From: a virus
Taxonomy: Duplodnaviria; Caudoviricetes
Length of the DNA: 53,013 nucleotides
Reading direction: 5' to 3' (one strand)
IMG/VR virus record: IMGVR_UViG_3300017971_000346
Span: 1 to 53,013 of that record
Each line of letters starts with the position of its first letter. The stretch's first letter is position 1. This document shows positions 1 to 53,013 of the stretch, one piece after another. The notes under the pieces are model-generated. The model saw nothing but the letters and a program-made list of their open reading frames with translations, did no database searches and had not been told where the DNA came from. The position numbers were made by a program, and so were the translations under genes.

Positions 1-527
1 GAAAATAATTCAACGTCGGAACTATCCCGAACCCGAAACCGTTTTGAAGAATGATTCCCAAAATAATCTACATCCCAATAATTCGTAATTGTCGTTCCGT
101 CAAATTTGCCTAGCTTGAACCCCGCTTGATAATCCCCGCGTGCATGATATTCCACTTTCGTATGCGACACGCCTTGAAAACGTGCTGGGTAATAACTGAC
201 AGGATCATAAACATGCAAGTACCGTGAGGGATTATTATGTCCAATACCGACTTTATACGTTAGCGTAGTCGGATATAATAGATTCGCTGACATTGCCCAA
301 TACCCGGGATTCGTTAATCCGGACGTCCACGAAAATCCGCCGCTCCCGTCACTAGTTAAATATGTTCCGTTTGCTCCGGGACTATCAAAAGAAATAGTTC
401 CAATGGCAAGTGAATCCGTTTTCAGATACCTTTTTGAAGTCATAAACGGAACCCATACAGGTATATTTTGTGCAAAACATCCAATAATTAAAGAAAGTAT
501 TATTAACAATATTGATACAAATTTCAT
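1..527 (-). CDS. Partial (runs off left end) signal-peptide-bearing tail-fibre-like protein
   Basis: Not in ORF track. ATG at 527 preceded by AGGAG. Reads MKFVSILLIILSLIIGCFA-QNIPVW...KVGIGHNNPSRYLHV with no stop to base 1. VGIG..NP...LHV is a typical fibre/intramolecular-chaperone-associated repeat. Confidence 0.75.
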   Translation of the reverse strand, partial: MKFVSILLIILSLIIGCFAQNIPVWVPFMTSKRYLKTDSLAIGTISFDSPGANGTYLTSDGSGGFSWTSGLTNPGYWAMSANLLYPTTLTYKVGIGHNNPSRYLHVYDPVSYYPARFQGVSHTKVEYHARGDYQAGFKLGKFDGTTITNYWDVDYFGNHSSKRFRVRDSSDVELF

Positions 528-550
528 TTTTTAGCACTCCTAATTATTAT

Positions 551-583
551 AAAAAAAAGCTTTCCAATCATGTTGAAAAGCTT
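551..583 (-). terminator. Rho-independent terminator closing the capsid operon
   Basis: Minus-strand hairpin AAGCTTTTCAA-CATGA-TTGGAAAGCTT followed by a T run. Confidence 0.7.
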
Positions 584-607
584 CCATAAATCAAGATTCT
601 TATTTTA

Positions 608-793
608 TTAAGCTTCTTTATCGTCGGATACTGCATTTTCAGAATCCGTTAATATTGTCACTTCGATCCCAGCCTTTCGGAATTCCATAATTTTTTCTTC
701 TGTGAATTTTAATTCAGTTCCTAACGGATATAAATTCCCCTGTTTACGATATGCAGTATTGAGGATACATTTATACAACTTTGCACGTGCCAT
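608..793 (-). CDS. Small head-associated hypothetical protein
   Basis: 61 aa, GAGGT SD, located downstream of the major capsid gene. Confidence 0.6.
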   Translation of the reverse strand: MARAKLYKCILNTAYRKQGNLYPLGTELKFTEEKIMEFRKAGIEVTILTDSENAVSDDKEA

Positions 794-842
794 TTCTACC
801 TCTAATAATAGTTATCTAAAGAAAATAAATTGAATTTTTTAT

Positions 843-1358
843 TTATTCAGCATTATCACTATTTCTTAATTTAAATTCTAACTCAAAATCAAATATGCCC
901 GGAGTACCGTTTATATTAATAAACTCGACTCCCAACCCTTCCGACTCTGTCACAGTTTTATATGTACTGTTAATTGTTAAACTATCAATCTGAGTTGCGG
1001 AAGTACCGACCAACGTATCCGTATCAAAAATTGTTTCTGATATTCCGGAACCGTTATACGAATAGCCAATTATACGGCATGAATCACCGGAAGCGGGAAC
1101 CCAAAAACAGCGCACCGCTTTGATTTCCATAGCAGACGTTGGTCGGTATGCACCTGCTGCTGTTGTATCGCCAATAAACCAAAAGTCAGTTGCAGTCGCG
1201 TCGGCCCCAAAATTTTTTGAAATAATCATTCTTTGGCCAGAAATATTCCCACGGATCACGGGCCAGTCTATTTTTGAATATTTCGTGGTCTGTGCTTCCA
1301 GGAAAGAAGCCGATAATATCAAAAATAATAAAAACAGCATTTTAAATTTAAACAGCAT
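843..1358 (-). CDS. Secreted hypothetical protein (signal peptide) directly after the major capsid gene
   Basis: MLFKFKMLFLLFLILSASFLEA-Q has basic n-, hydrophobic h- and c-regions; the mature part is beta-rich. Confidence 0.7.
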   Translation of the reverse strand: MLFKFKMLFLLFLILSASFLEAQTTKYSKIDWPVIRGNISGQRMIISKNFGADATATDFWFIGDTTAAGAYRPTSAMEIKAVRCFWVPASGDSCRIIGYSYNGSGISETIFDTDTLVGTSATQIDSLTINSTYKTVTESEGLGVEFININGTPGIFDFELEFKLRNSDNAE

Positions 1359-1405
1359 AATAAACCTTTCTTTCTTTTTAACTATCCGTACTTAAATTAT
1401 CATGC

Positions 1406-2440
1406 TTAAACTACCACGGAGATCACATAATATCCGGCTCCGGCGGATACTACTTTTGGTACTTCAATGACCGATACTTCAACCATTGTCGATTTTCTAC
1501 CAGGTACATCATACAATGCAACTGTTAAATTTTGGGTTTGAAGCGTAACGCCTAATGTCATCCCTTTTCGCGGCGGAGTTGGATTAACAAAAGCGAATAA
1601 TGCATTTTTACCCCAAACATCAGCGTTTGAGATTGTTTGGCCTTCATTAGCAGAGTTATAAACAGACCGGCCTACATGCAATGTGTTTACTTTCAGCATT
1701 CTAGCCACTGTTTTTTCGTCTAACAAAGCAGGTTTGCTTAAATCTGAACCACCAACGATTCTTGCTTGTAATTCCGGGTGATCTTCTAATTGATCATATA
1801 CAGCGGAACCAATAACACAAGTGTTCATTAATTTCATTGCATTTTGGCGGATAGATTCATTTGCTGTTTTCGCCTGAGTCCGTGGATTTGAATTTTCATA
1901 ATCAGACCATTGATCTGAACCAGATAAGGTTTCCGAGTAGCTTGCAAATGTAGTTGCATTAAACAAAGCATCTTTCGTTCGGATTTCGCGGTTAAGCATA
2001 ATTAGTTCGGTTAATAGCTGGACTGCATCTTGGATAGGTTCAACGGGTTGATCTGCATTTTCCTTTGCACGCCGTCCGATCAACATGCCCAAAGAATATT
2101 CTAAACAAGTGTAACTTGATTCAGATAATCCGGCATTGACTAGGTTAGTGGTATCAGTGTCCGCTCGGATAACATTTGAAGGCAAAGTAACACGGTTTTT
2201 TGAATCGTAAACCCACCAAAGGCCACTCTCTTTTTTGACTTTTTTGACCGGCATAATCTTGGGCGCAATAAACATATCACTTTGCGAATATTCAATCGCT
2301 AAATCGGACATAATAGGATCAACATATACCGATCTTGAATCAAAAAAATTATATGATCCAGGTAAAGCGGACATATTGAAAATCTGCTGACCAGCATGTT
2401 TGAATTGCGGAAGTCCGTTTATAAATTCTAATCCTAACAT
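1406..2440 (-). CDS. Major capsid protein (HK97 fold, capsid-E-like)
   Basis: 344 aa; VDPIMSDLAIEY...FIAPKIMP and LSGSDQWSDYENSNP motifs typical of this MCP family; follows the protease and decoration genes; AGGAG SD. Confidence 0.85.
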   Translation of the reverse strand: MLGLEFINGLPQFKHAGQQIFNMSALPGSYNFFDSRSVYVDPIMSDLAIEYSQSDMFIAPKIMPVKKVKKESGLWWVYDSKNRVTLPSNVIRADTDTTNLVNAGLSESSYTCLEYSLGMLIGRRAKENADQPVEPIQDAVQLLTELIMLNREIRTKDALFNATTFASYSETLSGSDQWSDYENSNPRTQAKTANESIRQNAMKLMNTCVIGSAVYDQLEDHPELQARIVGGSDLSKPALLDEKTVARMLKVNTLHVGRSVYNSANEGQTISNADVWGKNALFAFVNPTPPRKGMTLGVTLQTQNLTVALYDVPGRKSTMVEVSVIEVPKVVSAGAGYYVISVVV

Positions 2441-2487
2441 TTATATTACTCCTAATTTATTTTTAATCTAATTGTTATAAATTAATC

Positions 2488-2877
2488 TTAAGCTTCACTT
2501 GCCGCGGGAAAACAATCAATTCGTTGAACTAGTATCACATCCCCCTGAGCGGTTGCTGCCTCTAATGTTAACGCGCAAGCGTATTCATTTGCAGCATCAA
2601 CTAGCTCCAGTTTCCCCCCAGCCGCGTTTGCTACAGTTAGCATTTTATGAACTGCGCAAGCTTCATTAACTTTTGCTTTATACACACCGCTGACAGCGAT
2701 TAACGCCTCTTCACCGGAACCGGGTGTATTCATCAAAATCCCTAAAATTCTTCCGTTTCCAGTTGTTTGGACATTACAATATTTTGCAGTACTTTCGTAA
2801 ACAGCACAAAATTGATAACTCGAAAGATCGGCAGCAGCAATACGTGAAATCGTTGTATATTTTGTTGCGTTACCCAT
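2488..2877 (-). CDS. Capsid decoration/cement protein (DUF2190-like)
   Basis: 129 aa Ala/Gly-rich, AAADLS..QF.AV...LEAATAQGDVI; lies between the protease and MCP genes. Confidence 0.75.
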   Translation of the reverse strand: MGNATKYTTISRIAAADLSSYQFCAVYESTAKYCNVQTTGNGRILGILMNTPGSGEEALIAVSGVYKAKVNEACAVHKMLTVANAAGGKLELVDAANEYACALTLEAATAQGDVILVQRIDCFPAASEA

Positions 2878-2932
2878 TATATAACTCCAAATTTATTTTA
2901 AATTTTATTAATTCTAAATTAAACGATTTTTT

Positions 2933-4051
2933 TTACTCGTTTGTAAATCGGCTATATTGATTAAACAATTCCGGACTAGTTTTCCGTAATTTTGTAATTG
3001 CATCGGACAAAGTCATATTGACATTTTTTTCCTGTAAGTCATTAATCGCTTCTCGAAGTTTATTAGTAGGGGAACCACCGGAGTCGTTTGCAGTTCCCTG
3101 GAAATCATCGAATTTAATGTCGGGCATTTTTTCAATAATATTTTTCGCTAATGTTTCATCCTTTTCATATAATTCGATAAAATGATCAATCTGGCTGGGA
3201 TATATTTTGCCGGTTTTTGTCAGGGGATTAAATACAAACTCACGAATAGTTGTTTCAATCGCTTTCCGGTTCGCTTCCTTTTCGACCGCTTCTATACGTT
3301 CGGTTAATTTTAAAATCTGGGCGATTTTGTCGTTGTCAGCATTAGTTGCAGTTTCTAACTTTTTAGACAATTCATTATTTTTCTCGGTAAATTCAGTAAC
3401 CATTTCTTTTAATTTTGCTATTTTGGTTTTTTGTTCGCTGACAGATTTAACCAAATTAAGGAGAGTTTCATCGATTTTTGATTCATCTGTCAAATTTAAT
3501 ATCTTCATCAACTCTTTATTATCCATGTTTATGTCCTTATCTGTTAATTGAACAGGTTTTTGATTTTTTTTCAAAAAATTTATATTCGTTAAGGCAAACC
3601 CTAGGAATGTAAATCCGTGATCATAATCATTTTCATCCCAATAATTAGGAGTGAATTCCGGAGAAATATATAAATATTCTTTATTTTTAATATATTCTTT
3701 TGCTCTGTCAGTAAACATGACATAAGCATTGACCACATTTCCATCATCGGATAGTTCAAAATTATGTAACCAGCCGGAAGCTATCGCATTTTCATGATTA
3801 GGATCACCGCTACTATGTTGGAAATTTCCAGGTAAAATCCAATTATCTTTTTCATCTTTTCTAGCTCCCTTACCATGTATGAAATTATCAATTCCATGCT
3901 GCAAATCATTTTTTGTTATATTTATTTCACCATACGCCGGATGGTAAAACTCTCCGGTATATAAAAACGTGACTTTTGATAATCCGGTCTTTTCACTGAA
4001 TTCAACTACTTTGACAGGAATGATAGCTTGTAATATTTGAATTTTATTCAT
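2933..4051 (-). CDS. Mu gpI-like prohead protease/scaffold
   Basis: GEFYHPAYG, QH, ASGW, FTDRAKEYIKNKEYLYISPEF, ALTN motifs; C-terminal coiled-coil scaffold. Confidence 0.85.
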   Translation of the reverse strand: MNKIQILQAIIPVKVVEFSEKTGLSKVTFLYTGEFYHPAYGEINITKNDLQHGIDNFIHGKGARKDEKDNWILPGNFQHSSGDPNHENAIASGWLHNFELSDDGNVVNAYVMFTDRAKEYIKNKEYLYISPEFTPNYWDENDYDHGFTFLGFALTNINFLKKNQKPVQLTDKDINMDNKELMKILNLTDESKIDETLLNLVKSVSEQKTKIAKLKEMVTEFTEKNNELSKKLETATNADNDKIAQILKLTERIEAVEKEANRKAIETTIREFVFNPLTKTGKIYPSQIDHFIELYEKDETLAKNIIEKMPDIKFDDFQGTANDSGGSPTNKLREAINDLQEKNVNMTLSDAITKLRKTSPELFNQYSRFTNE

Positions 4052-4083
4052 AAACTAACTCCTAGATTTTAGACAAACAGACA

Positions 4084-4102
4084 GGCAAAATCAATACCAT
4101 TC
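4084..4102 (-). promoter_or_regulatory. Candidate sigma54 (-24/-12) promoter for the protease-capsid operon
   Basis: GAATGGTATTGATTTTGCC has GG-N10-GC spacing with TTGC; predicted start ~4073, upstream of the AGGAG SD and ATG 4051. Confidence 0.55.
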
Positions 4103-6250
4103 ATAATAATTAGTGCCTCTACATTGTAAATCGCCTTTACAATTATCATATGCACCGTTTATTATTTTAACAAGCTCGGGATCACTTTGCAAATAAACTT
4201 TACCATCGATTTTCCTGCATTCAGAACAGATATTTTTATCCATAATTTCAGAACGTCTTATTTTATATGTTGATTTAATATCACCCGCTCGTTTATCCCG
4301 CGTTTTGTTAAATGACAAAAATGTAAATGAAGAAACGATATTTTCAAAAATCTTTTTGGATAAACTAAATAAATGTTCTTTTACTGTTGAAAAGACATTA
4401 AATTCTATGTAATTTATTTTTCCTTTTGTGTATTGTCCGTCCAGTACTTTCGTAGTCTCTTTTTTCAATCTAGCAGTAAAAGAACTAGTGACATATTGCA
4501 AAAAGGGGAAACATAATTTCCTATCATCTGTGATCGATTCCGCGATCTTTTCCCCTGTTTGCTTTTGATATTCCTTATCAATATCTTTCTTTATTTCATC
4601 CATAAAAGGTAACAGTGGAATTGAAATACTTTCGAATATTTTTGAATTATCTACTGAAAATGTATCAACATAATCCTGAATATCTTTTTTGCCAGTACCG
4701 ATTTCTATCATTATTTCAATATTACGTAAAAATTCATGTAGTACTAGTTTAAGTTCATTATTAAAAATTTTTAAAAACTTTCTATTATACTTTGTCAGAA
4801 TACTCACTTTTTCTGACAATGTAAATTCATACGGTTTAGGGACTCGGTAAAACTGAATAAACGGTTTGTTGTCAGAAAGATCGTAAAAATCAACTACTGA
4901 CATTTCTTCACTATCTTCCTTATTGATTGTTTTTTTTGAAGTAGTAACTTCAGGCACCGTTCCCTTATCCACTTTTATAATTGTTTCTTCTACTGGCAAT
5001 TCCAAACCATCGATAAAAAATTTTTTTAACTCTTCTGTAGGGTTCGCAATGCCAAACTTTTTCATTTTTTCTAACATGACGATCAAATTATCATAATCAA
5101 TAGTACGAATTTTTGGTTTCATAAATTTTGGTGGAATTACATTATCACCAAAATTTTCACGAACTAATCGTGGAATAATTGATCGTCCTTCAATATCTTT
5201 ATTTAAAACATCTTCTATAGAATTCGCAGTAGATTCCAGCGACAACATGAAAAAATTTGTTTTTGATTCTGCCAAACCGTAACTGCCAACGTCGGTCATG
5301 CCTACCATTAAAAAATTAGCTAAAAATCGATAAAACATTTGTCGATCTAATAAATCAATCTGTTTACTTAATTCTGGCATATTTGATATATTGCCGATGG
5401 TATTTAATTTATATCCGAACGGTGTGATCACATAACCTTTCTCATGAGAAACCCAGGTTTCACCAACTTCCTCCGCCGCTGTCTTATCTTCAGGTTTGGA
5501 ACCTGCTGGTAATTCTATATTAATTGTACGAATACCATAATTTTTAGCTGTAATAAGCATAATTTTTAAAATTAAATCTTTAAAATACCAATAACGGTAA
5601 ATAGCACGTAACATTGAAATTCCGGAATAATCTTTCCCACGTTTTTCCGCTGACCAAAGAATTAAATTTTCATTAGCGATTTGTAGATATTGGTATTTAT
5701 TATTTTTTGTAGCTAATTGAGTAATAGAAGTAAGATAATCATTTGTATGATTCCAATATTGGATCGTCTTTACAAGTCTAGGAGCTAAGTTTAATAAAAT
5801 TTGACCTTTATTAAAAATTCTTGCGGTCTCATGAATAGATACTCCCCACTCAATGCCGGACAAAATTTGATTCTGAAAGTCATTCCAAAGAAAATAAGGA
5901 TTTTCAAATAAAGCCTTTTCAACAAATTCAGCGACTTTTAAATCATAATTATCCTGAGAAGCAGGTTTTATCATTGAAGGGGATTGAGTTATCGGTAGTT
6001 TTATGGATAAAAGGCATGCCTGGACAACAGCATCGTTAATCATTTGCTCGATTAGATCATATTTGTTAATCATCCAATCAGATGAATAGTCGGAATCTGA
6101 ATATATACCGTTAAAATTTATAGTTCCGGATGCACCCTGAAATTTACTTCCATTTTGTGTATATTGCTTGAATCGTAAAAATGCCGCGTATTCATCTTTT
6201 GTTATTGAGACATTTGAGTTTTTCATTTGCTTTCGTTTGAATATATTCAT
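4091..6250 (-). CDS. Portal protein (DUF935/Mu gp29-like) fused to a gpF-like head morphogenesis domain
   Basis: DAVVQACL..IKLPI, GISMLRAIYRYWYFK, GSYGLAE portal motifs; C-terminal MDKNICSECRKIDGK...CRG gpF-like motif. Confidence 0.85.
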   Translation of the reverse strand: MNIFKRKQMKNSNVSITKDEYAAFLRFKQYTQNGSKFQGASGTINFNGIYSDSDYSSDWMINKYDLIEQMINDAVVQACLLSIKLPITQSPSMIKPASQDNYDLKVAEFVEKALFENPYFLWNDFQNQILSGIEWGVSIHETARIFNKGQILLNLAPRLVKTIQYWNHTNDYLTSITQLATKNNKYQYLQIANENLILWSAEKRGKDYSGISMLRAIYRYWYFKDLILKIMLITAKNYGIRTINIELPAGSKPEDKTAAEEVGETWVSHEKGYVITPFGYKLNTIGNISNMPELSKQIDLLDRQMFYRFLANFLMVGMTDVGSYGLAESKTNFFMLSLESTANSIEDVLNKDIEGRSIIPRLVRENFGDNVIPPKFMKPKIRTIDYDNLIVMLEKMKKFGIANPTEELKKFFIDGLELPVEETIIKVDKGTVPEVTTSKKTINKEDSEEMSVVDFYDLSDNKPFIQFYRVPKPYEFTLSEKVSILTKYNRKFLKIFNNELKLVLHEFLRNIEIMIEIGTGKKDIQDYVDTFSVDNSKIFESISIPLLPFMDEIKKDIDKEYQKQTGEKIAESITDDRKLCFPFLQYVTSSFTARLKKETTKVLDGQYTKGKINYIEFNVFSTVKEHLFSLSKKIFENIVSSFTFLSFNKTRDKRAGDIKSTYKIRRSEIMDKNICSECRKIDGKVYLQSDPELVKIINGAYDNCKGDLQCRGTNYYEWY

Positions 6251-6252
6251 TG

Positions 6253-7656
6253 TTAAAATTTCCTGTTCATGAAAGTTTCTCGTAGTTGCATTTTATTAAC
6301 AGGCATGTTAAGTGAACGGTTCAGCGCCCTAGACTGATTACTCAAAAAATGAAAACTGATAGTCCGTTCCAATGCTTCTATAGCATGATTAGACGCAGTT
6401 TTCTCATTTTTATATTTGAACTCTTTTAACTCTGAAATCAAATTAACACAAGATTCGTGTATTTTAATTTGTCCGTTTTTGAACAATGGTTGAATAATCG
6501 ATCTTCTGACTTGAATTTCAATGTTAAAAGGAGCAAAATTCAAACCCTTCTGGGCAAACAGAAACGCCGGTGTTAGTTTGCCTAACAACTCACCGTCTCC
6601 GGATAATCCCTGGCTAGTCCCTTCCTTCTGAAACATCCGTTTACATCCGATATTAACAAACGATTCAAAATTATAAGTTTTATTTATTCCTATAAACGCA
6701 GTGACTGCATTATCAATACTGCTGTCAAATTCATAAAATTCTGAGTTTACCCAATATATTCCATTTTCAATCAATATGTCCAGTAAAACCATAGGTGAAG
6801 TATTCGAAATACCATAATCATTTCCGATCATCCGTTCACCATATTGTGGCCTTTTTATTTTTTCGAAATAATTGTGAGCAGTTAGATCGTAAATCATGCC
6901 TACATTGCCAAACCAGTTCCCCAATATGTATTTCTGAACCCAGTCATTAGAGTACGTTATATACATATCTTCATAATAATTTTTTTTCAGATGTTTCCTA
7001 TTAATCATGGGTTCCGGAGTAATCCCCAAAAAAGAATTATTAATACCTTGCCAATAACCGTATTGGACTTTATGTTTATCGCCACATATTTTAATCTCTT
7101 TTGTTTTTGTTTTTAAAGGAGTCCTAAAAAACAAATCTTTCAGATAGTGATCTCCCCCTTCCGTGTTACACGTGTAAAGCTTTTGATTCAAGACATTTGT
7201 TTGTCGAACTCGACCGCCAGCCAGATCAAAAACATCCTTTATTATCTCTTCAGCTTGGTCCATCCAAAGACCGCCAAGCTTAAGATTTTTTAATTGACCT
7301 ATTTGGTGGGGTTTGTCTACAGCGAAAAAACGAATTTCTGAACCGTTAGGATACCGCAAATGTTTTCTTGTCGAATGCCAATAATAAGCAGGATCTAGTG
7401 GTCCAATTCTATTTCCAAAAATTAATTCCATATATTCAGGTACAGTACTTGATTCTAATTCACCGCTAATATTCCGAAATATGGCAATTAAAATTCCAGG
7501 ATTTTCTAACATCATTTTATGAATTTTCAGGCAAGCAATTGAGGTTTTACCAGAGCCGAACTCACCGGTTAAAAGGATATTTTCTTTTCGGGAATCATAA
7601 AAAGCTTGCTGGTAAGGGTTTAGCTCGAAGGATGTTTTATCTCTAAAATTAATCAA
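6253..7656 (-). CDS. terL: Terminase large subunit
   Basis: NPYQ Q-motif, Walker A GEFGSGKT, Walker B LWMDQAEE, TCN coupling motif, nuclease-region DYG, KIHESCVNLISEL and NHAIEA. Confidence 0.92.
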   Translation of the reverse strand: MINFRDKTSFELNPYQQAFYDSRKENILLTGEFGSGKTSIACLKIHKMMLENPGILIAIFRNISGELESSTVPEYMELIFGNRIGPLDPAYYWHSTRKHLRYPNGSEIRFFAVDKPHQIGQLKNLKLGGLWMDQAEEIIKDVFDLAGGRVRQTNVLNQKLYTCNTEGGDHYLKDLFFRTPLKTKTKEIKICGDKHKVQYGYWQGINNSFLGITPEPMINRKHLKKNYYEDMYITYSNDWVQKYILGNWFGNVGMIYDLTAHNYFEKIKRPQYGERMIGNDYGISNTSPMVLLDILIENGIYWVNSEFYEFDSSIDNAVTAFIGINKTYNFESFVNIGCKRMFQKEGTSQGLSGDGELLGKLTPAFLFAQKGLNFAPFNIEIQVRRSIIQPLFKNGQIKIHESCVNLISELKEFKYKNEKTASNHAIEALERTISFHFLSNQSRALNRSLNMPVNKMQLRETFMNRKF

Positions 7657-8048
7657 GTTAATTCCAGGGTTTCGGGTTCCTTATTGTCCTTGATTATTTC
7701 GATAATGTGTTTTAATGGTTTATCATCAGTTCCTAGTTGATCATACAAACCTTGTAACATTCCTAAATCTTTCAAAATATGAAGTGCGGTCATTAACTCA
7801 CCGTTGTCTTTAGCTGATGCAAATAGACGAAACCGATTGACTATATGCCACTCAATTTTCATTTTATTCGATTTTTGGTAGTGAAGTTTAATTTCTTTTT
7901 CAGCTAGTTTAACATAGCGGTACATTGACCGCCAACCAATGCCCCACTTATCGGAATATTCAACAACAATAGAGCGATGTGAACGTCCGTTTAAAATTTC
8001 AGTTACAATTGTACTAGTCCGTTCTTTTGTTTTGGATCGATCTGCCAT
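7653..8048 (-). CDS. terS: Putative terminase small subunit
   Basis: N-terminal HTH (KWGIGWRSMYRYV), helical core, overlaps the terL start. Confidence 0.7.
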   Translation of the reverse strand: MADRSKTKERTSTIVTEILNGRSHRSIVVEYSDKWGIGWRSMYRYVKLAEKEIKLHYQKSNKMKIEWHIVNRFRLFASAKDNGELMTALHILKDLGMLQGLYDQLGTDDKPLKHIIEIIKDNKEPETLELT

Positions 8049-8083
8049 AAAAAAAAACCCCTTGAAATGTTATTTTCAAGAGG
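8049..8083 (-). terminator. Terminator-like hairpin immediately before the terS start codon
   Basis: CCUCUUGAAA-AUAACA-UUUCAAGGGG, then U9, then AUG. Confidence 0.6.
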
Positions 8084-8160
8084 TCAACGATGCAAAACAA
8101 TTATTGTTCCAAAAGCTTATTTTTGAGGGATATTTTTAGCATTTCTGAAGCCGGTAGATT

Positions 8161-8637
8161 TTATTCTGGAAAGTCTTTATTGAAGTGTTTTAGTCCGGAA
8201 GCACTAACAACATACCCCTTATCACCCCTAATTTTTAGATGTAATTCTTTACTTGCAAATGCGTCCGTTAATCCGGTATTAATCAAATCGTGTTCAGCAT
8301 AAGCACTGCAAAAAGAAACGAATTTACTCCACTCAACGTAATGAGTTTTATTAATTTTTTTGATAAAAAAATACAAATAATAAAAGTTAATTATATATCC
8401 TAACGGTGTCAGTTCAGCATAACCTCTTTTAAATAAAGCATGATCTATAAATCCACATTCTGCTAATTTTAATAATTCAGATATAACAATTGATATTTTG
8501 TCCGGCGCTACCGTACCTTCTGAATTTCTGGTTAATTGATCGAATGTAACGCATAAACACGGATTTTTAAGTTTAGAAACAAAAATAGAAAGTATTAAAC
8601 AATCGTTTTGCTCAAGTTTCTTGTGTTTCATAATCAA
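8161..8637 (-). CDS. Hypothetical protein, possible winged-helix regulator
   Basis: LLKLAECGFI...GYAELTPLG resembles a wHTH wing; lies just upstream of terS. Confidence 0.5.
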   Translation of the reverse strand: MIMKHKKLEQNDCLILSIFVSKLKNPCLCVTFDQLTRNSEGTVAPDKISIVISELLKLAECGFIDHALFKRGYAELTPLGYIINFYYLYFFIKKINKTHYVEWSKFVSFCSAYAEHDLINTGLTDAFASKELHLKIRGDKGYVVSASGLKHFNKDFPE

Positions 8638-8818
8638 CTCCTTTTTCTATCCAACCAAACGCCAACAAAACACCCTTCACGGTTATTTTGTCAGGTTCGG
8701 TATTTATTAAATAATGCTTTCCGGCGTTTAGCCTGTTGTCAAGTTCACGAACGACTTCACGCAAGCGAAAAATTTCTTTTCCCATTTCGCGTTCTGATTT
8801 AATGAATGTGTCTGCCAT
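8612..8818 (-). CDS. Hypothetical protein
   Basis: Overlapping operon-like arrangement; AAGGA SD. Confidence 0.6.
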   Translation of the reverse strand: MADTFIKSEREMGKEIFRLREVVRELDNRLNAGKHYLINTEPDKITVKGVLLAFGWIEKGVDYETQET

Positions 8819-9050
8819 TATGGTCCTTCCAGAATAAAATAAATTTAATCGTTAAGATTAATAATTTCACTAAAACTGCTATCACTACTGTATGGATTAA
8901 TAATGTAAGCATGAAAAAAGTTAAACTATTATTTGATGTTTTACCGTACAAATACCATGTACCTAATCTTGCGAATATTACGAAAAAAATTATAATTATG
9001 TCATGGCTTATTTTTTTAAATTCATGGTATAAATATTTGAAAAAAAACAT
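8799..9050 (-). CDS. Small membrane protein (2 TM)
   Basis: Two hydrophobic segments. Confidence 0.55.
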   Translation of the reverse strand: MFFFKYLYHEFKKISHDIIIIFFVIFARLGTWYLYGKTSNNSLTFFMLTLLIHTVVIAVLVKLLILTIKFILFWKDHNGRHIH

Positions 9051-9059
9051 ATGATTTCC

Positions 9060-9638
9060 CTACCGTTTTTTTATTATACTTCTGCAATTTGGTATACTGA
9101 TTGAATTTTTGTTACTTTTTATAAAGTCAGCTAAGCACGGAACACTTTCAAAATTCAACTGACTTTTCATCGAATCTTGTACTAACTGCGCTATCTCAAT
9201 TTTTTTTCTATCTGAAACATTCATTCCCTCAAAAATGATATTCCAAAATAAAGCAGAGAGAGCTACAGTAAAATAAGTTTGCTTCGGCGGAAATGCAACT
9301 ACAGATATTTCAGTGACATCGTTATTAACTATAGCTCCACCGATTTCATAAAACGCTAAACGACTATAAAAATAAATATCAAGTTTGGATGGGCCTATAT
9401 TCCCAGATGGATGATTATGGATAAGAAAATCACCCGGGAATATATTTCCAAATGGCAATACCACACTACTTTCCTCACCGTTTGATATTCGTTCTACTTT
9501 ACCAAACTTTTTACCATGTTTTCTTAACCGAAACAAATGCTCACGTTTTTTATTTTCACTGATCAGCCTTCTCATTTTTTTAATTGAGTGCGCGTTAATC
9601 AAATTTTTCAAAACAATATCTCTCCTTTTCTTTGGCAT
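9060..9638 (-). CDS. JAB/MPN (RadC-like) domain protein
   Basis: LIHNHPSGNIGPSKLD matches the HxHxS..PS..D JAB metalloprotease motif. Confidence 0.75.
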   Translation of the reverse strand: MPKKRRDIVLKNLINAHSIKKMRRLISENKKREHLFRLRKHGKKFGKVERISNGEESSVVLPFGNIFPGDFLIHNHPSGNIGPSKLDIYFYSRLAFYEIGGAIVNNDVTEISVVAFPPKQTYFTVALSALFWNIIFEGMNVSDRKKIEIAQLVQDSMKSQLNFESVPCLADFIKSNKNSISIPNCRSIIKKR

Positions 9639-9844
9639 CTTTTACAGATAGATTTTATTGCTGGTTTTTTATGACAGATACAACAAAGCTCCGCTTGGAC
9701 CGATCCTCTTTTTTTGATAAAAAAAACATCCGGGTTGAGTCGGATCAAATCCGGCATGCAATCTGAAAACTGCAATAAGTCCGGGATCAACGTTTTTCGA
9801 TCAACTCCTCGAATAATCACATCATGTAATTTTATAATTTTCAT
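9608..9844 (-). CDS. Hypothetical protein with C-terminal Cys4 zinc-finger motif
   Basis: CCIC...CKRC. Confidence 0.55.
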   Translation of the reverse strand: MKIIKLHDVIIRGVDRKTLIPDLLQFSDCMPDLIRLNPDVFFIKKRGSVQAELCCICHKKPAIKSICKRCQRKGEILF

Positions 9845-11315
9845 CGTTAATTTCTCTGATAATTCTATAAATATATCCTTGACTAACTTTTTTACCTGTG
9901 ATCATTGGGTATAGCTTAAATATCGTAGAAGCATTTAAACCGATATTTTTATAACAATAGGCTATAAAAGGTTTACTTTTTGACTGTACGGATTCGTACA
10001 TATCTTTAAGATTTTTCTTACCTTCGACTGACAAATTCAACTCACCATCCTTTGCGTCGTTCAAAATAGCCAGTCCCTGTTCAATTTGTTTGTTCAAAAG
10101 TTCACTATTTAGTTCACTGTCTTTTGAACTAATTGAACTATTTGGTTCACTATTTCTGTGAACGTTCACTAAATTTTGAACCTGTTGTGAACTAATCTGT
10201 GAACCAGAGTGAACTATACCGTGTTCATTTTGTGAACTTTTTGAACTAGTAGATAAACGTCTCTGTTTACTCTTTTTAATGTCAATAATTTCTGTGTCAT
10301 CCCCTTGATTCAGAATCTTAAGGATTTGTTCCATATTTCCGGTAAGATTAGATAACTTTTCATACGTTTGTTTATTCTTAATATCTAATCTGGTAGATAT
10401 AATATCTTCAACTCTGCTTTCTAGGTAACGATTAGACATATCTGAATGTTCTATGCTATCGGTAACGGCACCTAGAATTGAATTTTCAAACAGAGAGTTA
10501 AGACGTAAGATGATGACATAAATATTTCTGATAGCCCAAAAGTAAACCGAAATATAAACCAATATTTCAAGTAGGAACCCTAGAATAAAGTTTGAAAATT
10601 TGATAGATACATTAATTCCAATTGATCCTATAATTGATCTAATGGTGTTGTCCAGGAAGAATGTTTCCGTGTTTCCGTCGTTAACTGCGTCGATTTTTTT
10701 GTTGGAAGTACTTTCCATTTTTTCGGTTAATTCTTTATTTCTATTTGTTAATTTATCAATATCCGCTTGAAACTGATCTTGTTTGTTGTGGAATCTAGTA
10801 GCTGACAATTTTTCGTTTAATACTTCGATGGTCTTATTATTTATTTTTATTTCATCTGCATAGACTTCTGATAATCCGGATGCTTCAGTATATTTTGTCG
10901 AAGTTTTTGCAATCTCATAAGCTCTGATACCCAACTCACTGTGAGAGGCAAATAAAGAAAATAGTAAAGAAATCGCATAAGAGACAATAGCATAATTTAG
11001 TAGTCCTTTACGGCCAAACTTTAATTTAATCTGTTTTTTACTGTCGATGAGTTCCTTAGAATCATACGCATAACTAAAAACTACTAACAAGATTATAGAC
11101 AATGTTTTTATTAAGTCAATTGCTGCTCCTAAAGGTACGGCAAATAATAAAGTATTTAACCACCAATCGATGGTCCAAGCAAAGTGCCCAGATAACCACT
11201 TTATTACTAATTTCATCGTTAAAAACATTGATACAATCGCTAATGAATAAGATAGGAAAGTATCTAGCCACTTTATCTTCGGTTGCTTTAATATATTTTT
11301 TTCATTCATGATCAA
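9822..11315 (-). CDS. Membrane-anchored coiled-coil protein with C-terminal putative HTH
   Basis: About 3 N-terminal TM segments, a coiled coil, another TM (~aa 240-270), a Ser/Asn-rich linker, and C-terminal GLNASTIFKL...KVSQGYIYRII resembling an HTH. Confidence 0.7.
   Translation of the reverse strand: MIMNEKNILKQPKIKWLDTFLSYSLAIVSMFLTMKLVIKWLSGHFAWTIDWWLNTLLFAVPLGAAIDLIKTLSIILLVVFSYAYDSKELIDSKKQIKLKFGRKGLLNYAIVSYAISLLFSLFASHSELGIRAYEIAKTSTKYTEASGLSEVYADEIKINNKTIEVLNEKLSATRFHNKQDQFQADIDKLTNRNKELTEKMESTSNKKIDAVNDGNTETFFLDNTIRSIIGSIGINVSIKFSNFILGFLLEILVYISVYFWAIRNIYVIILRLNSLFENSILGAVTDSIEHSDMSNRYLESRVEDIISTRLDIKNKQTYEKLSNLTGNMEQILKILNQGDDTEIIDIKKSKQRRLSTSSKSSQNEHGIVHSGSQISSQQVQNLVNVHRNSEPNSSISSKDSELNSELLNKQIEQGLAILNDAKDGELNLSVEGKKNLKDMYESVQSKSKPFIAYCYKNIGLNASTIFKLYPMITGKKVSQGYIYRIIREINDENYKIT
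10059..10246. repeat. Array of 17 TGAAC/GTTCA pentamers in both orientations
   Basis: Copies at 10059, 10079, 10092, 10100, 10112, 10125, 10134, 10145, 10159, 10164, 10177, 10188, 10200, 10210, 10223, 10233 and 10242. Confidence 0.9.
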
Positions 11316-11586
11316 ACAATCCTTGATATACTTTTATTATAATTCCTAATTCTTTTAATGAGAATGACTTTTCATATAACTTTTTTACCGCATCATGTTC
11401 TTTGAAAATATCGTTTTCCGTATAGTCTTTGATAACTAAATTAACTTTATATCGTATTTGTTGGTAATTTGGGAAAGAAATATCAATTGTACGCGCGTAT
11501 TTAACAAAATACGATAAATTAATAACAGTTAATTTACATAGATAAAAAAATTTCAATAGAATTAACTCTGATTCTGATGGGTTCAT
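11302..11586 (-). CDS. Hypothetical protein
   Basis: Overlaps neighbours in an operon. Confidence 0.55.
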   Translation of the reverse strand: MNPSESELILLKFFYLCKLTVINLSYFVKYARTIDISFPNYQQIRYKVNLVIKDYTENDIFKEHDAVKKLYEKSFSLKELGIIIKVYQGLFDHE

Positions 11587-12071
11587 AATTTTAGACCTTT
11601 CATTGCATTACTTCTGTAATCATTGTAGAAAAAAGTAGAAAAATTATCTTTTGTTTTTACACATACGCCAAAATAAATACCTTCATTACAACTTTTAAAT
11701 TCAAAATTCCAGGAAAAGAATAAACGGCAATAGTAGTCTATCCGTTTGTATTGAGGATGGTTATCACTATGGATTAGAAATGATTTGCAAGTTAAATTGC
11801 TTTGCAATTGGCTATTTTCGATGAATTTGATCCGTACAATACGGATTACTTTTCTATTAACTGTAAGGACTTTGCTAAGTTCAACAATGGCATTTTTGTG
11901 AGTAGGGAATAGATGACCGTTTACTACTTTTACCCTAAAAATACTAGGGTATTTCGCCTGTTTAAATGTGTAAATCGGATGTTTTTTTTGTAATTTTTGA
12001 TCTAATTCTAATAGTTCAAAAAAATCTGAATCAACTTCGACTAGTTTGTACTCATTAATTTTTTTCTTCAT
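11583..12071 (-). CDS. Hypothetical protein
   Basis: Operon context. Confidence 0.6.
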   Translation of the reverse strand: MKKKINEYKLVEVDSDFFELLELDQKLQKKHPIYTFKQAKYPSIFRVKVVNGHLFPTHKNAIVELSKVLTVNRKVIRIVRIKFIENSQLQSNLTCKSFLIHSDNHPQYKRIDYYCRLFFSWNFEFKSCNEGIYFGVCVKTKDNFSTFFYNDYRSNAMKGLKL

Positions 12072-12073
12072 TC

Positions 12074-12367
12074 TTAGCCTTTCAATAGATTAAATTTGAT
12101 TATTTGATATAAATTAAACTTGATTCGTTTTCCTTCTAAAACAACAAAATCTACAAATTCTATATTTACCGTTCTAAAATTACCTATAATCCGATCAATA
12201 ACTATCATCCGGCAAGGATTTTCCCAACGATAACAATATCCGTTTTCGTTTATCCCGTGCAAAATCCGCGTAGTTCCATTTAATCTTTTATATTGAACGG
12301 TATAATTTTTCGATTTAACTTTATATTTGAAGAAATTTATGATAGCTTTTGTTTTTGTGGGTGTCAT
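12074..12367 (-). CDS. Sm-like/SH3 beta-barrel (WYL_2/DUF2693-like) protein
   Basis: YTVQYKRLNGTTR.LHG...IVID....FRTVNI pattern. Confidence 0.55.
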   Translation of the reverse strand: MTPTKTKAIINFFKYKVKSKNYTVQYKRLNGTTRILHGINENGYCYRWENPCRMIVIDRIIGNFRTVNIEFVDFVVLEGKRIKFNLYQIIKFNLLKG

Positions 12368-12423
12368 TGTAAAGGCCCCTATTTAGCAGGAAGTAGATTG
12401 TATTTAATTAATTCTATACTATT

Positions 12424-12473
12424 AATATATGAATTAAAAATACAAAAGTCAAGTGGTTTTTCAATTATTTTTT
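12424..12473 (-). promoter_or_regulatory. Early sigma70 promoter with A-rich UP element
   Basis: TTGACT(12452-12447)-17nt-TATATT(12429-12424), preceded by AAAAATAATTGAAAAACCAC. Confidence 0.8.
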
Positions 12474-12477
12474 AATC

Positions 12478-12834
12478 TTAAGACCACATTTGGACCTTAT
12501 TAATATCGACTTCTTTTATCATTCCGAAGTAATATGTTTTGAAATTAATGATTTTTGCGCCCAGAGCGATACCTAGAAAATTACCGCGTACATACTTAAT
12601 TGATAAAATTTCCCCACATATTATATCTTTCGAGTGGTATTTTGCCGTTTTGCCGGTGCCCAATACCCGGATTTTGAAACCTTTTCTTTTAAGTTTCTCG
12701 CGAATATGTTTGCCCATTGTTTTAATTTTTTCGTTTTCTAAAATTTCTTGGATAATGGCGATATTCTCATCATATTGTTTCTTAGTATTGATTATTTCTA
12801 ATTTACCGGGATCGTCCAAATCTTTAGGTTTCAT
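12478..12834 (-). CDS. Hypothetical protein, paralog family copy 1
   Basis: Aligns by eye with 13315-13650 and 17054-17416. Confidence 0.75.
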   Translation of the reverse strand: MKPKDLDDPGKLEIINTKKQYDENIAIIQEILENEKIKTMGKHIREKLKRKGFKIRVLGTGKTAKYHSKDIICGEILSIKYVRGNFLGIALGAKIINFKTYYFGMIKEVDINKVQMWS

Positions 12835-12853
12835 TTAATTTTTACCTCGTATG

Positions 12854-13315
12854 TTAAAGTTCAATTTTGATGTTATGTTTGTTGGCTAAAAAAGTGAATT
12901 GATCTAATAAATTAAACTCCTCAAATATTAATTTTTCTGCTAATTGACTGACTGTGAATAATTGTCCATCCTTCCTTATTGTATAATCTCTGTTATACCA
13001 TTCTCTCGCTATAACTGCCAACGTAAAATCAAATTCAGGATCGTTTATATATTTTTGAAAAGCACTCATGAAATTAATGTTACCGTCATACGCAGTGCTT
13101 TGATAGAACGGCAATACATATTCCCGCATTAATATATTATCGGATGGATAGTATAGATATTTTAGATCGTAGTCCGTAAAGACAAAAATTCGCCCGTCCC
13201 AATTTTTAGAAAGAAATACTGAAGATGCCTGATACGGACTACTTACAAGTTTAAAATAAAATTGCCTGATATAGCGTAATTTTATATAATTTGTATCCAT
13301 AGTTAATCTCTCCAC
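12854..13315 (-). CDS. Hypothetical protein
   Basis: Operon context. Confidence 0.6.
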   Translation of the reverse strand: MERLTMDTNYIKLRYIRQFYFKLVSSPYQASSVFLSKNWDGRIFVFTDYDLKYLYYPSDNILMREYVLPFYQSTAYDGNINFMSAFQKYINDPEFDFTLAVIAREWYNRDYTIRKDGQLFTVSQLAEKLIFEEFNLLDQFTFLANKHNIKIEL

Positions 13316-13650
13316 TAGGAAGGCGTTAAAAGATTCCCGTTATCATCTTTTATTTTTACTTGCTTTACGAATCCATAATAAAACTGACCTCTTTTGACTG
13401 AAACGTTACTGATTCCAACGCCAACAAACCATCCATTCGCATATTTGTAACTTGAAATGTGGCGATCTATCAATTGCTTTGAACTGGTCCGTGAGGAGTG
13501 CCCGGAACCTAAACAGACCAAAGTAAAGCCATGTTTTTCTAAACGTTCTTGTATGCGTTTACCAACATACTTAACATCAGGATCGTTAATTATTTTGTTT
13601 AGAATAGTCAGATTCCATAGGTAATCCTGAATAGTTGTGATTGTTTTCAT
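13315..13650 (-). CDS. Hypothetical protein, paralog family copy 2
   Basis: GF..V.LGSG....SKQLI......KYANG.FVGVGIS motif. Confidence 0.75.
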   Translation of the reverse strand: MKTITTIQDYLWNLTILNKIINDPDVKYVGKRIQERLEKHGFTLVCLGSGHSSRTSSKQLIDRHISSYKYANGWFVGVGISNVSVKRGQFYYGFVKQVKIKDDNGNLLTPS

Positions 13651-13664
13651 CGTCCCTACTCCTT

Positions 13665-13883
13665 TTACAGTGATTTCAAGTTAATTTGATACTTATCTTT
13701 GACATTTTTTTGATCTACCTCTGACATTTCAATGATAGCACTGAAAACAGCGATTAGTTCAAACGGAATGCAGATGAAATCTTTTTCGGTTTTAAGATAA
13801 ATAGTTTTTTGTTTAAGATCAATTTTATATGTACCGGTCGATCTATCCGCTATTTTAATCTCAATATTATTGAAGTTAGCCAT
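13665..13883 (-). CDS. Hypothetical protein
   Basis: GAGAGGG SD. Confidence 0.6.
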   Translation of the reverse strand: MANFNNIEIKIADRSTGTYKIDLKQKTIYLKTEKDFICIPFELIAVFSAIIEMSEVDQKNVKDKYQINLKSL

Positions 13884-14028
13884 AAAAAAACCCTCTCATT
13901 TAGCTCGTAAGACATTATTATTTAGTTTATTGTGTAATATGGTTATGTCCGATGTATTTTGATTATTCTGTCGATTATATAACCTTCATAATTAGTTTTT
14001 TGATAAAAAGAAAGCTCCTTTTAGACAG

Positions 14029-15240
14029 TTAACATCTATTGTTTTCTCCTTTCAATTCTTTTAGCTTGCAACGGCTTAAATAGGTACATTTTTGATTTTT
14101 GTATATTTCGTGTTTTTTGACAATTCCGGTTATCTCAAAAAATAATCCGGTTTGGTAATAATTCGTATAATCCATTTCAGCGGATTCAAATACAGATACC
14201 CATGATTTCGATGAAAACCACTTTAATATATTACCTTCAGAATCAGTGAACGTTAATAGATGTAATATGCAATACCTGGCTTCAAATGAAAAAGAATTAA
14301 CTAGTCTAACAGTGCCTGTATAACGTTTTTCAAGTTCGCCAACATATTCAGAAGTTTTCGGAACAGTATCTTGGAAATCTGTTAATGTCTTTTTTTCATA
14401 TTCCTTTCGTTTTATTTTTAAATAACTGTTTACCATCTCGGCAATATATCCCAACTCACTATGTTTGACAAAATTTTTTAATACTAATGTTTTGGCGTTA
14501 ACTAAGAAATCACTGGTTTCTTCACAATTTTGATAGTATTTAATGCAGTCCTTTGCTGAAATTTTACAAACATTCCAATACTCTTCATTTACATTAATTA
14601 CTTTTGGGCTATGGTAAGAATTTAACGCGATATTTTTTGTACTATCCTTTCCGCTTTTTGAAGGAAGGAATCCGAAATATTTGATTGAAACGACACAACA
14701 GGTCACATAATCAAATAAATAATAAGTAAAATCACGGCTTTTTGTCTTTATAGAATTTCTTTCAAAATCGCAGTCTATAAAATCAGATATTTTATTTATA
14801 TAGTTTATTACTACCTGTAAATCACATTCAAAAAATTTATTAATACATGAATTTTCAACTTGAATGAATTTATTAGTTTCTGTGTTTTTTAGAATGAATG
14901 TTACATTCCTGAAGTGGTTTACTTTGCAATGCTCACATACAAGTTTATTATGCAGATAACGATCTATAACGCCGACCTTAGAAAATAAAAGATTACGTTT
15001 TTTATCGTGTTCAATTTTAGCGATAAATTCGTAACTTTTGACCGGCGGAATCTCGGCTAATTCAACGGATATATTATAATGTCGATTTTTTTTGTTTGCA
15101 TTTGTGAGAAGGCCAAACTTGCTTGTGATCAACCATTCCGGTTCCTGTATTCTATGTATTTCACAATATTCTAATAATTCCCTGAAAGAAGCACGGAATA
15201 AATCTAACTTACTTTCTGGCACTACTTTTTTTATAATCAT
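14029..15240 (-). CDS. Conserved phage protein with CxxC motif and C-terminal OB-fold-like region
   Basis: CEHC..NHFRN; SEYVGELEKR...TDSEGNILKWFSS...GIVKKHEIYKNQKCTYLSRC. Confidence 0.65.
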   Translation of the reverse strand: MIIKKVVPESKLDLFRASFRELLEYCEIHRIQEPEWLITSKFGLLTNANKKNRHYNISVELAEIPPVKSYEFIAKIEHDKKRNLLFSKVGVIDRYLHNKLVCEHCKVNHFRNVTFILKNTETNKFIQVENSCINKFFECDLQVVINYINKISDFIDCDFERNSIKTKSRDFTYYLFDYVTCCVVSIKYFGFLPSKSGKDSTKNIALNSYHSPKVINVNEEYWNVCKISAKDCIKYYQNCEETSDFLVNAKTLVLKNFVKHSELGYIAEMVNSYLKIKRKEYEKKTLTDFQDTVPKTSEYVGELEKRYTGTVRLVNSFSFEARYCILHLLTFTDSEGNILKWFSSKSWVSVFESAEMDYTNYYQTGLFFEITGIVKKHEIYKNQKCTYLSRCKLKELKGENNRC

Positions 15241-15256
15241 TTTAATACCTTTGATT

Positions 15257-15288
15257 AAAAAATTAAGCCGGAGCGGTTAAACTCCGGC
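15257..15288 (-). terminator. Rho-independent terminator
   Basis: GCCGGAG-TTTAACCG-CTCCGGC followed by TTAATTTTTT. Confidence 0.6.
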
Positions 15289-15297
15289 ATCATCATT

Positions 15298-15576
15298 CTA
15301 TTGATAATCTTCGCTAACAATAGCTATCACAACTGTTATGCTATCAATATTTGGCTGAATTTCAACCAAGTCATACCCGTTGGCAATCTTCATAATGTCA
15401 TTAACAGAGTCGAGTTCCATAGTTTGAGTGCTAAAAAATAAATAATATTCTGTTTTGCTGTTTGGTATTGGCCAAACATTAGTAAAATTTACTTTGCCTA
15501 TTTCAAAAAAATAATGGTCCTTTAGGTGAGAGTAGAAACTGTTGATTTCTTCGGGATTAAGATTATAATTCATCAT
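15298..15576 (-). CDS. Hypothetical early protein
   Basis: AGGAG SD, directly behind a promoter. Confidence 0.65.
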   Translation of the reverse strand: MMNYNLNPEEINSFYSHLKDHYFFEIGKVNFTNVWPIPNSKTEYYLFFSTQTMELDSVNDIMKIANGYDLVEIQPNIDSITVVIAIVSEDYQ

Positions 15577-15622
15577 GATAAAGCTCCTGTGTTAGGTTAT
15601 ATTTTAATTAATCAACTATCAT

Positions 15623-15670
15623 AAGATACAAAATAAATCAGTAAAAGTCAAGTGTTTTTTCAATTATTTT
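15623..15670 (-). promoter_or_regulatory. Early sigma70 promoter
   Basis: TTGACT(15651-15646)-17nt-TATCTT(15628-15623), with the same UP motif as 12424. Confidence 0.8.
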
Positions 15671-15741
15671 TGAAATTTATTGGAGTTTGGTAAATCCGAT
15701 AATCCGCTGTAAATGTCCTCTGGAAGGACCGTAATGCGAAC

Positions 15742-16125
15742 TCATTCCCCCCAAATTATCGAAATTTCGGTTAATCCGTTACTTCTAAACCATGATTCAT
15801 ATAAATCTACAAATTCACCTTCATTTATACAGGTTTGGATCATCTTTTCGAGGGTGAAAGAACGGAAAGGTTCAAAAATCTCTAAATACCGGTTATTTTC
15901 ACCGTCCCACTCACACCAGTTATCCGCATATTCAGTATCCGGGTTTACATTGCCTAAACCTTTAGCAGTTACTTGCATTAACAAATTTTCAGGTTCATTT
16001 TTAAAATAAGAATTTTGAGACATAGTTGTGATTTCTCTGTCTTTCCATACATTAATCTTTTCGCCAAACTTACAGAAAACATAGAAATAATGTACGTCTT
16101 TTAAAATTGATTCTTTAATTTTCAT
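15742..16125 (-). CDS. Hypothetical early protein (start re-called to 16125)
   Basis: GGAG SD ahead of MKIKESIL. Confidence 0.6.
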   Translation of the reverse strand: MKIKESILKDVHYFYVFCKFGEKINVWKDREITTMSQNSYFKNEPENLLMQVTAKGLGNVNPDTEYADNWCEWDGENNRYLEIFEPFRSFTLEKMIQTCINEGEFVDLYESWFRSNGLTEISIIWGE

Positions 16126-16140
16126 TTTAACACTCCAATT

Positions 16141-16209
16141 AAATAACAGCATCCTACAAATTTGGGTAAATTTAATCCTGTTAAACTAACAGTTAGGATG
16201 CTGCTATTT
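16141..16209 (-). ncRNA. Candidate structured RNA element (three-way junction)
   Basis: 16-bp closing stem with a single G.U pair on the minus strand, enclosing two small hairpins. Confidence 0.45.
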
Positions 16210-16260
16210 GTCATTATTTGAATTTCCGTTGTTTACTTTAAATTTTAGTTATTTTTAATC

Positions 16261-17067
16261 TTAAGGATGGACTTTAAATTTATCTGTAATTGCTAATTCG
16301 ACAACAGAATTCCACAACTCACAGTTAAATTTTAGCCTTTTATCGATATTCGTTACCTCCCTTGCACGCATTAAACGTCCAGTATTTTTCGCATTATACG
16401 AAAATCCCCCTTTTATGAAGTTTTCTTGAATTACATTGTATGTTGTCCATAGATCAGGCGCGTTATCATAAACACGTCTAGAAATAAGAAGATGCCCGGG
16501 AATGTAAGGAAATTCTGACTCGGAACCGTATACAGAAAGCATCGCGGCTTTGGCTAAATAATTTTTTTTTATACGATCCGTATAATAATTTTTCATCGTA
16601 TAGATTAGATCGCCAATTTTATTGATAGAATCGGATAGCTTAACATTAATATCTTCAATAACCTGTTCTTGGTCATCAGCATGCTTTATGATGCTTTCGA
16701 AAAACGAATCACCGAATATTAAATTATTGGAACATATACCCCTAAAATAACCAAAATTGACCTTTAAAAAACGAGTGTGATCATATAGATTTGTGAAAAT
16801 CAATTCTATATAATCACCATTTGGGAATCTGAATTTTTCATTTCGAAGTCGTACGGTATGCTTTTCATATCCCTTTAATAATATGTTACGTTTACTTTGG
16901 CAAATTAAGTCGCTAATATGCCAACCTGATAATAGGAATGGTGTGATCGCCTCGATAGTCGGAACTGGCTTGTTATAACTATTGGCGTAATAGGAGCTTT
17001 GTGTTTGAAATAAAATTGGAAATTCATTTCGTAAGTACAATTCCAACTCAAAACTAACTTTTTTCAT
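16261..17067 (-). CDS. DUF932 (DUF945) family protein
   Basis: PVPTIEAI..L...GW, KHTVRLR, ELIFTN.YD, GYFRGICSNNLI, RRVYD.APDLWTTYNVIQENFIKGG. Confidence 0.85.
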   Translation of the reverse strand: MKKVSFELELYLRNEFPILFQTQSSYYANSYNKPVPTIEAITPFLLSGWHISDLICQSKRNILLKGYEKHTVRLRNEKFRFPNGDYIELIFTNLYDHTRFLKVNFGYFRGICSNNLIFGDSFFESIIKHADDQEQVIEDINVKLSDSINKIGDLIYTMKNYYTDRIKKNYLAKAAMLSVYGSESEFPYIPGHLLISRRVYDNAPDLWTTYNVIQENFIKGGFSYNAKNTGRLMRAREVTNIDKRLKFNCELWNSVVELAITDKFKVHP

Positions 17068-17416
17068 AGTTTTTCTCCTCTATGGCTTTTTGGACTACTG
17101 AATCAAAATTAAAATACAACTCAACTTTTTTTACTATTCCCCTGTAAATCAATCCGCTACCTGTTGAGCGTGCGGATATGCCTACTCCAACGTAATAACC
17201 ATTTGCGTAGTTTGTTGTTTTGAATTGGCGGTTAATAAGCTCCTTTGATCTTGTATAGCTTTTCTTTTCTGAGCCAAGCTCTATCATCTCAAACCCTTCA
17301 TCAAATAAAGACTGTTTAATGTCTTTTGAGATACTTTTTATTTCAGGATTTCTAATGATATTTAGAATAAAATAAATTGATTTCTCTAAATCTTCTTTTG
17401 TTCTTATTGATTGCAT
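17054..17416 (-). CDS. Hypothetical protein, paralog family copy 3
   Basis: GFEMIELGS....RSKELI....NYANGYYVGVGIS. Confidence 0.75.
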   Translation of the reverse strand: MQSIRTKEDLEKSIYFILNIIRNPEIKSISKDIKQSLFDEGFEMIELGSEKKSYTRSKELINRQFKTTNYANGYYVGVGISARSTGSGLIYRGIVKKVELYFNFDSVVQKAIEEKNYEKS

Positions 17417-17425
17417 AGTTCACCT

Positions 17426-17683
17426 TTATATTTTAGTTATGCCGATAAAAAAATGGTACATTATGTATAGTGCAGTACCAACAAAAACCCAGAAAATAAC
17501 CGGGTTTACGGTTTTTTTCGATGAATCTGCTTTTTTAACATGATCTGATTTCTTTATTGATTTTAATTCAGATAGGGATTTAAACTGTAAATATCCGGGT
17601 TCGGTTATCTTGATTTTTTGGAGCGGTTTGCCGGGTATTTTTATTCCAATAATCGTGTGTCCAGGGACTTTCATTTTTTTCAT
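17426..17683 (-). CDS. Small protein with C-terminal TM
   Basis: AAGGAG SD, first gene after a promoter, hydrophobic C-terminus. Confidence 0.65.
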   Translation of the reverse strand: MKKMKVPGHTIIGIKIPGKPLQKIKITEPGYLQFKSLSELKSIKKSDHVKKADSSKKTVNPVIFWVFVGTALYIMYHFFIGITKI

Positions 17684-17723
17684 AATTCATTTCTCCTTAT
17701 ATTAATGTTTCTGATGACTATAT

Positions 17724-17775
17724 AAGATAATCATAATAATCCAATAATGCAAGGGTTTTTTCAACTTTATTTGAA
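17724..17775 (-). promoter_or_regulatory. Early sigma70 promoter
   Basis: TTGCAT(17752-17747)-17nt-TATCTT(17729-17724), with the UP motif. Confidence 0.8.
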
Positions 17776-17820
17776 ATTACGCTGTTTTATTGAAAGTAAC
17801 AAGGTTGCTAGATTTTGAAT

Positions 17821-17856
17821 AAAAAAAACCCCTTGCAAAGTTAATCACAAGGGGAT
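17821..17856 (-). terminator. Rho-independent terminator after the methyltransferase
   Basis: CCCCUUG...CAAGGGG stem followed by a U run. Confidence 0.7.
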
Positions 17857-17941
17857 TATGCTTATTCCTCAAAGGAAGGAAAGGAGAAAAAATATGAAAA
17901 AGTCAACCGCTGAGTGTGTAACGCAAGGAATATAAAAAAGT

Positions 17942-18628
17942 TCATTTTTTTTTATAATCAGGTAGCATGTAATCATAAGTCTCAATCTTACCTTTATACG
18001 TTATAAATTCTATACGCTGGCTATGCTCAAATCCTTTCTTATTCCAAACAATCCACATCATGGCGATTCCTGTTGTTCCGGTGGTTTCTCTGAAAGCCTT
18101 AAAATTACCATTTTTTGCGCAAGGGATACGCTTAGAGCATACATATGCAATTGAAAATGGAAATTCTCTAAATAATTCTTTCCGATCATCCGTTTCGAAA
18201 AATGATAGTTTTAGGAATAAAGCGATTTTTCTGTCAGGTTTAGCGGACTTTAAAATATGCCTGACAAATGAAATCGTTGAGCCTTTTTTATTACCTCGCT
18301 TGTATGGCGGATTTGTAATAATGTCTTGCTCAATTGAGTTTGGTTTATTGTCATAAAAATCTTTTAACTGAACTCCGTGTAATCCGTAATCAAATTTATC
18401 TTGCATTGTTACGCTGTAATTTAATCTTCGGAGAGTTAGTCCGATATGACCTTTCCCTGCAAATGGTTCCAGAATACCTAATTTTCTGCTAAACGACTCT
18501 TTTTCTAGTAGCATATGAACTGCCAGCGGGTGAGTTGCATAAAAATTGTTTTTATGCCGATCATAATCAGTTACCGGTGATCCGTTAGAAATTTGAAGAA
18601 AATGTTTACTCATGTGTAAATTCCTCAC
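17942..18628 (-). CDS. DNA amino-methyltransferase (likely N6-adenine), orphan
   Basis: NFYATHP, SAM-binding ILEPFAGKGHI, catalytic IITNPPY. Confidence 0.85.
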   Translation of the reverse strand: MRNLHMSKHFLQISNGSPVTDYDRHKNNFYATHPLAVHMLLEKESFSRKLGILEPFAGKGHIGLTLRRLNYSVTMQDKFDYGLHGVQLKDFYDNKPNSIEQDIITNPPYKRGNKKGSTISFVRHILKSAKPDRKIALFLKLSFFETDDRKELFREFPFSIAYVCSKRIPCAKNGNFKAFRETTGTTGIAMMWIVWNKKGFEHSQRIEFITYKGKIETYDYMLPDYKKK

Positions 18629-18914
18629 TAATTAATTCTAATATCAACAACGCTTTTTCCAATCCATCGCGTCGAATATAATAACGTTTTCTTCCTGAAT
18701 TATTATTTTTAATCACTTGCTTTCTGCATTCAAAATCACCACGTTTTATTAAAGTAGTTAATTCTGAATATTTTAAAGGTTTGTCAGTACGGTTTGGATG
18801 GCTTTTAATGATTTCTTTTACCTGAGAGCTTGTTAAATATCCCTCTTTTTTAAGCATATTCTTACAGATTCTAAATGACTCAGTCGTATTCGCTGTATAG
18901 ACTTTTGTTATCAT
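18606..18914 (-). CDS. Putative DNA-binding protein (MerR/Xis-like HTH)
   Basis: YLTSSQV...LTTLIKRGDF...GRKRYYIRRDGL. Confidence 0.45.
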   Translation of the reverse strand: MITKVYTANTTESFRICKNMLKKEGYLTSSQVKEIIKSHPNRTDKPLKYSELTTLIKRGDFECRKQVIKNNNSGRKRYYIRRDGLEKALLILELISEEFTHE

Positions 18915-18926
18915 AATTATTGCCCC

Positions 18927-19112
18927 TTAGTTCAGTTGATCAAACTTTAAAAAATCATTCTCTTTTGGTTTTAAAGGTTTATTTTCTTTTTTAGGCATTT
19001 TATTGAACGTTTCCCAAAGATCACTGAGTATGCTGTCAAAATCTTTGAATTCATCGCTATTATTACCGACTCCGAAAGCATTAAAAAGTTTTTCATAATC
19101 ATCGTTATCCAT
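18927..19112 (-). CDS. Small acidic hypothetical protein
   Basis: AAGGGA SD. Confidence 0.55.
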   Translation of the reverse strand: MDNDDYEKLFNAFGVGNNSDEFKDFDSILSDLWETFNKMPKKENKPLKPKENDFLKFDQLN

Positions 19113-19126
19113 AATACAATCCCTTG

Positions 19127-21052
19127 TTAGATTTTATAATTTTTTAGAATTTTGTACTGATTTGGATCTAAAACATCACCCTCTCCGTATTTACCTACAG
19201 GGATTTTAGTGATTAGACTAAAATCAATTAAATAACGGCCTTCCTCATAAATAATAAACGGTGTTTCCGGAAGGCTACTATCATAACTATCTATTTCAAT
19301 TTTTTTAATTTGATATATGTTACCGGTTTTTAAAAACTCAATTTTAAAATTTCCGACTAAAAGAGAGGTACTTTTATTTTTTCTATTCAAATCATGTAAC
19401 AGTTTTCCGGCGTACTGCATTCTATGCGTTAATTTTGTTTCTTGATCCTCTGATAATATATCGCCAATTTTAAAATACTCTCCGTTACCGAAATAAAGAT
19501 AAATACCCATTTTATAGCAAGATTTTTGGTCCGATAAGTAGTCAAGTGAGAGTTTTTTGTAGCCCAATGCGTGAATTTCTTTGATTTTGTATTTCGGGAC
19601 GTTGTTATCATAAAATCGTAAGTATTTAATTTTAAACATACCTGTGTTCTCTTTAGTTGTATATTCTCTAGTGAAAAAGATTTGGTTTGCATGATCGCGT
19701 TTCATTTTGGCTTTAATAGTGTTTAGAACATCTCTGCTGACATAGGAACCTCTCGAAATATACATATTTTTATTGAAATATTTAAATATTATAGTACTGT
19801 GATAAGTCACCCCAATATTTAATCTAATTTCATTGTTTTGTTTATTTAGTCGTTTTATCGATATTGCAGTCAGGAAATATAAATCAATATCTATCTTATT
19901 GATAATTAAACGTAAGTAATGGTTTTCAAGACAAATCTCTGGCCTATCACTGTAATTTTTTTTCATATGATCTTCACAGGTTTGTAAAAACTCACAGAAT
20001 TCATTGAACAATTTTTTTTCAATAATGCATTCATTTTGAATATTATCAAAACAGGTAATATTTTTATTTTTACTGTTAGCTGGAAGGTACGAAACAAGCA
20101 AATTTTCGTCATAATAGCACTGTTCCACTTTTATATTATTGCAATGCTTTGAAAGAAAAACCTTTAACGATGGAGCTTTGATATTTTTGATGTAAATTAA
20201 CTCCTCTTTTTCCATATTTTGAAACAATTTAACTATTTCGACAGAATACAAATTTTCATTTGTATTGTAATAATGCAACGGTATTTTTGCGATCTGGTAA
20301 AATGCGTTGAGAAAATTAACCATGTAATATTCAGCGTATAACTTTGCTTCAGTCCAGGTTACAATTATCGGTTTTCCATGCACTAATTTTTTGATTATAG
20401 GATCGCTGTATAAATTTATACGTTTTTGTATTTCGTCGGATAAAAATAGATTACGTGCAGTGAATACGAAAGAATCGGTTTCATAGTCGAAATAACGGAT
20501 TATAGTTCCGCTAAGATTGTTTTCATAGTTAAATGTTTGTTCGTGCCTAACGGTTAACTTTAATTTTTTTATAATATTTATTAGAAAGTTTTCCAAATGA
20601 GTGAACTGTTTATTATTTAAAATTAAACCCGGATAAGCTCTGAGATTGTTCTGTGATGTAATTGAATTCCCTGTTATTGTTCCGGGAAAATTATATGTTT
20701 TTAGAATTGCTATTGTTGCAGTGGGTATTTCAACAGTATCGATAATTTTCATATCATCATTTAATTTTCGCCAAGTTATACGAAAACCCGGAACTGACAT
20801 CGAAAATTCTGGACTACTCTTCTTAAGTAATTTGTTGAATTCATCCACTTTACCAACCATTTTTTCAATTAATTTTTTTGATAAATTTTTTGTTGTATCG
20901 ATCTTCTTGCCTTCAAAAATAATCCTTTCAGCGTAATCTTTGGAAATCGGCGGATATTTATACGATATAAAAGCGTAGATAAGTGGTAAGAAAAAATCAG
21001 TTATACGGACCGTTTGATCGTTATTTTCTCGATATTTGATATAAAAATACAT
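19127..21052 (-). CDS. Large hypothetical protein (641 aa)
   Basis: Long ORF, GAGG SD, no motif recognised. Confidence 0.75.
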   Translation of the reverse strand: MYFYIKYRENNDQTVRITDFFLPLIYAFISYKYPPISKDYAERIIFEGKKIDTTKNLSKKLIEKMVGKVDEFNKLLKKSSPEFSMSVPGFRITWRKLNDDMKIIDTVEIPTATIAILKTYNFPGTITGNSITSQNNLRAYPGLILNNKQFTHLENFLINIIKKLKLTVRHEQTFNYENNLSGTIIRYFDYETDSFVFTARNLFLSDEIQKRINLYSDPIIKKLVHGKPIIVTWTEAKLYAEYYMVNFLNAFYQIAKIPLHYYNTNENLYSVEIVKLFQNMEKEELIYIKNIKAPSLKVFLSKHCNNIKVEQCYYDENLLVSYLPANSKNKNITCFDNIQNECIIEKKLFNEFCEFLQTCEDHMKKNYSDRPEICLENHYLRLIINKIDIDLYFLTAISIKRLNKQNNEIRLNIGVTYHSTIIFKYFNKNMYISRGSYVSRDVLNTIKAKMKRDHANQIFFTREYTTKENTGMFKIKYLRFYDNNVPKYKIKEIHALGYKKLSLDYLSDQKSCYKMGIYLYFGNGEYFKIGDILSEDQETKLTHRMQYAGKLLHDLNRKNKSTSLLVGNFKIEFLKTGNIYQIKKIEIDSYDSSLPETPFIIYEEGRYLIDFSLITKIPVGKYGEGDVLDPNQYKILKNYKI

Positions 21053-21120
21053 TTTTAGCCTCTTATCGTTGTTATAATTAACGTTTTTATTTAATTATAT
21101 CGTTTGGATGTTTATCAAAT

Positions 21121-21357
21121 TTAGTTCAGATAACTATCATCTAAACCCATAATCATCCATTTTTGCATTTTTTGACAGGCGTTTGTTGGGGTTTCAGCAA
21201 AAACAGTTTTAGTTAAAATCCTTTCCCCAAATCCGTCATTTATCATTGCTAACATTTTTCCAGATTCATCAAAACATATAAATCCGGAATTAGAATGGTC
21301 ACAAGGAATACCTTTTTCTGAACTTACGGTGTACGCGACGTTATAAAATGATTTCAT
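21121..21357 (-). CDS. Hypothetical early protein
   Basis: AAGGAGAG SD behind a promoter. Confidence 0.65.
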   Translation of the reverse strand: MKSFYNVAYTVSSEKGIPCDHSNSGFICFDESGKMLAMINDGFGERILTKTVFAETPTNACQKMQKWMIMGLDDSYLN

Positions 21358-21400
21358 AGATCAACTCTCCTTTAAAATTATTCGCAAACTAACATATATC

Positions 21401-21450
21401 AATGTACAAATTTAATTTTAATAATGCAAGTGTTTTTTCAAATTTTTTTT
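21401..21450 (-). promoter_or_regulatory. Leftward early sigma70 promoter
   Basis: TTGCAT(21429-21424)-17nt-TACATT(21406-21401). Confidence 0.8.
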
Positions 21451-21509
21451 TAATGATGTAACTTGTTATTTTTATTGAAATTATCGGACCGCTTAGGGAC
21501 CATTCGTAA

Positions 21510-21557
21510 AAATAATATAAAAAAACACTTGCATTTTAGGTTTTTTATATGTACATT
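21510..21557 (+). promoter_or_regulatory. Rightward divergent sigma70 promoter
   Basis: AAAAAACAC-TTGCAT(21529-34)-17nt-TACATT(21552-57); same hexamers as the leftward promoter. Confidence 0.8.
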
Positions 21558-21570
21558 TACATAAGCATTA

Positions 21571-21921
21571 ATGAGTATGACTAAAAAAAAAAAGGGAAAA
21601 ATTATGCAAAAAACTAAACCACGGATCGTTTTGGAACCTGAGAATTTCATTATCGATGCATTTAAAAGATTTGCAAAATACCGCATTACTTCCAGAGTAG
21701 ATATTTTTCGAGAAATGTTTTTCGATGCATTGCAAAAATACATTCATTGCCCATTCTGCTATGAAATCCGGATGACAAAGGCCGAATTCGAAAATGAGAT
21801 TGGAATAAAAAAGCATAAGTTTGAATGTAAACATTGTAATCGAGCATATAAGTATAGTTACGATCTCGAAACAACAATCGATTTCTATGCATTGGGGGAA
21901 AAATCAAATGAAAACATTTAA
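21571..21921 (+). CDS. Putative regulator with Cys4 zinc ribbon
   Basis: RHH-like N-terminus; CPFC and CKHC; first gene of the rightward operon. Confidence 0.6.
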   Translation: MSMTKKKKGKIMQKTKPRIVLEPENFIIDAFKRFAKYRITSRVDIFREMFFDALQKYIHCPFCYEIRMTKAEFENEIGIKKHKFECKHCNRAYKYSYDLETTIDFYALGEKSNENI

Positions 21922-22309
21922 AAAAGTATCTGTTTATCTGAGTTACATTTTGATTAAAATGCATTCCGGAGTTTTACTTAAAGTGTACCGCAATTCAGGC
22001 ATGATCGAAATAACTACCTTCGGCGTTTATTCGTTTAAAATAACAGAAAAAGAATTTAAAAAATTAAAAAAAATAATCAAAAAATATAAAATAAAAAGTA
22101 ATCTTGAAAAGCCGAAAATGCCAAAGATGTTTAAACAAAAATTAAGAGTTAACGATACTTTGATACTTTTTACTTTAACGAATGCTAAAATCGTATTGTT
22201 AAAATCAGGAAAAATTAAAATTAGCAGTACTTGCCTTGCTGATGTTAAACTAACAAGAGATGAATTAAAACAATCAATAAAACTTAGTAAAAAATTCTGT
22301 AAAAGTTAA
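21908..22309 (+). CDS. Basic hypothetical protein with internal duplication (start re-called)
   Basis: GGGGGA SD; two SG.I.I....KIT/LT..E.K repeats. Confidence 0.55.
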   Translation: MKTFKKVSVYLSYILIKMHSGVLLKVYRNSGMIEITTFGVYSFKITEKEFKKLKKIIKKYKIKSNLEKPKMPKMFKQKLRVNDTLILFTLTNAKIVLLKSGKIKISSTCLADVKLTRDELKQSIKLSKKFCKS

Positions 22310-22328
22310 CTTCTGGCATGATTATTGG

Positions 22329-22429
22329 ATATATTATATATAATATATATTTATATATATTATATAATATATTATTAATTATATATTTTTTTTTTTTTTA
22401 TTTATATATATATTAAAAAAAATATAAAA
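22329..22429. other. 101-bp pure A/T tract
   Basis: No G or C from 22329 to 22429; alternating TA and internal palindromes. Confidence 0.9.
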
Positions 22430-22489
22430 GATCTAGTTATAAGAATATAATAATACTAGTAGCTTAATTAAACCAAAGGAGAAATCACA

Positions 22490-22834
22490 TTGCATCAAAT
22501 AGAAAAAGATGAAATTATCAAACGACTGACAGCGTTGTACAATACCATAAATCCACGTTCATTATCGGACGATGAACTGATTAAGCTTTACGTAGATAAG
22601 TCTGTGTTGCATGAGGAGATCCTAGATAAAATGGAGTCGGCGGTCAGTAATTTAACCGAAAATGAGGCACGGGAAACCGCACGGTTAAAAGGTAGTGAAT
22701 TTCAAGAGTTATCCGAATTGCCGGATATTGAAAAAAACAAACCGGTCTGGTTTCATAAAGATACATTGATCTCGATAATTAAAGATACCACGGAAACTAT
22801 AAAAGATATTCTAATTAGTGAATTTGTAGAATAA
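22490..22834 (+). CDS. Hypothetical protein
   Basis: AAGGAG SD, TTG start. Confidence 0.65.
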   Translation: MHQIEKDEIIKRLTALYNTINPRSLSDDELIKLYVDKSVLHEEILDKMESAVSNLTENEARETARLKGSEFQELSELPDIEKNKPVWFHKDTLISIIKDTTETIKDILISEFVE

Positions 22835-22855
22835 AAAAAAAACAAGGATGGAATA

Positions 22856-23185
22856 ATGCAATTTACTGAAGAAATAATTTTTGAACTTTGGCCTTTTACG
22901 ATCAAATTTTTAGATCATCCCGAAACGCAAGTCGAGCCATATTTTATGCTATATTCGAATAATGTTTTCGTTGCAAAAATACCCACAAAAACATTTTTGA
23001 ATACTTACGGAGAAAACTGTTTTGATATGTACATTTCCGCTATGCATATTTTAGAAGAAAAGTTAATCGCTGAGTCATTAGTGAATGAAAAAGAAAAAGT
23101 AACAGATAAATGCTTTAATTTGATTGCTGACGGCAAGTTTGATCTTGCTAAAATTTATCTAGAAATTTTAATTTATTTGGCTTAA
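22856..23185 (+). CDS. Hypothetical protein
   Basis: SD and operon context. Confidence 0.65.
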   Translation: MQFTEEIIFELWPFTIKFLDHPETQVEPYFMLYSNNVFVAKIPTKTFLNTYGENCFDMYISAMHILEEKLIAESLVNEKEKVTDKCFNLIADGKFDLAKIYLEILIYLA

Positions 23186-23239
23186 AAAAAAAACCAGAAT
23201 TGAAAAAAAATTTATACCTCTCACGGTAGGAGAAAAAAA

Positions 23240-23461
23240 ATGAAAAACACAGATAAGAATATTTTAATTTCTTTGCTTTTTATCGCTGTCGGTTCATTAT
23301 ATGCGTTTGAATTTGGTGTTTTAACGAATTTAAGAATTGTTTTTTCATTAGTAACTTTTCCGATGTTTTTCACATTATTCAAAGCAAATTTAAATGCTCA
23401 ACAGCGTGGTTTAATTATTACGATTCTTGTGATTATTTTAATTTATATTTTTGTTAAATAG
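23240..23461 (+). CDS. Small membrane protein (3 TM)
   Basis: AGGAG SD; three hydrophobic segments. Confidence 0.65.
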   Translation: MKNTDKNILISLLFIAVGSLYAFEFGVLTNLRIVFSLVTFPMFFTLFKANLNAQQRGLIITILVIILIYIFVK

Positions 23462-23470
23462 GAGTAATAT

Positions 23471-24043
23471 ATGCATATTTCAAATACCGATAAAACACGC
23501 TCTATCGAAGATAGTATGGCTATTCAAATTATATATTTAGATATGGACGGTGTGTTATTTGATTTTGTGGGTTCCGTTACGAAAAAAATCGAACAACTTC
23601 CTGAGATTGATTTAAAGAAACCGATCCATAAATGGTTTGGAATGTCTGCGACTAAATTCTGGAAGTATACTGATACTATGGAATTTTGGACTAATATGGG
23701 GCTTTATCCCGGTGTAAAAACCCTAGTTGAACGTTTAAATATTAAATATAAAGTTTATTTTTGTTCAACGCCTACATTATGTCCGTATTCTGTGAGTGGA
23801 AAATTATTTGCAATTCAAAAACATTTTCCCGGACTTCATAGAAATTTTGTGTTTACTCCGGCTAAAGAATTGTTAGTTGATAACAATACGATTTTTATCG
23901 ATGATCGATTCCAAGTAACTGAAAAGATCGATTTAATGATAAAAAAAAATAACTGCTATAATGCTAAAACTTTCCTTGTAAAACGCGCTTGGAACCGTTC
24001 ACAAAATACGTTTGAAGATATAGTAAACATGCTAACAAGGTAG
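23471..24043 (+). CDS. 5'(3')-deoxyribonucleotidase (NT5C, HAD family)
   Basis: IYLDMDGVLFDF motif I, STP motif II, K, and IFIDD motif IV. Confidence 0.85.
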   Translation: MHISNTDKTRSIEDSMAIQIIYLDMDGVLFDFVGSVTKKIEQLPEIDLKKPIHKWFGMSATKFWKYTDTMEFWTNMGLYPGVKTLVERLNIKYKVYFCSTPTLCPYSVSGKLFAIQKHFPGLHRNFVFTPAKELLVDNNTIFIDDRFQVTEKIDLMIKKNNCYNAKTFLVKRAWNRSQNTFEDIVNMLTR

Positions 24044-24050
24044 ATATGAT

Positions 24051-24737
24051 ATGACTGACATTATGAAATTAAGCATGAATATCAAAAAGATCATAAAAAA
24101 GCAGAATATGCCAGAGGGAACGGTGGAGCGTGGTTATATTAACACTTGCATTGGTTGCGGTGTACCTGATTCGAAAACCGGCCTTTATGTCAATACTTTA
24201 AAACCATTAACTTTTATTTGTCTGGAATGTTCAAAAAAATTAAAAAGCAGTAAGGTAAAAAATAAATCTTTATTGGATGCTGGAATCCCTTCAAAATATT
24301 CAGATTCTGAGATTAAACCAAAATTAGTAGAATTTTTACGGAAGGACCGTTTAAATACAGTATTTTGTACGGATCAATCGTTAAATGTAAAGATGATTGC
24401 CGGATTTGTTAATCATCTATTTTCAAAAAAAATCGTTACATTTAAGTATTTTGAGCAGACCAAACTTTTTGATAATATTGTCCAATATAGCAAGATAGAC
24501 GGTTACTACGACTATCTTCCAGTTTATAAAACTAAAATTCTGATAATTAATAATATTAGTTTGATCAATAAATTTACAGTACCGATACTTGAAAAAATTG
24601 TTTTTGAACGTTGGCAGCATGGAAGATTTACACTATTAGTGTTTTCGGCTAATGTCAAGTTGCTGAAAACAATGGAATATAGGTTTCAACAATTAATAAA
24701 TAAAGGGGCTAAAATTAATAATTGGAAAGTTACGTAA
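24051..24737 (+). CDS. Zn-finger plus degenerate DnaC/IstB-like protein
   Basis: CIGC..CLEC; AGIPSKY; KILIINNI (decayed Walker B); IVFERW; VFSAN; no Walker A. Confidence 0.55.
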   Translation: MTDIMKLSMNIKKIIKKQNMPEGTVERGYINTCIGCGVPDSKTGLYVNTLKPLTFICLECSKKLKSSKVKNKSLLDAGIPSKYSDSEIKPKLVEFLRKDRLNTVFCTDQSLNVKMIAGFVNHLFSKKIVTFKYFEQTKLFDNIVQYSKIDGYYDYLPVYKTKILIINNISLINKFTVPILEKIVFERWQHGRFTLLVFSANVKLLKTMEYRFQQLINKGAKINNWKVT

Positions 24738-24932
24738 ATGATTGAGATTAAAGATTACTTTGTTCATGATCCCGGCGATCTGTCCGTTGGAATTTTTCCG
24801 GGCGACTGGGTAATAGAAGGTGATTTCTTCTTTGAAGATTTAGAAGAAAAAACAGAATTTGAAGATAAGCTAAGAGAAGCGTTTGTAATTATCACCGATA
24901 ATGCACAGATTAGAGAAGGTGCAGTAAAATGA
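24738..24932 (+). CDS. Small acidic phage protein
   Basis: DPGDLSVGI motif; operon context. Confidence 0.6.
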   Translation: MIEIKDYFVHDPGDLSVGIFPGDWVIEGDFFFEDLEEKTEFEDKLREAFVIITDNAQIREGAVK

Positions 24933-25120
24933 AATGTCCTCACTGTAAACAACAAATTGATTTACCTAATAGGAGTTATGCAAATGTAGAAGTTTACCGT
25001 CCTTACAATGCATTAGCCTCTACTTTATGTTGTGGTAAATTAGTTAGTTTACGCAGGATAATATTCTTCGAAATAAGCCCCTATAACAGCGGTAAATTGG
25101 GGATGATTAGAGAGTATTAG
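24929..25120 (+). CDS. Small zinc-ribbon protein
   Basis: CPHC...CCG. Confidence 0.6.
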   Translation: MKCPHCKQQIDLPNRSYANVEVYRPYNALASTLCCGKLVSLRRIIFFEISPYNSGKLGMIREY

Positions 25121-25148
25121 CGGAAAATCGACAAAAGGAGCTATAGGT

Positions 25149-26090
25149 ATGGAAAAATTAAAATTTTTACTACTCAAAGTTAAAGGTGGGTATTTTGTTT
25201 ATTGCAAACATGCGGGTAATTTGAATTTAGTGTTTGATCGAAAAAAGCCGTTCTTAACGGATCGTTACAGCTGGCTTTTTATTCAAGGTGAATTTTCAAT
25301 CATTGAATCTGAAGATGAAGTGATCGAAGTACCGGCCAAATATGTACTAAAAGATAAATATAATTATCTTATCGATACCGCCAAAATTAAAAAAGAATAT
25401 TTCGCTGATGAATTCGAAGAAAATGAAAATTTGAGAGACTTTGCTGGGTGTTTTAATCACAATATGCCTAAATTTAAAACGGTCTATACGTGGCTAGATT
25501 ATGATCTACTTGTTATCGATGATTTACAGAAAATGGCAACGGAGCCATTTACAGCAGATAATTTGTTGTGTAAGAAAACATCGTATCCAAAACAAATCAG
25601 AATTTTTGACGAATTTTTCCCAAAAGCTTTGACAGACAGTTTCCGAGTCATAATACCAGCAGAAAAAGGTTTCAATTTATTTAAAGATCATTTGGAAATT
25701 ATGTCCATAAATATTCCTGACACTGAATTTCACATAGACGATTATACAGTCACAATTTGCAAAAAAATAATTAATACCGTTTTAGCGGAGTCTGAAATTA
25801 AGGATCAATTTAGATCAAAAATTCCAGCGGATTGCACGGAAAAATTAAATAAAATTATAGATCATAGTCGAGTATCCGCAAACATAGATTCTTATATCTG
25901 TATGTTTAAGGTAACTGCAAATGTAAGTCGGTTTTCTAGCTATCCGCAATTCCCAGTATTTACCGCTGAAACCGAAAAAGATGCTATTGATTCGATTAAG
26001 CAATTTGCAAAAAATGTAATCGAATATGTTTCGGCCCCTGTTAATCTCTGTGATAATTGTCAAGGTAAAGGTTTTACATTTTCATGTTAG
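25149..26090 (+). CDS. Hypothetical phage protein with C-terminal CxxCxGxG
   Basis: AAGGAG SD; CDNCQGKG. Confidence 0.7.
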   Translation: MEKLKFLLLKVKGGYFVYCKHAGNLNLVFDRKKPFLTDRYSWLFIQGEFSIIESEDEVIEVPAKYVLKDKYNYLIDTAKIKKEYFADEFEENENLRDFAGCFNHNMPKFKTVYTWLDYDLLVIDDLQKMATEPFTADNLLCKKTSYPKQIRIFDEFFPKALTDSFRVIIPAEKGFNLFKDHLEIMSINIPDTEFHIDDYTVTICKKIINTVLAESEIKDQFRSKIPADCTEKLNKIIDHSRVSANIDSYICMFKVTANVSRFSSYPQFPVFTAETEKDAIDSIKQFAKNVIEYVSAPVNLCDNCQGKGFTFSC

Positions 26091-26581
26091 GCTATCAACA
26101 TAAAAGGATTAATACTACTATTGGGATCGTGTTTACGATCCCGGTAGTTTTATATTTTTTATTATTTGACTTTCCATCTAATTTTTATATTTTAAATTTT
26201 CCGTGCGGTTTGATGTTTAGTACTTACTTAGCACACTCTGATTTCGATCAAAAACGGAAAGGAGTAATTGGGGTATTTTGGAGACTGTACGCTGATAATA
26301 TGAAACATAGATCGTTTTTTTCTCATGTTCCGGTAATATGTACTTTGATTAGAGATTTTTATATTACCATTTTCATCATGCCTATAATATTAATTTATTA
26401 TTTTTTTAGTCCGATAAAATTAACATCTTACCGTGCCATTTGTATTTTTGTATTTGGCCAGATAATAGCAGATAGTGTTCATTATATCCTTGATATTACA
26501 AGTACTGAAGTTAAAGTAATATCTACAAAAAGGAAAAATACCAAACGAAAAAAAAAAGCCACATGGAAAGATTATTTTTGA
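26084..26581 (+). CDS. DUF2227-like metal-binding membrane protein
   Basis: HKRIN, SDFD, W..Y....KHRSFFSHVP..T..R, HYILD. Confidence 0.75.
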   Translation: MLGYQHKRINTTIGIVFTIPVVLYFLLFDFPSNFYILNFPCGLMFSTYLAHSDFDQKRKGVIGVFWRLYADNMKHRSFFSHVPVICTLIRDFYITIFIMPIILIYYFFSPIKLTSYRAICIFVFGQIIADSVHYILDITSTEVKVISTKRKNTKRKKKATWKDYF

Positions 26582-26637
26582 AGTATGTAACTACTAAGTA
26601 AACGGATCAACCTACTCACTTTAAATTAGGTAACCTT

Positions 26638-26922
26638 ATGATAACAAAAACTAAACCAAAACCAGAGTTTATCCGAGAATACAAATTTAATCACAAGGGA
26701 AACGGGTATGTGAAGGTAAGATTAAAAACAAACAGTAAACGATTATTTTTTTCTTGTTTGTTTTATCGAATTCCCCCTTTCCTAAATCCGGTTACTAGAC
26801 TCGATACGGAAAAAAACAAAATAGCAATGATTCGATTTGTGGATGACCTTAAAAGTAAATTATTAAAAACAAATGAATGGACATTAGATGAAGATTTTGA
26901 ACTTTCAAAAAACACTGAGTAA
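26638..26922 (+). CDS. Hypothetical protein
   Basis: Operon context. Confidence 0.55.
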   Translation: MITKTKPKPEFIREYKFNHKGNGYVKVRLKTNSKRLFFSCLFYRIPPFLNPVTRLDTEKNKIAMIRFVDDLKSKLLKTNEWTLDEDFELSKNTE

Positions 26923-27118
26923 AACAATTAAAATACAGTACCAGGAAACTGGAAAACGGACTGCCATAAAAGTATCGTATTCCAAAGCGGTCCCTATTAA
27001 AGAAAAGTTATTTGCTGAATACGCATATCGAGATGGTCTTATTTGGCGAGAAATACTCCGCAAAGCTTTTGAAGATATGCCTAAAAAATTGGAAAAGATC
27101 GGATATTACCAAATTTAA
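26888..27118 (+). CDS. Hypothetical protein, possible RHH-like regulator
   Basis: Beta-helix-helix pattern (YAYRDGLIWREILRKAF); adjacent to the long non-coding region. Confidence 0.45.
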   Translation: MKILNFQKTLSKTIKIQYQETGKRTAIKVSYSKAVPIKEKLFAEYAYRDGLIWREILRKAFEDMPKKLEKIGYYQI

Positions 27119-27597
27119 CAAAAGTGTACCATATAGTACACCCACTCTATAGAGTTTGGCAAAAAGACTGACTGAATACCACTGAATTTCTTTATTCTTT
27201 AAGATTTTGGCCTGTTTTTAGCCTATTTTTTGGGAAATCCGGTCTCAAAGTTAACCAAAGATTTTCAATCTTTCATACAAACTTTTTTTAATATAAATAT
27301 ATATAAATAATATATTTAAAACAAAAAAAAAAAATTTTAACATAGGATGCAGACTTTCACATTTTTTGGAAAATTGAAAAGTTTGAAAAAGTTTGAAAAA
27401 GTCCAATAAAAACAATAGGTTATGGTTGATTTAGGGTAACCTATTAAATAACCGTAACTTAGTAACAAATTCGCAAGATTTTAAATCTTAAAGATGCCTT
27501 AGAGTTTGTTATTTTTAGGAATCGTTCAATGTACAGGATTTGAAGTATTAAAAAACAGTAAACCTTACGATAAAAAATCATTTTTGAGGTATTTTAA
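27119..27597. other. Candidate replication origin region
   Basis: Largest non-coding gap, with palindromes (27124-41, 27144-55, 27257-73, 27475-95), an AT tract (~27283-27340) and tandem TGAAAA(A)GT repeats (27375-27402). Confidence 0.5.
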
Positions 27598-27819
27598 ATG
27601 CTAAAAGAAAATTGTATTTTTAGAATTCATAATAACAATAAATGGACAATGTTAATGCCTAGGAGTAAACTAATAGTTAAACTCAGAGAGTTGGGCATTT
27701 GCCGATCTTGGAATTGGCCTTACACTATAAAAAAAAATACCACTCGAAAGTTAAAAACTAAGTCCGGGCAAGTGGTAGTTGTTAGACGTGAACTTGACTA
27801 TTATGATGCAATTGATTAA
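27598..27819 (+). CDS. Hypothetical protein
   Basis: GAGGT SD. Confidence 0.6.
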   Translation: MLKENCIFRIHNNNKWTMLMPRSKLIVKLRELGICRSWNWPYTIKKNTTRKLKTKSGQVVVVRRELDYYDAID

Positions 27820-27839
27820 TAAAAAAAGGAGTTACTACA

Positions 27840-28361
27840 ATGGGTAAAATTATTAAAACAGACGTAGAAATCGAGCAAACATTTATACGTGCGCCTAATA
27901 ATATGTATACTTTTTCATCAAAAAAAGTCCGGGAATGGGTAATATCAAATTGCGGAAAAGATACTCTAAATTTATATGCAGGAAAAACTAAGCTGGATAT
28001 TAATGAGACTAGAAATGATGTTAATCCGGAAATGCCAGCAGACTATCACATGCCTGCTTTTGACTTTTTAAGACTTTGGAAAGGAAGGAAATTTGATACT
28101 GTTATTCTTGACCCGCCATACAGCGAACGAAAAGCAATTGAATTTTATAAAGGATACCGAGCTTCAAATTTTAATAAAACAAAGGATGCGATTATTAACA
28201 TATTAAAACCGTTAGGAGTTGTAATTTCGTGTGGTTACCAGTCTGTAGTTATGGGAAAAAAACGTAATTTTTATATCCAAAAATTAGCCCATATCTCGCA
28301 TGGCGGAGCGATCCACGATACTACCATCACAGTAGAAAGATTTATTCCGGATGCTTTTTAA
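27840..28361 (+). CDS. Small DNA amino-methyltransferase, orphan
   Basis: TLNLYAGKT SAM motif; FDTVILDPPYS catalytic motif. Confidence 0.8.
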   Translation: MGKIIKTDVEIEQTFIRAPNNMYTFSSKKVREWVISNCGKDTLNLYAGKTKLDINETRNDVNPEMPADYHMPAFDFLRLWKGRKFDTVILDPPYSERKAIEFYKGYRASNFNKTKDAIINILKPLGVVISCGYQSVVMGKKRNFYIQKLAHISHGGAIHDTTITVERFIPDAF

Positions 28362-28381
28362 TAAAAAGGAGTGGGATTGAA

Positions 28382-28501
28382 ATGGCTGAATATTTAATCA
28401 TTTTTGTAATAATTGGACCAGCAATATTTTTATTTTGTAGGTTTATCGGTATTGTAGGAAAGTGGATTTTTTGGGATAGTTTTAGAAATTTGACAAAATA
28501 A
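28382..28501 (+). CDS. 39-aa membrane peptide (below ORF-track cutoff)
   Basis: AAGGAG SD; MAEYLIIFVIIGPAIFLFCRFIGIVGKWIFWDSFRNLTK. Confidence 0.55.
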   Translation: MAEYLIIFVIIGPAIFLFCRFIGIVGKWIFWDSFRNLTK

Positions 28502-28504
28502 TAG

Positions 28505-28523
28505 ATGCCGGTTCACCCGGCAT
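28505..28523. terminator. Hairpin between convergent genes
   Basis: ATGCCGG-TTCAC-CCGGCAT. Confidence 0.5.
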
Positions 28524-29469
28524 TTCTTATTTTCACCCAAATAGACGGCATTTGATACCCCTGTTTTTTTGCAATAAAACCCATTGAGTGTAACATTCTT
28601 CGTACAATAGGGTATTTAACTTCAAAATTATCTTTTTTTGCTGTTTTGATAATAGCGTTAATCGTAATATCTTCGTATTTTTCATACATTTCTTTTATAA
28701 TTTCTGAAACCGCAATATCAATCAATTCTTTTTCAGTGTACTGTTTTTCTTGTTTTATTTGTATCCAATGAAAACCATCTGAATCAATTCGATATTTTAA
28801 ATCATTCCCCTGAATTCCATAATTACATTTTGTGTGTTTCATCAAACAGACAGTTTGATTATTATTACATTCATCTATTATCCGTTGGACATTACATTGT
28901 GATCTTGCTGCTCCGAGTATTCCTACAGTCCCTATACCGATATTTTGAATATCTTGATTTGTATTTTTCCCCCAATGCCGAACAATGACAATTGCAAGAT
29001 TTAATTTTGAAGCAACTGTTTGAAGTGCATCTAAATAAGGTACTACCTCTGTTATGTTATTGATATTACGATCACCCAGATAAGATTGTAATGGATCAAT
29101 TACGATTAGATCAATCTGATGCGTAGAAAGCTCAATAATAAAATTTCTAAATTCATCTTCATTTGTTAGGTCAAACGTACTATCATCAAAAAATATGTCA
29201 TTTCCTTTATATTTGAATAATTCTAAGCGAGGCTTTATAACAGTGTTTGGATCGTTTTCTTTTGTAAGATATAATGTTTTCAAATTCTTTACAGTAGATT
29301 TTTCGCCGGAGATACTTTTACCGGAACTGATAGCGGTCGCAAGGTTTAGAGCAAGAAAACTTTTCCCAGTCGAAGGTTGCCCATCTAAAATAGTAATTGA
29401 TTTTCTAACAACATAATTTCCCCAAAGTTGATCAATTTTTGTTGCGGCAAACTCATTCATATTTTTCAT
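28513..29469 (-). CDS. RepA/AAA_25-family (SF4-like) helicase with possible C-terminal wHTH
   Basis: Walker A GQPSTGKS, Walker B LIVIDPL, VRHWGK, ARS and KCNY motifs. Confidence 0.8.
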   Translation of the reverse strand: MKNMNEFAATKIDQLWGNYVVRKSITILDGQPSTGKSFLALNLATAISSGKSISGEKSTVKNLKTLYLTKENDPNTVIKPRLELFKYKGNDIFFDDSTFDLTNEDEFRNFIIELSTHQIDLIVIDPLQSYLGDRNINNITEVVPYLDALQTVASKLNLAIVIVRHWGKNTNQDIQNIGIGTVGILGAARSQCNVQRIIDECNNNQTVCLMKHTKCNYGIQGNDLKYRIDSDGFHWIQIKQEKQYTEKELIDIAVSEIIKEMYEKYEDITINAIIKTAKKDNFEVKYPIVRRMLHSMGFIAKKQGYQMPSIWVKIRNAG

Positions 29470-29490
29470 AATCTATAATCCTTATAATTA

Positions 29491-29727
29491 TTATTTTCCG
29501 CGGAAAGATTGGAGTGTGTTGATTAAAGTTACAAGCAAGATTTCAAAAAAATTTATTATAAAATGCCCAAAAATCGTTCCATCGTGTTCATGTATCTTAA
29601 GAATTTTTTTTATATTTGATTTAACAATACTAGCTAAATACTTTTCTTTATTTTCTCGATAATAGTTTTTTTTATATTCAGTTTGATCGTTGTTTTTTTT
29701 AATGTTATTCATGCTAAATTTCTCCAA
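29491..29727 (-). CDS. Small hypothetical protein
   Basis: YKKNYYRENKEK basic motif; upstream of the helicase. Confidence 0.55.
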   Translation of the reverse strand: MEKFSMNNIKKNNDQTEYKKNYYRENKEKYLASIVKSNIKKILKIHEHDGTIFGHFIINFFEILLVTLINTLQSFRGK

Positions 29728-29750
29728 AGTAAAATTAATTATTTTTTTTC

Positions 29751-29826
29751 TTGACTTGTAACGTTAATTGTTTTATATTATGGTATCTTTAAGATTTAAT
29801 ATAATATAGTTAATGGCCAATATCAA
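29751..29826. promoter_or_regulatory. Face-to-face sigma70 promoter pair with central palindrome
   Basis: Plus: TTGACT(29751)-17-TATATT(29774). Minus: TTGATA(29826)-17-TATATT(29803). ATCTTTAAGAT at 29785-29795. Confidence 0.7.
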
Positions 29827-29849
29827 CAAAAAAATGGAGTTTAAAGAAA

Positions 29850-30617
29850 ATGAGTGAACAAAATAATAACTTTTTGGATTTAACAAATATCGTTCAAGGT
29901 GGAGGACTAGCCGGATTAACTACTCGCGTAAATCTGAGCTTCAAAGTGGATACGATTCCGGAAGGTAAACGTAAAAAAGAAATGCAAGGTTCGGGTAAAC
30001 GTGTAGCTTTAGTTATGTCTTTTCCGGATTTAAAAGACCAGCCATTCGCTTTTGAACGAAAATATCATCTAGGGCCAGTCGATAATTTTAAAATTATTGA
30101 TAATGGCTTAACAGTCCGGCCTATCGGCAATTATAAAATTCAGTCAAATTCAAATTTCGCCCGTTATTTTTTCACACCGACACACGCGGCATTTGAAGGA
30201 TTAGAGGAAGATGAAAATGTAAAAGCATTCATAACTTCAATGCAATGCGGAAGTGTCAAATCTATTCACGATATGACTGTTATTCTAGGAGAGATTAATC
30301 AAACCGATCAATCCGGCAATGTTTTATATAGAGCGGATGAAAAAAATTTTGATGCGGACGGAAACCCGATCATGCGGGAAAAAACTATTCCGTTTATTCA
30401 GTCAATTTTAGAGATTCATGTAATGTCCGAAGATCAAACGAAAGACATTATTCAGGAAGTATTAACAGCTAATATTGGCAAACCACCGATTGTAATTGAA
30501 AGTTTAATTCAAACAAAAACGCAGAATACCGGGTTGGAAGTTAATAACGCATTCTTGGAACCGTACGGATTTGCTTTTGAAAATGACGTTTTAGTTTCAA
30601 TTAAAAACCCAGAATGA
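29850..30617 (+). CDS. Hypothetical protein, possible ssDNA-binding/replication accessory
   Basis: First gene of the recombination/replication operon, followed by its own terminator; function inferred from position only. Confidence 0.5.
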   Translation: MSEQNNNFLDLTNIVQGGGLAGLTTRVNLSFKVDTIPEGKRKKEMQGSGKRVALVMSFPDLKDQPFAFERKYHLGPVDNFKIIDNGLTVRPIGNYKIQSNSNFARYFFTPTHAAFEGLEEDENVKAFITSMQCGSVKSIHDMTVILGEINQTDQSGNVLYRADEKNFDADGNPIMREKTIPFIQSILEIHVMSEDQTKDIIQEVLTANIGKPPIVIESLIQTKTQNTGLEVNNAFLEPYGFAFENDVLVSIKNPE

Positions 30618-30636
30618 TTTTATTTCCGAAAGGTGA

Positions 30637-30666
30637 GCCGGGTTTAACACTCCCGGCTTTTTTTTT
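30637..30666 (+). terminator. Rho-independent terminator
   Basis: GCCGGG-TTTAACACT-CCCGGC followed by T9. Confidence 0.75.
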
Positions 30667-30668
30667 CT

Positions 30669-31415
30669 ATGCAGATTTCAGATATTACAGATTATATAGA
30701 ATTCCCTATGCCAAAGACCAAACGCGAACCCGGAATTCATGTTTCAGATTTAATTCAATTTGCCCAGCTAAAAGAAGATAAAAAACGGTGTGCTTTTGAT
30801 AGAATGCCAGAAGATACAAAAAAAATATTTCGAGCGAAATTTGCAAATGGATTATTATTTGAAACTGCTCTCTCTCATTCCTTAGCGACGTGGTTTGAAC
30901 CAGTCCGACCAAAACCAATCCAAGTAGACGGGATTTGGTGTTCGCCAGACGGAATCATTAAAAATTTCACTTTTATGAAACGGACATTCTCTCCAGTAGT
31001 GGTTTTTGAATCAAAGTATTCGATGAAAAAAGCAGCATTTAATGAGAAAAGTTTTCATTGGTGGATAGTCCAAATAAAAGCTTATTGTTTTGCTGTAAAT
31101 TCTACTATCGGAATATTAGCATCCTTACATCCAATGGGGGATTATCTAAACCATATTTATCATATTGCAGGTAAAAAGCATACAATTTACCCAAATACAA
31201 AATTTAAAACATGGTTATTAGAATTCACGGAAAAAGAAATTTACGAAAATTGGAATCTTTTACTTGAATTAAAAGAACAATATAAAAAGGAGAAAGAACG
31301 TGATCTTAACATTAAAAAACTTATCTGTTGGCTTAATTCATTTATTATACGGAAAACCAGGTTCCGGAAAAACTCATTTTTGCCTGAACAACTCACTAAA
31401 AAAAATAATGTTTAA
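30669..31415 (+). CDS. PD-(D/E)XK (Cas4/RecB-like) exonuclease
   Basis: IHVSDL, G..FE, SPDGII, ESK, QIKAY motifs. Confidence 0.8.
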   Translation: MQISDITDYIEFPMPKTKREPGIHVSDLIQFAQLKEDKKRCAFDRMPEDTKKIFRAKFANGLLFETALSHSLATWFEPVRPKPIQVDGIWCSPDGIIKNFTFMKRTFSPVVVFESKYSMKKAAFNEKSFHWWIVQIKAYCFAVNSTIGILASLHPMGDYLNHIYHIAGKKHTIYPNTKFKTWLLEFTEKEIYENWNLLLELKEQYKKEKERDLNIKKLICWLNSFIIRKTRFRKNSFLPEQLTKKNNV

Positions 31416-32007
31416 TGTAGATAAGCCAGCGGATAAAAGTTGGTATACTTATATAAAAAAATCTACTATTGATCTGGAACACGTTGCAGCATATATTGAC
31501 CCGTCCCAAGATGAAAAGTCAGTCGCGGTACAGAAATTTGAAAATAACAAAGTCTACCATAATTTTTTAGTAAGGTTGCATTCAGTTTGTACTAAACCAG
31601 AAGATTTTGAGTTAATTATTATTGATAACGTTAATTCATTATCACAAATAATCAAATTAATGATTTTTGGAACTACTCAAATAATGCAGTATAATTACGG
31701 AGCATTGCGAGTCCACATTGAGCGTTTGTTCAGCATACTCGATAAGTCAGTAATCCCGGTTTTAATGACTACAGAAATGCGGGACTTTAATGATGTCTGT
31801 GAGCCTAAATGTGATGAATTATACGTTCATCGTAGTAATTTTACGCATAGGATGACAGCAGACGTTACACCAGAAAAAACAGATTATAACCTTATGGTTG
31901 ATAAAGCCCCATATACGGAGTTACGCGGGATGAACATTAGCAACACGAAAATAAACTTTAGTAATTTACAAGCTTTGGTTGAAAATTTCACACCAAAAGG
32001 AGAGTAA
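31300..32007 (+). CDS. AAA_24/Sak4-like ATPase
   Basis: LLYGKPGSGKT, IIIDNV. Confidence 0.75.
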   Translation: MILTLKNLSVGLIHLLYGKPGSGKTHFCLNNSLKKIMFNVDKPADKSWYTYIKKSTIDLEHVAAYIDPSQDEKSVAVQKFENNKVYHNFLVRLHSVCTKPEDFELIIIDNVNSLSQIIKLMIFGTTQIMQYNYGALRVHIERLFSILDKSVIPVLMTTEMRDFNDVCEPKCDELYVHRSNFTHRMTADVTPEKTDYNLMVDKAPYTELRGMNISNTKINFSNLQALVENFTPKGE

Positions 32008-32011
32008 TTAT

Positions 32012-32737
32012 ATGATAAGCATTAGTTCCGCTGTAGGTAGTCGTGAACTTTTGCCGTTATTCAATGAATCTGCAAAGCTTGCAACTATCCCCTTTGCAGA
32101 TTTTATTTTTTGTGGGTTTAATGGCAAAGAAAATCCGATCATAGCGATTGAACGAAAAACAGTTTCCGATCTAACATCTTCAATAATAAGCGAACGCCTG
32201 GTTGGCCAACAATTGCCGGCAATGTTTGATAACGCCGGGACTTGCTATTTAATGATAGAAGGAAAAATGGAATGTGCCAAAAATGGTACTGTGAAAGGAA
32301 ATTATTCCAAAATTGCATTTGATAAATTATTTAAGCCTTTGATAACTCTCGGTGAATTTTTAGATTTACGTATCATTTATACATTTTCTGAATTTGATAC
32401 TGTCAGAAAAATTGAAGCGTTGTACCAGTACTATAAAAAACCATATAGTACGCATCGTTCATTTTTTGCAAACCACCTAAATGTTCCGCCCGTAAAAAAG
32501 CCGATTTCCAGGATCACCTATTTAACCAGATTATTAGCATTAATCCCCTTTATCGGCTTTGTCCGAGCAAGTAAAATAAGTCAGCAGTTTGATTTACACG
32601 ATTTTGCAAATTACATCTTACATCGCGACGGATTCGATATTACAAAAATTCCAGGAATAGGAGTTTCTACAAAAAGACAATTAGATTATTTTCTTAACGA
32701 CGTGGAGAAAGAAAAAGATGAAAATTGCTTATATTGA
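32012..32737 (+). CDS. ERCC4/XPF-family nuclease with HhH motifs (start re-called)
   Basis: SRE, ADF, IERKTVSDL.SSI...RL..Q; IPFIG and IPGIG HhH motifs. Confidence 0.85.
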   Translation: MISISSAVGSRELLPLFNESAKLATIPFADFIFCGFNGKENPIIAIERKTVSDLTSSIISERLVGQQLPAMFDNAGTCYLMIEGKMECAKNGTVKGNYSKIAFDKLFKPLITLGEFLDLRIIYTFSEFDTVRKIEALYQYYKKPYSTHRSFFANHLNVPPVKKPISRITYLTRLLALIPFIGFVRASKISQQFDLHDFANYILHRDGFDITKIPGIGVSTKRQLDYFLNDVEKEKDENCLY

Positions 32738-34181
32738 AGATTTTAGGCATTCATACGCCGATCTTTGTTTTTTCGGTTATACTTCCGACGTTATGATTAA
32801 TTTTAAAAATGTAATCCTTCCGTTAGCCGGATTGAATGTATTTAAATTAAATCCTTTCCATTTATGGAATTTTAAAAGTCCGCAAGACCGTGAGCTATAT
32901 CCAAACCAAATAAAAGCAGGATTCAAACAACTTAAGTCGATGTTAAAAAGAAAACAGTTTGATTATATCATTGCTGCTGGAAAGGGAATTAATATTGCGT
33001 TAGAATCACCGGAACCGTTAATCATGCAATCCGGCATTCCGTATATCTCAAAACATCTTCCTGATTCATTAATATTACCGACCTTTCCCGGAAATAAGTG
33101 GCAATTTTCAGATAAGATATTATTGCAAGTTTTTAAAGATTACACTAATTTTGGCGAATACATAAAATTTAATATCCGCAAACCGACGATTCCAGGTGAA
33201 ATCGATAATAGTATAGAGATAAGCAAAGTTGAAGATTTGAAAGATTATTTAAATAAAGGATTCGATCATATAGCAATTGACACGGAGTTTGATGAAAATA
33301 AAGTACCGTTTTCATTGCAATTTTCGATTAACGGTATCAAAGGAGTTTTTATTCATGCAGATTCAACAAAAGTACTGACTGAGTTAAATCACCAACTACA
33401 TAAAAATAATCCAAAATTAATTATACATCACAGTTTAGTCGATCTTCCAATGATGGAAAAACTTGGTATAGATTATAATAAAAATATCAAAGATACTATG
33501 CTAATGGCAGCATATCAAGGAAATATTCCGAAAGGATTAAAAGCACTGGCATATCGACTACTTAATATAAAAATGCTTAATTATAATGAAGTAGTGCGCA
33601 CTGTTCAAAACAAACTTGCAATCGAATATTTAAACAAACTTAGTGAGATCGAATTTCCAAACCTTCCAGAGCAGATGATTTATAAAAAAATTGACAAAAA
33701 CGATATTTGGGAACATCTTGCTCCTTATAGACCACAAAATTTAAATACTCGAATTAACAAACTAATTTGGAAATATTCCGGTTACCCGGGTGAATATATT
33801 GAAAAAGACATCTATGAAATTCAAAAAAAAATTATTCGAAAAAAATTAAATATTCGTTCGGTACAAAAAAAACGCTTTCCACAACTTTGGAAGCTTGTTT
33901 CTGATGAAGATACATTAAAAGAATTCGATGAACAAAAGCAAACAATATTGGAAAAATATTCAGGTGATCTAGAAATCGACCTTGCTTATAAATGGAAAAT
34001 TATGGATAATAAAGATCAAGCCATCGAGGCATTGGGCGAAATGCCTATCGCTTCATTGAAACACGTTGATCGAAAATTAGCAGTTAAATATTCCGGGACT
34101 GATGCAATCGTAACATACAAAATATATTTCTTTCTGAAACAACTGTTAAATAATTATTATAGAGGGTTTAAAAATTGTTAA
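32718..34181 (+). CDS. DNA polymerase A N-terminal subunit: UDG-like domain plus 3'-5' exonuclease
   Basis: YIIAAGK / ILPTFP UDG-like remnants; ExoI IAIDTE, ExoII HHSLVDL, DTML, ExoIII YSGTDA. Confidence 0.75.
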   Translation: MKIAYIEDFRHSYADLCFFGYTSDVMINFKNVILPLAGLNVFKLNPFHLWNFKSPQDRELYPNQIKAGFKQLKSMLKRKQFDYIIAAGKGINIALESPEPLIMQSGIPYISKHLPDSLILPTFPGNKWQFSDKILLQVFKDYTNFGEYIKFNIRKPTIPGEIDNSIEISKVEDLKDYLNKGFDHIAIDTEFDENKVPFSLQFSINGIKGVFIHADSTKVLTELNHQLHKNNPKLIIHHSLVDLPMMEKLGIDYNKNIKDTMLMAAYQGNIPKGLKALAYRLLNIKMLNYNEVVRTVQNKLAIEYLNKLSEIEFPNLPEQMIYKKIDKNDIWEHLAPYRPQNLNTRINKLIWKYSGYPGEYIEKDIYEIQKKIIRKKLNIRSVQKKRFPQLWKLVSDEDTLKEFDEQKQTILEKYSGDLEIDLAYKWKIMDNKDQAIEALGEMPIASLKHVDRKLAVKYSGTDAIVTYKIYFFLKQLLNNYYRGFKNC

Positions 34182-35428
34182 AACAATCAAAATTGTTTTT
34201 TGCGGATATTGATTCAGCGTGCATCCCGTTTATCAATGAAATGCATAAGAACGGCATTTTGATTGATAAAGAACATTTTAAAAAAATTGAAATTCAGTTA
34301 CTTAATAAGCTCTCAAAGATTCAAATTAAAATAGATAAATATTGCGGTCATCATATAAACCCGGCATCGAGCGATCAAGTAGTAGCAAAGTTAAATGAAT
34401 ACAATCTAACGTCTGTAAATTCTGAAACGGATCAAATCACATCCGCGGATCATGATACTTTATCTGGTATTGATTCGAATGAATTTGTTGAACTTGTTAT
34501 AAAGTACAAACAAATTGACAAACTTTTATCAACTTATATAACTAAATACCCGGCATTAATTGATGAAAATAATTTTCTTCATACTGAATATTCGCAGGCA
34601 AGGGTTGAAACTGGCAGACTTTCGTCGGCCCGGCCCAACCTACAAAATATTCCCTCCGGCAAAACAGAGGAAGGAAAATTAATTCGATACGGATTTATTG
34701 CTGAGCCTGGGTTTGATTTACTTCAACGTGACTATTCAGCTCAAGAAATCTATTGGACCGCCATATTATCAGGTGATCCTACAATGTTAAATGTTTTACT
34801 ATCCGGTGGGGATATTCATGATAATACAGAAATGAAGATTTTTGGCACTTGCAAAAAACATAGAAAACCTTCAAAGATGATCAATTTTGGCGTTATGTAT
34901 GGTATTTCAAAATATGCGTTACATCGAAAATTTATTACTGAAGGCGTTACTCAATTTAGTCAAAATGACTGCCAAACTTTTATCGATGAATTTTACAACG
35001 CCTATCCATTAATCCGAACATATATCCGGATGATCGAACAATTTATTAAAAGATACGGATATATTCAAAATTATTATGGGCACCGGCGTAGAATTCCAGA
35101 GATAAAATTAAAATCAAAACGTTCTCATGCATCCGCATTACGAAAAGCAGTAAATTATACGATCCAAAGTACGTCTGCATTCCAAATGAAATTAGCGATG
35201 AGTGCGTTATATGATTTAATAAATTCTGATTGTTTGTATGATATTTTAAAACCACGGATGCAAGTACATGACGAATTAATCTTATCATGCAGAAGTTCAG
35301 AGATCGAACATTGTAATCAAATACTAGTAAATGCCTTTAAAAACGCTTGCACTGATTTTGAACTAAAATTCAAAAGTGAAGGAAAAGCCGGAAAACGTTG
35401 GGGAACACTTAAAACGCTAGGAGACTAA
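34175..35428 (+). CDS. polA: Family A DNA polymerase, polymerase domain
   Basis: TGRLSS..PNLQNIP, motif A DYSAQE, motif B K.INFGVMYG, motif C QVHDEL. Confidence 0.92.
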   Translation: MLKQSKLFFADIDSACIPFINEMHKNGILIDKEHFKKIEIQLLNKLSKIQIKIDKYCGHHINPASSDQVVAKLNEYNLTSVNSETDQITSADHDTLSGIDSNEFVELVIKYKQIDKLLSTYITKYPALIDENNFLHTEYSQARVETGRLSSARPNLQNIPSGKTEEGKLIRYGFIAEPGFDLLQRDYSAQEIYWTAILSGDPTMLNVLLSGGDIHDNTEMKIFGTCKKHRKPSKMINFGVMYGISKYALHRKFITEGVTQFSQNDCQTFIDEFYNAYPLIRTYIRMIEQFIKRYGYIQNYYGHRRRIPEIKLKSKRSHASALRKAVNYTIQSTSAFQMKLAMSALYDLINSDCLYDILKPRMQVHDELILSCRSSEIEHCNQILVNAFKNACTDFELKFKSEGKAGKRWGTLKTLGD

Positions 35429-35429
35429 A

Positions 35430-35663
35430 ATGTTTAATGAATTAAAAAAACGAGCAAAATTAAATAAAAATATTAGAGTGAAATCACTTTTTTCAAATCT
35501 TACATCTGTACGATTTTATCGAATTGGGGATTTTTATTATTACACTGTGATCGATTCTAATAAAAATTTGGTAGATCGTATAGGTAAAAATTTTAAACGT
35601 AGACCATTTTTGACTAAAGACCATGCAATCAAAGATTTTATTAATACCGCACCTAACATTTAA
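35430..35663 (+). CDS. Hypothetical protein
   Basis: AGGAG SD. Confidence 0.6.
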   Translation: MFNELKKRAKLNKNIRVKSLFSNLTSVRFYRIGDFYYYTVIDSNKNLVDRIGKNFKRRPFLTKDHAIKDFINTAPNI

Positions 35664-35676
35664 AAAAGGAAATGTC

Positions 35677-35919
35677 ATGAATACTAATTCTTTTAAAAAA
35701 TTAAAAAAAGGCGATATTATTCAAAAAACAATGTTTGGGAAAAATGTCTGTTTAGAAATTTCCACAAACTTAATGACAAAATTAGAGCAAGGAAAAACCA
35801 AATTATTCTATCGTTGTGTTATTTTATCGTTCGGCGAAAATAAAAATCATCAAGTTATAGGCAACACAATAGATGTTTGTAACAGTAATGCTATTAGGAA
35901 AATATCTACCAATGGATAA
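35677..35919 (+). CDS. Small SH3/KOW-like hypothetical protein (start re-called)
   Basis: AAGGA SD; F.KLK.GD.I N-terminus shared with the next gene. Confidence 0.55.
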   Translation: MNTNSFKKLKKGDIIQKTMFGKNVCLEISTNLMTKLEQGKTKLFYRCVILSFGENKNHQVIGNTIDVCNSNAIRKISTNG

Positions 35920-36154
35920 ATTAGATTTTATAAAGTTAAAGGTCAATGATTATATAACAGATACTTTGTTTCCTGGTTACTCGGTCATATACAGAATAAT
36001 CAATATAACAAAATCAGGAAAAATTGTTTTTATGCAGGTTAGATGTGAACTTAAGAATTTGCAGGATTTCCAGAAAGTTCATACGTCTGGGGATTACGGA
36101 CGTTTCAGAAAAATTACAAAAGAAAAAGTATTTTCTATACTATTTCCAAAGTAA
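35912..36154 (+). CDS. Small SH3/KOW-like hypothetical protein (start re-called)
   Basis: MDKLDFIKLKVNDYI. Confidence 0.55.
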   Translation: MDKLDFIKLKVNDYITDTLFPGYSVIYRIINITKSGKIVFMQVRCELKNLQDFQKVHTSGDYGRFRKITKEKVFSILFPK

Positions 36155-36536
36155 TCCTGACTCCGAACTGGACATCTATAGTAATATCATTGATCCCACT
36201 AAAAATTGACTCCCACGTCGGCGTATTGCCATTCAAATATACCTCTCCCTGTTCAACGGTTATATCTAAAATGCCTTTCTTTAACGTGGTGAATGTTAAG
36301 GTTCCTATCGATCCTATAAAATCATCGATCACAGAAGATTCGTTATTAAACGCAAGTACTAATTCCCCTTGCGTATCATTTGCCAAATTAGCAACTGAAT
36401 GAGAAAATAATTGTGATAAATTACTTTCATCAAACTGAACTAATTCCGGATTATATTTTATCCGGAAACCGACTGTGTTGATCGGTTCAAAAATTTCTGC
36501 TTTTATGTTTAGTTTAAATTGCTCGTTAATTGTCAT
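36135..36536 (-). CDS. Stand-alone cohesin-like domain protein
   Basis: F.L.I......I..VGFRIKYNPELVQF...GELVLAF...GSIGTLTF....G..DI matches the cohesin beta-sandwich pattern; no signal peptide. Confidence 0.7.
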   Translation of the reverse strand: MTINEQFKLNIKAEIFEPINTVGFRIKYNPELVQFDESNLSQLFSHSVANLANDTQGELVLAFNNESSVIDDFIGSIGTLTFTTLKKGILDITVEQGEVYLNGNTPTWESIFSGINDITIDVQFGVRITLEIV

Positions 36537-37243
36537 TAGTATTGCTCCTTAATATCATAATCACCCATTATTTCATCAAATTTAATTAAATCGTGTAAAT
36601 CAATCTCAAGATTCCTGTTAAAATCAAATGAATGTCTAAATTTCCCTGAATTATGATCGTGTCCTAAACATTTGTCAAATAGCTGTAATTCATAAATATC
36701 GATTTTGCCATCCCCATCAACGTCACCGGTTTTAGGTATTCTAAAAAGCCGGTTAATATTAATCATTGGAAACGGTGAATATTTACCGAAATATTTTATG
36801 TTAATAGTTTTATCAACCCAATTATCAAACACGGGTAACTTTTGTATACTTTGAATTAAATTTAACGTATCAGATATAGTCGAATCTATAGAAATAACTG
36901 CTCTCATCGTTGTATCGTCCCAAAAGTTAACAAATAATTGAGAATCAAAATATTCAAAATACGTCGTATCCTTATAAAAATAAATCGGTATTGAACTACC
37001 GCTAACGTTACCTGATATATCAATTGCATATATCCGAACTTCTATTCGCCCATCCCAGGTTATAGAGTCGCAATTAAAAACAGTATCATAAACCGCTACC
37101 TTGAAATAACGTTCATCCTGGGTAAATTCAACTTCATAATGACTTAAATCATCTTCAGGATTTTGATCCCAACGAATTACCATTGTAAACGCCTGAATCA
37201 CAAGACATATAATAATCAAAATAATATTAATGTAAGTTTTCAT
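36536..37243 (-). CDS. Secreted FN3-like plus dockerin-like protein
   Basis: Signal peptide; WDQNPEDDLSHYEV...AIDISGNVS FN3-like region; duplicated Ca-loops GDVDGDGKIDIYEL and DFNRNLEIDLHDL. Confidence 0.75.
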   Translation of the reverse strand: MKTYINIILIIICLVIQAFTMVIRWDQNPEDDLSHYEVEFTQDERYFKVAVYDTVFNCDSITWDGRIEVRIYAIDISGNVSGSSIPIYFYKDTTYFEYFDSQLFVNFWDDTTMRAVISIDSTISDTLNLIQSIQKLPVFDNWVDKTINIKYFGKYSPFPMININRLFRIPKTGDVDGDGKIDIYELQLFDKCLGHDHNSGKFRHSFDFNRNLEIDLHDLIKFDEIMGDYDIKEQY

Positions 37244-37476
37244 TAATCTCGACCTTTCACATCCAAGTACTTTGAATAACTTGAATTTCCTAAAAATGCA
37301 GCAAATACAAGTACCATACTAGTGTTAAACGCTGACCAGAGAGGCATTAAAGGAGCCGGGTTTTCTATATTTAACATTTTTAGGGTAACGATAAAAAATA
37401 ACACCATAAACGAAGTAAAACCGATGAACCGTCGTGATGTTATAATTTTTAATAATTTATTAATATGAATATTCAT
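37243..37476 (-). CDS. Holin-like membrane protein (2 TM)
   Basis: TSRRF N-terminal motif, two TM segments, basic tail. Confidence 0.55.
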   Translation of the reverse strand: MNIHINKLLKIITSRRFIGFTSFMVLFFIVTLKMLNIENPAPLMPLWSAFNTSMVLVFAAFLGNSSYSKYLDVKGRD

Positions 37477-37488
37477 TTAAAATACCCC

Positions 37489-37857
37489 TTATCGTTTAAT
37501 CCAAACAACTTTATAGAAAATTAAAAATGTAAATAGCGCTATTGTAACAAAAGCAAAGATGATGAAATAATCAGTTATGTCAATTTTCGCGCCTATATAT
37601 ACCGCAAGTCCCGCCATAAACGTCCGGGTAAAATCAGATAAATGCCAAAAATCAAAACGAAAAATTCCAAAATATAATTTTGAATCTTTCCAATCACTTT
37701 TCAGGAAAGAATAAAACATTTTTTTATAAGTAGGTGATCGATTATACTCATTTTCTGTCATAAAGTCAAAGATACTATTCTCAAAATGATGATTAATAGT
37801 ATCACAGATAGATTTGAAAAATCCAAACATAATCGCAGTCATAAAAAAATAAAACAT
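37489..37857 (-). CDS. Membrane protein
   Basis: Three hydrophobic segments; D......SIF...W...D.WH pattern. Confidence 0.6.
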   Translation of the reverse strand: MFYFFMTAIMFGFFKSICDTINHHFENSIFDFMTENEYNRSPTYKKMFYSFLKSDWKDSKLYFGIFRFDFWHLSDFTRTFMAGLAVYIGAKIDITDYFIIFAFVTIALFTFLIFYKVVWIKR

Positions 37858-38123
37858 TATTTTCCTTTCTCGACTAACAGGCCGTATATTTTATCAAAAC
37901 GATCATCGATTGAACGTTTAAATTCATTAAATTCCTTTGTTGAATTATCACAATGTGATACTAGTGATATTTTCAACTGCTTAATCTCGGCTTCCAGAGT
38001 CTTAATCTTTGAGTCTCTTGCCCCTAGAAACATATTCAAGAATGTAGTGATTAATAAGAGTCCCGTCACGGTAAATTGTATTATATCTTTCCAGTTCCGA
38101 TCAAATCCAGGTTTCAGAGCCAT
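37857..38123 (-). CDS. Single-TM coiled-coil protein (holin/hemolysin-like)
   Basis: One TM then a coiled coil ending RFDKIYGLL. Confidence 0.5.
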   Translation of the reverse strand: MALKPGFDRNWKDIIQFTVTGLLLITTFLNMFLGARDSKIKTLEAEIKQLKISLVSHCDNSTKEFNEFKRSIDDRFDKIYGLLVEKGK

Positions 38124-38126
38124 TTT

Positions 38127-38669
38127 TTATCGTCTCCTAGCCAATACAAACTTTAAATAAGTAGTCCCGGAGTGCGATCCGCCATCCTTTAAAAACAATC
38201 TGAAAACATCACCGGACAAAACAGGAAGTAAAACAGCTGGAAAATTTCCCTCTGCTGTAATCTTACCTGTTAAATCATCCGAAAAATAACAATTAGATAA
38301 CGATGCTCCGGTATACGCCAAACTTGCGGCATTGGAAAAACACGAATCCGCAAATATTGAACTTTTATTGGCGTTTTGAATTATTACCGAAATATCCGGA
38401 GTCCCGCCGCTAACATAAGCTTGTACACTAAAATCAGACCCAATGTTTTGAAAATATTTCGAATAAACGGAATCCCCTGAAACAAACATAATTTCAAAGC
38501 TATCAATTGCAGCATCCGTAAAAGTTGTATCATTACCGTTCGATGTACGGTAATCAAAATCAATTAGCGTACTCATCGAACGATTGCCGGAAATTTCCCG
38601 TTGCCCGTATCCAATGGTAACAAAGGAAATCAAAAATAATAAAATTAATTGTTTGTATTTTCTATCCAT
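38127..38669 (-). CDS. Secreted hypothetical protein
   Basis: MDRKYKQLILLFLISFVTIGYG-Q signal peptide; beta-rich mature region. Confidence 0.7.
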   Translation of the reverse strand: MDRKYKQLILLFLISFVTIGYGQREISGNRSMSTLIDFDYRTSNGNDTTFTDAAIDSFEIMFVSGDSVYSKYFQNIGSDFSVQAYVSGGTPDISVIIQNANKSSIFADSCFSNAASLAYTGASLSNCYFSDDLTGKITAEGNFPAVLLPVLSGDVFRLFLKDGGSHSGTTYLKFVLARRR

Positions 38670-39628
38670 TTTTCAGTCTCCGAATCTTCAATATTATATT
38701 TTTTAGTTTTATATGTAAGAACACGCTCTGTTATTCCTAGTAATTCAGCGGATTCTCTTTTATTATTTTTTGTAAAAATTAACGCTTTAATTATCGTATT
38801 TTTTTCAGTTTCTTCTAAATTCAACCTAGAAGTATCTAAATTTAAAAATACTTTTCCATCATACCCCTTCACTGCTGTTCTTGAGTATTGGTAATTATTG
38901 AAATCTAAATTATTTTTTGTTAAGGAGCCATTGCAAAGTAAACACCCTTTTAAAATAAAGTTTTTTAATTCGCGGACATTGCCGGGCCAAGAATAACTTT
39001 TTAAATGATCAAATATATTCTGTTCAATCTTAATATTTTTTTCTAATTTTACCATATTTTGACCTACTAGAACAGGTACGATCAAATCTAGATCTTCTAG
39101 CCTATCGCGTAAAGCAGGGATGTTAAAGGTTATTTCATTCAGTCGATATAACAAATCTTGCCTGAAAACTTTAGTATCAAAAATATCTTGATTTGTAGCT
39201 GAAATTAAACGAAAATCTGAATGAAAAACAGTGGCACCGCCGACTTTTTTAAACTCTTTTTTTTCAATTACATGCAGTAGTTTAGCTTGCATATCTGGTA
39301 AAATTTCTCCGATTTCATCTAAAAACAGCGTAGAGCCATTCGAAAGTTGAAAAATTCCGTCCTTTGCTTTCGTTGCCCCTGTAAACGCTCCCTGAACATG
39401 CCCAAAAAATTCACTTTCAAATAATCCGGTCGCTATACTGGCACAGTTGATACTCCTAACACTATGCAATTTTCTATCGCTATTTCTATGGATGAATCCT
39501 GCGATCTCACCTTTTCCGGAACCAGTTTCACCGATTAACATAATATTAATGTCAAACTTTGCTGCTTTTTTGATTTCCTTTAAAGTATTCTTAAACGCTA
39601 TATTTCTTGTTTTATCGATTTCTATCAT
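38645..39628 (-). CDS. Sigma54-dependent enhancer-binding protein (AAA+ plus Fis HTH) lacking a regulatory domain
   Basis: GETGSGK, ESEFFGHVQGAFTGA, LFLDEIGE, QAKLL, RLISATN, FRQDLLYRL, WPGNVREL, C-terminal Fis-type HTH. Confidence 0.95.
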   Translation of the reverse strand: MIEIDKTRNIAFKNTLKEIKKAAKFDINIMLIGETGSGKGEIAGFIHRNSDRKLHSVRSINCASIATGLFESEFFGHVQGAFTGATKAKDGIFQLSNGSTLFLDEIGEILPDMQAKLLHVIEKKEFKKVGGATVFHSDFRLISATNQDIFDTKVFRQDLLYRLNEITFNIPALRDRLEDLDLIVPVLVGQNMVKLEKNIKIEQNIFDHLKSYSWPGNVRELKNFILKGCLLCNGSLTKNNLDFNNYQYSRTAVKGYDGKVFLNLDTSRLNLEETEKNTIIKALIFTKNNKRESAELLGITERVLTYKTKKYNIEDSETEKWIENTNN

Positions 39629-41193
39629 AAATTTTCAATGACCTTTATTTTGAATTGTCTGTTCAGCGATCCTGAATGAAAAATTTCCTCTAAGTCAGTT
39701 TGTAGTACCATATTATCAAAATAATTGCGTCCTATGCCTACCGCAACGTCCTGATTATAATGATTTAAAATTTCATTATCGTTCATTAGATAATCATTCA
39801 ATAACAATATCTCATCGAAAAGACATTTTGCATAATTTGTACTTGATCCAGATGAACCGATGAAAACGCTGTCAACGTCTGCTGGAATTATTATCGAATT
39901 TCCGAAAGTACCGATATAACTACCATTTAAATAAAATTTAGCTCCGTCTGCTATGGAACCATCAAACAGAATAGTAACAAGATTCCAATCATCTTGAACA
40001 AATCCATACGGAGTTCCACTTACCGACAATGACTGAGTACTTCCGTTTTCATCTACCATACTGATTTGTATTGATCCGGAAGTATTCATTCGAATAATCC
40101 ATTTCGAAGATGCTGAGCTATAAAAATTAAAAAATGTCCGGTAGTCTGTATTATTTTCATCCCAGTCAGGTTTCATCCAAAATTGTAAAGTCCATTTGTT
40201 TTTATTGAACTTTTCTGGCAAATCTACTTGACAGGTTTCTGCATTCTGGGTAACTGCGTCCGGTTTGTAGCTAGATGAATGTTCAGTCGGTTCCAACTGT
40301 GCTTTACATACTATAATTGAATCCCCAATGTCATCTAGAAATATTTTTGCACCCCAATAATTCCCTGCACCAGCAATAGTGTGAGTTACTTCATAACGGG
40401 TAAATTCAGACGTAGCATAAAAAGTTTCATAAGCCAAAGTTCCTAGTCCTGAATCTTCGATACCTAATTGGAATAACGTGCCACCGTCCGCACTTTTGAC
40501 CCACACGGAAAAAGTAACAGTTTGGTATGTAATTGTTGAATACACCGTTCTTTGATAATTATTCCCACCGGCAACGGAAGTACAATAAAGACGTTCCGCT
40601 TCTAAATTACCTTCAATATCTTCAATACTATTCGAAGTCACTGTTAGATTAGTTTGAACCCAACCCTGTTGAGAATATGTAGTCGGCGGTGTTGCAATTG
40701 GGTTTGTACCAAATGAATTAGATTTATTTAGGAAGTTGAATCCTGAATCTTCAATCGATAAGGCACCACCGTATTTTCCGGAAACAATTTTTGGAGTGTT
40801 TTCAGCCGCGGTTTCTAATAAACCAGTCAAATAATCAATATACTTTGCGGTTCCTGTTCTACTTAGTGTTAAAGCAACCTTATCATTAGTTTCAAAATAA
40901 TATGAATCAAAAGAAATATAAAATCCCAAAGCACGGTCAATCCAAAGCTCAAAAGAAGTTCCGTCTTTTACATACTCAAACCAGTTGCGTATTAAATTAA
41001 AATTTTGTGGTGTTATCTGACTCCGTCCTAATTCGAGTATATGTCTAACAAAGCTATATTGAGTCTCTATCCCTCCAGCAGCAGTCGTTTGTGAAGATTT
41101 CGAAGTTTGGTGAGTGAGTCTCAAGACATCCCACATATTCTCTATGTCAACAATTTTATCTGTATCAAATCTAAACCTTCCGCCAATATACAT
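39625..41193 (-). CDS. Tail protein with carbohydrate-binding-like and C-terminal LamG domains
   Basis: YTFSVWVK-like (VTFSVWVK)...AQLE module; WTLQFWMK...WNLVT...FYLNG...FDEI LamG_3 pattern. Confidence 0.75.
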   Translation of the reverse strand: MYIGGRFRFDTDKIVDIENMWDVLRLTHQTSKSSQTTAAGGIETQYSFVRHILELGRSQITPQNFNLIRNWFEYVKDGTSFELWIDRALGFYISFDSYYFETNDKVALTLSRTGTAKYIDYLTGLLETAAENTPKIVSGKYGGALSIEDSGFNFLNKSNSFGTNPIATPPTTYSQQGWVQTNLTVTSNSIEDIEGNLEAERLYCTSVAGGNNYQRTVYSTITYQTVTFSVWVKSADGGTLFQLGIEDSGLGTLAYETFYATSEFTRYEVTHTIAGAGNYWGAKIFLDDIGDSIIVCKAQLEPTEHSSSYKPDAVTQNAETCQVDLPEKFNKNKWTLQFWMKPDWDENNTDYRTFFNFYSSASSKWIIRMNTSGSIQISMVDENGSTQSLSVSGTPYGFVQDDWNLVTILFDGSIADGAKFYLNGSYIGTFGNSIIIPADVDSVFIGSSGSSTNYAKCLFDEILLLNDYLMNDNEILNHYNQDVAVGIGRNYFDNMVLQTDLEEIFHSGSLNRQFKIKVIENL

Positions 41194-41221
41194 TTTAATA
41201 CCTCTTATGGATAAAATAAAT

Positions 41222-41374
41222 TGAACTAATTTAAAATTTCAGTGAACCGGAATTGAACTAAAATGAACCATTAGTTCAAAATTGCTAAACTTTTTGAACT
41301 ATATTGAACCTGACTGAGTGAATTTTAACGCTATCGATAAAATTTGGTTCAATTTGCATTTAAGCGTAGTGAAC
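41222..41374. repeat. Intergenic array of 9 TGAAC/GTTCA pentamers
   Basis: Copies at 41222, 41243, 41254, 41264, 41274, 41295, 41305, 41347 and 41370. Confidence 0.85.
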
Positions 41375-43768
41375 TTAATCAAAATAATCTGTTGTTGAGT
41401 ACGTAGCAAGTAATTTTATTTGTTTTATTTGAACTAATTTTACTGTAGTTGGTGGGTATGTACCGGACGTACCAACCCAGTCCGCACGAACCCTTATTAC
41501 TGTAGCTCCACCTAGATTCAACACATACATATCTGCGTACAATTTTTTTGAACTAGTTTCATCATAATAAATTTTTTTATATATTTCTTTTACATCTGTA
41601 CCAGAAGGATTTTGGATTTTTAGGTAGACTTCAATATATTCTGAATCTGAACCTAACGATTCGTTAGGTTGCTGAAGTTCAAACCTATACATAACACGAT
41701 CAACGTTTGTCCAAGTTGGTGAAATGTCCGCTACAGCATCGCCGGGTTGCAATGTTCCAGCAGCATGATCTGAATTTTCAGTAAGATCGGTTTCATAAAT
41801 ATCATCTTCCACTATTACTTCACCGCTCCAGGTTCCTGCGTGTCTATATCCTAAATAAGATGTCAGTTCAGCTATTACATCCAACTTTGAACCGCTAAAT
41901 TTATGAATTATATTGGTTATTTCGCATCCATCGTTTTCAAATCCCTTAGTGCCATTTAGAGGCCAAAGCAACGTGGGATACGTAAGATTAATAACATCCC
42001 CTGTTTGGTGCAACATTTTTTTAGAGGATAATTTAGCATTAATTTTCAGTGGGGGATTTCCAAAACGAGTTACAATTTTATTCATCAGATAAGTTTCATC
42101 TGCTGTCAGAAAGTATAAATCGTTTAATTCAATTCCATACGGTTTTTGTTCACCATAAACAACGTCTGTAGTTACATTCCTAATCATTCGTTTTTTATTA
42201 TAATTTCCGACTTTTATTGTTTCTACTAATCTATCTGTGAACTGTTTATAATCAACTTTCTGACTTTCTGATAAATAAATAATATCATCCTGAGTAATGT
42301 CCCACAAACCAGAATTTTCCACGTGAACATCAAAAAATAATACTCCTATTTTATGATTAGACGTTAGTATAAATTTCAATCCTAATGATTTGAAAATCAT
42401 CGATTCTAAAAAATCTAAACCATCATCTAAACCATCATCTATATCGAAAATATATTGTTCACGGAGCCAATTAACAGTATAACCTATCTTATTGGATATC
42501 CATTTTTGCCACTCGTTTTTAATTTGATTAACATCAAATAAACTTATTGACAGGCCCATACCGTAATCAGAAACCCCATTATCCCAGTCACCGTTTAATC
42601 CGGTTCCGGTACTCGTTAGAATACCCATAACTAAATCAAGAGATTCAGTCGTATAGTTATAAAAATGTAATATCTCTTTTATTGTAGCCCCTTCGCTATG
42701 ATCTTCCGAAGCATTTCCAAATGCTCCGCGTGTTCCCAGTGTAAAAGTAGTTGATGTTTTTGCGGTGTATTCGACAAATTCACTGTCAATTTTCAATAAC
42801 GTTTTTCTATGTGTTCCGACCGTTCCTTCAGTATCCCAGCTTGGCGTTTGTGCGGTTTGAAAATCTGCTGTAGAAGCAACCCCAATTACTTCAATATCTT
42901 CCTTGATTGATAAATTATCGATCCAAAATTGATCACCGGAATTAGCCAATGTAATTGAAATCGTCATATTTCCAGGATCGCTATTCGTGGTGAAAGAAGT
43001 TGCTTGGCTACCGGATGAAATAGACAAAGCAGTTGCGGAACTGGCAATCCCTACTGTTAAACTCGCGGTCGGGGAACCGATAACATTTGAAATACTGTAG
43101 CGTAGAATATACCGAGTATTTGGTTTTAAATTTTGGGCAAAGTCAGATTTATATTGATATATTGTACCGGCATCCGGTGAACCGGTCGCAAATACAATTA
43201 CATTTGTATACGTTGCATTCCATGCTGCTGCTCCAGAAAATCCCCAAAAGATATTAGATGAAAAATCACCGTTTGATAAATGTTCTTGCGCCGTTGCTGG
43301 GAACCCATTCGACAATGTAGTCCGAGCCAGATTTCTAAAAATCGGTTTAGCTTTTAAAATTTCGTTTTTTGCGCGTAATTCAAAAGTTAAACCATTGTTA
43401 GTAATATTAAAATCAATTATTTGTGCAATTGGAAAAGTGACAAAATCTGATTCAGTTAGACTTTGAAAACCAACCTTGACAGTCAAATCTTTTCCAATTA
43501 GATCATACCCAACTAAAGATGTAACTGCGTCATTCAAATTAACAGCTTTTAGTACAAACCCGCCAAACTGAGTCCTGCAACTGAACTCATCAAACATAAG
43601 CGGTGTTATTGTTAAATCAGTTCCAATTTTATAATAATCCGTGGTAATCCCAGAGAATGTATTACTACAGATTTTCAATGTAGAAATACCTTGAATTTCT
43701 GCAATCCATACCCAGTCCTGTGAATCTTGCGCTAATAATGCATTAAAATTACTGTTTGCTTCGATCAT
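41375..43768 (-). CDS. Tail hub/baseplate-like protein
   Basis: 797 aa, directly after the tape measure; internal CBM-like insert. Confidence 0.7.
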   Translation of the reverse strand: MIEANSNFNALLAQDSQDWVWIAEIQGISTLKICSNTFSGITTDYYKIGTDLTITPLMFDEFSCRTQFGGFVLKAVNLNDAVTSLVGYDLIGKDLTVKVGFQSLTESDFVTFPIAQIIDFNITNNGLTFELRAKNEILKAKPIFRNLARTTLSNGFPATAQEHLSNGDFSSNIFWGFSGAAAWNATYTNVIVFATGSPDAGTIYQYKSDFAQNLKPNTRYILRYSISNVIGSPTASLTVGIASSATALSISSGSQATSFTTNSDPGNMTISITLANSGDQFWIDNLSIKEDIEVIGVASTADFQTAQTPSWDTEGTVGTHRKTLLKIDSEFVEYTAKTSTTFTLGTRGAFGNASEDHSEGATIKEILHFYNYTTESLDLVMGILTSTGTGLNGDWDNGVSDYGMGLSISLFDVNQIKNEWQKWISNKIGYTVNWLREQYIFDIDDGLDDGLDFLESMIFKSLGLKFILTSNHKIGVLFFDVHVENSGLWDITQDDIIYLSESQKVDYKQFTDRLVETIKVGNYNKKRMIRNVTTDVVYGEQKPYGIELNDLYFLTADETYLMNKIVTRFGNPPLKINAKLSSKKMLHQTGDVINLTYPTLLWPLNGTKGFENDGCEITNIIHKFSGSKLDVIAELTSYLGYRHAGTWSGEVIVEDDIYETDLTENSDHAAGTLQPGDAVADISPTWTNVDRVMYRFELQQPNESLGSDSEYIEVYLKIQNPSGTDVKEIYKKIYYDETSSKKLYADMYVLNLGGATVIRVRADWVGTSGTYPPTTVKLVQIKQIKLLATYSTTDYFD

Positions 43769-45711
43769 ATACGTGACCTATCGAAATATAGTGAGTCCTG
43801 AATCATTGGTAATATTTGGTTTTTTATGACATCTTCATTCATATCATTTCCAGAAATGTTAAATGTAATATTTGGACTGTTATTGATTGTTTCACCTTGA
43901 CCGTTCGGACGGATCGAAACTGATTCCCCTGGCGAACCGCGAAACATTACTAATTGAGAATCAATTCCCCCTTGACCACCTATAACATAATCCCCACCGG
44001 TAGCATTACGGCCTAAATTTTGAATTCCGCTGAATAGTGCAGTACCTAAACCACCGCCGGTAAATAGTCCGGAAACACTCATTCCTAGTCCAAGAAAGTC
44101 AGAAAATCCCCACTCTGAGATTGACTTTGAAAATAATTCTTGCATTTCCCTTGCGGTTGAAAGAATACTTTGCATCATCCCACGGCCTTTATCCACTGAA
44201 TCCGTAAATTTTTGAAAATCTGTTCTCATATCAATAACAGGCAATTTTACTTTTGTGGTATTTTCTGCCATTTTGTCAATATCTTTTTTCCCTTTTTCTA
44301 TCAATTCTCTAACATCATTCATAGCTTTACCTACAGCTACAAAAGCAGGTTCCAATTTTTCAGTCGTAATTTCTGCGATTTCAGTTAAACCAGTTTTTTT
44401 CGCATTCATCCACTCAAAATCAAGTTCATAATTTTTTTGATCTTCCTCTGCTTTTTCTTTATCTAGTTCAGCAATTCCTGTCTTAACTTCTTTTACTATT
44501 TCCAGATTATCGGCCCATGCACTAGTTTTTTCAATCGCAAGCTCAACAGCATCCCCAATACTATCAAAAGAAAATTTAATGTTATCTATATTTCCTGCTG
44601 TTTTTTGTAGCATTGCCCCTATTTCATTACTGCCAAAATACGCGAAAGCTTCACCCGCGTACTCTAGAGCTTTTGATAATGCCCGGAGAGGAGCATTCAG
44701 AGCAGACTCAACCCAGGCACCTACAGATGTTAATAATCCTGAAACTGAATCAAAAGTACTTGATAATGAATTATCGACTTTTTCGATCTCTTCATTTGTT
44801 GCCATAAAATATACTGAAACTGAATCCCAAACAATTCCTAAAATTTTAGTCCAACGCTCGGTAACCTCTAAACCACCTTTTAAACTTTTCATCATAATGT
44901 TTAATTCAGATACAATAGAGGTTAATGCAGGGATAAAAATATCCCCTGCAACCTCGCCTAACTCTTTCAATGTTTCATTAAAAACGCGGGACTGGTTCGC
45001 GTAGGAGTCAGATGTTCTTTCAAGATCGCCAATTGCGTCTTTGGAGTCCTTGATCGATTTTGCAAGGATGACTTGAGTTCGGACATTTCGTTTTGTCTCT
45101 GCATCAAGATGCTGGTATGCTCCTACAGAATCAATCAAACCCATTTTGTAAGCTTCTTGTTTGATTGTTGCTACGCGAACATCGATGCCATATTTTGTTA
45201 AGGTTTCCGATCCCCCTGATAGTGCACTCATGAAATCCTCAACAACTTTTTGAGGAGCGGTATCGTTAAATGACCCAATATCAAGCGCTAACTGAGTAAA
45301 CGTTTTTGACATTTTAAACGCGGCATCAGCGGAAAACCCAGCGGGTTTAATCAGATCGCCTAAACTAGAAGTCATTTTATTCAATGATGATTCAGCATAG
45401 CCAGTTTTATCCGATAAGTCCTCTATAACTTCACTAGCTTCCTTAACTCCACGGAACACAACATTAAATTTATTTTCTACCTCTTCAGCAGTAGAAGCCA
45501 TATCAACCCATGATTTGATTACCATCCCTGCGCCTACTGCAATTGCAGCATATGCCCCTGCTGTCACACTTGAAAACCCTTGAATTGATCTCGTAATAAC
45601 GCTACTTGAACCTTTAGATTGATCTGCTAATGATTTAAAAAGACCGTTTAAACCTTTTAATTCTTTTTTGGGTTGATCGGCGTTTAATTTTATTCCGAAA
45701 AATAAGTTCAT
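43765..45711 (-). CDS. Tape measure protein
   Basis: EVENKFNVVF, LALDIGSFND, SALSGGSETLTKYGI, AIGDLERTSDSYANQ; C-terminal ATGG...GGIDS. Confidence 0.88.
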   Translation of the reverse strand: MNLFFGIKLNADQPKKELKGLNGLFKSLADQSKGSSSVITRSIQGFSSVTAGAYAAIAVGAGMVIKSWVDMASTAEEVENKFNVVFRGVKEASEVIEDLSDKTGYAESSLNKMTSSLGDLIKPAGFSADAAFKMSKTFTQLALDIGSFNDTAPQKVVEDFMSALSGGSETLTKYGIDVRVATIKQEAYKMGLIDSVGAYQHLDAETKRNVRTQVILAKSIKDSKDAIGDLERTSDSYANQSRVFNETLKELGEVAGDIFIPALTSIVSELNIMMKSLKGGLEVTERWTKILGIVWDSVSVYFMATNEEIEKVDNSLSSTFDSVSGLLTSVGAWVESALNAPLRALSKALEYAGEAFAYFGSNEIGAMLQKTAGNIDNIKFSFDSIGDAVELAIEKTSAWADNLEIVKEVKTGIAELDKEKAEEDQKNYELDFEWMNAKKTGLTEIAEITTEKLEPAFVAVGKAMNDVRELIEKGKKDIDKMAENTTKVKLPVIDMRTDFQKFTDSVDKGRGMMQSILSTAREMQELFSKSISEWGFSDFLGLGMSVSGLFTGGGLGTALFSGIQNLGRNATGGDYVIGGQGGIDSQLVMFRGSPGESVSIRPNGQGETINNSPNITFNISGNDMNEDVIKNQILPMIQDSLYFDRSRI

Positions 45712-45740
45712 AGCATTCCTTGCTCAACTATCGTACTGAA

Positions 45741-46360
45741 TTATTTTTTACTTATTTGTCGCCAAGCGCTATTTTTAACAGAATTAAATTCCCTTGTTTT
45801 AGCTTGCTTATTGGCGATAAAATTTTTTATATACGAAAAACCAGAAATTACGTATGAATATTCTAAAGTTCCCAATACAGGAAAATGATCTTTAAATAGA
45901 TCGATTCCTAAAAATCCTATTTCTCCGAAAATGCCGTTACGCAAATACTTAAAATAGAATTCAAGAATCAATCTATTTAAAGGAAAAATTTCCGGTTCAT
46001 CGGTAACATCTGGCATAGTAAAAAAAACTATGCCACTTTCAAGTTTTTTGCATATGATTTTCCATCAAAAAATGTTTCCGGATCAATCATTTTTCTAGAA
46101 ATGAAAATAAGACGTTTCTTTACTTCAATATTTTCATCCCCTAAAATTACAAATTCTTTGAATTTTTCTTTTGTGAATTTCACGGTTCCATTCTCGTCTC
46201 GGATACCTCTCCAATCATGCACCTTATTCAAAAAAATATCGTGGAAAGCTTCATCTTTTGGTTTGAAATCCTTATAAGGGATATATTCTATCAAATATCT
46301 TTCCCCTTTTTCAAATTCAACCCATGCAGTGTATTTTTTTTGTTCTGAAATGTTAATCAA
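45741..46360 (-). CDS. Tail assembly chaperones G (46028-46360) and GT via -1 frameshift into 45741-46016
   Basis: A AAA AAC at 46049-46043; the -1 frame is open into ATG 46016; 9-bp hairpin at 46011-46035. Confidence 0.8.
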
Positions 46361-46376
46361 TTATATTTCTCCTATT

Positions 46377-47480
46377 TTAAGTTATTGCTGCACCGTCATG
46401 ATACTGATTACTGTCTATTGTGTTAACAACGGTTAATTTTACTGGAGCGGTCAAACCGGACATTCCGGTCGGAGCGGAATCTGCCTGTAAAGCTTGGTAA
46501 GGCAAAGTAGAAGGTAATCGATTTACTCCGGTTCCTGCAAATGTGGGTTGGACTGGCACTAATTTTGGAAATTCAAATTTTACATAATTACTTGAGTCCA
46601 AGTAAAACATAACTTCCATTTTTTTGTGCTGTTTATCCCGGAATTCTTCAAAAAATGTGCGATCAACAGTCTCATTAAACTGCAATGTGACTAAAATATT
46701 ACTGTGAATTCCACTTGCTCGCGGTTCATCGGTTTGGAATGTTCTTGCGTTTGAAGTTGTTCTATTAGCGGTATAGTCCGGTTCATTTGGTCTGCCAATT
46801 GTAATTGAGACGTTGTTGACTAGAACACGATCTGAACCGTCTCCGCTAGAATCAAATGCTGCTCCGTCATTGTCATTCATATTGATTCTACAATGTGAAA
46901 AAGCATAAGGGGAATCTTCATTTCCGTATGTAAACGGAGTTGCTCCGCCCGGGAAATTATCAGAATCATTAGTTGCTGCCGCTCCGATAAGAACATCGTT
47001 TGCAATTCCCTGAACATTTAAGTCAAGATATTGACCATCACCTTGTGTTATTTCAATCAAATGTGGCTTTACAGATGGAAATTCATATAACTGAGCTGTT
47101 GTTGAATCAATCATTACTGCACCAGAGAAAAACCGACCTGATACAACGTCTGCCATAGTTATTTCATGCGTATAGACACCAGCCGCTACTGACCCCGAGT
47201 CACTACCGATCAATTGGCAGACCGGAATCCATAGTGCACCCGCTTTATACAATTTTGTTTTCATCGAAAATGCTACATTTTTTACACCATTATAAACTTG
47301 TTTTGGAAATGCCCGGCCCATTGCGGTATCTTCAATTTGAGCATTCTGTGGACATAAAGGAGAAATTTCTTCAATCGGTACTCCTGCTGGACCAGTTAAA
47401 GCAACAGATGTTCCCCACGAAACACCCTTGATAAGACCAAAGAATAAATTTTGTCCGATTCCAGTTCCATCTACTGACAT
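46377..47480 (-). CDS. Major tail tube protein
   Basis: 367 aa, located before the chaperones and TMP; YTHEIT and FEFPK motifs; no sheath gene. Confidence 0.7.
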   Translation of the reverse strand: MSVDGTGIGQNLFFGLIKGVSWGTSVALTGPAGVPIEEISPLCPQNAQIEDTAMGRAFPKQVYNGVKNVAFSMKTKLYKAGALWIPVCQLIGSDSGSVAAGVYTHEITMADVVSGRFFSGAVMIDSTTAQLYEFPSVKPHLIEITQGDGQYLDLNVQGIANDVLIGAAATNDSDNFPGGATPFTYGNEDSPYAFSHCRINMNDNDGAAFDSSGDGSDRVLVNNVSITIGRPNEPDYTANRTTSNARTFQTDEPRASGIHSNILVTLQFNETVDRTFFEEFRDKQHKKMEVMFYLDSSNYVKFEFPKLVPVQPTFAGTGVNRLPSTLPYQALQADSAPTGMSGLTAPVKLTVVNTIDSNQYHDGAAIT

Positions 47481-47503
47481 TTTTATAACTCCTGTTTTAT
47501 TGA

Positions 47504-47983
47504 TTATTGATTTATTTCATCCAAATGATTCAGATTATACTGTAAAATCGCTCCCCAATTATATGCACCGGATTCGTGTTCATCCCAGTCTAGATATTCA
47601 GTGCCTTCGTATGAACAAATATTAACAAAATTATTCAATCCAACGGTTTCCATGATAATTTCATTAATCGCACGCTCGTATCTGTATACTAATGTACTTA
47701 ACGTTCCCGGTGCGGCTGAGTGACTAATTATAATTTTAATTCTTAACGGAATATCCTTATAAATTGTACGTGAAGTATGTTCCGTTCCCCCTTGAAAAGA
47801 ATCCGGATAAATAAATATAGTCTGTTTATCTCTCACAAGTGCGGATTCTATTTTAAAATAAGTAAATGTAGAATTTAAAACGACTGAATCACCGTAATCC
47901 GTATTTAACTCTGTTATTTTTGCTGACATTCCTGCTATAAGTAAACTTTTGACTTGCTCTAATATTTGGTCTGTACTAATCAT
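47504..47983 (-). CDS. Tail terminator/completion protein
   Basis: Position and size. Confidence 0.55.
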   Translation of the reverse strand: MISTDQILEQVKSLLIAGMSAKITELNTDYGDSVVLNSTFTYFKIESALVRDKQTIFIYPDSFQGGTEHTSRTIYKDIPLRIKIIISHSAAPGTLSTLVYRYERAINEIIMETVGLNNFVNICSYEGTEYLDWDEHESGAYNWGAILQYNLNHLDEINQ

Positions 47984-47997
47984 ATAATTGCACCATT

Positions 47998-48501
47998 TTA
48001 AAGTTTAGTGTCAAAAAATTTATTGTCACTGAATAATTTAAAATAATATTGCTCAAGACGTTTCATAAATTTTTTTTCATCGTCCTTTTTCATATTTACT
48101 ATTGGCCGTGCAGGTATTTTGTCTGTACCTTTTTGGTGAAAAGGAAATTTTTCATCTGGAGTATACCATTTCATTTCAACAGATTTACCGAGTTTTTTTA
48201 TTTCCGTGTCATTCCCTTGACCTTTGGCCAATGACTTTCTCATATCGCCATCGTAAACTAAAACAGTTCGGCCCGGTCGTTTTTTTGTTTTAGCTTTCAA
48301 ATACGCTTCACTTAATTGTTTCCATTTTCCGGATTTTGTAGAACGTCCTTCTGATGAAAAAACTCGATCAAGCAACATATATAAAATTAATGAAAAGTCA
48401 TTAATCAATTTTTTTGCTATTTTTTTTTCATCCAATAATTTGATTAAAACGTTTAATCGTCGCATAGCAACTATTTTATTTTTAAATGTTATTTCCATCA
48501 T
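47998..48501 (-). CDS. Virion morphogenesis protein (Mu gpG/P2 gpS-like)
   Basis: F..EG....W..LS..Y...K, L..DG.MR.SL, FHQKGT.KIPARP. Confidence 0.8.
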   Translation of the reverse strand: MMEITFKNKIVAMRRLNVLIKLLDEKKIAKKLINDFSLILYMLLDRVFSSEGRSTKSGKWKQLSEAYLKAKTKKRPGRTVLVYDGDMRKSLAKGQGNDTEIKKLGKSVEMKWYTPDEKFPFHQKGTDKIPARPIVNMKKDDEKKFMKRLEQYYFKLFSDNKFFDTKL

Positions 48502-48510
48502 ACTATAAAT

Positions 48511-49209
48511 TTACCATTTTGTACTAAAAGCTATTTTTTGTAAATCATCGTCGGTAGAATTTTTAGCCATGTAACTAGAAACTGTTAAATTTGTTTCTTT
48601 TTGCTCTTCGTCAACAACAGCATCTAATAAACCCGGTATATTTTGTATTGCCCAAATTCCATCCTGTGTATTTTTGCTACCATAGTACTTATCGCACAAA
48701 GATTTTGAATAATTAGATTCGTTAGGTGAAATACTTTGAAATGCATTTTGCATTGTTTGGCATGCTGCACCGTAAGCATTGAGATCACTAACAAAGCCTA
48801 GCGCTGAATTGACTACATATAATGTAACGTTTGCTTCAAAATTAAAAGTAACTATGTCCAATGTCAAAGTATCGCCTGATATACTTTTAATATTTGCTTT
48901 ATCGATTGTTACAATCCCGTTAGATAGCCCATAAATCAAAACATCGTCTTTTGTTGTAAATTGCGATCCGTCTGTAACAATAACAGATACATCTGTTCCT
49001 GCCGTAATTGACAAAGCGATTGTATCCGACACATCATGTAAATTGTCTGGATCATACCCAGCGCCAAAAAGGATTAATCGCAAATGATTAGAAGCTAATT
49101 TGATGAAATTTTTTATTTCAGTAGTATTTGGTTCGCTACTATCATCAAATGTATATTGCTGAATTTTTTCGGTAACATCAGCTAAACTACAAAACATTTT
49201 CATAATCAA
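48511..49209 (-). CDS. Head-tail adaptor (Mu gp36-like) with inserted beta domain
   Basis: FCSLADV...FI..AS..L...L..AGY...LNAYGAA with a ~75-aa beta insert. Confidence 0.55.
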   Translation of the reverse strand: MIMKMFCSLADVTEKIQQYTFDDSSEPNTTEIKNFIKLASNHLRLILFGAGYDPDNLHDVSDTIALSITAGTDVSVIVTDGSQFTTKDDVLIYGLSNGIVTIDKANIKSISGDTLTLDIVTFNFEANVTLYVVNSALGFVSDLNAYGAACQTMQNAFQSISPNESNYSKSLCDKYYGSKNTQDGIWAIQNIPGLLDAVVDEEQKETNLTVSSYMAKNSTDDDLQKIAFSTKW

Positions 49210-49463
49210 ACCTCGCCTATAATCGGTTTCATTTGATTTCTTATCATTCCTTGAATAAAATCTGTAACATCTGTAACAATAAACAATTTTACTGAATCTT
49301 GATCCGATATTATCGTTTTATCGATTTCTTTTTTCGCTAATTGCTCAAAATTATCCGGACTACTATGGATAACTTTTTGGTAAATAGTTTCATTTCCCCA
49401 CGTACTTTGTTTGTCGCTATTCTCTTCTTTATGCTGTACTACCCAGGAAATTACAACGATCAT
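49206..49463 (-). CDS. Hypothetical protein
   Basis: AAGGAG SD. Confidence 0.6.
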   Translation of the reverse strand: MIVVISWVVQHKEENSDKQSTWGNETIYQKVIHSSPDNFEQLAKKEIDKTIISDQDSVKLFIVTDVTDFIQGMIRNQMKPIIGEV

Positions 49464-49471
49464 ATGACTCC

Positions 49472-51433
49472 TTATTGAATTATTCTGAAATACTCAATTA
49501 ATGGAAATGCTCCGTAATTTTTCTTAGATTTTGTGCTACCTCGCATTCGAATATCTACATTGGTTGAATCAAAGAAACCAACCCATCCAACGGTATCCCC
49601 AAATAATATTGTATGCCCGGCATCAGACCATAAATCGTTAGCAGTTGAGTCTGGCCAAGCGCACCCACCGGCATAACTATTAAATAAGATTGAACTATCG
49701 CAAGCCCAGCCCCAAAAATTTTCGTAACAAGTACCGTATCGAGCATTATCATTTCCGGTCGAAATAGTATTTGTAATTGTATGATTCGTATTAGCTAATG
49801 TTCCAGTACGAATTTCCATACCATAACTTCGATTATTAGCTATTATACAATGATCTACCGTTACAGTTGGGGTTGCATCATTCATGATTTCGAAAGCTCC
49901 GCAAATAGCGGTACATCTAACTGCTACAGTATATTCAACTGTAATTTCCCCACCGTCATCGCTTGAATTATCAATATTAATTGCTGCACCTTGCGCACCG
50001 CCAAGATTGCCTCCAGGCCCGTCCGGATACCCAACTTCAGCACACGCACATGAATCAAACCAGCAATTACTGATTGTAGCATAAATCGGATGGGACGATC
50101 CGGATAAATACAATCCTGCACCCTTATTGTATAATTTTCTGCCATTAACAATTTTTAGCCCATCGATAGTAAAGCTGGTATTTTCAGTAATATCACTTTC
50201 AAAAACACTTGTATCGTTTTCAGCATCAAACACAGAACGCTTAATATATCGCCAACGTAATCCACGTTCTTCTTTCGTAGTTTCCCAACCTTCAAACCCA
50301 CCGAAAATGTCAACATTCGACTTGATCGTTAGTGGAAAAGTATGGGTATCTGTGTCATATCTACCTTCCGCGATCCAGATTTCGTCGAATTCACTGGCTT
50401 TATCCCAACAGCTATCTAGCGTGGAGTATACGCAATCTTGACCGGCCCAGGCATTTGATTCAACAGGTTTCATGTAGACAATCGTAAAAGTCCTATCATA
50501 CGAACTGTTAAAATCGGCACCGCGGGACCATTCACTGCCAATTAAATCCTGATCAATGTCAGTTGTGAAATAAGCACTCAAATCGGATCCAGTACTTACA
50601 GCGACCGAACCAGACTTCAAATGTAAATCCGGAGTTGAAGTACTGACAATTACGTCTGATGCTGTCTTGTTTATCATTGCCCGGGCACCACCGGCGGTCG
50701 CGTCGCTAGAAAGATTGTTAATTGAGCCAGTTGAAAAATTGGCATCTAGCTGAAAATCTGCTGTAGAATTATTCAAGCAAACATTATTTTTCCCCTGAAC
50801 CGGTGGTGCATCAAGCCAAAGACCACGATCTGAATCTAGTATTGTGTTATTCCATACATAGATCGTAGAATCATTTTGATAACAACGTATCCCAGCATCT
50901 TCACAGTCCCAAACAAAATTAGAATAAAATTGGATGTTTCCACCGTTATTTCCTGATGCAGCAAAGTTGTAAATACCAAACCTACAGGTATAAACTTCAC
51001 AATATCGGACAATACACCCATAACAAGATGAATCTGAATTCTCGGAATGAATATATATTCCCGTCTCGTAGATACTAGCGGTTAATTTTAGACCATCAAT
51101 TATAACATGCCGTTCTTTTACTTCGATAACAGCGGAGTCTGTAACTGCCGTAATTACTGCTCTAGTTCCGGTTCCGCCAAGTCGATTTGAATCTGCAACG
51201 GTAACCATTCTATAATATTGGCTATTCGAATACGCACCTTCCATTTTTAGCGAACCTGTGAAAGAATTTCGAATTTCTGCTATATGAATTTTTTGAGCAG
51301 TCACTAGATCAATATCTGTTGAATCCTCCCATGCCTCCCAGTCAGAATCTGAAGTGATCCCAGTGACAATTGTTGCTGAATATCCGGAAAGGTACAATAA
51401 AAATAACCAAATTAAAATTATTATTTTTTTCAT
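49472..51433 (-). CDS. Secreted pectin-lyase-like beta-helix protein (start re-called to 51433)
   Basis: MKKIIILIWLFLLYLSGYSA signal peptide; two right-handed beta-helix regions (WNNTI, DLHLKSGS, DEIWIAEGRY, IFGGFEGWET). Confidence 0.75.
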   Translation of the reverse strand: MKKIIILIWLFLLYLSGYSATIVTGITSDSDWEAWEDSTDIDLVTAQKIHIAEIRNSFTGSLKMEGAYSNSQYYRMVTVADSNRLGGTGTRAVITAVTDSAVIEVKERHVIIDGLKLTASIYETGIYIHSENSDSSCYGCIVRYCEVYTCRFGIYNFAASGNNGGNIQFYSNFVWDCEDAGIRCYQNDSTIYVWNNTILDSDRGLWLDAPPVQGKNNVCLNNSTADFQLDANFSTGSINNLSSDATAGGARAMINKTASDVIVSTSTPDLHLKSGSVAVSTGSDLSAYFTTDIDQDLIGSEWSRGADFNSSYDRTFTIVYMKPVESNAWAGQDCVYSTLDSCWDKASEFDEIWIAEGRYDTDTHTFPLTIKSNVDIFGGFEGWETTKEERGLRWRYIKRSVFDAENDTSVFESDITENTSFTIDGLKIVNGRKLYNKGAGLYLSGSSHPIYATISNCWFDSCACAEVGYPDGPGGNLGGAQGAAINIDNSSDDGGEITVEYTVAVRCTAICGAFEIMNDATPTVTVDHCIIANNRSYGMEIRTGTLANTNHTITNTISTGNDNARYGTCYENFWGWACDSSILFNSYAGGCAWPDSTANDLWSDAGHTILFGDTVGWVGFFDSTNVDIRMRGSTKSKKNYGAFPLIEYFRIIQ

Positions 51434-51434
51434 A

Positions 51435-53013
51435 TTATGGCCTTGTATAGTGATAAAAAACGTTAAAAGAAATCCAATCGCATACGTCGGTCGGTCTAAC
51501 AATTGCAAAATGTTCACCATTCGCTACGGTAGAAGTGGTTAACGTGGTTTCAACTCTATAATAGATATTTTCACCATTTTCTGTTATTCGAGTTGAGTCA
51601 ATTCTAGCGGGTGAACCACCGGAATATTTATGTTTTACGAATATAACATCAACGTCATCGGTAGATGAAAATAAGTTAATACTGTCGATTGTTACGGTCG
51701 CTCCGGTCCAATTCTGCCAGAGTCGAATTGTATCACTAGACGCGGAAACCGGAGTATCAATAACCTTATGAAAATAGTCTGTAACAGCATCGTACTCGGA
51801 TTTTTTTAAATAATCCTGAGTCGTTTCACAAAAATCAAACACGGCATCGCTAGAAGGGATAGAATCAGTATCACCGTTCGTTACTAGAACAGAAACGTTG
51901 ACATCGATTGCATCGTTATTAGTGATCGTTAAACCATCACCGTCATAATGGACTAAACTATCCCCAAAATTTGCTTGAAATAACCGTGTATTCATTGTAT
52001 CTGCCAAAGAATATACATCTGTATAGTCGATCGGACAATGGGTTGATACATAAATTTTCCCTGCTGAAATATGCGAATATGCAACATACCCTACAATTGC
52101 CTTGTAACCAGACGTAGGTTCCGTGGTAGTGAATTCCCCCGCGACTGAATTAGACAAATATAATAAATCACCATCATCATAAGCAGATGTATTCAAATTC
52201 TTTACAAGGCCAAAAGTGGTTACATAGCCGTTCGAATTATTTTCAATTGTATGTGTTGCTACACCTAGCATATGACTAGTCCGGTTCGCATCCGCTTTCG
52301 CAAGCTCAATTGTAGGCAATTGATTTGTTGCACTATCTAGATAAACTACTTTTCCGTCCGTAATATCAGACCCAGAAATATTTCTAACTCTCACGTAACT
52401 TTCTTGACCTAATTGTAATGATACTTCGCTATCTTCTGAATAACAAGTAAGCGCGTGGTCATTGTCATCATAATACACCAATCCTTCATTATGTGCCGGT
52501 GGGGTTGCTTTTGGTTTCATTTGTATAGTCGCGAACTCATGATTTTCTACTGAATCACCAACGTCTGCGCGTAGAGTGTATAACGTTATATCGTACTGAG
52601 TCGCTAATTCTGTTGAATCTACAACAAAAGACCGATTAGATGAAATATCACCACCGCCATTCAAGCCGTATCCTGCTGTTAAAGTCACTCCAGAGTGTGC
52701 CACGTGTTCATCCGCGACAAAATCGGAAAACCCATCATGTTCCGCACCACCGCTTTCCGCCGCTCCAATTGTTGATCTTACGGTCCCTGCGTCGGCATCA
52801 TCGACAATAGTTGCGCCAAAAGCGCTTATTTCGGTACTCGCTGGTAATGATAACGTTTTCAAATCGGTATCTACCTCGGAGTCCATTAACGCTCCAGCCG
52901 ATGTGACATTATCTGTATCGGTAACATCTGCGCCATCCTCAACGTTAATGTCTGACCTGACTTCCGCGTAACTTCGACCCTCAATTCCGTTCGCGGTTAA
53001 TTTCGCGTAGTCA
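51435..53013 (-). CDS. Partial fibre/decoration-like protein (open to right end)
   Basis: Frame stays open from 53012 (DYAKLTANGIEGRSYAEVRSDINVEDGADVTD...); contains VRNISGSDITDGKVVY...GYVTTFGLV...GDLLYLS, a cement-like domain. Confidence 0.75.
   Translation of the reverse strand, partial: DYAKLTANGIEGRSYAEVRSDINVEDGADVTDTDNVTSAGALMDSEVDTDLKTLSLPASTEISAFGATIVDDADAGTVRSTIGAAESGGAEHDGFSDFVADEHVAHSGVTLTAGYGLNGGGDISSNRSFVVDSTELATQYDITLYTLRADVGDSVENHEFATIQMKPKATPPAHNEGLVYYDDNDHALTCYSEDSEVSLQLGQESYVRVRNISGSDITDGKVVYLDSATNQLPTIELAKADANRTSHMLGVATHTIENNSNGYVTTFGLVKNLNTSAYDDGDLLYLSNSVAGEFTTTEPTSGYKAIVGYVAYSHISAGKIYVSTHCPIDYTDVYSLADTMNTRLFQANFGDSLVHYDGDGLTITNNDAIDVNVSVLVTNGDTDSIPSSDAVFDFCETTQDYLKKSEYDAVTDYFHKVIDTPVSASSDTIRLWQNWTGATVTIDSINLFSSTDDVDVIFVKHKYSGGSPARIDSTRITENGENIYYRVETTLTTSTVANGEHFAIVRPTDVCDWISFNVFYHYTRP
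51504..51522 (-). promoter_or_regulatory. Candidate sigma54 promoter ahead of the beta-helix/neck/tail genes
   Basis: GAATGGTGAACATTTTGCA has GG-N10-GC spacing and is 14/18 identical to the 4085-4102 site. Confidence 0.45.

Follow-up and report, generated by a model that had tools for sequence, protein, structure and literature searches.

A predicted sigma-54 activator without a sensor domain in the tail genes of a marine sediment phage, and four candidate late promoters

Why would a phage carry, among its tail genes, what looks like a bacterial enhancer-binding protein (bEBP), and whose promoters would such a protein serve? Several ways are known in which phages redirect the RNA polymerase of their hosts, through sigma factors, anti-sigmas, antiterminators, sliding-clamp activators or complete polymerases that they encode themselves. 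A sigma-54 promoter gives no transcription until its activator is present, and would be ideal as a tightly controlled switch for late genes. The locus considered here lies in a window of 53,013 nt, an IMG/VR virus record of a tailed phage from marine sediment. A preliminary description had credited one of its late genes with a complete bEBP core and a Fis-type helix-turn-helix (HTH), with only about 10 residues ahead of the AAA domain and with overlaps into both neighbouring genes, and all of these points hold up. The features concerned are these:

38645..39628, minus strand: bEBP gene without a regulatory domain (Pfam, alignment and structure matches)
39509..39532, minus strand: Walker A motif GETGSGKG, residues 33-40 (alignment; coordinates derived)
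39374..39391, minus strand: GAFTGA loop that contacts sigma-54, residues 80-85 (invariant in an 18-sequence alignment)
38696..38818, minus strand: HTH_8 DNA-binding domain, residues 271-311 (Pfam)
39625..41193, minus strand: upstream gene of 522 aa, tail-fibre-like, with a Laminin_G_3 domain (profile match)
38127..38669, minus strand: downstream gene of 180 aa with a signal-peptide-like N-terminus, no family match; it begins 25 nt within the bEBP gene

The open reading frame starts with ATG and encodes 327 aa; it is the only bEBP gene in the record. Three Pfam domains make up the protein, namely Sigma54_activat (PF00158; residues 10-167, E 2.1e-52, 177.6 bits against a cut-off of 20.2), AAA_lid_14 (residues 174-236, E 2.2e-13) and the Fis-type HTH_8 (E 4.1e-8, 33.3 bits against a cut-off of 22). 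When the window protein was aligned with 17 others (n=18), 48 columns were invariant and the window protein kept all 48, including G33, G36, G38 and K39 of Walker A, G80 to A85 of the GAFTGA loop, D104 and E105 of Walker B, R156 and R162, and G216 to L221 of sensor II with R219. By the usual assignment in the family, R156 and R162 are the arginine fingers and R219 is the sensor II arginine. bEBPs of solved structure match the protein with E values down to 3e-52, and residues 14-235 of the PspF chain align with query residues 11-227, so that the N-terminus is PspF-like. An in-frame TGA lies 9 nt 5' of the ATG and Walker A begins at residue 33; the stop codon excludes an N-terminal extension or regulatory domain. 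The protein is, as judged from its sequence, a complete bEBP of PspF build without a sensor or receiver domain, and it is predicted to activate sigma-54 transcription at the expense of ATP. That it may be constitutively active, as previously proposed, is suggested by the missing N-terminal domain alone.

The gene is tightly packed into its surroundings. Its ATG overlaps the TGA stop of the upstream gene (4 nt, ATGA), and at its other end it shares 25 nt with the downstream gene. Its GC content is 0.313 (GC3 0.247), and its codon usage correlates with that of the rest of the phage at r 0.938, where the 21 genes that have 250 codons or more average 0.905. The locus shows 0 differences between two full-length assemblies, and identical fragments are present in a run from a third study. 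Together, the overlaps, the native composition and the identical assemblies argue for a resident gene that is neither an assembly artefact nor a fresh capture.

The late location given in the preliminary description is likewise supported: the gene sits inside a co-directional late (tail) block, with tape-measure and tail-fibre matches immediately upstream, and it is flanked by the LamG tail-fibre-like gene and by small secreted or membrane proteins. Among these neighbours, several of which are small and without any family, we found no match to a PspA-like or HrpV-like inhibitor family. Elsewhere the window carries head genes (terminase, portal, protease, scaffold, major head) and, on the opposite strand, a DNA polymerase gene. 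A methyltransferase is also among the phage proteins. We found no integrase or resolvase in the 53-kb record, no tRNA genes in the record and no Rfam match in the window. The phage has strong Shine-Dalgarno sites, and these, together with the sigma-70-like -35/-10 boxes described below, argue only against Bacteroidota-type hosts.

Candidate -24/-12 sites had been proposed at 4085 and 51505; both are present, and both belong to a four-site family, AAKGGT-N4-AYTTTGC, with exact GG-N10-GC geometry, all of whose members lie in the late region on the late-gene strand:

Site A, 4085..4101, minus strand: AATGGTATTGATTTTGC, sigma-54-like; covers the stop codon of the portal gene, with the protease ATG (4051) 34 nt downstream
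Site B, 51505..51521, minus strand: AATGGTGAACATTTTGC; the beta-helix tail gene has its ATG (51432) 73 nt downstream
Site C, 6533..6549, minus strand: AAGGGTTTGAATTTTGC; within the gene for the terminase large subunit, with the portal ATG (6250) 283 nt downstream
Site D, 38933..38949, minus strand: AAGGGTGTTTACTTTGC; within the bEBP gene, with the ATG of the next gene (38669) 264 nt downstream
555..585, minus strand: strong terminator-like hairpin, 13 pairs and a T run; lies at the end of the protease-scaffold-capsid unit beginning at site A

An operon headed by site A would end at this terminator. The four sites fall in two reading frames of four unrelated proteins, which places the motif at the level of DNA. 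TTGC is found in 4/4 sites, TGG in two and GGG in the other two, and the CAC of the consensus TGGCAC is absent from all four, its first C being replaced by T each time. The fitted A-D pattern has an expected count of 0.02, a post hoc figure given that the motif was defined after looking. When genomes were simulated without fitting to the motif, four GG-N8-TTGC sites that agreed in 5 or more of 12 free columns turned up in 4 of 400 Markov-1 genomes, for a P of ~0.01. Generic searches of the phage gave counts at the level of chance: 27 matches to TGGCACN5TTGC with at most 2 mismatches against 22.2±4.7 expected, 1 with at most 1 mismatch (as many as in a backward-read control), 15 matches to TGGN9TGC against 11.4±3.2, and 13 GG-N8-TTGC core sites against 13.2 simulated. 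Genome-wide enrichment of generic sigma-54 promoters is ruled out by these counts. Nor did we find a common enhancer within 300 nt upstream of A-D, where the sites share one 9-mer, compared with 0-5 in 15 control sets.

A different promoter family is confined to the early region. It consists of TTGAAAAAACACTTG with -35/-10 boxes of sigma-70-like type, and its 5 sites all lie within 12.4-21.5 kb. In all there were 6 matches, where 0.86 would be expected, and the sixth, at 50197(+), is taken as chance. The late region (~25 kb) is without this family. Generic sigma-70 promoter scans of the genome stayed at chance level (80 against 73.4±7.9; 68 against 61.8±7.1), and profile searches revealed neither a sigma-70 r2 or r4 domain nor a sigma-54 DNA-binding domain encoded by the phage. 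Of the programme suggested earlier, sigma-70 early and sigma-54 late, the first half is thus borne out by a family confined to one region, whereas the second half stands weakly, with generic counts at chance and a P of ~0.01 for the four-site family.

The preliminary description had also pointed to arrays of TGAAC as possible enhancers. The arrays exist, with 16 and 9 copies per 200 nt compared with a maximum of 4 in 50 shuffles:

10061..10260, no strand assigned: array 1, 16-17 GTTCA/TGAAC units with consensus wAGTTCAm, spaced mostly 9-14 nt; iteron-like
41215..41375, no strand assigned: array 2, 9 GTTCA/TGAAC units at intervals of 10-11 or 21 nt; borders the LamG-bEBP operon on its upstream side

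Array 1 lies inside the open reading frame 9822-11315 and encodes a low-complexity linker there; an Atlas look-up linked the product of this frame to winged-helix clusters, though below the threshold (score 0.77). Array 2 fills the sole sizeable gap of the tail block. A reading of the arrays as iterons fits equally well as one in which they are enhancers for the bEBP. In the sister phage G001, TGAAC clustering is absent and no repeated sigma-54-like motif was seen.

The reading that we think best accounts for the protein motifs, the site family and the context is that the phage makes its own activator to fire its own late sigma-54 promoters. We hold it tentatively, at a probability of about 0.42. 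The bEBP would be synthesized from the tail operon and, having no sensor or receiver domain, would be governed by the timing and amount of its synthesis and not by a signal. By analogy with the family, its rings would hydrolyze ATP and, through the GAFTGA loop, open closed complexes of host RNA polymerase and sigma-54. Candidate targets are sites A-D, and with them the protease-scaffold-capsid unit, the beta-helix tail block, the portal gene and the accessory genes past the bEBP; binding of the protein to sigma-54, promoter activity of the sites and the timing are all inferred. Early and replication genes are served by the separate sigma-70-like family. Site B precedes the activator gene, which is on the same strand, so that the activator may reinforce its own synthesis; since the gene is itself in the late block, its first expression would need another trigger. 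Weighing against a late-promoter role, sites C and D are intragenic and have leaders of 264-283 nt. A fuller version of this idea, in which a virulent phage uses sigma-70-like promoters early and then the sensor-less bEBP with host sigma-54 at four late promoters, the helically phased TGAAC arrays acting as loading platform or remote enhancer, strikes us as doubtful when taken as a whole.

What the relatives of the protein tell us bears on the other readings. Nearest non-self single-stretch matches among 1.84 billion representatives reach at most 45% identity, and no cellular homologue above that value was found there; among the matches listed in a genome scan, bEBPs of many phyla stand at 33-43%. 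Six of the 10 most identical representatives have a receiver domain, one has PAS, one GAF and two have none. An RtcR-like identity (CARF-AAA-HTH, PADLOC PDLC01993-01995) was considered and rejected: the match covers profile positions 173-481 of 481 with no CARF, and RtcR and CARF domains are missing from all 10 nearest homologues. Seven ordinary bEBPs outscore the window protein on this model (361-390 bits against 276.5, with 280 for the sister phage protein), which marks the match as generic. The sole partner of the window protein in the tree is a bEBP, also lacking an N-terminal domain, from a complete 99-kb phage with terminal repeats. Scans of viral contigs with the bEBP or the LamG protein singly gave no close relatives. 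Relatives of the major capsid protein are only 29-35% identical, and PF00158 is absent from the capsid-relative fragments, which are 8-35% complete. Isolated phages reach at most 31% protein identity, with no DNA match. Phage-borne bEBPs nonetheless recur: 286 of 341 IMG/VR pattern matches encode bEBP relatives, and phrog_7998 (PHROGs v4, no annotated function) matches end to end (query 8-312 to profile 22-318 of 339, E 5.2e-41), so a bEBP-sized family is already catalogued in phage or prophage genomes.

This recurrence fits the main rival, namely that the activator is directed at host sigma-54 promoters (metabolism, envelope, motility, stress) and that sites A-D are a compositional coincidence. 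The spot after tail-fibre genes is a frequent home of phage accessory genes, and the bEBP gene directly follows a tail-fibre-like gene; in the tree partner the gene lies 3.4 kb from an integrase, a lysogeny-side context; and the lack of an enhancer beside the phage sites, along with core-site counts at chance, is what one would expect if those sites were fortuitous. Yet a phage with no integrase or resolvase in its 53-kb record and with its own DNA polymerase would leave a late-made regulator of host genes little time for its task. The gene is no self-contained cassette, its translation being coupled to that of structural genes, and the four-site family and its placement would be left unexplained. 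We regard this rival as unlikely, though it deserves to be kept in view, and were the host regulon the target, the gene would represent a still unstudied kind of regulatory accessory gene.

The phage could also use the protein to interfere, forming mixed rings with host bEBPs or occupying sigma-54 holoenzyme and so shutting down host sigma-54 functions such as flagella, pili or stress responses. Such a role would agree with the missing regulatory domain and with the unusual divergence apparent on the generic bEBP profile, but a poison subunit could do without Walker B, the arginine fingers, sensor II and the HTH, all of which are intact, and we consider it quite improbable. Most improbable of all is a passenger or artefact with no role in the phage, arising by chance capture of a host gene or by chimeric assembly. 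In its favour, N-terminal sensor domains occur in 64 of the 77 viral rows of the bEBP tree, many viral-contig bEBPs sit near contig ends, which suggests host sequence flanking called prophages, and most of the best 'phage' database matches are bacterial contigs with the wrong label. The identical locus in two full-length assemblies and third-study fragments, the overlaps on both sides and the native codon usage largely refute this reading, and the ceiling of 45% identity to cellular homologues also weighs against it.

If the fuller version of the late-promoter idea holds, the phage would own the first virus-borne sigma-54/bEBP transcription switch, as far as literature searches show. By bringing the activator alone, it would have a compact orthogonal timing device, possibly of use as a part in synthetic biology. 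Among known systems, PspF of Escherichia coli has the same build, with the AAA+ sigma-54 domain at the N-terminus, a C-terminal HTH and no cis regulatory domain. The PspF model TIGR02974 matches the window protein at 1.1e-58, but with 199.1 bits against a cut-off of 443.55; NF008622 scores 170.7 against 529, and none of the 25 NCBIfam models listed reaches its cut-off. With scores so far under the cut-offs, the protein is not a PspF orthologue. PspF is chromosomal and controlled in trans by PspA, whereas the window bEBP is phage-encoded and has no recognised PspA-like inhibitor nearby. HrpR and HrpS of Pseudomonas syringae are also bEBPs without a regulatory domain, their activity being set by expression and a trans-acting inhibitor; we liken them by description. 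They differ in that the two act together, as a heteromer, at a promoter for type III secretion, where the phage has a single bEBP.

For the proposed role, a phage factor that steers host RNA polymerase to late genes, the parallels are T4 gp45/gp55/gp33, activators of the RinA/ArpU type and lambda Q, and T4 late activation is also enhancer-like; these activators are of unrelated families, and none is known to use sigma-54 or an AAA+ bEBP. Full-text literature searches yielded no description of phage use of the sigma-54/bEBP route, the nearest case being a preprint on Htm (Gp204) of Mosigvirus AV110, a phage AAA+ protein of bEBP-like structure proposed to work with sigma-54 RNA polymerase (10.64898/2026.10.06.757011). 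In that preprint, Htm is described as an early protein without GAFTGA and C-terminal HTH and with an altered Walker B (10.64898/2026.10.06.757011); compared with that description, the window bEBP has all the canonical motifs and the HTH, and its gene belongs to the late block.

The gene at 38645-39628 on the minus strand encodes a genuine, intact bacterial enhancer-binding protein (bEBP, a sigma-54 activator) without a regulatory domain. Pfam assigns it Sigma54_activat (residues 10-167, E 2.1e-52), AAA_lid_14 (174-236, E 2.2e-13) and HTH_8 (271-311, E 4.1e-8), and in an 18-sequence alignment it keeps 48 of 48 invariant columns, including those of Walker A (G33, G36, G38, K39), GAFTGA (residues 80-85), Walker B (D104, E105), R156/R162 and the sensor II block G216-L221. 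Solved bEBP structures match it down to E 3e-52, and chain residues 14-235 of PspF align to its residues 11-227. An in-frame TGA lies 9 nt 5' of the ATG, so a sensor or receiver domain could not fit; the upstream gene's stop and the bEBP start codon overlap as ATGA, and the start of the downstream gene falls within the bEBP gene, 25 nt short of its stop. The preliminary description, of a complete bEBP without a regulatory domain that overlaps both neighbours, was correct in every one of these details. The protein matches 27 NCBIfam bEBP models (best PrdR at 246 bits, NifA 244, RtcR 241, PspF 199) and, since none of the 25 models listed reaches its curated cut-off, is a bEBP yet the orthologue of no named regulator. 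We considered and rejected kinship with RtcR/CARF regulators: the PADLOC RtcR_PspF2 model (CARF-AAA-HTH) scores 276.5 bits over its AAA+-HTH part only, this model gives seven ordinary bEBPs 361-390 bits, and a CARF domain is present in 0 of the 10 most identical representatives (receiver domain in six, PAS in one, GAF in one, none in two).

The window is an IMG/VR virus record, listed as linear and estimated by CheckV to be 51% complete. Its neck/tail block, which includes a tail completion protein, runs on the minus strand from 52886 down to 36135, and the main genes and early promoters are as follows.

Genes and early promoters in the window
1406-2440, minus, major head protein (phrog_1005, 2e-63)
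2488-2877, minus, scaffold
2933-4051, minus, protease
4091-6250, minus, portal
6253-7656, minus, terminase
12450-12464, minus, early promoter, TTGAAAAAACACTTG family
15649-15663, minus, early promoter, TTGAAAAAACACTTG family
17750-17764, minus, early promoter, TTGAAAAAACACTTG family
21427-21441, minus, early promoter, TTGAAAAAACACTTG family, divergent pair at 21.4-21.6 kb
21517-21531, plus, early promoter, TTGAAAAAACACTTG family, the same divergent pair
38645-39628, minus, bEBP gene, 327-aa ORF
39625-41193, minus, Laminin_G_3 (LamG) gene, followed by the bEBP gene
41375-43768, minus, tail-fibre-like gene
43765-45711, minus, tape-measure-like gene

The genes on the 3' side of the bEBP gene encode a 180-aa protein that looks secreted, three small proteins resembling membrane proteins, then a protein with a dockerin domain and another with weak likeness to cohesin. 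The last two genes (36135-37243, minus) end the tail/accessory block, a dockerin type I protein at 24.8 bits (cut-off 22.9) adjoining the cohesin-like one at 17.5 bits (below cut-off), and may form a phage-borne cohesin-dockerin pair. The beta-helix tail gene (49472-51432, minus) stands out in composition, with a GC3 of 0.435 where about 0.28 is usual and a codon-usage r of 0.80, suggesting that a receptor-binding or depolymerase module was exchanged here recently. Replication genes occupy the plus strand at 21.5-35.4 kb and include a DNA polymerase (phrog_17, 1.5e-82); DNA polymerase I is encoded in two pieces by overlapping genes, with the 3'-5' exonuclease at 32718-34181 and the polymerase at 34175-35428. 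A 313-aa early-region protein (25149-26090, plus) matches Pfam Gad1, Gabija anti-defence 1, at 27.6 bits against a cut-off of 27 (E 2.6e-6). Within the 53,013-bp record we found no integrase, resolvase, sigma-70 r2 or r4 domain, sigma-54 DNA-binding domain, tRNA gene or Rfam family. Joining the record ends would bring the open-ended ORFs 3-527 and 51435-53012 (both minus) into one frame, with 2 + 1 bases left over; the same proteins are also encoded on a contig of 55,267 bp, however, and the record may therefore just be incomplete.

The bEBP gene is native to the phage: its typical composition, the concurring assemblies and the lack of close kin exclude both an assembly artefact and a recent capture. 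Its GC of 0.313, GC3 of 0.247 and codon-usage correlation of 0.938 with all other phage genes are typical for the phage, in which the means over the 21 genes with 250 codons or more are 0.342, 0.282 and 0.905. Two public assemblies span 35000-46000 with 0 differences and may themselves be the source of the record, and identical fragments occur in a run of a third study, one of them within the bEBP gene (38994-39233); all metagenomes holding the sequence are labelled sediment or seawater. The 119 non-self proteins listed by a word-indexed search, in which scoring was confined to the 8,000 candidates with the most words in common, are 36-43% identical to the bEBP. An exhaustive HMMER pass matched 153,341 of 1.84 billion representatives at E up to 0.001, single-stretch matches reaching at most 45% identity and about 220 bits where the protein itself scores 718, and a scan of 185,579 species genomes gave, among the matches listed, bEBPs of many phyla at 33-43% identity.

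Phages elsewhere also carry bEBPs. PHROGs family 7998 (339 positions, no assigned function) matches the protein end to end (5.2e-41), and 286 of the 341 IMG/VR stretches that fit the conserved patterns encode relatives. The best 80 of these 286 are 30-42% identical to the window bEBP; in ten of them a complete ORF has no more than 75 residues between its earliest possible start and Walker A, contig ends truncate another three, and the others have long N-terminal regions. INPHARED yielded 65 matching records, all below 60% identity and mostly mislabelled bacterial contigs. A quick maximum-likelihood tree placed the window protein among 17 cellular and 77 viral sequences (95 rows, with L021, L040 and L055 left out for length or for having no Walker A pattern) and bears on the question whether a phage clade exists: there is no single such clade, and N-less viral bEBPs require at least four origins. 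The window protein pairs with that of L008, its sole partner, at SH-aLRT 92, below the 95 mark and with both branches long. This sister phage is a complete 99-kb genome with direct terminal repeats and 45% GC, whose N-less bEBP (9881-10882) has GAFTGS in place of GAFTGA and lies 3.4 kb from an integrase (14261-15175); the two phages also have in common a small membrane protein (31% identity over 73 aa).

Which promoters might such an activator serve? The candidate -24/-12 sites proposed at 4085 and 51505 do exist and share an extended motif, but generic sigma-54 consensus searches of the window gave chance levels. Sites A (4085..4101) and B (51505..51521) agree at all 14 specified positions of GAATGGT-N4-ATTTTGC, and a third site deviates at one; when a single mismatch is tolerated there are 3 matches against 0.03 expected, a number reached in 0 of 100 shuffles. 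AAKGGT-N4-AYTTTGC adds a fourth site (4 matches against 0.02 expected), both patterns having been fitted post hoc. An unfitted test took all GG-N8-TTGC sites (13 observed, mean 13.2 per Markov-1 genome) and asked whether four share at least 5 of 12 free columns, as happened in 4 of 400 Markov-1 genomes. All four sites, with C at 6533..6549 and D at 38933..38949, lie on the late-gene strand and within the late region. Site A sits over the portal stop codon and precedes the protease ATG by 34 nt; the unit that would begin there closes at a 13-pair terminator (555-585). Site B precedes the beta-helix tail gene, whose start is probably at 51432, by 73 nt. Sites C and D lie inside genes, 283 nt 5' of the portal gene and 264 nt 5' of the gene following the bEBP, respectively. 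Intragenic sigma-54 sites are reportedly widespread in E. coli (PMC4591121). The motif falls in two reading frames of four unrelated proteins and is therefore not a protein repeat. Counting against a sigma-54 identity, the CAC of TGGCAC is replaced in all four sites and TGG has become GGG in two, the consensus given in PMC12316311 being TGGCAC-N5-7-TTGCT; moreover, a search of the 300 nt 5' of each site revealed no shared element.

The early promoters are of another kind, with TTGAAAAAACACTTG(A/G)C(T/A)T and a TAtaTT-like -10 box 17 nt on, the conserved upstream element TTGAAAAAACACTTG running into the -35 box of these sigma-70-like promoters. The pattern has 6 matches in the window against 0.86 expected; five lie at 12.4-21.5 kb only, and the sixth, at 50197 (plus), we take as chance, which leaves the late region without this promoter type. 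Together with strong Shine-Dalgarno sequences in the window's genes, this family points to a host with canonical sigma-70 promoters. The packaging/late block is headed by a hairpin of 12 pairs and a T run, resembling a terminator (8056-8085, minus), which abuts the start codon of gene 7653-8048 and has a ribosome-binding site in its 3' arm, suggesting that late-gene entry may be controlled by read-through or antitermination.

The TGAAC arrays had been put forward as candidates for the bEBP's enhancer. They are real, with 16 copies of GTTCA/TGAAC in 10061-10260 and 9 in 41241-41440, whereas no 200-nt stretch in 50 shuffles held more than 4, but nothing ties them to the bEBP. The motif wAGTTCAm recurs at roughly helical spacing, in 16-17 copies mostly 9-14 nt apart in array 1 and in 9 copies 10, 11 or 21 nt apart in array 2. 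Array 2 (41215-41375) fills the sole gap of the tail block, directly 5' of the LamG-bEBP operon; no sigma-54-like element was seen downstream of it, and the sister phage has no TGAAC clusters. Array 1 lies inside ORF 9822-11315, where it encodes a low-complexity linker. The lambda origin likewise lies within gene O, and because of this likeness a fair reading is that the units of array 1 may be iterons for a replication initiator.

Our leading reading is that the bEBP may fire the phage's late promoters, as the preliminary description held in proposing a sigma70-early, sigma54-late programme, and we put its probability at about 0.4. The four-site family and the early/late promoter dichotomy lend it suggestive support. 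Action of the bEBP on host promoters is the main rival and less likely; interference with host sigma-54 transcription, and a passenger gene, are minor alternatives. In a full-text literature search, neither a canonical bEBP encoded by a phage nor phage late promoters dependent on sigma-54 came up. The nearest case is the bEBP-like Htm/Gp204 of Mosigvirus AV110 (2026 preprint, 10.64898/2026.10.06.757011), which is without GAFTGA and HTH, whereas the window bEBP has both.
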